Shown here: positions 1-64,000 of the stretch, in pieces
Position numbering within the stretch: position 1 is the first letter of the stretch
Layout of the letters: the number at the start of each line of letters is the position of its first letter
NCBI GenBank assembly: GCA_026770705.1
Contig: JANJGN010000007.1
Span: 109,802,001 to 109,866,000, forward strand
DNA from: Isurus oxyrinchus
Taxonomy: Eukaryota
Reading direction: 5' to 3'
DNA: 64,000 nucleotides
Translations under genes and position numbers: made by a program
Notes under the pieces: generated by a model
What the model was told of the DNA's origin: nothing
The model's database searches: none
Seen by the model: the letters and a program-made list of their open reading frames with translations, nothing else

Positions 1-111
1 AGGCCAGTATAAGAGCTTTGAGTGTTCTTCTCTGATAACTGCCTTTCAATTCTTAAGCTCTCTATTTGCCAGTTTTATTTGCCTCTTCACCTCTCTTCTC
101 AATTTATTGAA

Positions 112-250
112 TTTGATATGTGTACATCTGTCTATGTCTGCATGTTAATAGCTGTATGTGTATGCATGTGTGTATATGTATGCATACTGTATGTATATAT
201 GTGTATCTTTGTGTACTGCTTTGTATGTATGCCAGTGAATGTATGTGCAT
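112..250. repeat. Degenerate (TG/TA)n microsatellite
   Basis: Runs such as tgtatgtgtatgcatgtgtgtatatgtatg; explains the V/C/Y/M-rich ORFs here. Confidence 0.85.
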
Positions 251-264
251 AACTACTGCCAATT

Positions 265-625
265 CCCATTCATTCATCACCCCATGCTCGTTGATCCACA
301 GTGACTCCAGATCCACCAATGCCTTCATTTAAAATTCTCATCTGTGTTTTCAAATCCCTCCTGGATCTTGTTCCTCATCCAATTCTGGACTCTTGTCCAT
401 CCCCAATTTTCATCACTCGACCTTGCTGTGTAGGCCCAAGCTCTGGGACTCCATCCCAAAACAAATCTGTCTCTTTCCCCACCTTTAAAGCCTGCCTCTT
501 TGACCAAGCTGTTGGTTACCAGTATCTTGCATTGCCTAGTGTTAAAATCTGTTCGATAATGTTCCCTGTGAAGCGCCAACTGATACTTTACTATTTGAAG
601 ATGCTATATAATTGCGGGTTATTGT
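265..625 (+). mobile_element. L2-clade LINE 3' end fragment
   Basis: Translation FITPCSLIH.../FKILICVFKSL resembles the L2 ORF2 C-terminus (HITPVL..LHWLP..FKIL.LVFKSL); ends in gctatataattgc..ttgttg. Confidence 0.6.
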
Positions 626-1524
626 TGCATACGTGTGTATATATTCGTGTGTGTCTGTGTGGCTGTCATTATAGCTCTCCTCACCACCACCCCCTCGCCA
701 CCCCTCCCACAACACCTTCCATTCTTTATGTTCTTTTTTAAATACATTTTCCTATGTGTAATTTATTCAATTCTGATGAAAGTTCCTTGCCACAGAGGCA
801 TCTATTTTGATGTTGTTTTAATACGCGATTGCTATTGCTCAAGCGTGAGCTTTGCAACTTATCTATAAAAAGACTTATCTTGTAGCTGGTTTCTTCATTT
901 ACCTAAGCATTGCAATCACTGGCAGAATAGAACTACACGGCGATTCTGCTAATGGTATAATGGAAACACTTGTGGTTGAAAATTGCACCCCATCTCAGGA
1001 CGTGCAGGTTACACAGTCCTTGCAGTATTTCCTTTGATGTTCTGAATTTAGGAAATGTATTTCAAACGCCGCATCTCTCAATCAAGCATTTCTATAGATG
1101 TTCTCTCAAGTCGATGTTTAGCGATTCCCGGCTTGTTAACTCTGACAAATACAATGCGAAGCAACCAACCAAATCATCAATAGTGTTCTGTCCGAACAGG
1201 CGTCGCTGGCTCATTCTTTGCCTTGACCTGCTTTGCCATCTCCTTCTATTTCCAGGGGCAGGGCGAGGACTTAGTTCTAAAGAGTCATACATTGGTCTTG
1301 AAACGTTGCCAGACCTGCTGAGTTTTTCCAGCAATTCCTGAGTTTCCTTAACGGGAATCGAACCCATGCTGCTGGCGTTATTTTGAATTCTACACGAGCT
1401 TGCTAACCAACTAAGCTGATCGGTTAATAGTAACTGTCAAACATAAGTAACTTTAGAGATGTGCAGCTTTTTCTGAGGCCTCCATATATTTTATGATTTA
1501 ATAATTTATGATTTGTTTTCGCAG

Positions 1525-2025
1525 CAATCGCTATAAAAATGAAAGGGTCCGGAAAATGTTTTAGTGGTCCAATGTTTTAGCGTATATATCTGAAGGGAAA
1601 TATGGTCTTGTGGTAGAAAATCGTGCAGTAAAATTCACGAAAGAAAATAGAAGAGCTTGTATTCACGTAGCGCATTTCTCGACCCCTTGAGGCCTCAAAA
1701 CGCTTTACGGCCAATTGAGTACTTTTTGACATGTTGTCGCTGTTATAATATAGGACACGTGGCAGACATGCCGCACACAACAAAGTCCCACAAACAGAAA
1801 CATTATAATGAGCAGATAATCTCTTTCAGTGGTGTTGGCAGAGGGGTGAATATTGGCCAGGATGCAAGCAACATATTGCAGAGTCGTGTTAAACTTCTTA
1901 TATGCATGTATAATGAATTTCACAACAGCACATTGGCTTGTTAAGGTGCTCATTGAAATAGAGCAAATTTCACATGAATATTTGTCAGGGCACAAGAAAC
2001 ATGATGCGGGATTGTATTATGAGGA
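1525..2025 (+). pseudogene. Decayed IgV exon, B7-family-like, split by a SINE
   Basis: Acceptor tttgttttcgcag ends 1524. Fragments across frameshifts: ENVLVVQC; NMVLW*K; [SINE]; RVVLNFLY; YNEFHNST; LVKVLIEIE; NFT*IFVRAQET; DAGLYY. Confidence 0.4.
1640..1865 (-). mobile_element. SINE (family recurring at about 2310-2690, 3340-3590, 24750-25180, 58680-58870)
   Basis: Shared motif aaa(a/g)cgctttac(g/a)gccaat..gta/acttttg and cagcaag..cccacaaacag seen in several dispersed copies. Confidence 0.6.
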
Positions 2026-2994
2026 ACCCAGCTCTTCCGGAACTCAAACCTAGTGGTAGAGCTCCCATTCATTTTCTGGAATCCAGTGGCATCCTGACTG
2101 TGGGTTTACATTGGAAGTGGGAATATTTTTTTCGATAAGAAAGGCTTTGCAGCTTAGTGCTGTAACATCAAACATGACCCTACGACTGACCATCATAATA
2201 ATATTTGATATACATTTAATTCATTAACTTCCAAGATTGCTTGGTAAATTCCAAATTCCAATCAATTTTATATGCTTTCGGGTATGCCACTATGATGAAA
2301 GAAAGCACGACTTGCATTCCTTCATACCTCGCCTCTAAAATGTCCCAAAGTGCCTCACACTGCTTTTGAGGTAGACAAATCTGAAAGCAGATTTTCTCAC
2401 AGCAAGATCCCATTAACAGCAGTAGAAAGGAAACTGTTTTTTAAATGTTGTCAATGGTTGTAATGTAGAGAAAGATGACAGGCAATTAGCAAACTGAAAG
2501 CTCACATGCATAGCAATGTGATGATCTGCAGTTAGAATTGTTCGTTGGGCGAATAATGTTGGACAATACACCAGGAGAATTCTATGCGGTAGGGTATCTT
2601 TTACATGCAATTGACGTGACTGAAAGATCGATGGTTAATTGTCCCTCGGTAAGGAGAACACCTGCGGCAATTGAGAGCTTGATCAGTACGTGAGGAATAA
2701 AACTGCTCAGGAGCAATTACACTGCTGCAACACGAAAGAACAATCTCTTAAATTAATATTAAAGGTAAAACTCTTTATTGATGATTGCTATGATCTATTT
2801 TCATATCCTGTTACTATTTGGCATATTTAATTTAAAATTACCCTCTCAAAAATGGTATTAAAACTGAGTAACCCACTGCAATCGACTTCGGGAGCTTTAG
2901 GAACATAGCGATGCAGAGAAAAGAAAGAGAGCATTGAGTCCATCCCAAAGGTTTCAAAAAAAATCTCTATCCCTGATAATCACCAGTCTCTTAA

Positions 2995-4498
2995 AATGAG
3001 ATAATAACTGATCTGAACCTTACATCTTATATCTGGCATGATCATGTGACATTTGCCTGTTGCTAGCAAATGTTACAAGAGCAAAATACTGCAGCTGCTG
3101 AAAATTTAAAGTAAAGACAGAAAGTGCTGGAAATGCTCAGCGGGACGGGCAGCATCTGTGGAGAGAATCAGAGTAACGTCTCTTTAAAAAAGTAATTTAA
3201 TGCTGTGGTGCTTCTTATAGATAGGTAGCAAAGTGCACAACCTTTCATTTATGGCAGCTACAGAGAAGATGGTGCTGTTTGTGTTGCATATCGAGATGAT
3301 AGGAAAACACCCAGTGCATATGTAAGATGAAAAGGCAGAATTGAAGAAAAGTAAGAATGTTCACATGGCGCCCTTGATGACCATGAGACCTCGCAAAGCG
3401 TTTTACGGCCAATGAAAAACTTTTTGAAGTGTAGACACCGTTGTATGAAATGATCGACAGTTTATGCACAACAGGGTCCCACAGGCAACACGGATAAACA
3501 CCAGATTTTTTGTGCGATTTTGGATAAGGGTTAAATATTGGCGAGGAAACCGAGAAGAACTTCCTGCTCTTCCTCCAAATCTCGGGTGAGTTATTTTTTA
3601 TCAGGATGTTATTGTTGAACCCATGGCATTTACTTGGTGCTTGAAACCGTAGAAACACCACAACAGCAGCTTTTATTTAAACATTATCCAAAATTCAATA
3701 TTTCTACTTTTCATAAATGCAAAATCTACTTTTGAGCTCATCGATTTACGAGAATTATACATCACCATCAAACAAAAAGGCAACTAGTTTATACTGGGCT
3801 AGGTGATTGTAAGAAACGCAGTTCATGTATGTGCAATAACATTTGCAAGCCTGACGCCGAGCTACTGACAGCTGTCATTTTAATTATCCACCTTGTTCAC
3901 ACGCTGACCTCTCGGTGCTCGGCCTGCTGCAGTGTTCTAATAAAAAAGGTAATTGCAAGTTTCTGAAACATCACCTCATCTTTCGATAAGAGCCTTTACA
4001 ACTTTCTGAGTTTACAGTTGAGCTTAACTATTTCAGATAGTAAACTCCCATTTTGTTCCTTTTCTTCACGTTTCGGTTTTTCTCTTGCTCCTGCTTTCGT
4101 GCAGCAGAATTCCTGCTTACGTCACATCTGTTTCACTTTGTTTTTGTCTTGTACCCTTTGGCCCTGCACGAGTAACACTCCTGTCTTTCAATCGCTCGCG
4201 TGTTCTACCCTACTATCGACCTCCCCTTTTCTTATATTTCCCATGGTCTCCTTGCCTCCGGTTACATTTCTAACTTTTTTTTTCCAATGCTGTTGCAAGA
4301 TCGCAGTCCTGAAACGTTACTCTGATTCTCTCCACAGATGCTGCCCGTCCCGCTGAGCATTTCCAGCACTTTCTGTCTTTACTTCAAATTTTCAGCAGCG
4401 GCAGTACTTTGCTCTTGTAACATTTGCTAGCAACAGGCAAATGTCACATGATCATGCCAGATATGAGATGTAAGGTTCAGATCAGTTATTATCTCATT
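2995..4498. repeat. 185-bp inverted repeat (arms 2995-3179 and 4314-4498)
   Basis: Hand alignment gives 4 mismatches in 185 bp. Confidence 0.95.
3847..4417 (+). mobile_element. Penelope-like terminal fragment with 10-bp TSD
   Basis: Terminal motif gaaacgtt..acagatgctgcc..gctgagcatttccagca; flanked by TAACATTTGC at 3837-3846 and 4418-4427; absent from the paralogous sites near 49780 and 62150. Confidence 0.65.
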
Positions 4499-4891
4499 AA
4501 ATGGCCGAACATGCTGGAAGGGCTAACTAGCCAACTTTTGTTCTTACGCGATTAAGCATCACATGAGCGATGTCACATGATCAAGTCACCAGGAACACAT
4601 CAAAATAGACCTACAAACTCCATTATGACTCACTTTCTCAACTGACGCAGGAAGGTCATTGATGTACTTCCAATCTCTTCTGTTTAACTTCATGTCTCCA
4701 ACATTCAGAGTTTTAATTTCAACAGTCCAAATATACTATTGCGTGAGGTATTACTGAGACCTGGCCTATTATTTTGCCCTTTACTGCGCAGTAACCCACT
4801 GGAGGTTTTCCGAATGAAAGTTGTTCTCCTCCCGCCCCTAAGAATTTCAGTAGCAGTCGCGGGAAACAACACAAACAACTTTGACACTCAT

Positions 4892-5190
4892 TTGTGCCTG
4901 TGTGTGGAGATTGGTCCCTGCTCCAGCGATTGCCATTATGAACCGCTTCAGAAGCTTTTCATTGTAAATCGCTGCCGGGATAATACTTTCGTACTTAAGT
5001 ACACAGAACTGCTGAATTAGTGGGATTCAATAGGGAGGACATTTGAGACGGGCATTCATTTTTCGCCCATCAACCTGCTACCACAAGTTCGCTCTTTCAG
5101 AACAAGCTAAAACAAATAGGATTGCCGTCTCTTTTATTACAGTCGTACCTAGCTCACAACTATAGTTAATCTGTATTCTTAAATCAGCAT
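4892..5190 (-). pseudogene. Decayed V(J)-type exon, copy 1
   Basis: Minus-strand translation ANLW*QVDG...PAAIYNEKLLKRFIMAIAGAGTNL; paralogous to 50244-50550 and 62644-62945. Confidence 0.5.
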
Positions 5191-5559
5191 AGTGAGTACA
5201 GTTTAATAGTATAACTTTCATTGCTGTATCCCTGTTCAGTGCTTATGATAGGTCACCTACTTTTGTGCTCACGACCAAGACATGCCACGTTTCCTAACCT
5301 AGCTGAACATGGAGCTTTGAGGCTCACCATAATCTCCTCAAGGGCAATTAGGGATGGACAACATTTCTGGCCTGGTCAACGATGCTCACGACTTATGAAA
5401 CAAATGAACAAAGAAACCGAGAGAGCGATTCACATTTCATTGGTCGCAAAGAGAAAGGAGATTTCAATGAAATTAAGGTCTGGGGTGTACTTCCGATATC
5501 TTCAAGGTGGCAGGACAAATCAGCCATAGATCATGTGGCAAGCAAGTTATATTACATCT

Positions 5560-5865
5560 TTAGAAAGCATTAGTTCAACCTCAATCTGGAGTGTTATGTT
5601 CAAGCCTGAAGATTGTCAAGGACTTAGAGAGGATGCAGCAGAAATTTACTGGAATGGTATCAGAGCTGAGGGGCTTCAGCTATGTGGAGAGACTAGAGGA
5701 GCTGGCGTTGTTCTCCTTAGAATTGGAAACGTCAAGAGGAGACTTGAAAGCTGCATTCAAAATTATGAAAACTGTTAATAGAGTAAATGAGGAGAAACTA
5801 TTCCTCATGGCAGCAGAGACGGTAACCAAAGGACAGAGATTTAAGGTGACTGGCAAAACAACGAG
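5560..5865 (+). mobile_element. CR1 LINE ORF2 C-terminal fragment
   Basis: LERMQQKFTGMVSELRGFSYVERLEELALFSLE..RGDL; also present in paralogous blocks near 51700-52000 and 63230-63570. Confidence 0.85.
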
Positions 5866-6449
5866 AGGTTTCTGTCATTTGCTTGGAATTACGTTATGGC
5901 CTAGCACCGTCCTGCTGTTACCAAGGGTTTGTACAGTTCAAAAGGTCAGCAGCTCGGAGCATGACTCCTGATTGATTTCCATGTCCTAATTCAGACCAAG
6001 TAACTCCACACAGCAGATTTCGAAACGGGCACCTAAAATAAGCTCGATGCCGTGAATGGCCGGCGTTCCTTGCATTGAAACCCCCTTTATCTTTACAATC
6101 AGCTAAATGCTTCCTGGTTAGTTTCTCCTTGCAGTTCCATCTGGGGGTATCGCCAAACACAATGTCGTGAATATTCCTCGTTGCATTCCAGGCCTTCTGG
6201 GTTAATAAGTAGAATATTGAACCATGGTCCAAAATGTTATCCCTAACTTGAGAAAAGTTAAAACTGCCCTCAACAGCTCTGAAATAGAGGTATGGGGATG
6301 ACAATGTTTGTTCATTTAAATTGTTTATCCAGTGACTTCTGCTTTATGTTCACGTGTTTGATGGCTGGTTAAGATGACGATCCCACGAATCTCTGAGGGC
6401 CCAACACTAAGTATTTGCCCACATGATGAAACCCTTAGATAAGGTGTTG

Positions 6450-7860
6450 AAGAACATAGAAGCATAGAAAATGGGAGCAGAAGTATGACACTTGGCCCAT
6501 GGAGACTGCTCTGCCATTCAATAAGATTGTGGCTGAACCCCTTCAATGCCGTACTCCTGCTGTCTCCCCATACCCCTTGACACCTTCGAGACTAGAAATC
6601 TATCTATTTCCTTCTTAAATATATTCAGTCATTTGGCCTCCACAGCATTATGCGGTAAAGAATTCCATAGGTTCACCACCCTCTGAGTGAAGATGTTTCT
6701 CCTCATCTCAGTCCTAAATGGTCTACCCCATATCCTGAGACTGTGACCCCTTGTTCCTTACTCTCTCAACCCCCTCACGCCATCAGGGGAAACATCATCC
6801 CTGCATTGAGTCTGTCCAGCCCTGTCAGGATTTTTATGTTTCAATGAGATTCCCTCTCATGTTTCTAAACTCCAGTGAATAAAGGCCTAGTCAACCCAAC
6901 CTCTCCTCATACAACAATCCTGCCATCCCAGGAATCAGTCTGGTTATCCTTTGCTGCACTTCCTCTACAACAAGTATATCCTTTCTTAGGTAAGGGGACC
7001 AAAACTGTACACACTATGCCAGGTGTCATCTCACCAAGGCCCTGTTCAGCTGCAAGTAAGACACACTTGCACTTTACTCAAAGACTGTTGCCAAGAAGGC
7101 CAACATGCCTTCTGCCTCCCTCGCTGCTTGCTGCACCTGTGTGCTTGCTTTTAGTCACTAGTGCTTTTAGTCACAAGATCCTTTGTACCTAAACATTTCT
7201 GAATTTATCACTATTTAAATAACAACCTGCCATTTTGTTTTTCCTACTGAAGTGGATAACTTCACACTTATCCACATTATACATCATCTGCCATGCATTT
7301 ACCCACTCACATAACTTGTCTAAATTGATTTGGAGCCTCTTAACATCGTCCTCACCACTCACATTCCCACCTAGTTTTGCATTGTCAGCAAACTTGGAAA
7401 TATTACATTTGGTTCCCTCATCCAAATTATTGATATATATTGTGAATAGCTGGGGCCCAAACATTGATCCCTACCACACCTGCCACTCCAAAAAAGGCCC
7501 ATTTATTCCCAATCTCTGTTCCTGCCTGTTAACCAATTCTCAATCTATGGCAATATATTACCCCCAATCCTATGTGCTTTAATATTGCACACTAACCTCT
7601 TACATGGGACTTTTTCAAAAGCTTTCTGAAAATCCAAATACATTAAATCCACTGTTCTCCCTTACCTATTCTGCTAGTTACATCCTCAAAACACTCCAGT
7701 AGGTTTGTCAAACGTGATTTCCCTTTCGTAAATCCATGTTGACTTTGTCTAATCCCATTGACAGTTTCTAAGTGTCCTGTGATCACATCCTTTACAATAG
7801 ACTCCAACATTTTCCCGACTACTGATGTTAGACTAACCGGTCTGTTATTCCCCGTTTTCT
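6450..7860 (-). mobile_element. CR1 LINE, 3' part with RT fragments
   Basis: GPQLFTIYINNLD..ISKFADNAKLGG and RPVSLTSVVGKMLE..QHGFTKGKS.LTNL; short tandem tail at the left end. Confidence 0.9.
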
Positions 7861-8015
7861 CGCAGTACGCGCCTGTGTTCTGAATCGATATGTTTAGCAT
7901 TGAGAAAAGGAGCAATGGTACGTGTTGATAAACACAATTAATGGAATGTGATGCCCCAGGAGCGGCTGAAAAAGCATTGTACTTCGAATGGAAACTTTTC
8001 AGCCGACAGTTAAGA

Positions 8016-8210
8016 GGGGACCTTTCACTTTCCAGACTCCCACCCAGAAATGCAACCGGACCCAATACGCTGCTTTAGTCACGTGATATCTCATGTCATG
8101 GTCTCCCGTTTCATATATTTATCTATGAAATCCATTTCCTGTCCAAACAATTTACGATACCATCTTCCGTTACAGCAAGCAGCCAACTCATTTTCTGTTC
8201 CATTTGCATA
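8016..8210 (+). promoter_or_regulatory. Candidate promoter of gene A1
   Basis: kB-like GGGACCTTTC (8017-8026) overlapping ISRE-like TTTCACTTTCC (8023-8033); E-box GTCACGTGA (8078-8086); TATA-like TATATTTAT (8114-8122); ETS-like ATTTCCTGT (8134-8142); octamer ATTTGCAT (8202-8209). Motif matches only. Confidence 0.45.
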
Positions 8211-8265
8211 ATGTCGATGAGACTTACAGTTCAGTACATGGCTCTTCTGGCCATAAGTTTTCCAG
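8211..8265 (+). CDS. A1 exon 1, signal peptide
   Basis: MSMRLTVQYMALLAISFP+G; 55 nt; phase-1 donor CAG|gtaccc. Confidence 0.75.
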
Positions 8266-11200
8266 GTACCCGTGGTTGTTATATGCTCTGTTTTGGAATA
8301 GCTTAAATCGCATTTAACGCCCAATTGTATGCATTATAAAAATACATACGGTGCTTCTCCAATTCGGCTGCATTTGTTTTTTAATTGTTTTTATATTTTT
8401 CTCCTTATAGTTAGCTTTCTTTCTCTGACGTATGCAACTGCTGTCACCGTTCTTTTTTTTAAATAGCCGCCAAAGTAACTTCGAGCAAAGTGGATCAGTT
8501 CCCTAAACTCTTGAAGGCTGCCAGGGGTGACAATGTTTCCATGTTCTGCACATTTCCCATATTTGAAGACGCTCCTGAAGTTCATTGGTGGAAACGCAAC
8601 GAAGAATCGTTTCTGGAACCGGACAGTCGGAAGCGAGTCAATGTAAAAAAGGGAAGCAGTTCATTTGAAATTCTGAATGCGAGTGTTACAGACTCCGGGA
8701 TGTATTACTGTAAAGTAAAACATCAGCAAAGCTCTATTGGAGATGGAAGTGGCTCCCAGCTCATTGTGTGCGGTAAGTGTCAATGTACCGAGGAAAGGGA
8801 GTTCTTCAGCTGTGTGTGTGAGATATGTAATTTGAACTTTTATTACTAGATGAAAATCTTCATCATAAATTTAGGTGAACACTCCCCTTCTGAAGACAAG
8901 AATATTCCACGCACAAGATAACTTGTTGGCAACTGCTCAAAATTGCCAATTGAATCATTCTGTATCCAAGTGTCCGAAATTTGAGATGGACATCAAGAGA
9001 AAGGAACCATAGGATTCAAGAGAATGGAATTAAATCGGATAAACGGAATTCAGGGAGGGACCAACGATAATTTAAATAAATGACAGAGTAAATTCGAGGG
9101 AAGGAATGGCCTACTCCTGTTCTTATGTCCGCAGTTTATGCTGTGCAATTGTATCCATTGATAACTTGTTTGAAATGCCAAACTATTTCCGCAAAAGAAT
9201 GAGAGGGGGAGATGTTTATTTTGCCGTCAATTCTGGATTCCACCCCAAGTCCTAGATCTTCAGGGGCAATTAAGACGCCCAATGCCCTGTTTCAAACTCC
9301 GTGGTACGCCAATTAGATTTTTTCTGATGCACTCAATTCTGGTAAAGTGGAGGCAGGACACCAGCAAACATTTCTGTAAACGCCTGGGTCCTCATGTTTG
9401 TAACTCATGATTTCCATGCACACTCCTCATAGTCAGACGGACGTTACGGCATAAGGCCAAGGGACCACTGGTTGCTTTATTCCCAGTGGAAATTCTGTCG
9501 CATTTTGTATTGTACCAAGAGCAGATCCATGAAAAAAGAATGGTGAAATTCTGAGGCTTTGCTGCGAATGAAAACTCAAATAATTTTGAAAGTTAATAAT
9601 GGCTCTAATTTAATCATTTTCTTTATCCACAATTCAGAAAGTGCAAACGTGTGAAGAAAAGAATTGAAGGAGATTGATTATAATAAACAGCAAAACAATA
9701 CAAAACGAACAACGGACTTTACTTAGCTAAACAGTGATTGGAGATCGAGCTGACACAAGTTCACATTGCTAAATGTTAAATGTAGGACTCACATTAAGAA
9801 AATTCTAAAGGCAGAGCGCGTTTAAAAGACCAAATGAAATTCTAGAAGGGCAAAACCCGTGAAATTATATAAGACATGCATTTGATTAAGATTTTCTGTT
9901 CGATTTCACTGATCTGCATGGATGTTGTGATCTACACACCGATATATAATTGCCAATAAAGCCCTTTCATAATCAGAAATGTGTTTCAGCCCTCGGATTT
10001 CCTTCTAGGGAAAGTTCTTTTTGTAAAGGCTGTACGATCAGAAATCTCCACCATAGAAATATATAATCGATGCTAGCGCACGGATTTGAATCGATACATC
10101 TATCAACGTCTTGTCTGGAATCTTTATCGACGTCGGGTGATTTTCAATTGCACATCTTCTCAGTACTAATTGTTTAAACGAGCTATGTTTTGCAACATAT
10201 GAACTATTTGGAAAATGACAATTTAAAAAAAATAAACACAAAATGTTTAGTGGGACAATGATGATGACAGAAAAAGGTGAGAGTATCTCGCAGTTCGTGC
10301 GGACTTGTTCACGCTCTCTCCCATAGATTTGGATAGGGAATCTCATTTCTGCCAAAACCAATCCCACTCCAGGAGCGGATCTTCCATTCAGAGAAGTGCT
10401 TTGCGAATTTTCACCAGCTCCAGGAGATTCATCCTCGATGTGTATTGTTTGCAAAGCATCCGGGCATTTTGCCGTTCGCCGCAAAAAGATTTTCAAAATA
10501 AATACAAACTTAAGGTTTTTTTAAAAAACGATAATTATTGTCACATCATAACGGAGGGAAAGAAATGACAATGTGTTCATTAATTATTTTTCTCTGTTAA
10601 AGTTCCCCCAAGCCCCCTGAAAATCCTTTCGGTTGAAGGAATTTCAGCGAATTCTCTGAAACTCGAGTGTAAAACGTCTGCCTTTTACCCGAACGGTTTA
10701 ACAGTTTCCTGGAAAAGAGATGGTGTCCAAATTCTGACCGGAATGGAAATTGTGAAAACTGAGACCGTGGATGGGCTCTACGAGGTCTCCAGTTCTTTGG
10801 AAGAAGCACAGCCTGTCTGGAACAAAGTCATTTATTCCTGTCTGGTATATCACGTCTCTCTTGAGGTGCCCGCCAGTGTCAGCTACACCATCAATCAAGG
10901 TAAGATTGGAAACAGTTACAGCAGCAAGTGGGGTATGTGCTCCAACCTCTATTTACTTTTTAAAAAATCATTAATGGGACGGCCGGTTAGGGGGTTTTAT
11001 GACAATCGACATGGTCATCATTAAACTTTTAATTCCAGGTGTTAATTGAATTCAAATTCCACCATCTGCCATGACGGGATTCGAACCCAGGGTCCCAGAA
11101 CATTACCACGAGCCTCTGGATTATTAGTCCAGCGACAATAGCACAACACCATGGCCTCCCCTTAATTTGCTACAAATGTAGCTGGACTGCACTAAAAATC

Positions 11201-14200
11201 AACCAGGGTTTCCATTCCTGAACATCATCAGGAACTGGAACTGGAAACTGTATGTGTGGGCGAGACAACGATCCTGCTGGTCACTCGTAACCCCCACCAT
11301 CAAACACCCCACCAACACTCACTGATTTGGTTCTCACAAAAAGGAATATGAATTTGAATGACTGCCAGCACTTATGGAACTGTCACAGGTAAGAATTGGT
11401 AGCTTCTGCAGAGGAAAGCATAAAACTGGAATGAGAAAGAAATTGAAAATCAGTTCCAGCATGAATCATCTACTTTTCCAAAACCTGGTTTCCTTTGCAA
11501 CACTGCCCTCCCCACCACCCCACACTGCTTTGTGTGCTCTACCTTTACTGGGATACTCTTCAGTTATCTTGGTCTCACACTTCCCTCTTCCTAATTCTCT
11601 GCCCTTTTTTAGCTTCCTCCACCCCAACTCAAAGCCTAGCACTGAACAAGCCTTCAGTTACGTCCCTAGCCTCCTTTCAGAAGTCAAGCCATCGCTCTCC
11701 TTTGCAGATCACTTTGGGATACTTTGCTACGTAGTTATCTGATTGCACACTTGTCTCTGAGTTAATAGTTGTGGGGTCAAGCCCCTGTCCCAGATTTGTG
11801 CACTGAGAGTTACTGTCTTTCAGATGAACTGTTTATAGTTCACCCCTCTCCTTGGATTCACCTAGTTTGGTTGAAGGGTCGAAACGTCAACTCTTCTTCC
11901 CCGCCGATGCTGCCAGACCTGCTGAGTTTTTCCAGGTAATTCTGTTTTTGTTTTGGATTTCCAGCACCCGTATTTTTTTGTTTTTATCTCTTTCTTAAAC
12001 GGATGTCCTAACTGTTTGTTAAGGTGGATCCTGTAGCATTTATTAATATGGGCATAGAGTGTAAGAGCAAGCAGGTTATATTGAAACTGTATAAGACACT
12101 AGATCGGCCTCAGCTGGAGCATTGTGTCAAAATCTGTGTGAGCACTTTAGGAAGGACGTGAAGGCACCTGAGAGTGTCCACAAATGATTTACCAGAATGG
12201 TTCCTGGGATGAGGAAGTTTAGTTATAAAGATTGGAGAAGTTGGGACTGTTTTCCTTGGAGAAGAGAAGACTGAGAGGAGATTTGATAGAGTTTTCAAAA
12301 TCAGAGTAGAGATGGATAAAACTGCTCCTACTCGTGAAAGGATTGTGAATGAGAAGGCACAGATTTAAAATAATTGACAAAAGAAGCAAAGACGATTTGA
12401 GAGAAAACCTTTTCACACAGCGAGTGGTTAAGGCCTGGAATGCCATTCTGTGATTCTGTGATTACCAAAAGAGTGAAGGGGATCCTCTTCAGTGAACTGG
12501 CCAAAATTTATCCTGCTGATTTTGCCTACATAGCAACAGTGAGTGCACTTTTGTGAGGTGCTTTGGGATGTTCTGATGTTGTGAAATATATTTTCTTTCC
12601 AAGGGTGCTATGCAAATAAAAGCACGTATTACAATTGGGAACAAAATGCTTTCGAAATCATGGCTTCTGCACTTAATGGAAACCAGCAGACTATATCCGT
12701 GATGAGAGATATTTTGATATACAAACTCGAATATAAAAGGTGAATGTGGACTATATTTACCCCCAATGTCACATTAATCGGCATAAAATAAAATAATCAG
12801 ATGGTTTGTTGCTGGAGGAGGGAGAATATCTCCCTGAAGAGATCAGAGGGAGGTTGATGTGAGAACTACTCAAAAATTGAAAGCTCCTTCCTTTCATTCA
12901 TTTCTTGCCAAATGAAACGAATTTATACATAAAATGGATCGGGTCGAACAGATTCAATTTTATATCATGTGCATTTAAATTCAATATATGGACATATCAT
13001 TTTCTTGATCTCTTCTCAGCTGTCTACACCCTAAATTCAGAAATTTCCTTCATCTCCGGCTGCCAGCCTTTCCTTCTTTAAGACTCCCCTTCAACCCCAT
13101 CTCCACCTCTCCTAGTGTCATTTTATGTGAGTCGGTGTCCAGTTTTGTTTGATAAAGTCTTGTGAACTGGCTCAGGACGTTTGTTTGCTCCAAAAGTGCT
13201 ATATGAATGCAAACTTCACCTGGAATACTATGTACAGTTTTTGCCTTCCTACTTAAGAAAGGATATAATTGTTTTCAAAGGAGTTCAGAGACATTTTACT
13301 TGACTGATTCCTGGGTTGAAGAGACTACCTTATGAGAAAAGATTGGACAGGCTGGGCCTGTATCCATTGGTGCTTAGTAGAATGAGCGGTGTTCTTATTG
13401 AAAAATTTAAGGTCCTGAGGGGATTTGACAGGGTGGATGCTGAGAGAATGTTTCTACTTATGAGAGAGACTGGAATTAGGAATCACAGTTTAAAAATAAA
13501 TGCTCTCCCATTTAAGACAAGGAGATTTTTTTCTCACGTTAGTCTGTGGAACTCGCTTCCCCAGCGAGCGGTGGAGACGGAGTCATTAAATATTTTTAAG
13601 GCTGAGTTAGATAGATTCATGATTGACAAGGGAATCAAAAGCTATAGGAGACAGAGAGGAAAGTAGAGTTAAGGCCACATTCAGATTAAGCAAATGGTAG
13701 AGCTGGCTCAAGGGGCCGAATGGCGTACTCCTATTCTTAATTCGTATGTTCACATGTAAATTGTTCTTGTTATCTACTAAAATTTGCAGTTAGTGTTCTC
13801 TGGTAAGGCTGCTGAGATGTGTGTCCGCGCTAAAGAATGGAAGCCTTTACCACATTTTGCAGCCGTTGCCCATCAATCTGGTGCAGAGCGGCAGGGCAAA
13901 AGTCATGCAAGTCCCCTTACTCCTAACAAACAACAATCCTGTCCAGAGAGAAGTTCCCTGTGCCTGTATGTTTCCTCCATAAATTGCATTACTAATGGGC
14001 AGTTAATGTCGCTTGATAAACTTATAATCCTTGCACAGTTAGTGCCCTCAGAACTGAAAACAGTCGAGCTCCACTGACAGTCGGTGCTATTATCCTGAGA
14101 GAAACCTCTGTAACTTGCCCTGGGGGCGTGATTCCCTGTGCATAAATCTCGCTCTGTTCTAACTTCCTTATTTCAATTATTTGTTGATCCCTTAGGTGCT

Positions 14201-17200
14201 GGTGTCAATCTTAAGCTCATTTTTGGATATTTGGCAGGCGGCATATTGGCAATTTTACTACTGATAATTATTTTGACGAGACTCAAATTGAAAGCATCAG
14301 CTGGTAAGTACATTTTTTTTATTTTGCCCCATACTTCTATTTTCTAGGGCCCAGATATACTGTTAAAATACATAAAGGGCAGATTCATTGTGAGGGACTA
14401 AAGAGGACCTTGCTGCACCTTTAAAGAATGAAGCTAATACCACAAGAGCATTGTGTGATTGGCAGTTGAAATGACAATGTAAAGCGGATTTTGAAATGCA
14501 AATACTTAATCTTCTCATTATAACTATCCACTTATGTATACAGTTCCATTTTGCTAGATCAGGAATCGTTATGGTTCTGTTTTTTTTTAAATAACATCAG
14601 TGCGGGTCCAACTTTTAGAATGTAAACACTTTTAAAGTGGACTTAGGCTTTCTGCGGTAACGTAAAACGGCTGATTTCGAGCTGTTAACCGGTTTTACGT
14701 CTCCCCCGGATTTTCCTTCCATTGTAATGTTGCGACCTCTTGCCGACTTTTTGCCGACTCTCTGTCATACGTTTTACACTGTCGCACAAAAGCAAGGTCT
14801 ACTCCATTGGCTACAGTGCCACTGAGACTAATGAGAAGGCAATGCACAGTACATTGCAGCTGATATTGCTGAACACCTTCAGACATCATGGGCGGCATTT
14901 TACACCTGCGGAATTTTATGGTCCAGCCGCAGTCAATGCACTTTTGAACGGCTCGCCACATTTTACGGGGACGTAAAATTTCCTTACTTTATACACAGTA
15001 AATATGCTTAGAATCGAAAGCAAGATACTGGCTTTACTGGTGCTGATTCTGTTATTCAAGATGGATTTGTCTCTTTTAGGCATTAATAGAAATTCTGTGG
15101 AAGCAGCTCACAGAGAAGAGCCGGTAAGATTCTTATATTCCAAAAATGTGGCAAGGAGTGAGGAGGCGGTGTGTAGGAGGGGATACCAATAATGTTATAT
15201 TCAGCCGAGAAGATATTAATTAGATTTCAAATAGTCATAGGAGGTTATAGCACGGAAGGAGGCGATGGTGCGCCTGTGCAGCCTCTTTGAAATAACTACC
15301 TAATTAGATCCACTCCCACACACTTCACCTATAGCTCTCATTTTTTTTATTTTCAAACATTTCTCCCCAGCCCTTTTTGAAAGTTTAATTTCAATCTTCT
15401 TCCGCCACCCTTTCAGTCAGTGCATTCCAGATGACAACAGTATTCTATGCAAAAATCCTCATCTTCCCCTGATTATTTTGCCAATTAACTTAAATCTGTG
15501 TCCCTGAATATCGATGAAAACAGCTTCGCCTAATTTACTCGAACGAAACCTCAGAATTTTGAGATTAAATCTGTCCTTAACTTTCTCTGCTATAAGGGGA
15601 ACAATAGTAGATTCTATAATTTCTCTGACGTCACTGAAGTCCCTCATTCCTGGTGCCATTCCAGTAAATCTCTTCGCCAAGGCCTTGACATCCCCCATAA
15701 AGTGCAAAGACTGGAATGGTGCACGATAGCCCAGGTGAGGCTTGGCCAGTGATTTCTAAATGTTTAGCATTATTCCTTGTTTCTGCATTCTACTCCTTTG
15801 TTTATAAGTCCAAGATAAATACTTATCTTTACAGCAACATATACTTCTGACCACTCCCCCTTTCATAGTTCAAGTTATTTCTAAAATGGGAACTATCCAG
15901 GTGCCTGATTGCTTAATGTATTCATTATTAGCACCAGAAGACAGATCAGGAGGGTCCCAGCTTCTGTCTCCGCTCCTGTTGTATTGGTTGATCCAGGCTC
16001 GGCAACTGCTTCAGATGGTTCAATTGGCCTGAAATCTGTACCTCTGGGTTCAGCAGTGCCGCTTGGAAGTCGAGGTGGTGATTGGGGGCGGGGGTGGGGT
16101 GAGGTGTGGGGGTGGGGTGCCGGGAGAGAGGGTTTCTTAGGGTCTTGGATGCGATTTGCCACCTCGAAATGGAAGGAAGACAGACGCAGACTTCGTTGTC
16201 AGGTCTTCCAATAGGCTGGGCTGGCTGAGGAATAAAAAGACGGCCATTGCTCCAAGGAGGTGAGGGGGAGCTGGAGTTAATTGGAAAGGAGAAATGTGTA
16301 TTATCCATTAGATAGTTATTAACGGTGCTCCATATAATGACGATTTGAAATACATTGAGCGCACTGGGTTCCATGTCTAAAACATTACTCCAACCCAGTG
16401 ATGAGATGTTGGACACAATAATTGAGAATTGACAGAATGCACTTGTGACCTCGTTTTATGTTTGCTGTCTGCATATTACACTCTCAGACTCAGCTCCAAT
16501 TGAGTCTGAGCTATAGAGACGGGCCCGCCTCTTTCAGTATTTCATTTCTTACTTTTACAGGTTAGTCAAGAGCCAAATAATGAAATTGCTGCCTACGCTA
16601 GTCTAAGCTTGAGACACGACAATAGACCCTCCAGACGGAGACACGAGACAGAGCACACCGTCTATTTCCAGGTAAAACCGAGGGATTGAAGCGAATAATA
16701 TCCAAACCATTCCCGCACCATAAAATATCAACGTTCCGTGATAACAAAGTCAGTGTTGACAAACTGTACAGAGTCTCAAGGAGTAATTCTGACTCCAGGA
16801 GACAGAATAAAACGAGTCCTAAAGAACGGTCACCTCTCCCACAGACTTGGATGGAAACAGCAGTCAGGAGATATGTAAATGGATCTGTGGACTCTTATCA
16901 TTGATTTGACACAACAGCAGAGTCAAAATTATCCGCGTTTCTTTGCCGGGTCTGGCTGTGATAATAAATGCGCTGAGCTACACAAAAAAACATTAAACTG
17001 ACAGGTGTCACTAACGCCCATTTTAGAGACAAAACAGGGAACCGAGAACCGCCTGTCCTACACCACCAAGAAAAATGCGAAACCCAGGCAAAGGGAGAAG
17101 AGTCCGGTCTATCCCCAGGTACAGCTCAGGTCATTTATTGTAATACCGCTACGACGGGCTGCAGGAAGTGGAAAAGTCCCAGGTTTAACCTATCAACTGT

Positions 17201-17817
17201 GCTGAGTCGGCTGATATCAGCCAAGGTTCGTCATATTTTTCTCATGTCCCAGAGATCAGGAGATCGGCAGGGGTGGGAAAAGTGTGACTTGGAGTCGTCT
17301 CTCATGGGATAAGATGTCGAGGTTCAGACAATTGAACCTGAAAACAATGCTTTCCAATATAAGCATTCCAAACATCCATAATAGTCCAATAGAAATTCCT
17401 TCTGCTATTTTAATTGAAGTATTTACCTACTCTCTAAAATAAGCTATATTAACAGGGGAACCCATTTTATATGAAGGTTAAACATGAATTCCAACAAGAT
17501 TTAGGGGAGGGCTGCGGAGAGGGGAGAGACCGGACAGCGAAATAAAGCAAAATCTGGTTCCAATCAGAAGGTGGAAACTGAGAGGAAATTTCACTGCAGC
17601 CTTTTTTAAACCTCGGTTGTCTCAATCAATGAGTGAACAATGGATTAACGAGTGATATTAAATTTGACTTTCACAGAATAAACAAAAAGGCGGAGATAAC
17701 AAGCTGATTTACGCCGCTCTGCAGCTTGCTGATTCCAAGACAACGTCAACATCTAAACAGAAAGACGAAAGCAGCACATATGCAGAAGTAAACGTGTCAA
17801 AGAAAGAAAGAAGCTGA
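8211..17817 (+). CDS. Gene A1: non-rearranging L-V(J)-C1-TM-ITIM IgSF inhibitory receptor (NKp30/SIRP-like), 353 or 383 aa
   Basis: join(8211..8265, 8467..8772, 10603..10899, 14196..14303, 15080..15123, 16561..16671, [17029..17118], 17677..17817). All introns GT-AG with compatible phases (1,1,1,1,0,0,0); open frame throughout. Confidence 0.88.
8467..8772 (+). CDS. A1 exon 2, V-like domain with J-like G strand
   Basis: AAKVTSSKVDQFP..GDNVSMFCTFP..VHWWK..DSGMYYC..GDGSGSQLIVC; acceptor tttaaatag, donor G|gtaagt. Confidence 0.95.
10603..10899 (+). CDS. A1 exon 3, C1-set domain
   Basis: VPPSPLKI..LECKTSAFYPNGLTVSWKRDG..DGLYEVSSSL..YSCLVYHVSLEVP; C1 motifs C-x3-FYP-like and YxCxVxH; donor G|gtaaga. 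Confidence 0.95.
10975..11162 (-). mobile_element. tRNA-head SINE in A1 intron 3
   Basis: gggattcgaacccag (B-box on the minus strand); a related copy on + at about 40310-40590; absent from A2. Confidence 0.6.
11865..12460 (+). mobile_element. Penelope terminal fragment followed by a CR1 3' fragment
   Basis: gaaacgtcaac..gatgctgccagacctgctgag (11880-11990); CR1 ORF2 end (12040-12460) with ttctgtgattctgtga tail. Confidence 0.75.
13215..13755 (+). mobile_element. CR1 LINE 3' end
   Basis: YEKRLDRLGLYPL..LWNSLPQRAVETESLNIFKAELDRF. Confidence 0.9.
14196..14303 (+). CDS. A1 exon 4, transmembrane (no charged residue in core)
   Basis: GAGVNLKLIFGYLAGGILAILLLIIILTRLKLKASA; cttag acceptor, G|gtaagt donor. 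Confidence 0.92.
15080..15123 (+). CDS. A1 exon 5, cytoplasmic
   Basis: GINRNSVEAAHREEP; ctcttttag acceptor, CCG|gtaaga donor; homologue at 30977. Confidence 0.8.
15235..15830 (-). mobile_element. Degraded CR1 3' fragment
   Basis: DVKALAKRFTGMAPGMRDFS..QGHRFKLIGK. Confidence 0.7.
16561..16671 (+). CDS. A1 exon 6, cytoplasmic, ITIM-like AAYASL
   Basis: VSQEPNNEIAAYASLSLRHDNRPSRRRHETEHTVYFQ; strong acceptor ttacttttacag, donor CAG|gtaaaa. Confidence 0.85.
17029..17118 (+). CDS. A1 exon 7, optional or decaying cytoplasmic exon
   Basis: TKQGTENRLSYTTKKNAKPRQREKSPVYPQ; phase 0-0; needs an atypical ttttagag acceptor. Confidence 0.5.
17677..17817 (+). CDS. A1 exon 8, terminal, ITIMs LIYAAL and STYAEV
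   Basis: NKQKGGDNKLIYAALQLADSKTTSTSKQKDESSTYAEVNVSKKERS*; acceptor actttcacag. Confidence 0.9.
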   Translation, partial: NKQKGGDNKLIYAALQLADSKTTSTSKQKDESSTYAEVNVSKKERS

Positions 17818-18344
17818 GAATCTAAATACGATCCAAAGGTGGGAGATATTTATGGGTGCAGGTCCAGCGTATTCGATTATACACCGTAAAATATAGATCT
17901 ATCGCTGTTTAATTTATCACAGAAGTAACTATCTGGAGCATCACACGGGTCTCATGTGTCTGTGATCGGAAACATGAACTGGCGGAATTGCTCGCCGGCC
18001 CATTACCAGTCCAATACCGGGCGCTTTCCATACCCAGGACAAGGTTCACAAAACAGTTCGAAGTTATTTGCAAGTTAAAAATCTACTTCTGTCCTCGAGT
18101 TCCCGAGTTCAAATGTGCAGGATGCTTTTGTTGCGATATTATCAACTAATGGTCATCGAAATGTTGTAATGTCACCTTCTGATAGTTTTTACAATGTAGC
18201 TTGCATAGTCTGTGATCACAAAATTCCATGAGGAGTCTCTTGAAGTCGAGGAAAGTGTCAATCTTTTCAACTGTTAAAAAATGAATATTCATATGCATTG
18301 TTTAACAAAATAGCATTTGCCTTTCAGAGTCCACGGTCGGCCGG

Positions 18345-18660
18345 TTACTGCTTGAGTCGACAGCAATCATTTGCTATGAATCTTATCTGGACTCACTCCT
18401 CAAGGAAATGACTGGATCAATCAGGGTCAAGCGACCTGGTTTAAATTTCAAACAATGTTTGGCAGTTAACTGTCAGTCAGGTGCATTCCCCATGGCCACA
18501 CCACTTGCCTACCAATCAGCACTCTCTTCACATACAGTATAAATTGTTGTCACCCCTTTACATTGTTATGCTTGCTCGTGTCCAAATGAGTGCAAGACAA
18601 AAAGTGTAGACATGTCGCTTTTTCTGCAATACTCAAGTTGTACTATCAAATGATTATATG
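18345..18660 (+). mobile_element. Probable Penelope-like terminal-repeat fragment
   Basis: CCAAT and TATAAA boxes followed by a degenerate hammerhead-like gtccaaatgagtgcaagacaaaaag. Confidence 0.35.
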
Positions 18661-19019
18661 CAGTATCGTTCCTTCAGGCATTGAATTAAAGACTTAAAGT
18701 TAGCTTTTAAATTATTTTTCGTTTCTAATCTTTCTTTCCCTTTCCAATTTAACGTTGAATTTGCCCATTCTAATTCTACATCTTTTTCAGTCCTTCATCT
18801 ATTTCTAAATCCTTACATCTCATTGGTCATATACTTTTCCCTGTTGTTCACCAAAGCCTCGGAAATCCAGTTGCTCTCGTTCAGTTAACAGTTTTTAACT
18901 ACAGCAATTTACAAGGGGAAGATTTTCACCTGTATCATGCAGGAAAACATCTAATCAGAAAGCACGTCAGAAGAAGCCTTGTTTCTGCAAATTTCCACCC
19001 ATTGTGAAGGAAAACCAGA

Positions 19020-22000
19020 ATATAACAGGTGCAGTAGGACAGCTGGTCCCTCGACCCTGCTCCACCTTTCAATAAACAATGACTGATCTGTTTTTGGCCT
19101 CAATTCCGCTATCCGGCCTGCTCCTTCCCCACACCCCCATAAACTTTGACTCCTTGGGAGATGAAAATTCTGTCCAACTCAGCCTTCAATATGTTCAATG
19201 ACCCATCCACCACTGATCTCTGAGGAGACAATTCCAAAGACTAATGACCATCTGAGAATAGAAATATTTATTCCTCTCTGTCTTAAATGGCAGACTCCTT
19301 ATTTGCAAACACTGCACTTTGTTCTAAATTCCCCCACATCCTTCTCAAACACACTCAGAAACATAGATATTTCAATAAAACTACATATCATTCTTCTAAT
19401 CATCACTGAGTATAGCCCATCTGGCTTAAACTTTCATCCTAAAACAACTCCTTCATCCCGAGAATCAACCTGGTGAACATTCTCCAATCTGTCGACAGTG
19501 CAAGTATGTCCCTCTTTAAATAAGGAGGCCAAAACTGTAAGCTATACTCCAGTGTTCTTTCACTAATGCCTTTGCAGCTTCAGCAAGGCATTCATATGTT
19601 TTAATAAAGCCTCTTGCAATAAAGGTCAACATTCATAAGTACTCATTGTACCTGCATGCTGACATTTTGTGATTCATGTTCCAGGACACCCTGATTCCTC
19701 TGTACCACCGTGTTCCGTAATCTGTCCATTTAAATAATATCTTGCTCTTCTATTCCTGCTATCAGAGTGGATAACCTGATATTTTCCTGCCTTGTACTCC
19801 ATTTTCCAATTTTTAATCCACTCATCTAAACTTTCTACATTCCCTTTCAGACTCTGTTTGTGTCCTCTTCAAAAAAGGTTTCCTATCCATCTTTATACCA
19901 TCAGAAAATCTGGCTACAATATACCCTGTGCTTTCGTCCAAGTCATTAACATAGATTGCGACTATTTAGAGCCCTAGCACTGATCTTTATGACATTTCAT
20001 TAGTTAGTTTTCCAGCTTGAAAATTACCAATTTATTCAGACCATCTGCCTCCTGATCGTTCCCCAATCGTCTATTGACATTAATGTACTAACCTCAACAC
20101 TGTGAGCTCTTATCCTTTGCCGTAACTTTTGATGTGCGAACTTATTGAATGCCTTTTGGATACCTAAATAGATTCAATCAATTGCTCCCCTTTATCTACT
20201 TGTTACGTCCTCAAAAAACTCTAGCACATTTATCAAACATGATCTCCCTTTCATAAAAACATGTTGCATCTGTTCGATTGCATTGTGCGTTTCTGAATGA
20301 TCTGCCAGTACTTCCTTAAGAATGGATTCCAGCATTATTCCAATGACAGATGCTAGGCTAATTAGCATTTAGTTTCCTGCTTCATGCCTCCATATTTTCT
20401 TGAATAGGGGAATAAAAATTGCACCTTCCAATCAAGTGAGACTTCTATAGAATTTAAGGAATTTTAGAAGGTTATAAGCAATGTTTCAACTGTCGCCACA
20501 GCTACTCCCTTTAGTAACCTAACGATGGCTAATGATCAGATCCAGGATCTTTACTGTCCCATTAGTTCACCTAGTACGTTTTCTCCAGTCATATTGATTG
20601 TGTTAATTTGCTCCTTCCCATTTGTGCCGCAATGTTCTCACTATTGGGATGCTTTTATTGTCATCTATTGTGTGCAGTAAGACCGGCACAACATTCAGGC
20701 TTGGGCTAATGAGTGGCAGGTAACACGTGTACCACAAAAGTGCACGATAATGACCATCTCCAACAAGAGATGATCCAACAATCTCCCCTTGACATTCAAT
20801 GATGTTACCATACTAAATGAACCACATTCAACATCGTCAGGGTTCTTATTGACCAGGAACTGAACTGGACCGGCCATATCAATTTTGTGACAATAAGAGC
20901 AGTCAGAGACAGAGAATTCAGTCATGAGTAATTCACCTCCTGTTTCCCCAAAGCGTGACCATCATCTACAAGGCACATGTCCAGAGTGTGATGGAATACT
21001 CTCCACTTGCCTGGATCAGTGCGGCTCCATCAACAGTTAAAAAGCTCGACACCATCCAGGATAAAGCAGTCCGTTTGAGTGGCACCACCTCGAACATCCA
21101 GTCCTTCCACCACTGATGCACGGTGGCAGTAGTGTATACCATTGACTGCATGCATTGCAACAGCTCACCAAAACTTGTTCGACAGCACCATCCAAACCTG
21201 TGAATTCTACCACCTTGACGGACAAGGGCAGCAGATGCATGGGAACACCAGCACCCGGAAGTTCACCTCCAAGCCACTCACTGTCCTGACTTGGAAATAT
21301 ATCACCGTTCTTTCATGCCACTGGGTCAAAATCCTGTAACTCCCCCCCCCAAAAAGCGCTATGGGTATACCTACACCAGATGGACTGTTGTGGTTCAGGA
21401 AGGCAGTTCAGCACCACATTCACAAGGGCAATTAGGGATGGGCAGCAAAAATGTTGGCCTAGTCATCTCACATCCCATGAAAGAATATAAAAAAGAAAAC
21501 AAGTTCAAGGTACTTGATCAATGTCTCTGCTATTTCCTTGTTACCAATTATTGGTTCTGCTGTCTTATTCTCAAAGGGACCAAAGTTTACTTTAGCTATT
21601 CTCTTCCTTTTTATATAAAATCTCTTACTGTCTCTTTTTATATTGCTTGCGAGTTTACTACCATATTTTAATTTCTCCCTCTTTTTTAATCATCCTTTGC
21701 TGTTTTCTACAATTTTCACAATCTACTAGCCTACGAGTAATCCTCACAGCGTTTTATGCCTTTTCGTTCAATTTAATACCATCATTAACTTCCTTTATTA
21801 GACACAGTTGGTTCATACTTCTCTGAGAGTGGTTAATCCTCAAAGTTAAGAAATATCTCCTCAAACGTCTGCCAATGCTTACCTACCATCTTAACTTTTA
21901 ACCTATTTTCTTAGTCCATTTTAGCTCACTCATCTTCATACCTTCATCCTTCTGTTTATTGCAGTTTAAGATGGCAGTTTCAGACCCAAACTTCACACTC

Positions 22001-22640
22001 ACAAACTGAATTTGGAATACTACATGCAGGGTCACTCTTCCCTAGAAATCCTTTACTATGAGGTATTTAACACATTCTGCCTCATTGCACTTTATCAGGT
22101 CTAAAATAAATTGCTCCCTGGGTTGATTCCACAAAGCATTGCTCCTCGAACCTGTCCAAAATTCACTCTATGAACTCGACCTGAAGGCTACAATTGCTAA
22201 TTTGATTTGTCCAAATTATAAGATGATTAAAATCACCCATGATCATTGAAGTATCTTTCTTACAAGCTCCAACAAATTTTTGATGTTTACACAGTCCTGC
22301 AGTATAGTTAATTTTAGGAGGCCTATGAGCTGTTTCCACTAGTGACACCTTCCTCTTTGCTGTTTCCTATCTCCACCCAAACTGATTCTACATCTTGACC
22401 ATCCTAGCCAAGAGCATTTCTCACAACTGTGCTGTTCGTATTCTTATTAATACAGCTACCCAACTCCTTTTCCTTTCTTCCTATCCTGTCAAAATGTAAA
22501 ATACCCTTGAATATCCAGTTTCCGGCCTTGGTCATCTTGCAGTGACTTTCCTCTACTAGCTATTATATAATATCCATACCTTTTTATTTGTGCCATCGAT
22601 TCATCTATCTTGTCATGAATCCTGCACGCATTCACATAAA
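19020..22640 (-). mobile_element. Long degraded CR1 LINE (EN-RT), interrupted by another LINE
   Basis: EN motifs YVNACRIHDKIDE, HRPP, IMGDFN; RT-region sequence; 3' end near 19020. Confidence 0.8.
20675..21495 (+). mobile_element. Nested CR1/L2-group LINE 3' part
   Basis: IYKAHVQSVMEYSPLAW motif and tail gggcaattagggatgggca..cacatcccatgaa; other fragments at about 5330-5410, 41340-41565 and 52480-52660. Confidence 0.75.
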
Positions 22641-23627
22641 GAACACTGAGATCCATGTCACAGAATGTTGACAGCACAGAAACCGGTCATTTGGCCCTTT
22701 GTCTCCATGCCAGCTCTCTGCAAGAACAACTCTCCTAGTCCCTGACCCCTGTCTTTTCCCCATAGCCCTACATATTTTTCTCTTCAGATAAGCGTCCAGT
22801 TCCTCTTTCAAAGCGACGATTGAATCAGATTTCATCCTTTTTTCATTTTTCTCCTCTGGTCTTATATGCTGGTGCATTCTTATGTTTATACACTCTGACG
22901 CTTCATGTCACACTCTGGTTATCATTACCCATATCGCTACACTACGCTATTGCGTTGGCCGTTCATTTTAATTCGCTACATTTTCCCTCACCTGATGTAA
23001 TCCATGATGTTCAAAAGCTATATGAATAAATAAGTCAATGAGACAAACTGGATTACTTTTTCAGAACCACCCAGTGCACTAATCAAATGGCTTCCTGCAC
23101 TGTAACCGAACCCAATGACCAGATAAACTATGGTTCGGTAATCAAACCACTCAGATTTAAGAAGAAATTGGCAAAAGAACAACAAGGCAGAGGAGTCGAA
23201 AGTATTTTACAAAATAAGTTGCTAGCATCTGGAGTTCCATAGCTGGACGCAGCGCTAGTAATTTTCAGGAGGGAATTGGATAGATGCTTTAAAAAAAAAG
23301 CAGGGCTTTTCAGGAAAAAGCAGAGGAGAGGAACGAATTGTATAGCTCTTTCAAAGAGCCAATCCGGGCACAATGGGCTGAGTGGCCTCCTCCAATGCCC
23401 TGTAACTCAGTAATTCTAACATATATAACACCTTTCTTTCTCTATTCAAGAATCCACGTAATATCAAGTTCATGTTAAATAATGTTTAAAAAACCAGTGA
23501 AACACGACGTTACATGACCTGTCCTGAGCATGTCTTTAAATTATGGCTACAGAAATAAAATAATAATTATCATTTTATGCTTCAAAAATATTATTTCAAT
23601 AGCAAAATCATTTTCTTTTCCTCCCAA

Positions 23628-23923
23628 TTTTGCCCATTCATCACAGAATCTAATCGATTGAGTCTAAATTCTGTCCATCAACTTCACCGGCTCTCCTGTG
23701 CAAAACAGCTCAGTTTTACCTTGAAGATCTCAATGTGACTCGTTAAGAACAGGGCGAAAGTTGGAACCGGGACCAATAGTACTAAGCAGCGAATCACGCT
23801 GGAAATGTATGAGCCTTCCAGCACTTTAAAATAACCGTATCAACCAGCAGTGAAGCTACATACAGCTGCCTAGAGCCTCATCTTTCTCTTCAGACCCCAA
23901 TATGGTCGATTAGAAATCTGAAG
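23628..23923 (+). pseudogene. Subfamily B C1 pseudo-exon, copy 1
   Basis: VLPIHHRI*SIES..LLCKTAQFYLEDLNVTR*..MYEPSSTLK/ITVSTSSEATYSCLEPHLSLQTP; acceptor reads ccaa instead of ccag. Confidence 0.8.
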
Positions 23924-24230
23924 GTGTGGTCTTGTTTTCAGGAACCCTTGCTCGCTTGTCGTTTTTCTTAATGCAAGGACGATTGTGAATCCGTGTTAGC
24001 ATTTGACGCTGTTGCATTCCCACATTGCATTGAGCATTTATTAGCCCGATTGTAAATTGCTTCACGAGTTGGCATTTTTTTGAATATCTTTAAAACATAC
24101 TTGCACTGGTACTAAATGTTCATTAAACGATTTGTTCTGAACTCGTTTATCAGTGCTTTTTTTTGTTGGTGCTGGTTTTATTGAACTTAATGCCAGTCGG
24201 TCTGACATCTCTGCCATTCTTTGTTTGCAG

Positions 24231-24345
24231 GCACTGCTAACGTCGTTGCCCTCTATTTGACATCCGGCCATTAGTGTGTATATTGGTAATTATGACGCTG
24301 ATTGGCTTCGTTAAGAATTATTTGAAGCTTGAGATACTTGCAAAG
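24231..24345 (+). pseudogene. Subfamily B TM pseudo-exon, copy 1
   Basis: tttgcag|GTANVVALYLTSG/LVCILVIMTLIGFVKNYLKL..|gtgaga; 1-nt frameshift. Confidence 0.75.
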
Positions 24346-25609
24346 GTGAGACACCCCTTTATTACCAGAACGCAGCGTCACTTTGCAGATCATGTTTTTG
24401 AAATAAATAGGAGATATAAATGAATGCTCTTTGATCGTGGACATTTGGATCGCTATTCACACGTTGAAAGATTTTATCCCTGGAAATAGCTGATTCACAG
24501 TTCCGACGATTATTACTCCAGACTAGCAGTATCTTGCGAGAGAAAAGACCTCATCTGTCCATTCTGGAGTAGCAATGTTGCGAAGATATTTGGGGAGTTA
24601 CCATGTTGTGGGGAAATGGCGGAAGTGTTGTAAAAGAATCCACATAAGATTTCACTAGAAGGGGCAGGAAGACGAAATATTTCTGTTTTTTAGAGTAAAA
24701 TCCCAGCCGTCTCGATAACAGGCTAATGATTTGTTTAATTATTGTTTTAAAAAAGGAAAGATTTATATTAGTATCCTACACAGTAACCAGACTTGCCAGA
24801 GCCCTTTGCAGTCAACTTTGAAGAACGTTCATTGTTTTGATTAGGAAGCCTTCCTGCAAACGTAGGCACAGCAAATCTCCAAATTAGCAACGTGATTATG
24901 ACCAGATATCCTGTTTTTTTTTGGTGATTTAGTGATTGATTTGGTCAGGACACTGGGGATAACGCCTCCACTTTCCTCAAAATACTACCAAGCGGTCTTT
25001 GACGTTCACCCAAGGGGGCAGATGGAACCTAGGTTCAACATTGCATCGGGATGACATCAACTAACAATGCAGGACTCGTTCAGTGCTGCACTGGAATATC
25101 AATCTAGATTGGTGGTGCTCAAGTCCTGGAGTGGGACTTGAACACGCAACCTCCTCTGGCAGGTGTCAGAGTGCCAACAACTGAAAAATTGCTGGCACTC
25201 AAATTAATATAAATATAAAAGAAATGGGAAAACTGAAGGGAGAGCATATCGAGGTCTTTGAAATTATGAAAGGTTTTGATTTGGTAGATCCAATGAAAAT
25301 GTGTCCGCTCTTGATCGAACCCAAAACTGGAGGGCAGAAATTGACAGTCACAACTGGATCCAATAGGTAATTCATGAGAAGATTCTATAGCCAATAAGTG
25401 GTAAGAAGGTGGAGTACCAGATACAAAGCGGTAATTGATGAGAATACAAGAGATACATTTAAAGGGGAAGTTTCTAATGAATTTGAGGCAGAAAGAAATG
25501 TGCAGATGTGCAAATGGAAATACAAGAGGAGGGCTGGGAGGATCATAAATGTCAGCATATATAAGTTGAGCCCAATAGCCTTTCATCAGAACTGGAAAAA
25601 TAAAGAGGA

Positions 25610-26110
25610 AATCACAATTGTCAATTTACATTTATATAATGCCATAAAAATAGAAAGGTGTACGAAAGTGTTTCCCAAACCTCAACCAAAAAATATAACG
25701 CCCAGTCAAAGAAATGCGTATTAGAAGGGAAGCAGCAAAAGTTTGATCGAAGAGGTGGTTTTAAAGAACAACGTTAATGGACGAGAAAGGACGCAGAAGC
25801 GATGACATTTAGAGAGAGAGTGGAGTCTAGGCAATGGAGGGAAAGGGATGATAACGTGTTGCACTCCAGCAGTAGGAGAATGCAGATACGGGGAGCGATT
25901 GGCTGGACGAGTTACTGAGATAGGGAAGGCCAAGGCCAAAAAGAAATGTAAGTGAATATGAGAATTCAAAATTTGAGGCACTAGAGGTCGGCAATTATAG
26001 GTCGGCCAGGATAAGAATAATGGGTGAGCAGGAGTAGTTACAGGAGATGATGCGGGCACCAAACTTTTGGATGAACTAAAGTTTATGCAAATTAAAAGTC
26101 AGCAGGACTG
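25610..26110 (-). mobile_element. Old L2 3' fragment (paralogue at about 56770-57260)
   Basis: Reverse complement resembles the L2 end at 265-625 (ILNSHIHL, LFFKT). Confidence 0.5.
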
Positions 26111-26744
26111 GAAAGACTCAGCTCAGATTGTTGAGATATAATTGGAGAGATCGCGATCACGTGTGGTGGTGTAAGTGGGTGGGCAGTCTGTTTTACGTCT
26201 CTCCAGATTTTTATTTCCATTAACTTGTATTGATCAATATTGGTATTTAACTCGCCAAGGATAACTGTGTCTGCTGCAAACGACTGAGATGGGGTGCAGA
26301 CGGATAACGTCACAGAAACAGAAGTAGACAGTCTTTGCAATGGAGAGGATGTGGTGTCGCCAACACAGAGAATTTCATCTGTGAATTTGCTTAGGACCGC
26401 TGTGTTAGGGTTGAAATCTGAATAACCTATAAGACGGGCATGGAGCAAACGGGAGAGTGATGGATAAATAAACGTATTGTTTGATCGAGGAAGGATGACC
26501 ATAATCGATCCCAAAAGTTAACTCCGTTTCTCGACACAGGTGTTGCCCATCCCACTGAACATTCCAGCATTTTCTGAATGTACTTCAGGCTTCCAGCATC
26601 TGTAGGATTTTGCGTTTGTGTTGCAATGGGATAAAATTGTTCCATCTCACCAAAATAACGGTGCCACAGTGCAACAATGGAAGCAACTTTAACACCTCCT
26701 TGATCAAGTCGTTTACACAACATTAATGATCACTCAATTCACCT

Positions 26745-27295
26745 CAGCTTCGAAGGAATATTCCCGGTATGTTGGGTAATATCCACAGATGGAACTATGA
26801 GGTGAAACGACCCTCATTGAGCTGATTGCAAAGAGAAAGGATATTTTAATGATAGTAAGACCGGTTATTCATGATATTCAGCTTCTGCAGGATCCAAATT
26901 CCAAATCCGCTTTGTGTCGAGCTAGCTGATCGAAATCATGTATGATTCCTGTGCCTCACTGCCATCCGATGCCATCCATTGGAGTTGTACGAGCCGATGG
27001 TAACAATGACAGGGAATAGGCTGTAACTAATATCTAACCAAAGGTCAGAAGCCTCGGGATCTTTTGCCAATCACCTTAAATCCCTGTCTTCTGGTGACCC
27101 ATTCTTGTGTTACTGGGAACAGTTTCTCCTTTTTTACTTAATCAGAACCGTTCATAACTTTGAAAGTCTCTATCAAGCCTCCTCTTACCCTTGTCAGCTC
27201 TCAGGGGAACAACCGTAGCTTCTCCACTGTCTCCACATAATCCAGTCCCTTAACCTGGTAAATCACCAGCAAATCTTTCCTGCAAGCTCTCTAAG
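26745..27295 (-). repeat. Inverted copy of the duplicated block at about 5650-6190, 51800-52310 and 63380-63865
   Basis: Reverse complement aligns by eye, including non-TE flank (catgaataacc.gtctta..tttctctttgcaa..gagggtcgttt). Confidence 0.8.
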
Positions 27296-28702
27296 TGTCT
27301 TCATTATAAACTTACCACAGCGACGAATATTTCGCAATCCAGGTGCCTTTTTCTGTCCACTGCTTGAGATTGCCGATCTAACATTTTATATTCTGGATTG
27401 ACAGAAATTTGAGATGACTAGATTTTTGTTCGGAATAGGTACCAAGGAAATATAATTAAGTCGGAAAAATGGTGTTGAGGTAGAACTCAACTATAATCTA
27501 AATGAATGGCACGGGCAGTTGGGTGGGCTGAATGGGCACCCTGATCTTATGTCCACAGTATATACTTTGTGCGTGTGTCCATTAATAACTTGATCAAAAT
27601 GGCAAACTATTTCCAGAAAGGAATACTGCAACACCGGAAGAGGGGCGATGTTTATCTTGCCCTCAATGTTGGATTCCACCCAAGTCCCAGAACTTGCAGG
27701 ACAATTAAGGTACCCAATGTCCTTATTTGCATCTCTGCGGCACACCAAGTGCACTCTTTCTGATGTACTCACAACTGGTAAAGTGGAGGCTGGACAACAC
27801 CAAACGTTTCTATAAACGCCTGGGCTCCCGTATTTGAAATTCCTAATTTCCATGTTCACTCCCCAGAGGCAGGCGGAAGTGAAAGCACGAGACCAAGAGA
27901 GCACTGGCTTCTATCTCCCCAGCGGGAATTCTGTCGCCACTAATTCAATAATTTGCAATTGGCACAATAAAGGAAAAGAAAATGTGTGAGGATAATATGA
28001 GAAGGTTGAATTTAATAAATAACAGAACAATGCAACGTGATGCGTGACTTTACTTCCAGTTCTCAGGTGATTTTAGATGTCGCGGACAGATAGATAGGGC
28101 GGTTCACGTCAAAAAAAATGGTAAATTTGGGCTGTTCTAAGCAGAATCTTCTACAGGCAAAGTGCGTTCAACGAAGCTGTAGAACGGCAAAATCTTGGAA
28201 TTCTGTAAGACATGTACTCTGGGTTACGGTTTCCTATTCGGTTTCGGTAATCTGTACGGATGTTGTGATCTATACAGCCATAAATAATTATCAAAATAAA
28301 TTATTTGTGGAGAGCTAAGCTCTCCAGCTCTCCGTCCCCCTCTGGAGGAAGACCCTTTGGTGAAAAATACACGATACATTTGGACAGGAATCTCACTCGG
28401 GGCCTGTGCTGCAAACCCTACTCCCGGCCTAGGATCTGACATTTCCATTCCCAGCAGTGACACTTGCTTCCTGGTTATTACCCAGCCTGGGACATGCTCC
28501 CTCTTTGTGGATTGCTTGAAAAAACATCTGGCAAATTTGCTGTGCGACGCATAACATTGTGTAAAATAAATGCAAACACAAAGGTAAATTCGCGACAGCA
28601 AGGATCACTATTCTCACAGTGCGAGGTTAAGAGCATAGCGAGTGTAGTCAACTGAGAATATGCTCCATTAAATTCAAAAACTATATTTCTTTCCTGTTAA
28701 AG

Positions 28703-28999
28703 TACCACCAACACCACTGAAAATCATTCCTGTTGAAGGGATTTCAACGACTTCTCTGAACCTTCAGTGTAAAACGGCTGCATTTTACCCAGAGGATTTA
28801 AGAGTTTCCTGGCAAAGAGGTGGTGTGGAAATTCTGACCCGAATAGAAACTGTGAAAAACGAGACCGTGGATGGGCTCTACGAGGTCTCCAGTTCTTTCG
28901 AAGAGGCACAGCCTGTCCGGAACAGAGTCGTTTATGCCTGTCTGGTGTATCACGTCTCTGTAGAGGTGCCCGCCAGTGTCAGCTACACCATCAATCAAG
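28703..28999 (+). pseudogene. A2 C1 exon (open frame, donor GT changed to CT)
   Basis: VPPTPLKI..LQCKTAAFYPEDLRVSWQRGG..YACLVYHVSVEVP; intact acceptor; CAAG|ctgaga versus CAAG|gtaaga in A1. Confidence 0.9.
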
Positions 29000-30004
29000 C
29001 TGAGATTGGAAACATTTATGGCAGCGAGTGGGGATGTGCTCCAATCCCTATTTACTTAATAGACATGTGGCCGGACTATTGTCCAAACTCGATTATACAG
29101 GGTGAATGTGGACTGTATTCATTCTCACTGTCACATTAATAGGAATGAAATAAAATAACCACGATAGATAGCTGGAGGGGGGAGAGTATCTCCCTGAAGC
29201 GATCTGAGAGAGGTTGATGTGTGATCTGCTCTAAAAACTGAAAGCTCATTCCTCGTCACATTCTTGCCAAAAGAAACGAATTTACACATAAAATGGATCG
29301 GTTTTAGCACAGTTACTTCCATCTCCCCTATATTTAAATGGAACATATGAGAATATCATTGTGCGCATCAGTTTTTTCTGCACTGTGCTTTTAGCTATTT
29401 AACCCATAGACTCAAAAATTCCCGTTCTAAACATTTCCGCCTCGCCAACTCTCCTTTTAGACGCTCCCTGAACTCTACCTCTACGTGCCGGAATATCAGT
29501 TTATGCGTCTTGATTTTGTTTGATAACGCTGCTGTGAAGTGCATTTGGGTGTTTTGCTACGTTAAAAGCGAAGTATTCTTGTTACTTACTGAAAGTTGCA
29601 GTAGGCACCCTTGGTAAGCCTGCTTAGTAGTGTTGAAGATTGGAAGATTTTGCCACTCTTTGCAGCCGATGCGCATCTGTCTGGTGTAGCACAGAAAGGT
29701 AAAAGGTGTACGTGTCTTAATCTTAACAAACAACCCACACGTCCAGAGAGAAGCTTCCTGCGTCTTTATCGATTTATTCCCTCCATAAATTGCGGTACTG
29801 GCTTCCAATTTATATCGTTTGAAACACATTATAACCCTTGTGCAGCTACTCCTAACTTATGAAAGCGGCCGGTCCCCACGGACATTAAGCGGTTACCCAA
29901 GGGATAGCTTTACAGCTCGCCCTCCTGTGTCTGACACATAACTCCCTATATAAATCTCGCTGTGTTCGACAGGTCCTTATTTCAATCTTTTGTTGATCCT
30001 GTAG

Positions 30005-30109
30005 GTACTGGTGTCAATCCCCTGCTGGTCTTTCGATGGACAGGGGGCATATTGGCGATTTTACTATTGATAATTATTTTGACTACACTCAATTTAAAAG
30101 CATCAACTG
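30005..30109 (+). pseudogene. A2 TM exon containing Arg
   Basis: GTGVNPLLVFRWTGGILAILLLIIILTTLNLKAST; both splice sites intact. Confidence 0.88.
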
Positions 30110-30234
30110 GTAAGAGCATTTTTTACTTCGCCACATACTTTATTTTTCTAAGGCCCAGTTATACCGTCAAAAAACATGAAGGGCGGTTGAATTTGTATGG
30201 AATTCATTGCCACAGAAGGCTTGGGAGATCAGGT

Positions 30235-30409
30235 TATTGAGTGTATTTTAGACCGAGATAGATAGGTTCTTGATTGGTAAAGGGATCAAAGGTTACGGGG
30301 AGAAGGCGGAAGAATGGGGTTGAGAAACTTATCAGCCATGATTGAATGGCGAAGCAGATTCAATGGGCCGAATGGCCTAATTTCTGATCATATGTCTTAT
30401 GGTCTTATG
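30235..30409 (+). mobile_element. CR1 3' end
   Basis: EIDRFLIGKGIKGYGEKA and tcttatggtcttatg tail; absent from A1. Confidence 0.8.
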
Positions 30410-30976
30410 AATAGTGTTTCATGAAAAAGGAATAACGAGCACGTTACTGCATCTTTAGATAATGAAGTTGATACTACGAGAGCGTTATGTGATTGAGTAT
30501 TCAACATGAAAATATAAACCGATTTTGGAAAGCAAATATTTCATCTTCCCAATGGAACTATTCATTCGGTTTATACACTTCCAATTTGCTACACCCGGCA
30601 TCCTTCACGTTCTGCATTTTCATAAATTTCAGTGCGGGTCCAGACCTCGAAGTGCAAACGCTTTGAAGTGGATTTTGAATTTCTGTGACAGTGTAAAACG
30701 GGTGATATGGAACTGGCAGTCTGTTTTACGTCACTGCCTGATTATATTTCCATTGTAATTTTACGATGTAAAATGGTTTGCCGACTCTTTGTCACATGTT
30801 TTAGACTATCGCACAAATGGCAGTGTGTTCCATTGGGTGCAGCGTCACTACGGAGCACTTCAATTTTCAAGACTCCTTCTTTTGCATAATTAAAGCGTTT
30901 AGCTTGGAAGTCAGGTTATTCATTTTACTTGCACACTCATTAAATTATTCCAATTGGATTTCTTCTCTTCCTGTAG

Positions 30977-31008
30977 CCGTTAAGAGAGATTCCGTGGAAG
31001 CTGACTAG
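30977..31008 (+). pseudogene. A2 exon-5 homologue ending in a stop
   Basis: cttcctgtag|AVKRDSVEAD* versus A1 GINRNSVEAAHREEP. Confidence 0.75.
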
Positions 31009-31114
31009 AGTGATGACTCGATGTGGTGAGAATGTTCTTCATAGTCCAAAAAGAGGGGTTAGCGGGTAACAGCAAGAAATACTGCAAACAGCCGAGAAGG
31101 ATTTAATTACATTT

Positions 31115-33385
31115 CATAGAATCATAGAAATGCAGTTATTATGCCTATCCCGCTTCTGTGAAAAAAACTATCCAATTAGCCAAATTCCCCATCTTTACCC
31201 AGAACACTTCATTTTTGTTTGTTCAAGAAAATCTCTAATTCGCTTTTTTAAAGTTTCCATTGAATCTGCTTCCTCCAACCTTTCAAGAAGTGCGTTCCAG
31301 ACCAACAACCGGCTACACATAAAAACACTCACCTTGTACTGATTATTTTGCCAATTACCTTAAGTCGACGTCCATTGGATACCAACCCAACCACCACTGA
31401 AAACACTTTATCCATATTCACTTCTGTCAAAACTCTCATAATTTTGAATACCTCCATTATATCCCCCTTTATGTTTCTCTGCTCTGAGGAGACCAGTCAT
31501 GGGTTCTCTAGTCTCCCCAATGTAACTGAAGTCCTTCATCCCTGGTACCATTCTAGTAAATCATCTTTGCAACGGCTCTTAATAATGGTGTTACCAGAAT
31601 GGGACACAATGCACCAATGAGGCTTAAGCAGTGATTTATAAAGGTCCAGCATAAATTCTTTCTTTTTGCACCCCGTGTCATAATTCATAAGGCCAGAATA
31701 AACGTGTGTTTATTGTATCATACACTACTGACGGATACTGTTTCATCATTCAAATTATTTCAACAATACGAAGTCCTTAGATGCCCAGTTGCTTAATTGG
31801 CACTTTGTGTAGCATAACCAGATGTGTAGCATAACTTGGAAGGTGCCTAGTTAAAAGTATTAAAAAGAAAGAACATGGCAATAGTGCAGGGTAAAGATAT
31901 CGGTCATGATAGCCGCAGTGTGACAGAACGTAAAGGCAATTGGGTGCACCAGCAAATCGGCTCAGAGTAAGGAAAATGGTAAAGGGACAGAAGTAACCAC
32001 TCTGTATCCGAATGCAGCCAGCATTTCGAACAAGATAAGTGATTTGATGCTACACATCGGTGTGAAAGCAAGTTCTCAGCAAGTCACAAACAGAATACAA
32101 AGGGATATAGATAGGTTATGTGAGTGAGCAATAATTTGGCAGATGGTGTATGATGTGGGAAAAAGTGAAGTTATCTTCATTGGAAGGAAAAGAAGAAAAG
32201 TGTAATATCATTTAAATGGAATGAAACGACAGAATACTGTGGTACAGAGACAGAGGTGAGGAAGAATTTCTTCTCTCAGAGGTTATGGGGGATGGGGGGC
32301 TGGAGGTAGGAAAGTGGTGTTGAGGCCAGAATCAGATCAACCATAATCTCGTTGAATGGTCTACTCCTACTCCTGCTTCTTGTGATATTGTCGTTAACCT
32401 TTGCAATTTTGTACCAAGAGAGCAATGGAGGCTGGGTAATTGAATATAATCGATGTTGTATTAGACAGATTTTCATTTACGAGAGTGCTGAGGGTGATTT
32501 TATCTTGGAGGGGTGGATGGTGGAAGGAAAGAAAGACAGAAACGAGAACAACTTGCCCTATGCCACTGTCCAAGCCAGCACCAGGAAAAAAAAGACAAAG
32601 CACAGGCTGACCGAGGAGAATACAGGACAGCTGAAATAATTGATTGAAACCGTGTAAGTGTAATGTGGTATGATGCGAAGCTGTAGGAATTGAAAAGGTC
32701 CCAGTTTTAATAAACCAACTGGTTGTGTCAGTTGATCTCAGACAAGGTTCATCAGATTTGCCTCATGTCCTAGAACAGAAAGACCTGGGAGTAAATGTGC
32801 ATCAATCTTTGAAGGTGGCTGGGCAAGGCAAGTGGGCGGGTAGCAAAGCTGAGGGGATCTTGGGCTTCATAAATAGATACATTAAGTGCAAACGCAGGGA
32901 AGTCATGTCAAACATTTATAATGATTTGCTTAGGCCACAGAGTATCGCATCGAGTTCTGGTCACAACACATTAGGATGTGTGGGCCTTTCGGAGGCTATA
33001 GAGATGATGTGCCAGAATGGTTCCACGCATGGGGCATTTTGAGGGGAGATTTGATAAAGCCGTACAATATTATAATAGATTCAGAGAAGGTAGACAAAGG
33101 AAAACTGTTTCTATTAGCTGATGGTACAGGGACAAGGTTTTGGGCAAGAGATGCAGGGGGAATGTGAGGAAAAACTTTTCAGACAGTGTGTGGTAATGAC
33201 CCATAACTTGATGCCCACCAGGGTGGTGGAAGCAGAGTTCAATGATTTCAAATGGAAATGGGATGCTCACTTCAAGATTATTTCCTTCCAGGTTTACAGT
33301 GATAAGAGTCGGGGAATGGAACTGACGGAATTGCTCCGTGGAAAGCCTTTAGACTGGGTGGGCTGAATACCCACCCTCTGAGCTT
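31115..33385. mobile_element. Cluster of degraded CR1 fragments (about 31115-31700 minus; 32080-32390 and 32770-33385 plus)
   Basis: EQKDLGVNVHQSLKV, LRGDLIK and related CR1 motifs. Confidence 0.7.
32529..32625 (+). pseudogene. A2 exon-7 relic with ITIM LPYATV
   Basis: KKDRNENNLPYATVQASTRKKKTKHRLTEENT; no recognisable acceptor. Confidence 0.65.
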
Positions 33386-33522
33386 CCAGTGGACTCTGAC
33401 TTTAAACTGAATTTGATAATTGATGAGTGCAAATTTCATTACAGCCTTTTTCTAAGCCCTGATTGCCTCAAGCACCGAACTGACGATAAACTAACAGGTG
33501 ACATTAAATATTACTTTCACAG

Positions 33523-33646
33523 ATTAAAGAGCCTGAGTTACGCCGCTCTGCAGTTTGCTGATTCCAGGAAAACATCAAAATCTTGACAGGAAGGCGAACA
33601 TGTAGTGTACCCAGAAGTGAACAGGACAAAGAAAGAGAGAAGCTGA
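33523..33646 (+). pseudogene. A2 terminal ITIM exon relic
   Basis: 17-nt deletion causes a frameshift; LSYAALQFADSRKTSKS*QEGEHVVYPEVNRTKKERS*. Confidence 0.85.
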
Positions 33647-33739
33647 GAATCGAAAAACAATTCAAAGATGAGAGCTTTTCATGTGTGTAGGCCCAGGGCA
33701 TTCAATTCTTCTTAAGTGCTCTGCCCGAAGGCAAGTCCA

Positions 33740-33872
33740 ACCCACAGCACCTTGACCGCCCACCAAGGGCAGGGCAAGGAAGCAGGTCCCAAATCCACCC
33801 CAACTGGAAAAGGGTTCTCCTGGCATTAGTCTGATCCACATCCGCCACCCAAGCAACTGAGCCAACCAGCCC
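33740..33872 (-). mobile_element. SINE fragment (related copy at about 60665-60800)
   Basis: Shared agggcaagga.gca.gt.cc.aatccacccca..caagcaactga. Confidence 0.5.
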
Positions 33873-34139
33873 CCCAAAAGAATTCATGTTGCTGTAGGAA
33901 CATACACTTTTACATACATGTTGTAGCCTGGCTAGTGATGGTAGGAGATCCTACTTCTTTCCATCATATGGATGGAAAAACAATTAGAATTTTGATACTA
34001 ATACAAATCAGCAGTTTTCCCCGCACTGATGTTGAAATTCCACAGGGTTATCCTACTGAAACATGAGCGGACCAGTGTTTTCTTTACTTTTTGTGGGGGG
34101 AGGCGTGGGTGGTGATGGGCAGACGAGTGGGGAACACAA

Positions 34140-34265
34140 CAGAGACGCAGAAAAAGACAGAGAGACAGAGAAACAATGACAGACTGGCAGAGAAGGAGTA
34201 AGAGAAAAAGACACCAAGAGAGTGGGAACAAGAGAGAGAGAACGAGAGAAAGAAGCTGTAAAGAA
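34140..34265. repeat. GA-rich simple repeat
   Basis: agagacagagagacagag runs. Confidence 0.7.
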
Positions 34266-36379
34266 AAAGTGTAAGCAGCTGTTTATCATTTCTCTTGGGT
34301 TGCTGATGTTACAGTGAGAGACCAGTGATAGCTTCATCAAATGCCAGTGGAACTGTATTTAGACCAACTGTTTTCCACTATTTAAACAGTACAAGTTATA
34401 TTTTTCGTCACTCCCACTAGTGACAGACCCATTCACACCTTCACTATCCTTACACAGCTTTATCCTGCCACCAATCAACATTAAGGCAACCCACATTACT
34501 GTATAATTGCATGCAGTATTTTCAGTACAGTTTGATCCTACTAGGAATTATACATGCCTTTGGCAACCCTAGTGATAGCACTTCTAAACTGTATCCAGCA
34601 TCTGACACTGGTAAGGTTCTAGCATCCAATTCTGCGCCCAGATCTTTAAAAACTCTAATGTTCACAAGGTGGACCAAGATACTTCACTCTATGTTTTGGG
34701 AAGTAGATGGTACAGACTAGGCTCATTGGTCAGCGAGAAGGTCACAGTGGGCCTTCTCATTGAACTATGCAACAAAGTCCTTAACTTATCACAAGTCTCT
34801 TGCTAAAAAGGAACTCGACTCATTTCCTGCACAAAATGGATATCGAATGAACCATGGACCCACCACCAACTGGAGACAAAAATCCTCTAGGCACGTGGTG
34901 CATTACAATTTTCTCATCCCAGGCTAATGTTAATAGCTTCAGTCCAGTTCAAATTGATTTTTTTTCCTTTGCAGCTGTAAATATTTCCTCTTCGGTTTTT
35001 TTTGAACACCTTTGTTACAAGTTCATGAAGATCTGTATCAGCCTTATGACTGCCTGCAATCAGACATTTATTGCAATACCTACTGATTATGAACATTGTA
35101 ATTTTCTGAAAATTAAAGTTACTTCAAGCACAACTTACGTTCAGCAGACACTATTGCAAATTGCAATGGCCTATTAACAGACAGCAGTCAGATCATTTAC
35201 ACGCCTTAGTCACATGGTATGAGCAGTAACATTTGTGTGCGTGTGTAAAACAGGCAAGAGTTAAAATTTCAACCAACATTGTAAAGCCTCGAGCCCCACA
35301 TCTGATCATAAATGAGAAGAAATTTGTACAAGGCTGGAGTTGGACCAGAAAATTACTGCTTCAAAGACGAAAGGTAAACACTTCACATTTCTACCACAGT
35401 AACCAAAGCAGCAGAATCCACTCAGTCAATTGCCAATCCAACTAGGTTTCGAGTGCGACATCCAATTACAAAACATAAACAAAATGAACAGGGTGAAATA
35501 TAAAAATCGCATGGGTTTTACCCAATTAAAACCTCAAAAAATTAAGTTATTTTATCCATTTAAGGATGTAGAAGATGCAAACAATTACACACGAGCAGAA
35601 AGTGACATTTCAATTTTATAAAAAGCACCAGTGAAGTTCCTTGTCTCTCATTGTCGAGTTAAACAGAGCACGAGCCAAGTCAGGACAGGTGCTGCAAAAT
35701 GCCACTGGGTTGGGTTTGAAGAACTGATTAAGTCCGTGGCTGATGGAAGCCACGCTTTATGATGTTCAGGCAAACTGGACTTACATGGCCATCATGATCT
35801 TATGCTTGGGATGTTCATAAACTTCAGTTATAAATAAAATTAATCCGAGAAGCTTAAAAAGTTAGAGAGTTTTAGACACGTTGAAAAATGTAAACACTTA
35901 CTGCAATGAAAGAAACGATTTTCTCTTTTATGTATGAACAATGCATTTAGTTACAAGGGCATTGAGTGATGAAATACTTTTAGGAAAGATGCACCCGGTT
36001 TCAGGTTTGAAATTGCCCAACTGTATACATTGAAGCAGCCAAATTGACCCGAATAGGAATCCTCCAAGCGCCAGTTACACTTTGTTCATTGGAATAGTTT
36101 TAAATGTCAACTAATTCCTGGCAGAAAATAAAATTCACGACAAAACAAATTGTGAAACAAAGCGTGGTGGGGTGGATAACTTTTGCTAGAAGTCTCCGCC
36201 TGCCCCTATGTGTCCTCTTCGCAAGATTAACCCTCCTAGTCCCACTACCCTGCTTTTTCTCCGTAGTCCTACACCTTTTTTTTCTTCAGTTAATTGTCCA
36301 ATTCTCAATTGAATCAGCTTCTGCCCTTTTTCCATTCTTCCCCACTCTCATCCTATTTGCTAGTGCGCTCTTGTGTTCC

Positions 36380-37795
36380 TGTAAAAGTTAATGGGGGATG
36401 TCTAATCTCCAAGTCCGTGAGCCTGCACTCACTCAATATTCATTTGTTTTTGTTTCTTTCTACAACCATTCAGGCAATAGGAGACAATCTAGTGACGCAA
36501 CTCGGGAAACAATTATTAAGCAACAAAAGTCATACTGAAGAGAAACTTTACTGGCTTAATGTGTTCTTTCTTCCCGATTCAGCCGAGGGCTCGAGACGAC
36601 ACATAATCTTCTCTCTCTGTCTTTCCGGTTCTGTGGTCTTCTGCTTCCAGTTGGAATGCAGTCTTCAGTTCAGTCTTCAAATTCAGTGCGCCTGATAGCT
36701 CAAAGCAGGTGCTTTTTAACTATTCACAAACTGCGACCCACTCTTTACAAACTACAATTCTCTTTGGATTCTGATTGGCTCGATCAGCACGGGATCAATC
36801 TCTGAATGGTTTCGGTGGTGCATGATCATCTATTGTGTTAACTATCCATAAGACGGCCTCTCTCATTGTAGCTATTTTTGTTGTCTTATTAAATTTTGTG
36901 ACTTCACACTAATATAACAGGCCTTCAGACAGTTTTCGTGTCTCCTTTGCGTTTTGGTGTTTGCTTATTCGAGATAAGAGCGTATGACATGTAACACTAC
37001 TGATTAACTTTTAGACTCATTAACCGAAATGTTGAATTGTTGCTTAGGTTTCTTGTAGAATTCTTGTTTCTGGACTGAGCTGCTCCCATCCCGGACTAAG
37101 CTGATCCCGTTCCGAAGTAAACTGATGCTGTCAGGGTTGAGCTGTACCCATTCCGGACTGTGCCTACCTATCTGCCTGTGCTTTGTAGAAGTTAATTTAA
37201 TGCAGAATTGTGCATGGCCGTACAGAGATTACAAAGTTATAGAAGCTTTATAAAGACTGCATAAATACATATAATAAGCAGTGCACAGAGATGAGTGGTG
37301 TGTTAAACTTAAGGCAATAACATACAGAAACAAGATACAGCCTAACAGATTAAATGTTAATAAATAGCAAGTGGCAAGACCTGTATAGCTATGACAACTT
37401 ATTATAGAAATTAACTCGAAGTTTACAGAGCCAAAGGTGGTTACATGTTTGCAATACTACAAGCTAAATAGAATAAACTAATTCTGACTAATTGTTTGGA
37501 ACGTTGCAATTGCTTAACACCAGAGAGAATTTAAACTAATAAGTTTCAATTGCTAGAAAGGACAATGCCTCTATGTTCTAATCTAACTAACATTGAATGA
37601 CTTCACAAGCACCGTGTGATGTCTCGCACTTCTTAATTCTGCATTTGACCTTTAATAAGGGCCTAGTACTGTGATGTACTAGTGACCCATATCGAGTATA
37701 ATTCAGCAAAATGTCATGTTGGGTTAATTGATTAAAATACTTTGCTTTTACACAGAACCAAACTACAATCTAGTTATTAAACCTAAACTTTTCCA
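36380..37795 (-). mobile_element. Solo-LTR-like element inserted into a CR1 fragment
   Basis: Ends TGTAAAAGTT...AACTTTTCCA (9/10 inverted). On the minus strand: CCAAT (36774-36778), TTAAAAAG (about 36712-36719), AGTAAA (36547-36552). Flanks are two halves of one CR1 segment (compare 22850-22995). No clear TSD. Confidence 0.55.
37068..37170. repeat. Degenerate 20-21-bp minisatellite, about 5 units
   Basis: ttctggactgagctgctccca / tcccggactaagctgatcccg / ttccgaagtaaactgatgctg / tcagggttgagctgtaccca / ttccggactgtgcctaccta. Confidence 0.75.
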
Positions 37796-38444
37796 CGTCT
37801 GTCCTTCCAGTTACACTCTGGTTACAATTACCCATAGTGCTAAGCTTGGCCTTTCAATTTAATTTTCTAGATTTCCCCTCACATGAACCATATTTCTTCT
37901 CTGTTTAGTTTAAAGCCCTATCTAAACTGCAGAGAATGTGTTGTAGTGGCAACGCCAGTGGACTAGAAGCCTAGGCTAATGCTGGAGATCACAGAATCAT
38001 TGAACCTTTACAGTGCAAAAGAAGGCCATCCAGCCCATTGAGTCAGCACTTGCCTCTGAAAGAGCATTCTACCTAGTCCCACTCCCCTGCCTTATCCCTG
38101 TAACATTGCACAATCTTTCTTTTCAGATAGCAATCCAGTGCCCTTTTGAATACCTCAATCGAACCTGCCGCCATCACATTCTCAAGAAGTTCCTTCCAAA
38201 CTCCAAACAGCCCCTGGTTGAAAAACCCCTCACAGCACCTTTACTCCATTTGGCAATTATTTTGAATTCTTTCTTTTACTACCTTTATATTACTTATATG
38301 CTTTTGGAAGACTTTGGGATTCCCTTTTCTATTAGCTGCCTGTCTCTATTCATTCTCTCACCTTGTTTTTCTTGTTAATTTTTCCCACTTTCCCCTGGCC
38401 CTTCTATATTCAGCCTGATTCTCCATTCTATTTTCTACCTGTCA

Positions 38445-39550
38445 TACTTGTCGACATGCCAAAGGTGTTCTGCAAAGCAGTCACCGAGTCTGTGTTTGGT
38501 CTCTCCAATGTAGCGGAGGCCACATTGGGAGCAAAGAATGCAGTACACCAAATTGAAGAAGGTGCAAGTGTAACACTGTTCACCACACCAGCCTCAGAAT
38601 TCAAAGGATCATGCTCCGCCTCTTCGGCCAAATCCAGCATGATGACACCACAAAACAAATCTTCTATTCACAAACCCATGTCGTCATTCCGTAGAGTCTG
38701 CTCCCTCCGGGACACACTGGTCCACTCCTCCATCGCCCACAATACCTCAACCCCCTCCCACGGGACCTTGCCATGCAATCACAGAAGGTGCAAAATCTGC
38801 CCCTTCACCTCCCCACTCCTCACTGCCCAAAGGCTCAAATACTCATTTCAGGTAAAGCAGCGCTTCACTTGCACCTCCTTATATTCAATCTACTGCATTC
38901 ACTGTTCCAGATGTTGTCTCTCCTACATTGGGGAGGCCAAACGCTTGCCATTTCAACACCCCATCCTGCTCCTGCTTTCGGGCCCACATGTCTGTCCTTA
39001 GCTGCTGCAATATTCCAGTACAGCCCATCGCAAACTGAAGAAACAGAACCTCATCTTCCGATTAGGCACCTTACAGCCTTCCAGGCTCAACATTGAGTCT
39101 AACAATTTCAGACTATGAACTCTGCTCCATTCTCATCCCCTTTTTGTATCCCCTTTTTTACTATTCATTTTGTAATTTCTATTTCTATCAATTTTTACTT
39201 TCTGTTTTTCATCCACTTATTTTTATTTTTAGTTATTTTCATCTTTATTCGTTGCTTTAGCCCCACCTTTTATCCTATTTTCAGTCGTTTTCTCCCCACC
39301 GTCCCCTCCCCTCACTCTAACACCACAAGGACCATCCGTTACTTCTTCACGTTGTTCTTTCCAGACTGCTTACCCTTGCCCTGCTGTTATCACATTCTGC
39401 CTTCTGACCTGACTGCCACCATCAGCACCTCCTTTAGCCAGTAGCACTACCATTAACAGCCCTTTGTCCTTATGTCTGTGACATCTCTGGCAATATCACT
39501 TTTGCCTCCACCAATCACTGGCTTCTATCCAGATTCACTTGATTCACGCA
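38445..39550 (+). mobile_element. Penelope-like element 3' part (GIY-YIG) with an inverted 5' segment
   Basis: QVKQRFTCTSLYSIYCIHCSRCCLSYIGEAKR; 38445-38575 is a reverse-oriented copy of the same GIY-YIG region. Confidence 0.85.
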
Positions 39551-39589
39551 GATTCCTGCACAACCTGTCTATTTCTCTTAGATATTATG

Positions 39590-40200
39590 GCAGTTTCCCA
39601 TTCCCTCGCTGCCTGTGTATGCCTTAGCTGTGGTGTGACTGCATCTCGAAACATCCCACTCATCTAACCCTCACCCATGCACGACCAGATTCACCACAGT
39701 GAATCCAGCCACTGCTCGAGTCCCACAATCTGGAGCTCAGATTTCTGCAGCTGATGACACTTTCTGCAAATGTAATCATCAAGGGCACTTTTCACCTGCA
39801 TGACTTCCCACATTCTGCAGAATGCACACTCCGCACCACCAAAATGCACTGACATACATTATACCTTATATAAAAGGTTTAATAGAGTGTGATATAATAT
39901 AATAACTCACCTGACACTCTTCAATCGCCTCCTCCGTGCCACACCCAGAAAGGCCAGTACTTACAAAATAATCAACTTATTGGACTCCTGTGATATCACT
40001 TCTAGTTTTTATCCATAAAATCCCCGTTCGCTCTCTCTCCCTCCACTACTCTAAGCTCTCAGGTATTTCCAGCTAATTACCAGTTACTGATTAACCTACT
40101 TCTACTGCACCAAATTGGAAATCAAATGCTGGAGGCTGATAAGAGCTGAAGAGCACCTCTTCCCCCTACTCCACCGAACTCCGATCACAGCAAGCTCTAC
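39590..40200 (-). mobile_element. CR1 5' region / ORF1 zinc-finger fragment
   Basis: Minus strand reads C..C.MWE...Y.C.KC.QL pattern. Confidence 0.55.
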
Positions 40201-42075
40201 TCCTTGGAATATGTTCTACCCAATGCACCAAAGAGGAATGACCTTTGTGCACCGAATTCCTACTTTGTATCAAATTCTCAAGTACTTACTCTGTTTCTGT
40301 CTCATTCAGGCATAATGGAATATTTACTGGAATATGGGTTGAAATGGGTTTAAATCCCACCTCAGCAGCTTTTCAATTCAAATAATAATATCTAGAATAT
40401 GAAACCATCCTTGATTGTTGTGAAAAGAAAGCAACTGATTCTCCGATGTCCTTTAGGGAAGGAATCTGCCATCCTTGCCTGGCCTAGCCTACATGTGATT
40501 CCAGACCAACAGCAGTGTGGTTGACTCTTAACTGTCCTCTGAATTGGCTAAAGCGCCACTCAGTTAAGCGCAATTAAGGGTGAGCAAGAAAAACAAACAG
40601 GAAGTGGCTTATTGGCTACAGTGATATTTGAAATCAAAATATCTCTCTTCAAGTAATAAGCTCCTTCAGGCTGAAATGCAAGATAAGCCCCTTCACATGG
40701 ATCAAAACAAATGGTCTGATAAAGGGAATTTTAATGGATGGGTTTCTTTAAACAACATTAATGCATGCCCCTGGTTCTGCTGTGATTCATGTATGAAAAC
40801 AACCAGGATGTGGGAAATGTCAAAAGGAACTGTTCACGGTATCGGCTACCAGAATGCATAGATGAAGTAGCTCACTTACTCCTACTTAACTATTTCAATC
40901 TTAGCTAGTTCGAAGCATAACTAAGCTTGCAATCAGAAATGCTATAAGTTCTCGTGAATTCAGCTAAGAGTCTGGAAGCCAAAGCTTTCATTCCAATGGC
41001 GCCATTGTATCCGTGAAGACTGAAGCTATGCACACTGAGAAAAGAAAGCTTGGCTGATTCACCCGAGGGAATGGTTAAATTACAAGCTGCTGTACAGGCA
41101 GCTTTTTTAAAGGGCATTTTCATCCTTGGTCATAAAGAATGTTCCAGACATGTTGCCATATAACAATCCTCCGACAACCAATGTTGCCCTTATAGAACTT
41201 CTACCCTCGGAGTTTAGTGCTTTCTGTTTCAATGAAGATCCATAAACGAGGGACAACAACTCAAGAAGCACTTTAAAATTACAGCAGTAATGTGAATACT
41301 GGAAATCTGAAAGTACAACAAGAAATGCTCTAAAGTTTGTCCAGCATTTTCTATTGGCTCAAGAGATGTGGCAAGGGCAGCATTAATTATCCATCCCTAG
41401 TTGCCCGTGAGAAGATGATGGCGAGCCCCTTCTTGAACCTTTGCATTCCATGTGCTGCAGGAACACCCACACGGCTGTTGCAGGGTGCAGAGGTGCGGAT
41501 CAGTTCTGGGAATTTGACCCTGGGGCACTGAAGGAATGGCAATATATTCCCAAGTCAGGATGGTGTCGGTTCTGGACACCATACGTTAGCAAGGATGTGA
41601 AGGCATTAGAGAGAGTTCAGAAAAGCACAACAAACGAGGGGAGAAGAAATTGCTTCACAACAAAAGTTGCTATGAACTGGAATTCACGACATGGGAGCAG
41701 GAATTGTAATTTTCAAGTGGGAAAATGGATCGATACTTAGGAATAAAAAGCAGGGCTTTGGAGAAAGAGCAGGAGAGTTGAACTAATTGCACAGCTCATT
41801 CAATGAGCCAATACAGGCATGGTAGTCCGAATTGCCTCCCAGTATGTTCCATGATTCAGTAATTCTAGCATGTATATTACTTTTCTTCCTCTATTCAAGA
41901 GTCCATGTACTTTCTAGCTTCATGTCAAATAATATTTGAAAACACAGAAATTAAAAACGCACCGATGAAATATCACGTTAAAGGACCTGTCCTGAGCGTG
42001 TGTCTAAATTACAGGCTGCAAAAATAAAATAATAATTACTATTTCAAAAGCGAAATCACTTTATTTTCCTTCCAA

Positions 42076-42375
42076 TTTTGTCCATTCATCTGATCTTCGA
42101 CCCGAGTGAGTCTAAATTCTGTACAGCCAATTCACCGACTCTCCTGTGCAAAACAGTTCAGTTTTACCCAGAAGATCCCCATGTGGGTCGATATTAAGAA
42201 GAACGCGAACATTGGAACCGGGGAAATTACTTCGAAGCAACGAACCACGGTGGGAATCTACGCGCCTTCCAGCACTTTAAAATAAATGGCATCAACCAGC
42301 AGTGAAGCCAAATACAGCTGCCAAGTGTCTCATCTTTCTCGTCAGGCTCCAACATTTTCAATTAGAAGTGTGAAT
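42076..42375 (+). pseudogene. Subfamily B C1 pseudo-exon, copy 2
   Basis: LLCKTVQFYPED..IYAPSSTLK..AKYSCQVSHLSRQAP; same ccaa acceptor lesion. Confidence 0.8.
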
Positions 42376-42599
42376 ATACAGTCATTTGTTTTTTTCCGAA
42401 ACTCTTGCACGTTTGACGTTTTTCTTAATACAAGGAAGTTTCTGAATACATGTTAACATTTGACGCTGTTGCATTTCTTTGTTACATTCAGGGTTTATTG
42501 GTTGGACTGTAATTTTTTTCATTGCTGGCATTTATTTCAATATTCTTCAAATATATCTGCATTTGTATTAAATAGCCTTTCAACGATTTGCTCTAATCA

Positions 42600-45256
42600 C
42601 ATATATGAGATGATATCTTGGAGGGGGCATCGAATGAAGCTTTCTGGGTAGAGCTTAGCAATAAAAAAGGGGCAACCACATTATTAGGTGTTTATTATAG
42701 ACCCCCAGATAGTCATCGGGAAATTAAGGAGCAAATATGTGCACAATTTCTGGAGGTGTGTAAAAACAATAACAATAGGTTAATTATATTAGGTGATCTT
42801 AACTTTCCCAACATTAATTGTGTTAAGGGCTTAGACGGAGTGGATTTCTTGAAATATGTACAGGAGAACCTTTTAGGTCAATATGTAGAGGGTTCAACAG
42901 GGGATGGTGCATTGCTGGACCTAATTCTGGGGAATGAAGCCGGACAGTTTGCTGAGGTACTGGTGGGCGAGCATTATAGCGATAGCAACCACAACCTGGT
43001 ACAGTTTAAGTTTGTTATGAACAAAGAAATCTAGAAGTTGCAAAAAGATGTTTTGGATTGGGGGAGAGTGGATTTTAGTAAAATAAGGCAGGATCTGGCC
43101 AAGGTAGACTGGGAACAGTTACTAGTTGGGAAGTCTACAGAGGAACAGTGGGGGGGGTGTTCAGAAAGGAAATGGGGAGGGTACAGGCTCAACATGTTCC
43201 TCCTAGGGTTATAGAAAGAAGTAACAAGCCCAGAGAACCATGGATGACCAGAGATATACAGGTTGCGATGAGAAGGAAAAGAGAGGCTTTTAGCAGGTAC
43301 AAGGGAAGCAAATCAGCAGAGGTATTAGTGGAGCACAGAAAGTGAAGGGTGGAGTTTAAGAAAGTAATTAGGAGAGCAAAGAGGGGATATGAGAAAGCTC
43401 TGGTTGGTAAAAGTAGGGAAAATCCCAAATATTCTATAAGTATATCAATGGGAAGAGGATAACCAGGGAAAGAGTAGGGTCCATAAGGGACCAAATGGGC
43501 AATCTATGGGTGGAGCCAGAGGACATCGCTAGAGTGCTGAATGAATACTTAACTTGTGTCTTCACCCAAGAGAATGAAGATGACTATTTCGAACTCGGGG
43601 AGAGAGACTGCGAGGTTCTTAAACAAATTGATATATGGAGTGACAAGGTATTGGAGGTGTTGGCAGGGTTAAAAGTGGACAAATCTCCAGGTCCAGATGA
43701 TTTGTGTTCCAGACTGCTGAGGGAGGCAAGGGAGGAAATCGCAAGGGCTCTGACCCGAATTTTTAATTGCTCTTTGGCCACGGGGGAGGTGCCTGAGGAC
43801 TGGAGAACAGCTAATGTGGTTCCACTATTTAAGTAGGATTGTTGAGATAAGCCAGGAAACTACAGGCCAGTGAGTCTCAAGTCAGTGGTAGGAAAACTAT
43901 TCGAGAAAGTTCTGAAGGAGAGTATCCATTTCCACTAGGAGAGGCAAGGTTTGATCAGGAATACTCAGCATGGCTTTCTCAGAGGGAGGCTATGCCTAAC
44001 AAATTTGATTAAATTTTTTGAGGAGGTGACCAGGTGCATAGATGAGGGTAGTGCAGTTGATGTAGTTTATTGGATTTCAGCAAAGCTTTTGACAAGGTCC
44101 CACACGGAGATTTATAAAGAAGGCAAATGCATATGGGATACAGGGTAACTTGATAAGGTGGATTCAAAATTGGCTTAGTTGTAGGAAGCAAAGGGTGATA
44201 ACAGAAAGATGCTTTAGTAACTGGAAGCCAGTATCCAGTGGTGTGCCACAGGGATCTGTACTCGGTTCCCTATTATTTGTCATTTATATAAATGACATAG
44301 ATGACTATGTGGGGAGTAGGATAAATAAGTTTGCAGATGACACAAAGATTGGCCAGGTGGTTAATAGTGAGGTTGAGTTTCTTGGGCTACAGGAAGATGT
44401 AGACGGGATGGTCAAATGGGCAAATAAGTGGTAGATGGAATTTAGCCATGAAAAGTGTAAGGTGATAAACTTTGGAAGGAGTAATTTGACAAGGACGTAT
44501 TCAATGAACGGCATAGCACTAGGAAGTTCTGCGGAACAAAGGACCTTGGTGCGTGTGTCCATTGATCTCTGAAGGCGGAGGGGCACGTTAGTGGGGTGGT
44601 GAAAAAGGCATATGGGACACTTGTCTTTATCTATCGCAGCACAGATTAGAAAAGTAGGGAGGTGATGTTGGAGTTGTATAGAACCTTGGTGAGGCCACAG
44701 CTGGAGTACTGTGTGCAGTTCTGGTCGCCACATTATAGGAAGGATGTGATTGCACTGGAGAGGGTGCAGAGGAGATTCACCAGGATGTTGCCTGGGATGA
44801 AACATTTAAGTTATGAAGAGAGGTTGGATAGACTTGGGTTGTTTTCGTTGGAGCAGAGAAGTCTGAGGGGTGACCTGATCGAGGTGTACAAGATTATGAA
44901 GGGCACGAACAGGGTGGGTAGGAAGCAGCTTTTGCCCTTAGATGAAGGGTCGGTCACAAGGGGGTATCGGTTCAAGGTGAGAGGAAAGAGTTTTAAGGGG
45001 GATCTGAGGAAAAACTTTTTAAATCAGAGGGTGCTGACGGTCTGGAATGCACTGCCTGGGATGGTGGTGGAGGCGTGTTTCCTCACATGCTTTAAAATGT
45101 ACCTGGATGAGCACTTGTCACGTCATAACATTCAAGGCTATGGGCCAAGTGCTGGCAAATGGGATTAGGTAGGTAGGCCAAGTCTTTCTCACGTGTCCAT
45201 TCAGACTGGAAGGGCAAAAGGGCCTCTCCTGCGTTGTGATTCTGTGTTTCTGTGAT
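42600..45256 (+). mobile_element. CR1 LINE, most of ORF2 (EN + RT), frameshifted
   Basis: GVYYRPP, ILGDLNFP, KSPGPD, SGVPQGSVLG, KFADDTK; gtgattctgtg tail; splits the B-copy-2 C1-TM intron and is absent from copies 1 and 3. Confidence 0.95.
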
Positions 45257-45336
45257 CCCTTTGGGTTTCTTGTTGGTGCTGATTTTATTGATATTATGCC
45301 TGTCGGTCTTTTATCTCTGCTACCCGTTGGTTGCAG

Positions 45337-45450
45337 GCACTGGTAACGTCGTTTTCCTCTATTTGGCATTCAGCATTTACTGGGTATATTAGTAATAATG
45401 GTGCTGAATGGTGTCGTTGGGCACTATTTGAAGCTGAGGTACTGCCAAAT
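45337..45450 (+). pseudogene. Subfamily B TM pseudo-exon, copy 2
   Basis: GTGNVVFLYLAFS/LLGILVIMVLNGVVGHYLKLRYCQ|gtgaga; same frameshift position as copies 1 and 3. Confidence 0.75.
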
Positions 45451-46619
45451 GTGAGACACGCCTTTATTAGCAGAGCGAATCATCGCTTTGAAGATCAAAC
45501 TTTTGCAATAAATCCCCAAAAAAAGCCGCGCTAACGGATAGAAGGTGAACATCAATGTTCTTTGAAGCTGGACATGTGGACCACAGTTTACATATTGAAA
45601 GTAAGGGGATATCATTCCGGGAAATAGCTGGCGCACAGTTCCGACTATTGTTACGCCAGACGAGCAGTATTTTGCGAGAGACAGCGACCTCCTCTGATCA
45701 CTCTGGAGCAGCAACTTTGAGAAGATGTTTTGAGGATTTCCATGTTCTCGGGAAATGGTGGAAGAGTTTGAAAAGAAGCCATGTAAGATTTCACGAGAAA
45801 AAGCAGCCAGGAGAAATTTTCTCAGTTATTAAACGAGAATAAAATACTAATTGTATTACTCGATTGTGTAAAAATAAAAGTTCTTAAACTAATATGTACT
45901 CAGCCATACCCTGTATAATCTCGCTGTTGTCGTACAAGTGCACTGTGACGCCAAAGAAGAGACTTCTTCCACATTGCCAGTTGCACCAAATAGCAAAACT
46001 GCCACCTGCAGGATCTATAAAATGTTCAAAACAGCCTCTGACATCATAACCCTTTCTAGTTTCACTTCCAAAAATATTTTGCCAGTAATACGGTCAAGCC
46101 GATGCACACTGTAAGGTACCGGCTGATTCTCTCTGTGTCAGTCTCCCTCCTTTGTTTCAACCAAAAGTAAAATGGCTCCCGACTGACGACAGCACCAACC
46201 CAGGTGGAAGAATTCCGCGCTCAATCTGTACAGGATAACATTGGATATATGCCACAGAAACAGGACGCCCGATCCAAACAGTTAATGTCAGTGTTTATGC
46301 CCAACTCAAGCCTCCTCCCATTTCTCATCCAAATATACCATTGCAACCAGTATTGCCCTCTTCCTCAAATGTTTGTCTAGCTTACCATTAGATTCATCCA
46401 CTATCCCTTCAAGCAGCTATCCTTCGTTTAGCACACCTGGTGTGCTCTTAAAAAACAGCGTGCTAAACGAAAATGTACTAAACAAAAGTCACTTTCCCAT
46501 TGGAAAACATATAATAAAGGTGGCTTAGAGTTTTGACCTGTCATTTTTACATCAAAAAAATATGAGCTGCCTTGAACATAACTGGCCCAAAGATTCTGCT
46601 AATAACATGCTACCTGGTT

Positions 46620-47180
46620 ATAACTTGTTAACTCTTAATAACTTACTAGCCCCTCCTCTCTATTTCCCACTCACAGCTTCCCCTGGCTCTCCTGCTTGGC
46701 ACCTCACTTGCCTTTCCCTCTCGAACTTCCCTCCCCTGACACTCCCACTCACCGCTTCCCTCGCCGACCTTCCCAGTTGCCAATGCCCCTTGTTGCCACT
46801 CCTCTTTTCCAACCTTCCCGTTTGCCTCTTCCCTCTCCTGTCCCTTTCTCTCGCCACTTCCCATCTCTCCCGTTTGTCACCTCTCCGGATCTTCCTCATT
46901 GCTGTATCTCCCTCTCTCCTTCTCACCGCTTCTCCCAACACTCCTGCTCGCTACCTCTCCTGTCTCTCCCACTAGCTGCTTCACTCTCATGACTCTTCCC
47001 CTCACTGCTGTCCTCTCCCGTCCTTCCCACTCGCTGTTTCTCTCTTCGTTCCGCTCACCGTTTTCCCCTCAGGATCATCCCGCTCGTCGCTTCCCATCAC
47101 TCACCCCCGTCCTGCCCCTTCCCTCCCACTCGCTGCCCTCTCACTCCTTCGCTCACTGCTCTCTTGCTGCCCCTCTTCTG
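46620..47180. repeat. CT-rich low-complexity tract
   Basis: Loosely repeated ctcccactc.c.gcttc units. Confidence 0.7.
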
Positions 47181-47469
47181 AGCCTCAGTCATAGCGAGGG
47201 CTTGATAGAGGGGTGGCCAGCAAGTCAGCCAGTGGGAAACAAGATGGATTCAGGAGAGAGAAGCGTTGAGTGGGAGGGAGCAGGAGGGTCGGGACAGGGA
47301 AGTAGAGAGCAAAGTAGAGGTCTGTTTAAAAAGTCTGAGCATGGGCAGAAACTGTACATTTATACCACTCTTTGGATAAAAAAAATTCTCACCCTCGTAT
47401 CAAACTAAGTCCTTTGCTGAGGACTGAATATTCAGCATCAGAGAGGGGAAGGTCAGAGGGTACCACACT

Positions 47470-49355
47470 CTGATGGTCAACGTTCCTCATCTCCCAGCCC
47501 AGGACTGCCCGCTTCTATCTTCTCCCCAAAATCTACAAGCAGAAAAGCAGGGCTGTCCCGGTCGACAGTTTGTGTCAGCCTTTGCCGGCCCCATAGAACT
47601 TATTTCTTCCTATTTTGACTAAGTTCTTTCACCCCTTGTCCAGTCTCTTGCTACCTACATCGGCGACTCCGCTGATGCTCTGCTTCATATCAAAAATGTC
47701 CAGTTTCCTGCCCCTGACTGCCTCCTCTTCACCAAGGACGTCCAATCTGTCTACACCTCCATTCCCCCAACAGCAGGATGGTCTGACGGCTCTTCGCTTC
47801 ATCCTCAAACAGAGGCCCGAACAATAACCATCCACCACCACTCTCCTGCATCTGGCTGAACTTGTTCTCGCACTGAACAATTTCTCCTCAAACCTGCTCA
47901 CTTCCTCCAAATTAAAAGCGTGCCTATGGGTACCCGCATGAGCCCCAGTCATGCCTGTCTCTTTCTGGGGTATGTAGAACATTCTGTGTTCCAGTCCTTC
48001 GCAGGCCCCCTCCCGCAACCATTTTTTGGCATATTGATGACTGTTTCCCTGCGGCTTCATGCTCTCATCTGGACCTGGAAAAATGAATCAATTTTTTTTC
48101 CAATTTCCATCCCTCCATCACCTTCACGTGGTCCATTTCCGACACTTCCCTTCCCTTCCTTGACCTCTCTGTCTCAATTTCTGTTGATAGACTGTCCACC
48201 AATATTCGTTATAAGCCCACCGTCTCTTGCAGCCACCTTGACTACAGCTCCTCACACCCCGCTTCCTATAAGGACTTCACCCTGTTCTCACAGTTCCTTT
48301 GCCTCCGTTGCATCAGTCCCGATTATGCCACTATCCAAAACAACACCTCTGGCATGTCTTCCTTCATCCTTAACCGAAGATTCCCGCCAAATATGGTTGA
48401 CAGGGTCTCAACCGTGTCTCACCCATCCCCTGTACTGCTGCCCTCACACCTTCCTCTCTCTCACAGAACTATGATAGGGTCTCCCTTGTACTTACTTTTC
48501 ACTCCACCAGTCTCCACATTCAAAGGGTCATCCTCCGCCAACTTCAGCATTATGCCACCACCAAACATATCTTCCCTTCACCATCCCTGCCTTCAGAATT
48601 CCGTAGGGACCGTTCTGTCCAGGACAGCCTGGTCCACTCCTCAATCACCGCCAACATCTTATCCCCTTCCCACAGCATCTTCCCAATCGAAGAAGGTGCA
48701 ACACCTGCCCCTTTACCTCCTCCCTTCTCACTGCCCAAGGGCCCAAACATTCCTTCAATTTGGTCAATGGAATCCGCTGCTCCCAATGTGGCCTCATCTA
48801 TATTGGAGAGACCAAACGCAGCTGTGTGACATTCCTGTCACTTATCATTTCAAAGCACCATCCAGCTTTCATGTCCACATGTCTATCCCTAGCATTCTGC
48901 AATGTTCAAGTGAAGCCCAATGCAAACTGAAGGAACAGCACCTCATATTCTGATTAGGCATTTTACCAATTTCCGGACTTAACATTGAGTTCAACAACTT
49001 CAGGCCATAAACTCTTTCCTCTATCCTCGACGCCTTTATGCAATATTTTTTCTATATTCATTTTAATTTTTATTTTTTATCCACTTATTTTTTATTATTT
49101 TATTTTAATTTTTATTCATTGTTTTATCCCCACCTTTTATCCTATTTTCCATATTTTATCCTTAGGACCGTCCCCTCCCCCCATCTCTCCCCTACAAGGG
49201 CCATCTGTCACTTCTTCATGTTCTTCTTTTCAAAGTACTTACGCTTGTTCTGCTATCATCACATTCTGCTTTCTTACCTTAATGCCACTATCAGCACCTC
49301 CTTTATCCCTTACCACTACCATTAACCTTTGACCATTTGTTCACGACATCTTTGT
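47470..49355 (+). mobile_element. Degraded Penelope-like element (RT + GIY-YIG)
   Basis: FYLLPKIYK, MGTRMSPSHACLFLGYVE, YIGETKR, CKLKEQHLIF. Confidence 0.9.
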
Positions 49356-50243
49356 CCAACACATATTGGAGGGAAAGAGAGTTCGTGGAGGCCTGTGACG
49401 GGCGCTGATGGTTTGTTCTGGGGGGGCGGGGTGTGGGGTGTAAGGCAGCTTCGGCGCTGCTTCCTGAGGACAGAGTCTTAGTTTCATGAAGCTGGGCCTC
49501 GGCAGTGAAGTGTGCAATGAATTAAATCAGCTTTTATTTTATTTAACGTTCGTCATAAAACTCTACAAAAAGCTCAGTTAAAGGTTGCTTACATTCATGA
49601 TGTTATTATTGAACCATTTGTATTTACTTGATGTTTCTCACTGTGTTAACACCCTAGAAATGCCACAGAAGTAGCTTTCATTTAAACATTACTCATCGAA
49701 CTGTAAAACAGAGTCAAATATTTTATTTTGTGTTTGGTATTAATAAGAAACTCAACTAATGTAAACAAGTTAACATTTGCAAGTCATCGCCAAGTGCCAC
49801 GTGATCAAATTGTTGATTTACAGATCAGACATGATTTCACTGAATGGCAAACCATGCTGGGAAAGCTAAATACCCGGACTCTTGTTCCTATGTCAATAGC
49901 ATTACATGAGCGATGTCACATGATTGAATCCTCAGGTATACACCAAAATAGATTTGCCAACCACGTTGTGACTCATTACTTTTTCTACGGATACAGGACC
50001 TCATTAATGGACTTCCAATATTTGAAAATTAATTTCATATTTATAACATTCATAATTTTATTTTAATTAATCCAAATCTTCTGTTGTATGAGATATCATT
50101 GATCTCTGGCACACACTTATCCCCGTCACTTTGTATTAATCCACTGCAAATGTTGCTAATGGAAAATGCCATGCGCCTGTTTCTTCCCCGTCCGAATTTC
50201 GGTAGCAGACACGAGAGAGATCACAAACAACTGTGACATTCAC

Positions 50244-50550
50244 TCGCGTCGATGACCTGGAGCTGTGACCCTGTTCCAGTGATGGCCATGACCAATTATT
50301 TTTCGAGCTATTCATTGTAAACCCCTGCGGCATAACAGATTTCAGATCGGTGCAAAGCGCTGGGCAATTGTTGGATTCAATAAGGGAGGACAGTTGAAGT
50401 GGACAACTATCGTTCGCTAATCAAGAAGTTACCACACGTTCGCTCCTTCAGTACAGGCAGGAGCAAATAGGGGTACTGTCTGTTCTATTTCATTATCCTG
50501 TACATCACAACAAGAATGAGTTAGCATTCGTTGTTACCAAATGACAGCAA
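50244..50550 (-). pseudogene. Decayed V(J)-type exon, copy 2
   Basis: ANVW*LLD..AAGVYNE*LEK*LVMAITGTGSQLQVIDA, then a phase-1 donor A|gtgaat. Confidence 0.6.
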
Positions 50551-50754
50551 CAAACGCAGTTTAATTGCATGGCTAACCGCCGTGTGCCTCTAAGTAGTTC
50601 AGATCTTAGCTCACTTACATTTATGTTTGTTAAAGACCGGTCACCTTTCCTAACCTTTCTGAAGACTGAACTGAGGAGAAATTGACAGAATGGCTCACAT
50701 TTTACTGATTACAACGCGAAAGGAGATTCGAGTGAAAGTAAATGCCTTGCGGTA

Positions 50755-51572
50755 AAGGCAAAATACTGCGGTTGTTGGAAATCTGAAGCAAAAATAAGAA
50801 GTGCTGGAAAAACTCAGCAGGTCTGACAGCTACTGTGGAGAGGAAGATAAAGTTAACGTTTTGAGTCCTTATGATTCTCCTTCAGAGCTAAATTGAAGTA
50901 GAAATGTGGTGAAATGTACACTGTTTAAGGGATGCCGAACGGGTGAAGCTGGATAGAAGGCCAGGGATAGGTGGAGGCAAAGGAGAAATTGCAAAAGAAA
51001 GGCCAAAAGATTGTTAATAGTGATGGTACTGGCTAAACGAGGTGTTAATGGTGACTTTAAGAGTGGAAAGCAGAATGTGATAATAGCACGGCCAGGGTAA
51101 GCATTCTTGAAAGTGACACTTGGCCTGCGTGTGGGGGGCGGGGGGAGGGGACGGTGGTGGGGAAAACGGTCGAAAAGGTAAAAGCTGGAGATGAAACAAT
51201 GAAGAAAAATTGAAATATATTTTTAAAATTATAACATTGAAAATAAGTGGGGAAAAATATATGCATAAATAAACATTAAAAATTAGAAAATAATAATTAA
51301 TATAGAGAAAAGGGGGAGATCAAAAAGGGGTGGGCATAGAGGAGACAGTTCATTGTCTGAAGTTATTGAACTCAATTTTTAGGTCCGGAAGGCTGTAAAA
51401 TGCCTAATCAGCAGATTAGGTGCTGTTCCCCGTGTTTGCGCTGAGCTTCACTGGAACATTGCAGCAGGCCAAGGACGGACATGTGGGCATGAGAGCAGGA
51501 TGGTGTGTTGAAATGGCAAGCGACAGGAAAGCCTGGGCCATGCTTGCGGATAGATCGTTCTTGCTCTTTTCT
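50755..51572 (-). mobile_element. Penelope-like 3' part with 17-bp TSD
   Basis: PVACHFNTPSCSHAHMSVLGLLQC; gtaaatgccttgcggta (50738-50754) versus gtaaatgctttgaggta (51573-51589). Confidence 0.85.
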
Positions 51573-52669
51573 GTAAATGCTTTGAGGTATGTTTACAATT
51601 TTGAAGATGTCAGGGCAAATGAGGAGGCTGTTAAAAACAGGCAGGTTACTTGACTTTATTAATAGAGACACAGGGTACAGTCAGAAAATTATTCTAAACC
51701 TTTGTAAGGCACCAGATCAGCCTCAGCTGAAGTGATTTATTCAAATCTGATGGATGTCAGGGACTTGGACAGGGTGCAGAAAAGATTTGCTGGTGATTCA
51801 CCATATTTAATGGCCTTGGGTTATGTGGAGGGACTGGAGAAGCGACAATTGTTCTCCTTAGAATTGTAAAGGTTAAGAAGAGGCTTGATAGCAATTTTCA
51901 TAGTTAGGAACAGTCTGATTAAGTAAATAAGAAGAAACTGTTCCCTGTAACACAAGAGTCGGTTAGCAGAAGATAGAGATGTAAGGTGATTGTAAAAGAA
52001 ACCGAGGCTTCTAACATTTGGCTGGAAGTTAGTTGCGGTCTAGCCCTGTCCTGTTGCTACCATCAGTTCATACAGCTTAAATGGACGGCAGTGAGGATAG
52101 GGTTCCCGACTGATTTTTGTCCCTGATTTAGATTAGCTAACTTGGCACACAGTGAATTTGAAAACAGGAACCTGCAACAGGCTGAATGCCTTGAATAACC
52201 AGTCTTACTTTCATTTATATCACTTTTCTCTTTGCAACCAGCTCGGCGAGGTTCGTTTTAGTTACTCCAACTGCAGGTATCACCCAACATGTCATGAAAA
52301 TTCCTTCCGAATAACTTATATTCCACTCAAAACTTTAAATCGGTTTCCCTCTCCACAGATACTGCTTGACATGCTGAGTTTTCTAGCACTTTCTGCCTTT
52401 ATTTCAGATCTCCAGGATCCGCAGTATTTTGCTTTTAGTAATTCACGCGAATATTCCTTATGGAATTTCAGGAGTACAGGATTAGGCCCTTCTTCAACCT
52501 TTGCATTCCATGTGCTGCAGGTACACCCACGGGCAGTTATAGGGGACGGAGGTGGGGATTTGACCCTGGGACAGTGACGGAATGGCAATATGGTACCAGG
52601 TCAGGATGGTGTGTGACTTAGAAAGGAACATGCCAGTCTGGTATTCCCATGCATCCGCTCTCCTAGATT

Positions 52670-53385
52670 GGCACACATCATTGAAGGTGGCAGTGTATTT
52701 AGTTAATAAAGCATATCGAATCCTGGGCTTTATAAGTAGAAGCCTAAAGTGAAAAAGCTAAGAAGTTCTGAGAAACTTGCATTAAACATGAGTTCAGCCT
52801 CAGCTGGAGTTTTGCATCCAGTTCTGAGCACGAACCTTCGGAAGGATGTGAAAGTATTAGAGAGAGTCCAGGAAAGATTCACAATAAAGGGTCCAGGGAT
52901 GAGCAATTTTAGTTACGTGGAAAGATTGAAGGAGTTGGTGTGGTTCTCCTTGGAGAAGAGACTTAAGAGGAGATTTGATACAGCCATTCACAATAATGAG
53001 CAGCGTAGGCCCGGGGGCGGGTGGGGGCTGGCGGGGGGGAGGGGCGGGGGGGGGGGGGCTAGGGGTGGAGATTTTATTGCCCTTGGCAGAAGTATCACGA
53101 GCCAGCGTCAGAAATTTAAGGAGATTGGCAAAACAAGCAACAGTGGCACGAGGAAAATTGGTTTACACAGCGAGTGGTTAGTATCTAGAATGCACTGCCT
53201 GGGAGTGTGGGGGAGGCAAATTCAATTGTGGCATTGAAAAGAGAATTGGATTGTTACTTAAACAGAAAAGATTTGCAGGGCCATGGAGAAAAGGGGGGTG
53301 AGGAGACCAGGTAAATTGTTCTTACAGAGAGCTGGCAGACTCTTGATGGACCAAATCGTCTCTTTCTATGCTTGAACCATTGTAT
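52670..53385 (+). mobile_element. CR1 3' fragment with inserted G-run
   Basis: LRKDVKVLERVQERFT..FSYVERLKEL. Confidence 0.8.
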
Positions 53386-54003
53386 AATGCCAGGTGTCGG
53401 GTTAGGAATAGATGGTATTATCCAAGGAGCCTTCGTGAGTTCCTGCAGTGTGTCGTGCAGACGTTGTTACCACTGTGGGTCAATGGTGCAATGCATTCCT
53501 ACAACGCAAAGTTGTATTTTCTATAAGCAGGTGAACTACGATTCGGTAACCAACGAACGCAGATTTACGAAAATTGACAGAAGAGCAGGTGAAGGGAGGA
53601 AAATTGATTCACAAGGTAAGTTCTCTAGTGAGGAATTTCCTACCTGGAAGCAGCAATAGTAATTTTCAGGGGGGAATTGGATCGGTACTTCAAAATAAAA
53701 TGCAGGGCTTTGGAGAAAGAGTAGGACAGTGAGGTTAATTGCATTGTTCTTTCAAAGAACCAATACAGACACGATGGGTCGCATGCTCAATGACTCAGTA
53801 CATATATCACTTTTCTTTCTCTTTTTAAGAGTCCATGTAATTTTTAGTTCATGTTAAATAATGCTTGAAGGGCAAGAAATTAAAAACGCTCCGATAAAAC
53901 ACCACTTTAAAGACCTGTCCTAAAATTGTGTTTTAATTTACAGGCTACAGAAATAAAATCTCAATTAACATTTCAAAATCAAAATCATTTTCCTTTCTTC
54001 CAA

Positions 54004-54289
54004 TTTTGCCCATTCATCTCACTGAGTCTAAATTCTGTACAGTCACTCCAGCAACTCCTCTGTGCAAATCAGTTATTTCACCGTAAAGATCACAATGCGA
54101 CTCGAGTTTAGGAACAACGCGAAAATTGGAAACGGAACCAATACTCCGAAGCAACGTACCAGGGTGGGAATGTATGATCCTTCCAGCACTTTAAAGTGTA
54201 CGACATCAACCAGCAATGGAGCTGCAAACAGCTGCCAAATGTCTCGCCTTTCTCTTCAGACTCCAATAATGTCAATTAGAAATGTGAAT
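54004..54289 (+). pseudogene. Subfamily B C1 pseudo-exon, copy 3
   Basis: LLC..VGMYDPSSTLK..ANSCQMSRLSLQTP; same ccaa acceptor lesion. Confidence 0.75.
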
Positions 54290-54601
54290 GTAAGGTCATT
54301 TTTACTTTCAAAAACTTTTGCTCGTTTGTCGTTTCTCTTAATACGAGGACGTTTTGAATACCTTAGCATTTGACGCTGTTGCATTCCTTTGTTACATATT
54401 GGATTTAATGGTTCGATTGCATTTTTTTTTTCGTTTGTTGGTATTTATTTGAATATTTTTAAAACATGCCTGTATTTGTATTAAGTGGCCATTAAACGAT
54501 TTGTTCTGATCCCGAGTATCAGTGGGTTTTTTTTTGCCGGTGCTGGTTTTATTGATTTTAACGCCTGTCGGCCTTACATCTCTGCTACTCTTTGTTTGCA
54601 G

Positions 54602-54715
54602 GCCCGGCAAACGTCGTTGTCCTCTACTTGACGGTCGGCATTTAGTGGGTATACTGGTAATAATGGCTCTGATTGGCTTCGTTGGGAATTATCTAAAGCT
54701 GAGATACTGCCAAAG
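54602..54715 (+). pseudogene. Subfamily B TM pseudo-exon, copy 3
   Basis: GPANVVVLYLTVG/LVGILVIMALIGFVGNYLKLRYCQ|gtgaaa. Confidence 0.75.
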
Positions 54716-55307
54716 GTGAAATACGCCTTTATTACCAGAACGCAGCGTCACTTTGAAGATCAAACGTTTGCAATGAATCCGCAAACACAGTCGCGCTAAC
54801 CGATAGAGGATGAAAATGAATGCATCACATTTCACACATTGAAAGCAATGAGATATTATCACGGAAAATAGCTGATGCACAGTTCCGATTATTATTACTC
54901 CAGTCCAGCAGCATCTCGCGATAGACAACCACGTCATCTGCTCACTCTGGAGCAGCAACGTTGCGAAGATATTTGAGGAGTTACCATGTTGTGGCGAAAT
55001 GGTGGAAGTGGTTTGAAAGAAGCCATGTAGGATTTCACTAGAAAGAGCAGCCAGACGAAATTTTTATCAGTTATTACACGAGAGCAAAATGCCAACCGCC
55101 TCGATAACAGGCTAATGATTTGTTTCTTTTAAAAAGAATAATCTATATCAACATCCGACACTGTCACCAGAAGTGCCTGAGCCCTTTGCAATCAACATTT
55201 GAAGCATGGTCTTGTTCGATTAGGAAACGTCACTGCAAATTTGCACACAGCAAATCCACAAATTAGCAACATGATTATGATCAGATAGCCCGTCATTTTT
55301 ACGTGGT

Positions 55308-56303
55308 AAAAACAAAAAAAACTGCGGTTGCTGGAAATCCAAAACAAAAACAGAATTACCTGGAAAAACTCAGCAGGTCTGGCAGCATCGGCGGAGAAGA
55401 AAAGAGTTGACGTTTCGAGTCCTCATGACCCTTCGACAGAACTTGATTTCGAGTCCAAGAAAGAGTTGAAATATAAGCTGGTTTAAGGTGTGTGTGTGGG
55501 GGGCGGAGAGATAGAGAGAGAGAGAGGTGGTTGTGTAGACAAACAAGCAGTGATAGAAGCAGATCATCAAAAGATTTCAGCGACAATGGTACAAAAGAAC
55601 ACATAGGTGTTAAAGTTAAAGTTGGTGATATTATCTAAACGAATGTGCTAATTAAGAATGGATGGTAGGGCACTCAAGGTACAGCTCTAGTGGGGGTGGG
55701 GGGAGCATAAAAGATGTTAAAATATTTAAAAATAATGGAAATAGGTGGGAAAAGAAAAATCTATATAATTTATAGGGGGAAAAAAAGGAAAAAGGGCGAA
55801 ACAGAAAGGGGGTGGGGATGCGGGAGGGAGCTCACGACCTAAAGTTGTTGAATTCAATATTCAGACCGGAAGGCTGTAAGGTGCCTAGTCGGAAGATGAG
55901 GTGTTGTTCCTCCAGTTTGCATTGGGCTTCACTGGAACAATGCAGCAAGCCAAGGACAGACATGTGGGCAAGAGAGCAGGGTGGAGTGTTAAAATGGCAA
56001 GCGACAGGGAGGTTTGGGTCATTCTTGCGGACAGACCGCAGGTGTTCTGCAAAGCGGTCGCCCAGTTTACGTTTGGTCTCTCCAATGTAGAGGAGACCAC
56101 ATTGGGAGCAACGAATGCAGTAGACAAAGTTGGGGGAAATGCAAGTGAAATGCTGCTTCACTTGAAAGGAGTGTTTGGGCCCTTGGACGGTGAGGAGAGA
56201 GGAAGTGAAGGGGCAGGTGTTACATCTTTTGCGTGGGCATGGGGTGGTGCCATAGGAGGGGGTTGAGGAGTAGGGGGTGATGGAGGAGTGGACCAGGGTG
56301 TCC
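55308..56303 (-). mobile_element. Young 5'-truncated Penelope-like element with open GIY-YIG frame
   Basis: ORF 55832-56161 VYCIRCSQCGLLYIGETKRKLGDRFAEH..GLN; CGTGGT repeated at 55302-55307 and 56304-56309. Confidence 0.92.
55405..55443 (-). ncRNA. Minimal hammerhead-ribozyme-like motif in a Penelope terminus
   Basis: AGUU-CUGUCGA-A-GGGUC(augag)GACUC-GAAA-CGUC-AACU: stems I and II pair, palindromic ACGU stem III, core has U at conserved A6. Confidence 0.45.
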
Positions 56304-58889
56304 CGTGGTGTTGATTGAGTGATTGAACGATCAGGCCGTTGAAATTATGAAAGAGTTTGATATGGTTGTCCAGAGAAAATGTGTCCACTCGTGATGGAAT
56401 CCAGAACTAGAGGGCAGAAATAGATAGGCATAACTGAATCCAATAGTTGATTCGTTAGAGGTTTCAATACCCAAGTAAGTGGTCAGAATGTGAAGTACAT
56501 GAAGGGAAGGGGTAACTGAGGAGAATAGCCTAGACACATTTAAAGGCGACGTTTGATATACATATGAGACAGAATGAAATATGCAGATAGGGACAGAAGA
56601 ATAGGAGGGAGGAGCACAAATGTTAGCATCTATCAGCTGGGCCTGTTTTTGTGCTGTAGGCTTTATGTATTTGTATGCAATGCAGATCAAAACATGTTGG
56701 AAACACTTGATGAGACAGATAAATTACCGGTTCAGTCATAACCCTTCATCAGAACTGGAAAACTGAAGAGGAAATCACAAATGACATCTTATAATTATAT
56801 AATGCCTTAAAAATAGAAAGACGTGCTAAAGTGTTTCCCAAAGACCTAAGCAAAAAGAAAAATGCACCCAGTCAAATAAATCGTATTAGAAGGGAGAAAG
56901 TAAACGTTTGATCGAAGAGATGGTTTTAAAGAACAATATTAATGGAAGAGAAAGAATGCACAAGTGGTGTCGTTCAGAGAGAGAATGGGGTCTAGAAAAT
57001 GGCGGTAAAAGGATGATAATGTAGCAATAGGAGAATGCAGATCTGGGGGAGGGATAGGGTGAACCGGTTACTGCGATAGGGAAGGCCAAGGCCAAAAAGC
57101 ATGAGAATTTTAGATCTAAGGCACTAGGGGTTGAGAAACAATTGTAAATCGACCAGGATAAGAATGATGGGTGAGCAGGGCTAGGTGACGAATGTGATAC
57201 TGGAACAAAAATTTTGAATAAACTGAAGTTTATGCAAATTGTACGTCAGCGGGGCTGGAAACAGACACCTAAGATTGCTAAAATGTAATTGAAGAGACCT
57301 TGACTATCGGTGGTGGTGTAAATGATTCGGCAGTCTGATTTACATCTCTCCAGATGTTATGTTTCCATTAACTTGCGTTGATCAATATCGGAATTTAACT
57401 AGCCAAGAATAACTGTTTCTATTACACACGATTGAGATGGGGTGCAGATGGATAATGTCACAGATGCAGAAGTAGACAGTCTTTGCTATGAAGTGGGTGT
57501 GGGGTCGCCGTTACAGAGAATTTCATTTGTGAATTTGCTTAGCGCCACTGTGGTGGGGCAGAAATCTGAATAACCAATGAGACGGGCATGGAACAAACGG
57601 AAGAGTGGTGGAAAAATAAACATGTTGTTTGATCGAGGAAAGAGAATGATCCCCTGCTTGCCATTAAATATTTCACCATTTCCCTGTCTATGTGGGTGCG
57701 TGCTTTCACATGCCGATTGGTGTATTTGTGTATATAAGCGTGAGTGCGAGTGTGTTTGTGTGTGTGCGTGTGTTCCTATATTACAACAATGCCTACAGTT
57801 CATTGGCTGTAAAGCGCTTTGCGACAACCTGACGTCATGAAAGGTGTTAACGAAAATACGAGTCTTTCTATTTATGAGTATTGCTGGAAAAAGAGACAGC
57901 CGCCGAAGCTTTTCATCTTTCACTCACCAGGATAGATTCGCAGGAATAACAAATGTCAAAGCCTTTCTGTGTGAGTTCGACTTTTCTTTCCATTTCTTCT
58001 CCTTTGTAATTGTTTCCTATTTGTAATTTGTTCAATTCTGATGAAGGCCACAGAGGCATGCATTTCAGATTTCTGTTTATAATGCGCCGCGATTGTTGCT
58101 GCCCACGGATAAACTTTGGCAACTCGTCTATAAAGACAGGTCTCTTCTTACAGCTGATTTCTTCATTTAGCTAATCAATTACCACAAAATGCACTCGGGG
58201 CTCGAGGGATATTGCAAAAACTGCACAGCGATTCTGCTAATGATAAAATGGAAACACTTGTGGTTAGAGGGTGCGTACATCTCAAGTTGCACAATACTTG
58301 AGCTGAAAAGAAGTATAATTTGAGAAATAACAAAAATACACCAATGGGCTTGTGAACGCATACACCCACATATAAGCATTTCTCAACCAAACAATTGTAA
58401 ATATGTCCTGCGATTCCCCTGCGTGCTGATTCTGAAACTTGAAATGCGAAGCAATCATCTCGAAATCAGCTAAATGTCAATGTTGAAATATATTTAATTA
58501 TAGAGATGTGTAACTGTTTTTCTGAGAACGTTCTAGAAATAGCTCTCAGCATACCACCCTCTCGGTTATTATCAGCTGCAACAGAAAATAACGTTATTAT
58601 TCAGCCAGTTTTCATTATGCGTAATGTCATCCAATACATTGCATTTGAGCGGAGAGATGCCTTAACTGTAGAAAGGAAAAGAATTAACGAAAGGAAAAGA
58701 AAAATGACTTGAATTTACGTTGTGCATCTTCTGAACGCTTGAGATCCCAGAGCACGTTAAAGTCAATTAAAACCTTTTGACATCTTGTTTGTGCTGTAAC
58801 GTAGGAAACGTGGAAGCCATGTTGCCAACAGTAATGTTCCACAACATAAACATTACAATGAGCAGCTGATTGGTATTAGTGAAGTTGGT

Positions 58890-60057
58890 TGAGGGATGAA
58901 TTCAGGAATGACAAGGACAACAGCAATCTGATGCTGGAGAAAAGTTATAGGTCATGGAATAAAGGGGGCAGTAGCAACGTGGTACATGATTGGCTGAGGG
59001 ATAGGAAACAGAGAGTAATGGTTAATGGGTATTTTTCGGGCTGGAAGAATGTTCCTAGTGAGTTCCCCAGTAGTCGGTATTGGGCCCTTGCTTTTCCTGA
59101 TATATACAAATGATCCAGATCTTGGTGTGCAGGGGACAATTTCAAAGTTTGCAGACGACACAAAACTTGGGAGAATTGTAAACTGTGAGGAGGACAGTGT
59201 AGAATTTCAAAAGGGCTTTGACACATTGGCGGAGTGGACATATAGGTGGCATATGAAGTTCAATGCAGAGCAGTGTGAGGTAATGCACTTTGGTGCCAAG
59301 AACATGGAGAGACAATACAAAATAAAGGATACTATTCAAAAGGCTGTTCAGGAGCAGAGATGCCTGGGTGTATGTGTACGTAAGTCATGGTAGGACAGGC
59401 AAGGAGACCTATTTCTAAAGCATACAGTATTCCAGGCTTCATTAATCGGAGCATTGAGTACAGGAACTAGGAGGTTATGATGAATTTATATAAGACATTG
59501 GTTAGACTTCAGCTGGAGTATTGTGTACAGTTCTGGGCGTTACATTATAGCAAGGATGTGAACGCATTGGAGAGAGTAAAGATGAGGTTTACGAGAATGG
59601 TTCCAGGGATGAGACACTTCAGTTATGAGGAAAGATTGGAGAATTTGGGACTGTTTTCCTTGGAGAGAAAGCTAAGAGGAGACTTAATAGAAGTTTTCAA
59701 AATCTTGAGGGTTCTGGGCAGAGTAGATTGGGAGAAACTGTTCCCATTTATAAACAGATTGAGAACAAGGGGGCACAGTTTGAAAGTGTTTTGCAACAGA
59801 AGCAAATTCGAGGTGAGGAAAAACCTTTTCACACAGAGAGTGGTTCGGGTCTGGAATGCACTGCCTGGAAGTGTGGTGGAGGCAGCTTCCACTGAGGCAT
59901 TCAAGAGGGCATTGGAGGTTTATCTAAATAGAAACAATGTGCAGAGTTTCAGGGAAAAGACAGGAGATTGGCATTAAGTTAAAACGCTCAGAGAGCAGGT
60001 GCAAACGCGATAGGCTGAATGGCCTCCTTCTACACCATAACACCGCTGTGATTCTGG
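58890..60057 (+). mobile_element. CR1 LINE RT and 3' end
   Basis: ISKFADDTKLG, LYKTLVRLQLEYCVQFW, FTQRVVRVWNALP. Confidence 0.92.
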
Positions 60058-60059
60058 AT

Positions 60060-60310
60060 CGTGCTATGAGGAACGTAACTGTCTTTTTGACTTACACAGT
60101 TACTTTCTGTAAAGGGAGACAAGCACGGACAATATCAATGTCCTCATGCACTATGGTTCACTGCCACAGCCGTGGAGACGGTGAATAAAGTGTGATGTCA
60201 GATGGCCTGGAACTCAAGGCCCAGAAGTGGAACTCCCATTCATTATTCTGGATTCCAGTGGAGTCCTAGTTCTGGATTTATATTGGGAAGTGGGAATAAC
60301 ATTCCGTGGG
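60060..60310 (+). pseudogene. Candidate decayed IgC 3' half plus TM relic
   Basis: Across frameshifts: LFDLHSY/SVKGDKHGQYQC/MHYGSLPQP..SHSLFWIPV/VLVL..VGITFR; the TM-like part is paralogous to about 2040-2145. Confidence 0.3.
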
Positions 60311-62643
60311 GAATCACTTTGCAATTCAAAATAACTTTGCACCAACCATGAAGCTGCGATTGACCCATCATTATAATATCTGCATAAAATATATCCAGTT
60401 CTCGAAATTCTGGGAATGCTTGGTAAACTCCAAATATACATCAAGTTTGTCGGCTTTTTAAATATGCCACACTGAAGAAAGAAAGAATGATCTACATTCA
60501 GATATAACATCACTTATCAACTCTCGCAAAGTGCCTCACATTGATTGCTATGGGAAAGGGGAAACCTAGAAATAAATGCGCACAGCATGATCCCATTCAC
60601 AGTAATTGAGTATGTCTTCTTCTTCAGTTCTCTGGTCAAAAACATGTCCAACCCATTGCACTGCAATCTACACCATGGTTAGGGCAAGGAGGCAAGTTCC
60701 GAATCCACCCCAGCCCGAACGAGAATCAAACCCTATGCTGTTGCTAGCAATGTGATCCATATTTATTGTCCAAGCAACTGAAACAACTGCCACCTTACCC
60801 ACCTCCCCAAAAAATGGCACATTTACAAGCATTTTGTAGTCCGGAGCCATGAAAAGTGATCGTAGAGGCTCCATTTCTTTTCCATGACATGACTGACCAT
60901 AAATCTCGCCACCTCCTACAATTGGTGCATGTTACAAAGATTTACAGATCGATACTCAACCTGTTTGGCCAGGTTATAAATGCACTTTTCTTGGCTATCA
61001 AGTCTTGGTGGGAGATTTGAACCCAGCGCTTCCAGCTCCGAGCCATGGGCGCTACTACTGCACCACAAAGCCTCGATGAGCAGAAAATATACTGCACTTA
61101 GTCACAGCGAGGGCTTGGTAGAGGGGTGACCAGCAACGCAACGATTGGGAAGCAGCAAGGGTTCAGGAGGGAGAAGGATGAGTGGGAAGGAGTAGGAGGG
61201 TCGGGATAGGGAAGCGGAGAGCGGGAGGGTCAGGACAGAAAAGCGGGGAGCAAAGCAGAGGTTCGTTTAAAAAACCTGAGCATGTGCAGAAACTCCACAT
61301 TTATCCCACCCTTTGGATAAAGATATTTCTACCGAATTCCCTGGTAGATTTCTTGCTGACTGCTTTATTGATGGCCCCAAGTTATGCTCTTCTCCACAAG
61401 AGAAGCAATCTCTCTGTGTCTACTCCTTAAAGCCTTTCACAATTTTAAAGACCAGCACCAAGTCACGCCTCGGTCGTTTTCGAACAGACGAGACTCAGTC
61501 TGTTATTCCTTTCCTGATATACATCCCCACGTATTTCTACCTCCATATCTTTTTATTAACATGGCGACCAGAGCTGCGTTCAGTGCTCTAACCAAGATGC
61601 CAAACAAGTTGAGCATAACTTCTCTACTTTACAATACAATTAAAGCCAAGAGCTTGTTTTTTGGCAAAAGGCTGCACTGAGTTCAGGTGCCCAACCATTC
61701 GTAAACAGCGGGAGTGTAAAGGAATGGGCGATCGGTCTCCTGAGGGTTATTGCTGGCGACTCGAAAGAAACGGTGCTTGTACCGTTCGTGTTAATGCATG
61801 CCGAGTAACCTGGATGCTTACAGCCAATTCACGTTATCCGGGCACTGCTGGTTACCCACCTGTACCGAAACGCCGCTTCATTGCCGGTTTTGAGGATAGC
61901 GACAGTGGGACCAGCTAATATCAACTGGAAATTTCGTGCATCCTGAGACAGCAACTGGGAGAGAGAAACATACCGTAGAAACGCCACAGAAGTAGCTTTT
62001 ATGTAAACATTACTCACCATTAAATCGTCTCTTCTTGTGAGTTTTTTTCATTCATTTATGAATTACGTTACTCGTCTCACCACAAAACAAAGAGACACCC
62101 ATTTTATTTTGGGCTTGGCCGTAATAAGCTCAACTAATGTAAACACTTTAACATTTGCAACTCGTCGCGTGTCATGTAACCAAATGTACGTTACAAGTTG
62201 TTGGGTTACAGACCAGGCATTATTCCACTGAATGGCAAAACCTGCTGGGAGAACCAAAGAGCCCGACACTTCTTCCTCTGACCTTAAGCATTACCTGGGA
62301 GATGACACATGGTGGGATCTTCAAGAATACATCAAAATAGATTTGCCAACCCTTCTGCGACTCGTGACTTTTACTACAGACACTCATTAATGTACTCATT
62401 GCTCATTAATGTACTTCCAATATTTGATATTTACTTTCATTCCCAACATTCATAATTCTACTTCCATTAATCCAAATCTTCTGTTGATTGTGATATTAGT
62501 GATCTCTGGTATACACTTAGCCCCTTCACTGTTTATTAACCCATTGCAAGTGCTTCTACTAGAAAATGTCATGCACCTTTTTCTTCACCCTCAGAATTTC
62601 AATAGCAATCACGAGCGGGATCACAAACAACTGTGACACTCAA

Positions 62644-62945
62644 TCAGGTCGGTGATCGGGAGCTGCGCCCCTGTTCCAGAGATGACCATCAACAATTCTT
62701 TTTCGAGTTATCCATTATAAAGTCCTGCGGGATAGTAGATTTGTATATAGGTGCAAAGCGCTGGCCAATTATTGGATCCAAGAAGGGATACAGTTGAGGT
62801 GGGCAACTATTCTTCGCTAATCAAGCAGCTACCAAAAATTGACTCATTCAGAACAGGCCAGAGCAAGTGGGAATACTATCTGTTCTATTTCATTATCCTA
62901 TACCTCACAACAAGAGTGAATTTGCATTGGCTGTTACCAAATGAT
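62644..62945 (-). pseudogene. Decayed V(J)-type exon, copy 3 (possible leader relic at about 63050-63096)
   Basis: DNEIEQIVFP..VNFW*..ASALHL..PAGLYNG*LEKELLMVISGTGAQLPI, collinear with the A1 V domain. Confidence 0.6.
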
Positions 62946-64000
62946 AGCGGTAAGCGCAGGTTAATTGCATGGCAAAGCGCCCCGTGGCTCTAATTAGTTC
63001 AGATGTCAGCTCAGTTAAATTTATGTTTAGGAAAGACCTTAGTGACAACTTCCTAAACATGGAAGTGTAAGGAGTAACCGTGAGAATGGCTCACATTTTA
63101 CTGATTGCGAAGAGGAAGGAGATTTCTATGAAAGTAAAGACCTCGGGGCGTTTGCACAATTTTGGCGTTGTTAGGACAAATGAAGAGACTGTTAACAAGA
63201 GAGGGGATACTTCATTTTATTGATAAAGACAGAGTGCTCAGTAAGAAAATTATTCTAAGCCTTTATAAGGCACCAGTTCAGCCTCAGCTGGAGTGTTTTC
63301 TTCAATTATGAAGGATTTCAGGGACTTGGACAGGGTGCAGAAAAGATTTGCTGGCGATTCGCCAAATTTAATGGCCTTGGGTTATGTGGAGAGACTGGAG
63401 AAGCTACAATTGTTCTCCTTAGAGTCGTAAAGGTTAAGAGGCGGCTTGATAGAGATTTTCATAGTTAGGAACAGTCTGATTAAGTAAATAAGAAGAAACT
63501 GTTCCCTGTAACACAAGAGTCGGTTAGCAGAAGACAGAGATGTAAGGTGATTGGTAAAAGCAACCAAGGCGTCTAACATTTGGCTGGAAGTTAGTTGCTG
63601 TCTAGCCCCGTCCTGTTGTTACCATCGGTTCGTACAACTTAAATGGACAGCAGTGAGCAGCAGAAATCCTGATTGATCTTTGCCTCCTGATTTAGATAAG
63701 CTAACTCGGCACACAGCGGATTTGGAAACAGGCTGAATGCCATGAATAACCAGTCTTAATTTCACTCATATCTCTTTTCTCTTTGCAACAAGTTCGAAGA
63801 GGGTCGTTTTAGTTAGTCCAACTGCAGGTTTCACCCAACACAGTGCGAAAATTCCTTCCGAAGAAGAATTATATTCGACTGGAAACTTTAACTCGGTTTC
63901 TATCTCCAGATACTGCTAGATCTACTGAATTTTTCAGCACTTTCTGTCTTTATTTCCGATCTTCAGTTTCCGCAGTAGTTTGTTTTTATTATTCGCGAAT

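What the first reader, a model, noticed from the sequence alone, without database searches (positions are those of the whole stretch)
8211..17817. Non-rearranging antigen-receptor-like inhibitory receptor (L-VJ-C1-TM-ITIM) anchoring a multigene cluster
Seen: a complete spliceable gene. Its V-like exon already contains the J-type strand (GSGSQLIV, cf. GxGTxLxV) and is followed by one C1-set exon, a neutral TM and a tail with LIYAAL, STYAEV and AAYASL. No recombination signal sequences were seen. Established: VJ plus C1 is the architecture of TCR and Ig light chains; C1 domains are largely confined to Ig/TCR/MHC/tapasin/SIRP/B7-H6; NKp30 is a germline VJ without C1 or ITIM; SIRPa is V-C1-C1 with ITIMs. 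Inference: a poorly characterised cartilaginous-fish receptor family resembling the hypothesised pre-RAG antigen-receptor precursor and used as an innate checkpoint. Relics of further copies in the same 64 kb suggest birth-and-death evolution. I cannot tell from sequence alone whether the family has been described.
Basis: partly seen in the sequence, partly recalled or inferred. Interest (0 to 1): 0.85.

Follow-up and report, generated by a model that had tools for sequence, protein, structure and literature searches.

The report
Shark SIRP-like V-C1 inhibitory receptor gene
This is a real, apparently intact shark gene for a cell-surface receptor with one antibody-like V domain (built-in J motif), one C1 domain, a membrane anchor and an inhibitory tail. 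It is one more member of a large shark, ray and chimaera family that public annotations already hold under inconsistent automatic names, so it is a good example rather than a discovery.

Summary
On the + strand, 8211-17817 is an eight-exon gene with canonical AG/GT sites and matching phases, totalling 1152 nt (383 codons).

- **Structure:** split leader, one V-like exon ending in a J-type strand (GSGSQLIV), one C1-set exon, a neutral TM, and four tail exons.
- **ITIMs:** the last exon carries two canonical ITIMs (LIYAAL, STYAEV) 23 residues apart. AAYASL is not canonical.
- **No rearrangement:** no recombination signal flanks the V exon.
- **Relatives:** the gene is collinear with RefSeq XP_067906043.1 of Heterodontus ("SIRP-alpha-like"). 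It belongs to a family of dozens of clusters in sharks, rays and chimaeras, with inhibitory and charged-TM short-tailed forms.
- **Link to SIRP:** the family's C1 domains form their own clade, sister to bony-vertebrate SIRP C1 domains with moderate support. The tail matches a lungfish SIRP-like tail. Raw ectodomain similarity to SIRP is no higher than to Ig or MHC C1 domains, and there is one C1 domain, not two.
- **Other copies:** the second copy in the window is a dead relic, and three more C1 relics exist.
- **Expression:** not shown.
- **Earlier finds:** the scan had already found this family on other DNA of this genome.

Most likely function: an ITIM receptor that recruits SHP-1/2, ligand unknown.

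The parts
8211..8265 (+). Exon 1: ATG and first part of a split leader (18 codons + 1 nt, donor CAG|gt, phase 1)
   Evidence: Sequence; 61% identical to the leader of P0155; splice table
8467..8772 (+). Exon 2: end of leader plus V-like domain with a germline J-type G strand (GDGSGSQLIV), then an extra Cys at the V/C1 boundary; phase 1/1
   Evidence: Pfam I-set 3.7e-10 and V-set 3.6e-9; 78% to P0155 and P0176; AF2 pLDDT 91.9; fold ties with NCAM2 Ig1, skate VNAR, TCR V and CD79b at Z 13.5-14.9; no RSS
10603..10899 (+). Exon 3: PPSPL hinge plus C1-set domain; phase 1/1
   Evidence: Pfam C1-set 6.3e-9; FYP, 13-residue Cys-Trp spacing and LVYH; AF2 pLDDT 88.9; all top structural neighbours are C1-set domains at Z 13.9-15.1; 65% to P0155
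14196..14303 (+). Exon 4: stalk and uncharged transmembrane helix (LIFGYLAGGILAILLLIIILT), stop-transfer RLKLK; phase 1/1
   Evidence: Sequence; 90% to P0155 TM
15080..15123 (+).
   Evidence: Sequence; 93% to Scyliorhinus P0175 residues 257-270; needed to keep the frame
16561..16671 (+). Exon 6: cytoplasmic module with AAYASL (non-canonical ITIM-like) and TVYFQ; phase 0/0
   Evidence: Sequence; 55-58% to P0155 and P0170
17029..17118 (+).
   Evidence: Sequence; 44% to P0155 residues 305-340; least certain exon
17677..17817 (+). Exon 8: two canonical ITIMs, LIYAAL and STYAEV, 23 residues apart, then stop
   Evidence: Sequence; 69% to P0155; gapless 31% match over 42 aa to the tail of lungfish SIRP-like P0151 with the same Tyr-Tyr spacing
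27435..33707 (+). Copy A2: segmental duplicate of 9009-17878 that starts downstream of the V exon. Intact C1 ORF (28705-28998, 76% aa identity), TM exon near 30000 with Arg (VFRWTGG), last exon 33533-33643 with an in-frame stop. C1 donor GT is CT. A relic
   Evidence: blastn; tblastn; donor sequence; C1 of A and A2 are sisters at 99/86
23612..24031 (+). Decayed C1-like exon with several stops
   Evidence: tblastn
42060..42480 (+). Decayed C1-like exon with a stop
   Evidence: tblastn
54071..54385 (+). Decayed C1-like exon
   Evidence: tblastn

Best explanation
Gene A (8211-17817, + strand) is an intact member of a SIRP-like family of germline V(J)-C1 receptors found across cartilaginous fishes. 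It is the likely orthologue of Heterodontus francisci XP_067906043.1.

**Shown:**
- An eight-exon open reading frame with canonical splice sites.
- A short V/I-type domain with a J-type G strand encoded in one exon, so no rearrangement is needed.
- One true C1-set domain.
- An uncharged TM.
- A tail whose last exon carries two canonical ITIMs 23 residues apart.

**Inferred from what is established for SIRP-alpha and other tandem-ITIM receptors:** ligand binding by the V domain leads to Src-family phosphorylation of the tail tyrosines. The two SH2 domains of SHP-1 or SHP-2 dock on the paired phospho-ITIMs, and activation of the (probably myeloid or lymphoid) cell is damped.

Family members with short tails and an Arg in the TM would be the activating partners, giving a paired-receptor system. 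The ligand is unknown. The gene sits in an array that turns over by birth and death.
For: - **Gene model:**
- **Domains:** Pfam; PDB sequence hits; AF2 models at pLDDT 91.9 and 88.9; C1-set-only structural neighbours.
- **No RSS:**
- **Orthologue:** collinear with P0155 across all exons, at L 61%, V 78%, C1 65%, TM 90% and tail 44-69%. Exon 5 is 93% identical to a Scyliorhinus model.
- **Family breadth:** 170 representatives at E<=1e-10 for the C1 exon, many of them L-V-C1-TM proteins of 250-400 aa with LTYAAL/TEYAxL tails. Named members come from Heterodontus, Scyliorhinus, Mustelus, Heptranchias, Mobula, Narcine, Pristis, Amblyraja, Hypanus and Callorhinchus.
- **Activating-type members:** R in the TM and a short tail.
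- **Link to SIRP:** the family profile hits SIRP-alpha V+d2 at 57.9 bits and d3 at 45.4 bits, including the VPPT hinge. In the C1 tree, the shark family (100/96) is sister to the turtle and lungfish SIRP clade (96/82) at 87/84. The tail aligns without gaps to a lungfish SIRP-like tail.
Against: - **No transcript evidence:** the only candidate RNA runs cover repeats, not the exons, and may be from another species.
- **Weak exon 7:** it rests on 44% similarity and a tagag acceptor.
- **No special closeness to SIRP:** single-sequence similarity of the C1 exon to SIRP d3 (27.9 bits) is no higher than to MHC-I alpha3 (35-37), teleost Ig-like C (32-34) or human lambda C (34.8). The V domain is only 20% identical to a true SIRP V.
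- **Limits of the tree:** the SIRP sister relation has only moderate support. The tree lacks labelled IgL, TCR, tapasin, B7-H6 and UrIg references, and its rows were chosen as hits to the shark C1.
- **Untested:** ITIM function and the ligand.
Confidence: 0.75

Rival explanations
1. The family is a relic of the antigen-receptor lineage itself: a membrane-bound two-domain VJ-C1 chain closer to UrIg/UrIg2 or to IgL/TCR than to SIRP. Its SIRP-like tail would then be convergent, imposed by SHP binding.
For: - The C1 exon's best single-domain PDB hit by sequence is Ig lambda C at 34.8 bits.
- Lambda light chains match the family profile over V+C in one stretch at 85-90 bits, against 57.9 for SIRP-alpha V+d2.
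- UrIg2 C3 is the top structural neighbour (Z 15.1, rmsd 1.5).
- It has a split leader and a single VJ exon, as UrIg2 does (PMC12227049).
- PMC12227049 Fig. 2 postulates a two-domain VJ-C1 ancestor.
Against: - In the C1 tree, the ray multi-C1 protein and the teleost Ig-like C domains fall outside the shark+SIRP group.
- UrIg2 C domains score only 17-22 bits against the exon.
- All structural Z scores are tied within 1.2.
- Tail order and spacing match a lungfish SIRP-like protein.
- Inhibitory/activating pairing is typical of SIRP-type innate receptors.
Confidence: 0.12
2. Gene A is an unexpressed or recently dead copy: open by chance of recency in an array where most copies decay.
For: - All other copies in the window are dead.
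- Earlier notes on this genome report mostly dead copies in other clusters.
- No transcript was found.
Against: - All eight exons are open, and the 14 splice sites of the seven introns are all canonical AG/GT.
- All invariant family residues of V and C1 are kept.
- 65-90% identity to an orthologue across exons, including tiny tail exons, implies purifying selection.
Confidence: 0.1
3. It is a B7/butyrophilin-type ligand (V-C, as in B7-H6/NCR3LG1) rather than a receptor, as some RefSeq names suggest.
For: - RefSeq names several members 'NCR3LG1-like'.
- Pfam gives a sub-threshold butyrophilin Ig-C hit, 8.2e-5, 23 bits against a cut-off of 27.
- The B7-H6 C domain is a tied structural neighbour at Z 14.2.
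Against: - No B7 protein is among the best 60 PDB hits of the family profile.
- The J-type G strand, the tandem ITIM tail and charged-TM partners are receptor features.
- The automatic names are inconsistent: SIRP-alpha-like, tapasin-related-like, Ig lambda-like and TCR beta-like for close paralogues.
Confidence: 0.03

Closest known systems
SIRP family (SIRP-alpha/beta/gamma; SHPS-1/PTPNS1) of bony vertebrates
   Same: - N-terminal V-type domain with a J-like G strand, followed by true C1-set domain(s) in a linear array, one TM, and a tail with paired tyrosine motifs that recruit SHP-1/2 in SIRP-alpha.
- Inhibitory and charged-TM activating paralogues.
- C1 clade sister to the turtle and lungfish SIRP C1 clade.
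- VPPT hinge shared with SIRP-alpha d3.
- Tail aligns without gaps to a lungfish SIRP-like tail.
   Different: - One C1 domain, not two.
- The V domain is short, lacks C'' and is only about 20% identical to SIRP V. The family V profile gives every non-chondrichthyan protein 28 bits or less, against 85 or more inside the family.
- C1 similarity to SIRP is no higher than to Ig or MHC C1 domains.
- Large, fast-turning multigene arrays.
- CD47 binding and synteny are untested.
RefSeq models of cartilaginous fishes, e.g. XP_067906043.1 (Heterodontus francisci, 'tyrosine-protein phosphatase non-receptor type substrate 1-like isoform X1')
   Same: Collinear exon by exon, 383 vs 380 residues: same leader, V(J), C1, TM and four tail modules, at 44-90% identity.
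   Different: Another species. Those models are automatic predictions with inconsistent names, and I found no paper on them.
UrIg and UrIg2 (non-rearranging elasmobranch VJ-C1 genes; PMC12227049)
   Same: Germline VJ in one exon with a split leader, followed by C1-set domain(s). Found in cartilaginous fishes (this family in elasmobranchs and chimaeras; UrIg/UrIg2 are reported from elasmobranchs only). UrIg2 also has a TM. UrIg2 C3 is the top structural neighbour of the C1 model.
   Different: UrIg has 3 C domains and UrIg2 has 9-11; no ITIM is mentioned in that paper. Both are single-copy, disulfide-linked homodimers. Sequence similarity to this gene is low, at 17-22 bits per C domain.
Ig light chains and TCR chains
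   Same: L-V-J-C1 order, split leader, phase-1 introns, G-x-G-[ST]-x-L-x-V G strand, and C1 hallmarks.
   Different: No RSS and no separate J segment. An uncharged TM plus an ITIM tail, instead of a secreted form or a charged TM that pairs with CD3.
NITRs of bony fishes and NKp30/NCR3 (from general knowledge, not tested here)
   Same: Germline V domains with J-like motifs on innate receptors. NITRs also come as ITIM and charged-TM forms in large, fast-evolving arrays.
   Different: NITRs have no C1-set domain and are known only from bony fishes. NKp30 has a single VJ domain without C1 or ITIM.

Membership tests
Chondrichthyan SIRP-like V(J)-C1 receptor family (RefSeq predicted models) | Collinear L-V(J)-C1-TM-tail architecture with an annotated member | tested here: met
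   tblastn of P0155 hits all exons in order; exon 5 is 93% identical to P0175
Chondrichthyan SIRP-like V(J)-C1 receptor family (RefSeq predicted models) | V and C1 domains fall inside the family by profile score and tree | tested here: met
   The V exon is 78-79% identical to members P0155, P0176 and P0001. On the family V profile (built with this exon as its first row), members score 85-135 bits and outsiders 28 or less. The C1 domain lies inside a 100/96 clade. Invariant residues are kept
SIRP family | V-set domain followed by two C1-set domains (V-C1-C1) | tested here: not met
   There is only one C1 exon between V and TM, and the orthologue P0155 likewise has one C1
SIRP family | C1-set hallmarks: (F/Y)(F/Y/H)P in the BC loop, 13 residues from Cys(B) to Trp(C), xVxH after Cys(F) (PMC2785349) | tested here: met
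   CKTSAFYPNGLTVSW and CLVYH in exon 3; Pfam C1-set; C1-only structural neighbours
SIRP family | Cytoplasmic tail with paired ITIM-type tyrosines | tested here: met
   LIYAAL and STYAEV lie 23 residues apart in exon 8. There is a gapless 31% match to lungfish SIRP-like P0151 with the same spacing. SHP binding itself was not tested
SIRP family | Domains nest within the SIRP clade (orthology) | tested here: inconclusive
   The C1 clade is sister to the SIRP clade, not inside it, at 87/84 with limited sampling. Pairwise scores to SIRP are no higher than to MHC or Ig C1 domains. V is 20% identical
SIRP family | Binding of CD47 by the V domain; synteny with the SIRP locus | not testable with these tools
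   The window holds only receptor copies and transposon debris. There is no binding assay
Rearranging antigen receptors (IgL/TCR) | V and J split and flanked by recombination signal sequences | tested here: not met
   V and the J-type strand are in one exon. No heptamer lies in 8000-11000. One RSS-like match in 64 kb against 1.4 expected
UrIg/UrIg2 | VJ exon followed by three or more C1-type domains; close sequence relation to UrIg | tested here: not met
   One C1 domain only. UrIg2 C domains score 17-22 bits against the exon. The structural Z of 15.1 is tied with HLA-DP, IgL and others
B7/butyrophilin (B7-H6-like) | B7-type V and Ig-C domains | tested here: inconclusive
   Pfam C2-set_3 is below its cut-off (23 vs 27 bits). 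No B7 protein is in the top 60 PDB profile hits. B7-H6 C is a tied structural neighbour

The most novel reading that the evidence does not exclude
The chondrichthyan family is the sister of all bony-vertebrate SIRPs and keeps the ancestral two-domain, membrane-bound VJ-C1 format. The second C1 domain of SIRPs would then have arisen later, in bony vertebrates. That would make the family a living example of the two-domain VJ-C1 gene postulated as the starting point of UrIg, Ig and TCR (PMC12227049, Fig. 2), already wired to inhibitory signalling on innate cells.
Probability: 0.2. Interest if true: 0.7.

Novelty: new member of a known kind. Interest (0 to 1): 0.4.

Why it matters
C1-set domains are nearly confined to molecules of antigen recognition. 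A germline VJ-C1 chain is the form that theory gives to the gene the RAG transposon split. Cartilaginous fishes carry large arrays of such chains, paired into inhibitory and activating forms, and I found no paper on them in the searchable literature.

This window supplies one clean, intact, fully phased gene model, with an orthologue in another shark, to serve as a reference. It also shows the array's decay products next to it.

The family offers a way to test whether SIRPs and antigen receptors share a two-domain ancestor. It may also show what innate 'checkpoint' recognition looked like in early jawed vertebrates.

The individual gene adds little, because the scan has already reported the same family at several other places in this genome.

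Tried and rejected
- **Expression:** The look-up of sequencing runs gave six holders of about 35% of the words, most likely low-coverage DNA, and five small 'RNA?' runs with next to none. Laying four of the latter on 8400-14350 put contigs only on repeats (10987-11185, 11783-12578, 13176-13772) and none on the V, C1 or TM exons. That is no evidence either way. Only one 6-kb stretch could be laid, so the tail exons were not examined.
TM directly to 16561 or 17677 breaks the frame.
- **A second V exon:** none was found with 50 family queries.
- **A2 as an activating partner:** rejected. It has no V exon, its C1 donor is CT, and its last exon has an in-frame stop.
- **Word-indexed searches:** queries with the orthologue and with a lungfish SIRP-like protein returned no mammalian SIRPs. 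No curated IgL, TCR, tapasin, B7-H6 or UrIg sequences were available as ids, so the tree lacks them. A turtle protein, verified as a true SIRP at 283 bits to 2wng, served as the reference.
- **Structural search:** it did not single out a nearest family, because the top rows are all tied.
- **Literature:** searches for a description of the family found none. The 2019 PRARP paper could not be found with the search tool and the 2023 UrIg paper is not held; both are subscription-journal papers.
- **Joined model left out:** the joined 383-residue product was not searched, folded or otherwise sent to any tool. All work was exon by exon by reference, or on the natural orthologue P0155.


Full report
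**What is there.** The window is AT-rich, transposon-laden vertebrate DNA. On the + strand between 8211 and 17817 lies a gene I could phase completely.

| Exon | Coordinates | Content |
|---|---|---|
| E1 | 8211-8265 | ATG and 18 leader codons, phase-1 donor |
| E2 | 8467-8772 | end of leader plus V-like domain |
| E3 | 10603-10899 | hinge plus C1 domain |
| E4 | 14196-14303 | stalk and TM |
| E5 | 15080-15123 | tail |
| E6 | 16561-16671 | tail |
| E7 | 17029-17118 | tail |
| E8 | 17677-17817 | tail and stop |

- The 14 splice sites of the seven introns are all AG/GT with pyrimidine tracts.
- Phases are 1-1-1-1 through the ectodomain and TM, then 0-0-0.
- The exons sum to 1152 nt, or 383 codons plus stop.
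The 44-nt E5 resolves this. It is 93% identical to the matching stretch of a Scyliorhinus model.
- E7 is the least certain exon, with 44% identity to the orthologue and a tagag acceptor.

**Domains.**
- *V-like exon.* It hits Pfam I-set (3.7e-10) and V-set (3.6e-9), the V-set match running through the G strand.
  - It ends in GDGSGSQLIV, which fits G-x-G-[ST]-x-L-x-V.
  - Its AF2 model is confident (pLDDT 91.9) and has nine strands.
  - Only 54 residues separate the cysteines and there is no C'' strand.
  - Its structural neighbours are tied: I-set NCAM2 (Z 14.9), skate VNAR (14.6), TCR V (13.8) and CD79b (13.5).
  - It is therefore a short V/I-type domain with a J-type strand.
- *C1 exon.* It is a true C1-set domain.
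  - Pfam C1-set scores 6.3e-9.
  - It has the FYP motif, exactly 13 residues from Cys to Trp, and LVYH after the second Cys, the criteria listed in PMC2785349.
  - Every top structural neighbour of its model (pLDDT 88.9) is a C1-set domain: UrIg2 C3 and HLA-DP beta2 at Z 15.1, IgL C 14.5, IgNAR C3 14.2, B7-H6 14.2 and SIRP-gamma d3 13.9.
- *TM and tail.* The TM has no charged residue. E8 holds two canonical ITIMs, LIYAAL and STYAEV, 23 residues apart. AAYASL (E6) has Ala at -2 and is only ITIM-like. E7 has no ITIM consensus.

**No rearrangement.** V and the J-type strand are one exon. No heptamer occurs in 8000-11000. The single heptamer/nonamer match in 64 kb (34743) is what chance gives, at 1.4 expected.

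**Relatives.**
- An exhaustive HMMER search with the C1 exon found 572 representatives at E<=0.001 and 170 at E<=1e-10.
- Besides multi-C1 proteins, many hits are proteins of 250-400 aa with the C1 at about residues 122-218. Each of these has a J motif near 111, a PPTPL hinge, a TM, and tails with LTYAAL/TEYAxL motifs.
- Their sources are RefSeq and UniProt predictions from Heterodontus, Scyliorhinus, Mustelus, Heptranchias, Mobula, Narcine, Pristis, Amblyraja, Hypanus and Callorhinchus.
- Their names are inconsistent: 'tyrosine-protein phosphatase non-receptor type substrate 1-like' (that is, SIRP-alpha-like), 'signal-regulatory protein beta-1-like', 'NCR3LG1-like', 'tapasin-related-like', 'Ig lambda-like' and 'TCR beta-like'.
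- XP_067906043.1 of Heterodontus (P0155, 380 aa) is collinear with gene A. Identities are leader 61%, V 78%, C1 65%, TM 90% and tail modules 55, 44 and 69%.
- Some members have short tails and an Arg at the start of the TM (P0007, P0176, P0177, P0035). This is the usual signature of activating partners.
- The family is therefore a paired-receptor family, present in both elasmobranchs and holocephalans.

**How close to SIRP?**

Evidence for a link:
- A profile of 30 members hits human SIRP-alpha (2wng) at 104 bits. V+d2 gives 57.9 and d3 gives 45.4, and the d3 match includes the VPPT hinge.
- I verified a turtle protein (P0199) as a true SIRP, at 283 bits to 2wng, and used it with lungfish SIRP-like proteins in a C1 tree.
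- In that tree the shark family with both window copies is a clade (100/96). The bony-vertebrate SIRP C1 domains, both d2 and d3, are a clade (96/82). The two clades are sisters at 87/84. MHC-I alpha3, teleost Ig-like C and a ray multi-C1 protein fall outside.
- Exon 8 aligns without gaps to the tail of a lungfish SIRP-like protein, at 31% over 42 residues with the same 23-residue Tyr-Tyr spacing.

Evidence against a close link:
- Raw similarity of the C1 exon to SIRP d3 (27.9 bits) is no higher than to MHC alpha3 (35-37), teleost Ig-like C (32-34) or human lambda C (34.8).
- Lambda chains match V+C of the profile in one stretch at 85-90 bits.
- The V exon is only 20% identical to a true SIRP V. 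The family V profile drops from 85 bits or more inside the family to 28 or less outside it.
- The tree lacks curated IgL, TCR, UrIg, tapasin and B7-H6 rows, and its rows were ascertained as hits to the shark C1.

My reading is that this is a distinct chondrichthyan family. It is SIRP-like in architecture, tail and pairing, and probably the sister of bony-vertebrate SIRPs, but it is not a SIRPA orthologue. It fails the V-C1-C1 criterion.

**The rest of the 'cluster'.**
- A segmental duplicate of 9009-17878 lies at 27435-33707. Its C1 ORF is intact (76% aa identity) and is the sister of gene A's C1 (99/86).
- The duplicate starts downstream of the V exon, and no second V exon exists anywhere in the window.
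- Its C1 donor is CT instead of GT, and its last exon has an in-frame stop. It is a relic, not an activating partner.
- Three more decayed C1 exons lie at about 23612-24031, 42060-42480 and 54071-54385.

**Mechanism.**
- *Shown:* the architecture and the motifs.
- *Inferred from SIRP-alpha and other tandem-ITIM receptors (PMC12975943):* ligand engagement leads to phosphorylation of the paired tyrosines, docking of the tandem SH2 domains of SHP-1/2, and inhibition.
- *Unknown:* the ligand and the expressing cell.

**Expression.** It could not be tested.

**Known or new.**
- I found no paper on this family.
- The idea that a V-C1 innate receptor is related to the antigen-receptor precursor was published for SIRP-alpha in 2009 (PMC2785349).
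- UrIg and UrIg2 are now the favoured non-rearranging relatives (PMC12227049; PMC10751288).
- Earlier notes of this scan describe the same family at other places of this genome, including two sites about 12 Mb upstream on the same piece, with the same conclusion.
- This gene is therefore a new member of a known, database-annotated but unstudied kind.

All searches used single exons by reference or the natural orthologue.

Noticed in passing
window 8769-8771 (last full codon of the V exon): Gene A has a Cys at the V/C1 boundary (QLIVC-VPPSPL) where most family members have Tyr, Phe, Leu or His. A related-species ORF (P0001) and some Callorhinchus members (LTVCV...) share it. An unpaired Cys there could make disulfide-linked dimers, recalling the G-strand disulfides of the UrIg2 dimer.
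   Followed up: partly
window 27435-33707: Copy A2, noted by another first-stage finding as an 'inhibitory-to-activating switch', has an Arg in its TM exon. However, it lacks a V exon, has CT instead of GT at the C1 donor (28999-29000), and has an in-frame stop in its last exon. It looks like a dead relic, not an activating partner.
   Followed up: partly
window 16561-17817; family alignment A1: The tail is built of repeated exon modules: an ITIM-like YAxL, then a basic stretch, then TVYxQ-TKQ. Their number varies between paralogues and isoforms: three modules here and in Heterodontus isoform X1, two in most members, and more in some Callorhinchus proteins. This suggests exon duplication and alternative splicing tune the number of tyrosines.
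   Followed up: no
window 11783-12578, 13176-13772, 10987-11185: Intronic repeats with very high summed contig depth in the small public runs (up to about 170,000 at 11783-11981). These are abundant transposon families, apparently transcribed or simply multicopy. LINE-type reverse-transcriptase ORF fragments recur across the window (e.g. 44662-45168, 59477-59977).
   Followed up: no
proteins P0003-P0006, P0010-P0012 (ray and other chondrichthyan models, 1000-2100 aa): The top hits of the C1 search include uncharacterised proteins with 6-12 near-identical C1 repeats (e.g. Hemitrygon akajei XP_072885329.1). They look like the UrIg2 type with homogenised C domains described in PMC12227049. Their identity was not checked.
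   Followed up: no
proteins P0016, P0054, P0067, P0045 (RefSeq models of family members): Several automatic gene models carry long N-terminal extensions that match transposon-derived sequence in this window (e.g. 44312-44470, 59133-59372). These are likely annotation artefacts that fuse TE ORFs to receptor genes.
   Followed up: no

Follow-up and report, generated by a model that had tools for sequence, protein, structure and literature searches.

How can an inhibitory receptor gene give rise to an activating partner, and is the gene A2 an instance of such a switch? The sequence-only reading of this locus had proposed so, taking an arginine in the transmembrane (TM) exon and a shortened tail as signs that A2 had turned from an inhibitory into an activating member of a paired-receptor system. 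The analysis presented here retains the paired-receptor architecture and the change from an inhibitory to a short-tailed form, places that change in the ancestor of A2 and two sister genes (G6 and G7) rather than in A2, and keeps activation through FcR-gamma or CD3-zeta as what we infer beyond it. Positions refer to the window, the whole stretch of 64,000 nt analyzed (G000:C7:109,802,001-109,866,000). In 464 kb around it eight same-strand VJ-C1-TM paralogues, G1 to G8, were annotated, in which A1 is G2 and A2 is G3. The ITIM-type neighbor A1 is composed as follows.

8211..8265, plus strand: leader exon with ATG and GT donor, matching the leaders of shark homologues
8467..8772, plus strand: V(J)-type Ig exon (Pfam V-set/I-set)
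10603..10899, plus strand: C1-set exon (Pfam C1-set 5e-9; splice ends)
14196..14303, plus strand: uncharged TM exon whose switch codon encodes Gly
15080-15123, 16561-16671, 17029-17118 and 17677-17817, plus strand: tail exons

The complete A1 model is open over 383 aa and carries LIYAAL and STYAEV in its last exon; an ITIM-bearing member with an uncharged TM, as belongs to a paired family, is present in the cluster. For A2 the following parts were found.

26494..26495, no strand: deletion junction removing leader and V exon, with homology to the sister genes from 26494
28703..28999, plus strand: C1-set exon, open frame (Pfam search)
29000..29001, plus strand: lost C1 donor, reading CT
30005..30109, plus strand: TM exon, open, with AG/GT ends and the Arg codon CGA at 30034-30036 in common with G7
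30977..31022, plus strand: first tail exon, with TAG at 31006-31008 and the donor changed from GT to AT at 31021, both lesions in common with G6 and G7
32520..32639, plus strand: remnant of the third tail exon (cy3), lacking a pyrimidine tract
33523..33646, plus strand: what remains of the last ITIM exon, reading out of frame past the acceptor and with an in-frame TGA between the two Tyr motifs

Upstream of the junction lies the flank of a neighboring pseudogene and downstream of it V-C1 intron, starting at a point that in G4, G6 and G7 is about 260 bp past V. Neither leader nor V was found between A1 and A2, and a hidden A2 V exon in the window is ruled out. The earlier observation that A2 had lost its V exon and C1 donor therefore holds and extends to the leader. 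Equally borne out are the open C1 and TM frames, the CGA for Arg in the peptide LVFRW (30025-39) where A1 has GGA, and the stop ten codons into the next exon (AVKRDSVEAD, then TAG), an exon that has lost its donor too. The ITIM exons had been described as deleted, frameshifted or disrupted by transposable elements. The first two hold: these exons were lost through deletion, through a further deletion that shifts the frame and, in the last of them, through an in-frame stop. A search for the second tail exon (cy2) of A2 did not find it. No transposon was found within any A2 exon and an insertion into the tail exons is ruled out; LINE-like pieces in the A2 intron also align to G8. A2 itself, with leader and V deleted and the C1 donor lost, is a pseudogene.

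How long has A2 been dead? Four DNA runs from two studies, about 97% alike here and thus from a close relative or a divergent haplotype (organism A), have G at position 29000 and hence an intact C1 donor in all four cases, on A2-specific contigs. Judged from these reads, the death of A2 is recent, at least at the C1 donor site. The Arg codon of A2 is unchanged in organism A, and the 105-nt TM exon contains none of the A2-type changes, 29 of which are fixed in the 1004-nt intron (P ~0.05); two listed TM differences of organism A stem from a G7-type contig. Private C1 changes of A2 amount to six nonsynonymous and six synonymous ones (P=0.058 vs neutral), as compared to 8:2 in dead G6 and 6:1 in intact A1, a comparison of little power. 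Pairwise C1 dN/dS values with A2 (0.34-0.61) are like those of most other pairs and give no date for its death. In simulations using substitution and indel rates measured in introns, the open A2 frames survive neutrally in 8-24% of cases for C1 and 34-50% for TM. It could also be imagined that the A2 C1, TM and short-tail exons serve as an alternative 3' end of A1 transcripts, yielding an Arg-anchored isoform with the A1 V domain. A2 follows A1 on the same strand at a distance of about 11 kb, the junctions are all of phase 1 and so compatible, and the acceptors are intact. However, read-through beyond the last A1 exon would be needed, and the recent death of A2 accounts for the open frames as well; we consider such an isoform very improbable.

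Where, then, did the arginine and the stop arise? With the A2 TM exon as query seven matches are found in the genome, all on C7 inside 0.28 Mb, and two of these seven exons, those of A2 and G7, have the TM Arg; the TM exon of G6 is deleted past the first few codons. The stop at one codon of the first tail exon (cy1) together with the donor loss occurs in three of the eight cy1 exons, namely in A2 and G7 as TAG and in G6 as TAA, whereas G8 has CAG and keeps its GT donor. In A2, G6 and G7 alike, moreover, the second tail exon is gone, and the last exon begins out of frame and is interrupted by a stop at one shared codon. In the tree of the 3' non-coding sequence they form a clade (100/100) with G8 as sister, terminal branches of 0.04-0.06 and a mutual divergence of 11-13%. 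Since the tail lesions are common to this clade, and the Arg to A2 and G7, the switch predates the triplication and belongs to the forebear of these three genes, not to A2 by itself. An assembly error or a private change is ruled out for both Arg and stop, which are common to paralogues. The contrast with the Gly of A1 is real, yet a better reference than A1 is the ancestral TM sequence FGCAGG of G4, G5 and the Heterodontus proteins P0003 and P0008, from which FRW of A2 and G7 differs by two adjacent changes, G>R and C>W; the extra TM codon is a feature of A1 and G1, not of A2. The sequence-only reading had offered as alternative that the Arg is just one G>C substitution in a pseudogene, which is unlikely, as Arg and stop are not private and G7 is intact. 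Decay of the tail exons goes back to the common ancestor, whereas the frames of TM and C1 remained open, a pattern other than private lesions and equal neutral decay. One cluster keeps side by side the original form (G8, G4), the intact outcome of the change (G7) and dead descendants of it (A2, G6).

A search for intact paralogues with an Arg-TM and a short tail, as had been recommended, found one within the cluster.

G000:C7:109,989,481-109,994,827, 160 kb from A2: G7, with ATG and AG/GT at all junctions

The G7 model is complete and open over 264 aa and has the same TM Arg and tail stop as A2, leaving a Tyr-free tail of 14 residues counted from the first inner Lys. Its history is a composite one. 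In 300-bp bins, the divergence of G7 from the ITIM-type G8 is for the most part 2-10% up to about 109,993,600 and 14-22% across the TM and tail exons, where G7 is about 8-17% from A2 and G6. AU tests reject a grouping of A2, G6 and G7 in the C1 region (p=6.5e-5) and of G7 with G8 in the 3' region (p=0.006). Bin divergences and AU tests together indicate that G7 joins a 3' module of A2/G6 type to an ectodomain of G8 type. The donor lineage of this ectodomain, G8, is dead in this genome, and the G7 V domain is identical to that of A1 at only 67 of 101 positions. The leader of G7 contains a Gly>Arg change in common with dead G8. Chimeras also form neutrally in tandem arrays, which, like the dead G8 and the leader change, speaks against an activating G7.

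Was the short-tailed lineage nevertheless maintained? Survival of the whole G7 gene under neutrality was 3-6% in the same simulations, a test made post hoc on one survivor of three. Taken with the open A2 frames this suggests that the A2/G6/G7 lineage very probably was a maintained short-tail receptor. The opposite view is that an inhibitory gene became a pseudogene long ago through the stop and that A2, G6 and G7 are duplicated pseudogenes with the Arg as passenger, G7 being open by luck and by recent overwriting of its front half. The cluster is indeed mostly broken, G5, G6 and G8 multiply, as well as A2 and G4 (C1 donor lost); the G7 TM exon alone survives neutrally in 36-52% of simulations; and the leader change of G7 as well as a 2-base insertion in the V exon, present at about half depth in three of the four organism-A runs, point the same way. 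The A-run is longer in the G8-like copy, however, from which these insertion reads may derive, and there is an X6 contig that crosses the insertion site without it. Neither the low survival of the whole gene, nor the open C1 and TM frames of A2 with a C1 donor intact in organism A, nor the several shared lesions that the tail gathered would be expected of long-dead copies, and this explanation appears quite improbable.

The history that emerges begins with an ITIM-type VJ-C1-TM gene that gained GGA>CGA in its TM exon and, in the same ancestor, CAG>TAG and the donor loss in its first tail exon. The unused ITIM exons decayed afterwards, the gene was triplicated to A2, G6 and G7, G7 took over the ectodomain of the ITIM-type G8 lineage at a point about 400 bp ahead of its TM exon, by crossover or conversion, and A2 and G6 died. 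In the mechanism we favor for a maintained lineage, the Arg near the outer helix end would pair with the two Asp residues of an FcR-gamma/CD3-zeta dimer, and a ligand that inhibits through the ITIM member would activate through the Arg member.

Is such a module found elsewhere in the family? With the A2 C1 exon as query the genome gives 59 matches, 58 of them on C7, and among them lies a second intact member with a basic TM residue and a short tail besides G7.

109,364,922-109,358,583, minus strand: G9, with leader, V, C1, a different TM exon with Arg, and a short tail

In the G9 TM the Arg is followed by 16 uncharged residues and then Asp, and the tail contains one juxtamembrane Tyr hexamer, VTYFQL. 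The V domain of G9 is identical to that of A1 at 92 of 101 positions. Its TM type occurs also in catshark (P0001/P0004) and Heptranchias (P0005/P0036) and is therefore old; a second G9-type copy on C7 has a frameshifted C1. Conversions of the ITIM-type TM exon seem to have happened as well. Catshark P0002 has Cys>Arg one column over in such an exon, lacks an ITIM and has an ectodomain identical to that of ITIM-bearing P0053 at 188 of 200 positions. Similarly, Mobula P0015 and P0020 have Arg in the same column as A2 (aligned by eye), no ITIM-like hexamers, an ectodomain like that of ITIM-bearing P0013 (184 and 180 of 197) and a TM closest to the P0027/P0031 lineage. The catshark (XP_038661931.1) and Mobula (XP_072135221.1, XP_062923614.1) tails are those of automatic gene models. 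In these models the gains of Arg in catshark and Mobula appear as separate events. Opposing members with near-identical ectodomains are thus found as A1/G9 (V domain), as G7/G8, of which G8 is dead, and in the catshark and Mobula sets, and as far as sequence can tell a paired-receptor architecture, as had been proposed, is present in A1/G9 and in the catshark and Mobula sets.

Whether the Arg recruits an adaptor is a further step. The genome has two FcR-gamma-like TM exons (L069, L070) and a CD3-zeta-like one (L068), each with Asp, the adaptor genes having been examined at their TM exons. The best Kyte-Doolittle windows of A2 include its Arg, as their residue 4-5. In G7 the inner Arg and Lys at the cytoplasmic edge became Ile, and with these basic residues lost the best windows of 19-23 residues start just after the Arg, which may consequently be interfacial. 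An N-terminal TM Arg marks Fc-gamma partners, and a lone Arg in polyleucine reached 11% of Fc-alpha-RI assembly only, according to PMC1440944; FcR-gamma-coupled KIR-like and Xenopus TMs have an NxxR motif in common, as stated in PMC2413239. This motif is absent from the TM start here, the Asn being six residues before the Arg in A2 and G7 and five in G9. When the G7 TM exon was modeled in a complex with the FcR-gamma-like TM exon in two copies, the score was 0.03 (mark 0.34), to which no weight is given. Because NxxR is absent and the G7 Arg possibly interfacial, coupling is no more than plausible on these features.

Could the lineage instead have been kept as a non-signaling receptor of decoy or adhesion type? 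Here the loss of the ITIMs would have been selected, the helix would have slid inward and the Arg at its outer face would recruit no adaptor. The hydropathy windows that exclude the Arg, the inner Ile residues and the missing NxxR are in line with this, all constraint evidence on G7 and A2 fits it equally, and ITIM-less short tails without Arg are common: G1 is open as far as its first tail exon and has no ITIMs left, yet it gained no Arg, and the ray models P0014, P0017 and P0023, among others, also have short ITIM-less tails and no Arg. The frequency of these forms counts against an activating role also. On the other hand, three lineages have an Arg in the same column or next to it, always without ITIMs, though this enrichment is not significant: 15 of 27 classified non-Arg database models are ITIM-less (15 of 30 when three ITIM-bearing models missed by the pattern are added), and the association of Arg with ITIM absence among database models has a Fisher p of 0.26, with two Mobula proteins that are not independent. 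Furthermore, the family already employs an Arg-type module, and the depth of the Arg in G7, which precedes the first basic residue on the inner side by 21 positions, is similar to that in the dedicated G9 module (17 from the closing Asp). We hold a non-signaling role to be unlikely, albeit one to be reckoned with. If the lineage was maintained, it would probably couple to an ITAM adaptor, and it is slightly favored overall that G7 is an activating receptor signaling through FcR-gamma or CD3-zeta and A2 a dead copy of its lineage.

For the family as a whole we tentatively suggest, with some doubt, that sharks and rays possess a large, apparently undescribed family of non-rearranging VJ-C1 paired receptors that makes activating members in two ways: through a long-standing, dedicated Arg-TM exon that has been retained in different shark orders, and through repeated fresh conversion of the inhibitory TM exon by a single Arg gain with tail loss. 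Such conversion would have taken place independently on three occasions or more, and each time the ectodomain of an inhibitory partner would then have been taken up. In the open-access literature no description of this family or of such a switch in cartilaginous fish was found. If true, the birth-and-death cycle of KIR and Ly49 would extend to cartilaginous fish, and the selecting adaptor would be FcR-gamma/CD3-zeta instead of DAP12, without an NxxR motif.

The principle is already known from mammals. In activating KIR and Ly49 receptors, which derive from inhibitory homologues, TM charge and tail stop arose on one branch, were spread by recombination and were short-lived (PMC2213150). The shark genes resemble them in that charge and stop came on a single branch, the module moved onto other ectodomains by recombination, copies with a putative activating role did not last long and the change recurred independently; they differ in having an N-terminal Arg in a type I VJ-C1 protein, whereas KIR and Ly49 have Lys or a type II Arg with DAP12, and the Ig families are different. 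Other relevant receptors are Fc-alpha-RI, LILRA2, PIR-A, NKp46, GPVI, OSCAR and Xenopus XFL TM1, which have Arg in the N-terminal TM part and a short tail (PMC1440944, PMC2413239). For this FcR-gamma-coupled group, too, ITIM-bearing relatives in the same cluster and adaptor TM exons in the genome have their parallel here, but the shark TMs lack NxxR and the ectodomain is VJ-C1. XFL TM1 is a separate TM type with the tail in the same exon, whereas the shark TM exon derives from the inhibitory TM exon. The cluster would be well suited to a clean test of whether one TM arginine suffices to recruit an ITAM adaptor. Homogenization of ectodomains in paired receptors (merohomogenization) is described in PMC3210942. 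Similarly, in G7/G8, G9/A1, Mobula and catshark the signaling parts group by type and the ligand-binding parts with the opposing gene; the single breakpoint in G7 differs in fitting one crossover as well as conversion. The cluster also points to a fast-changing ligand, perhaps one mimicked by pathogens, for a receptor family of antigen-receptor-like VJ-C1 build.

UrIg, UrIg2 and other non-rearranging VJ-C1 genes of elasmobranchs have been described (PMC12227049, PMC10751288), and a term search in PMC12227049 gives no mention of ITIM or SIRP in the text covered. UrIg2 has an unsplit VJ exon followed by C1, as here, and is the top summed PDB match; it differs by its V-C1-C2-C3 order and by linkage to MHC or antigen receptors. 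NKp30 and UrIg are VJ genes linked to the MHC; in this genome MHC class I, the one class used as marker, has 33 of 33 matches on C21 or C16 and none on C7.

The SIRP family has likewise a non-rearranging VJ with C1 and an inhibitory member with a multi-tyrosine tail, and SIRP-alpha is among the top profile matches (2wng, E 6e-17); in the profile search overall, SIRP, UrIg2 and antibody chains come out about equally similar to the ectodomain. SIRP ectodomains are V-C1-C1 and NSFL1C is a neighbor gene of the SIRPs; SIRP-beta1 has a central TM Lys and uses DAP12, while SIRP-gamma is non-signaling. The cluster genes, in contrast, have a single V exon each and one C1 exon, not two (the homologue P0011 has two), and an Arg near the N-end of the TM in place of a central Lys, there being no Lys in the hydrophobic stretch of A2 or G7. 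The SIRP-neighbor marker, a single SEP domain, gives matches on C5 and C12 and none on C7. We call the family SIRP-like, not SIRP. NCBI often names the homologues after SIRP-alpha.

The true activating partner of A1, the intact ITIM-type VJ-C1 receptor gene of the window, is, judged by sequence, probably G9, a family member outside the G1–G8 set of same-strand paralogues. The Arg-TM exon of G9 is of the dedicated, older type, the tail is short, and the V domains of A1 and G9 are identical at 92 of 101 positions.

VJ-C1 genes and copies in and around the window (C7, contig JANJGN010000007.1)
C7:109,364,922-109,358,583 (L049-L050), minus strand: G9, VJ-C1 gene, intact-looking
C7:109,757,067-109,765,976 (L010-L011): G1, near copy of A1
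C7:109,871,551-109,871,553 (L015): lost C1 donor of the paralogue G4, GT>AT
window 23120-26495, 41621-45845 and 53528-57643: a second subfamily of VJ-C1 genes, in decayed copies
C7:109,735-109,737 kb and 109,785-109,787 kb: better-preserved yet still broken copies of the second subfamily

G1 matches the V domain of A1 at 96 of 101 positions; its tail has lost two exons and the last tail exon carries a 4-nt deletion, so that the predicted receptor has no ITIM, and its TM is uncharged. G4, like A2 of the window, has lost its C1 donor but keeps open frames in its leader, V, TM and ITIM exons, and read-through past the donor site could yield a secreted V-C1 protein. The third tail exon of A1 (window 17029) has GAG as its in-frame acceptor, where G4 and G5 have AAG, and lacks five codons 3' of its first Tyr; it may be skippable without frameshift.

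Within the window and across the cluster, A-type genes alternate with the decayed copies of the second subfamily. Nearly all genome matches to the C1 exon of A2, the dead Arg-TM copy, fall into two large blocks (57 of 59; C7:96.4-97.6 Mb and 108.6-110.05 Mb), which may hold more charged-TM members. In the ray homologues P0016, P0034 and P0044 Lys or Asp replaces the first Gly of the TM GG pair, and on their protein models these are additional charged-TM variants of the receptor family.

Two near-identical TM exons resembling that of the proposed adaptor FcR-gamma lie on separate small contigs and represent either a duplicate gene or uncollapsed haplotypes.

FcR-gamma-like TM exons
G000:C1723 (L069): FcR-gamma-like TM exon
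G000:C1648 (L070): FcR-gamma-like TM exon

The leaders of G7, the intact Arg-TM sister of A2, and G8, a dead ITIM-type relative, share a Gly>Arg replacement within the hydrophobic stretch of their signal peptides (L027:3520-3522 in G7).
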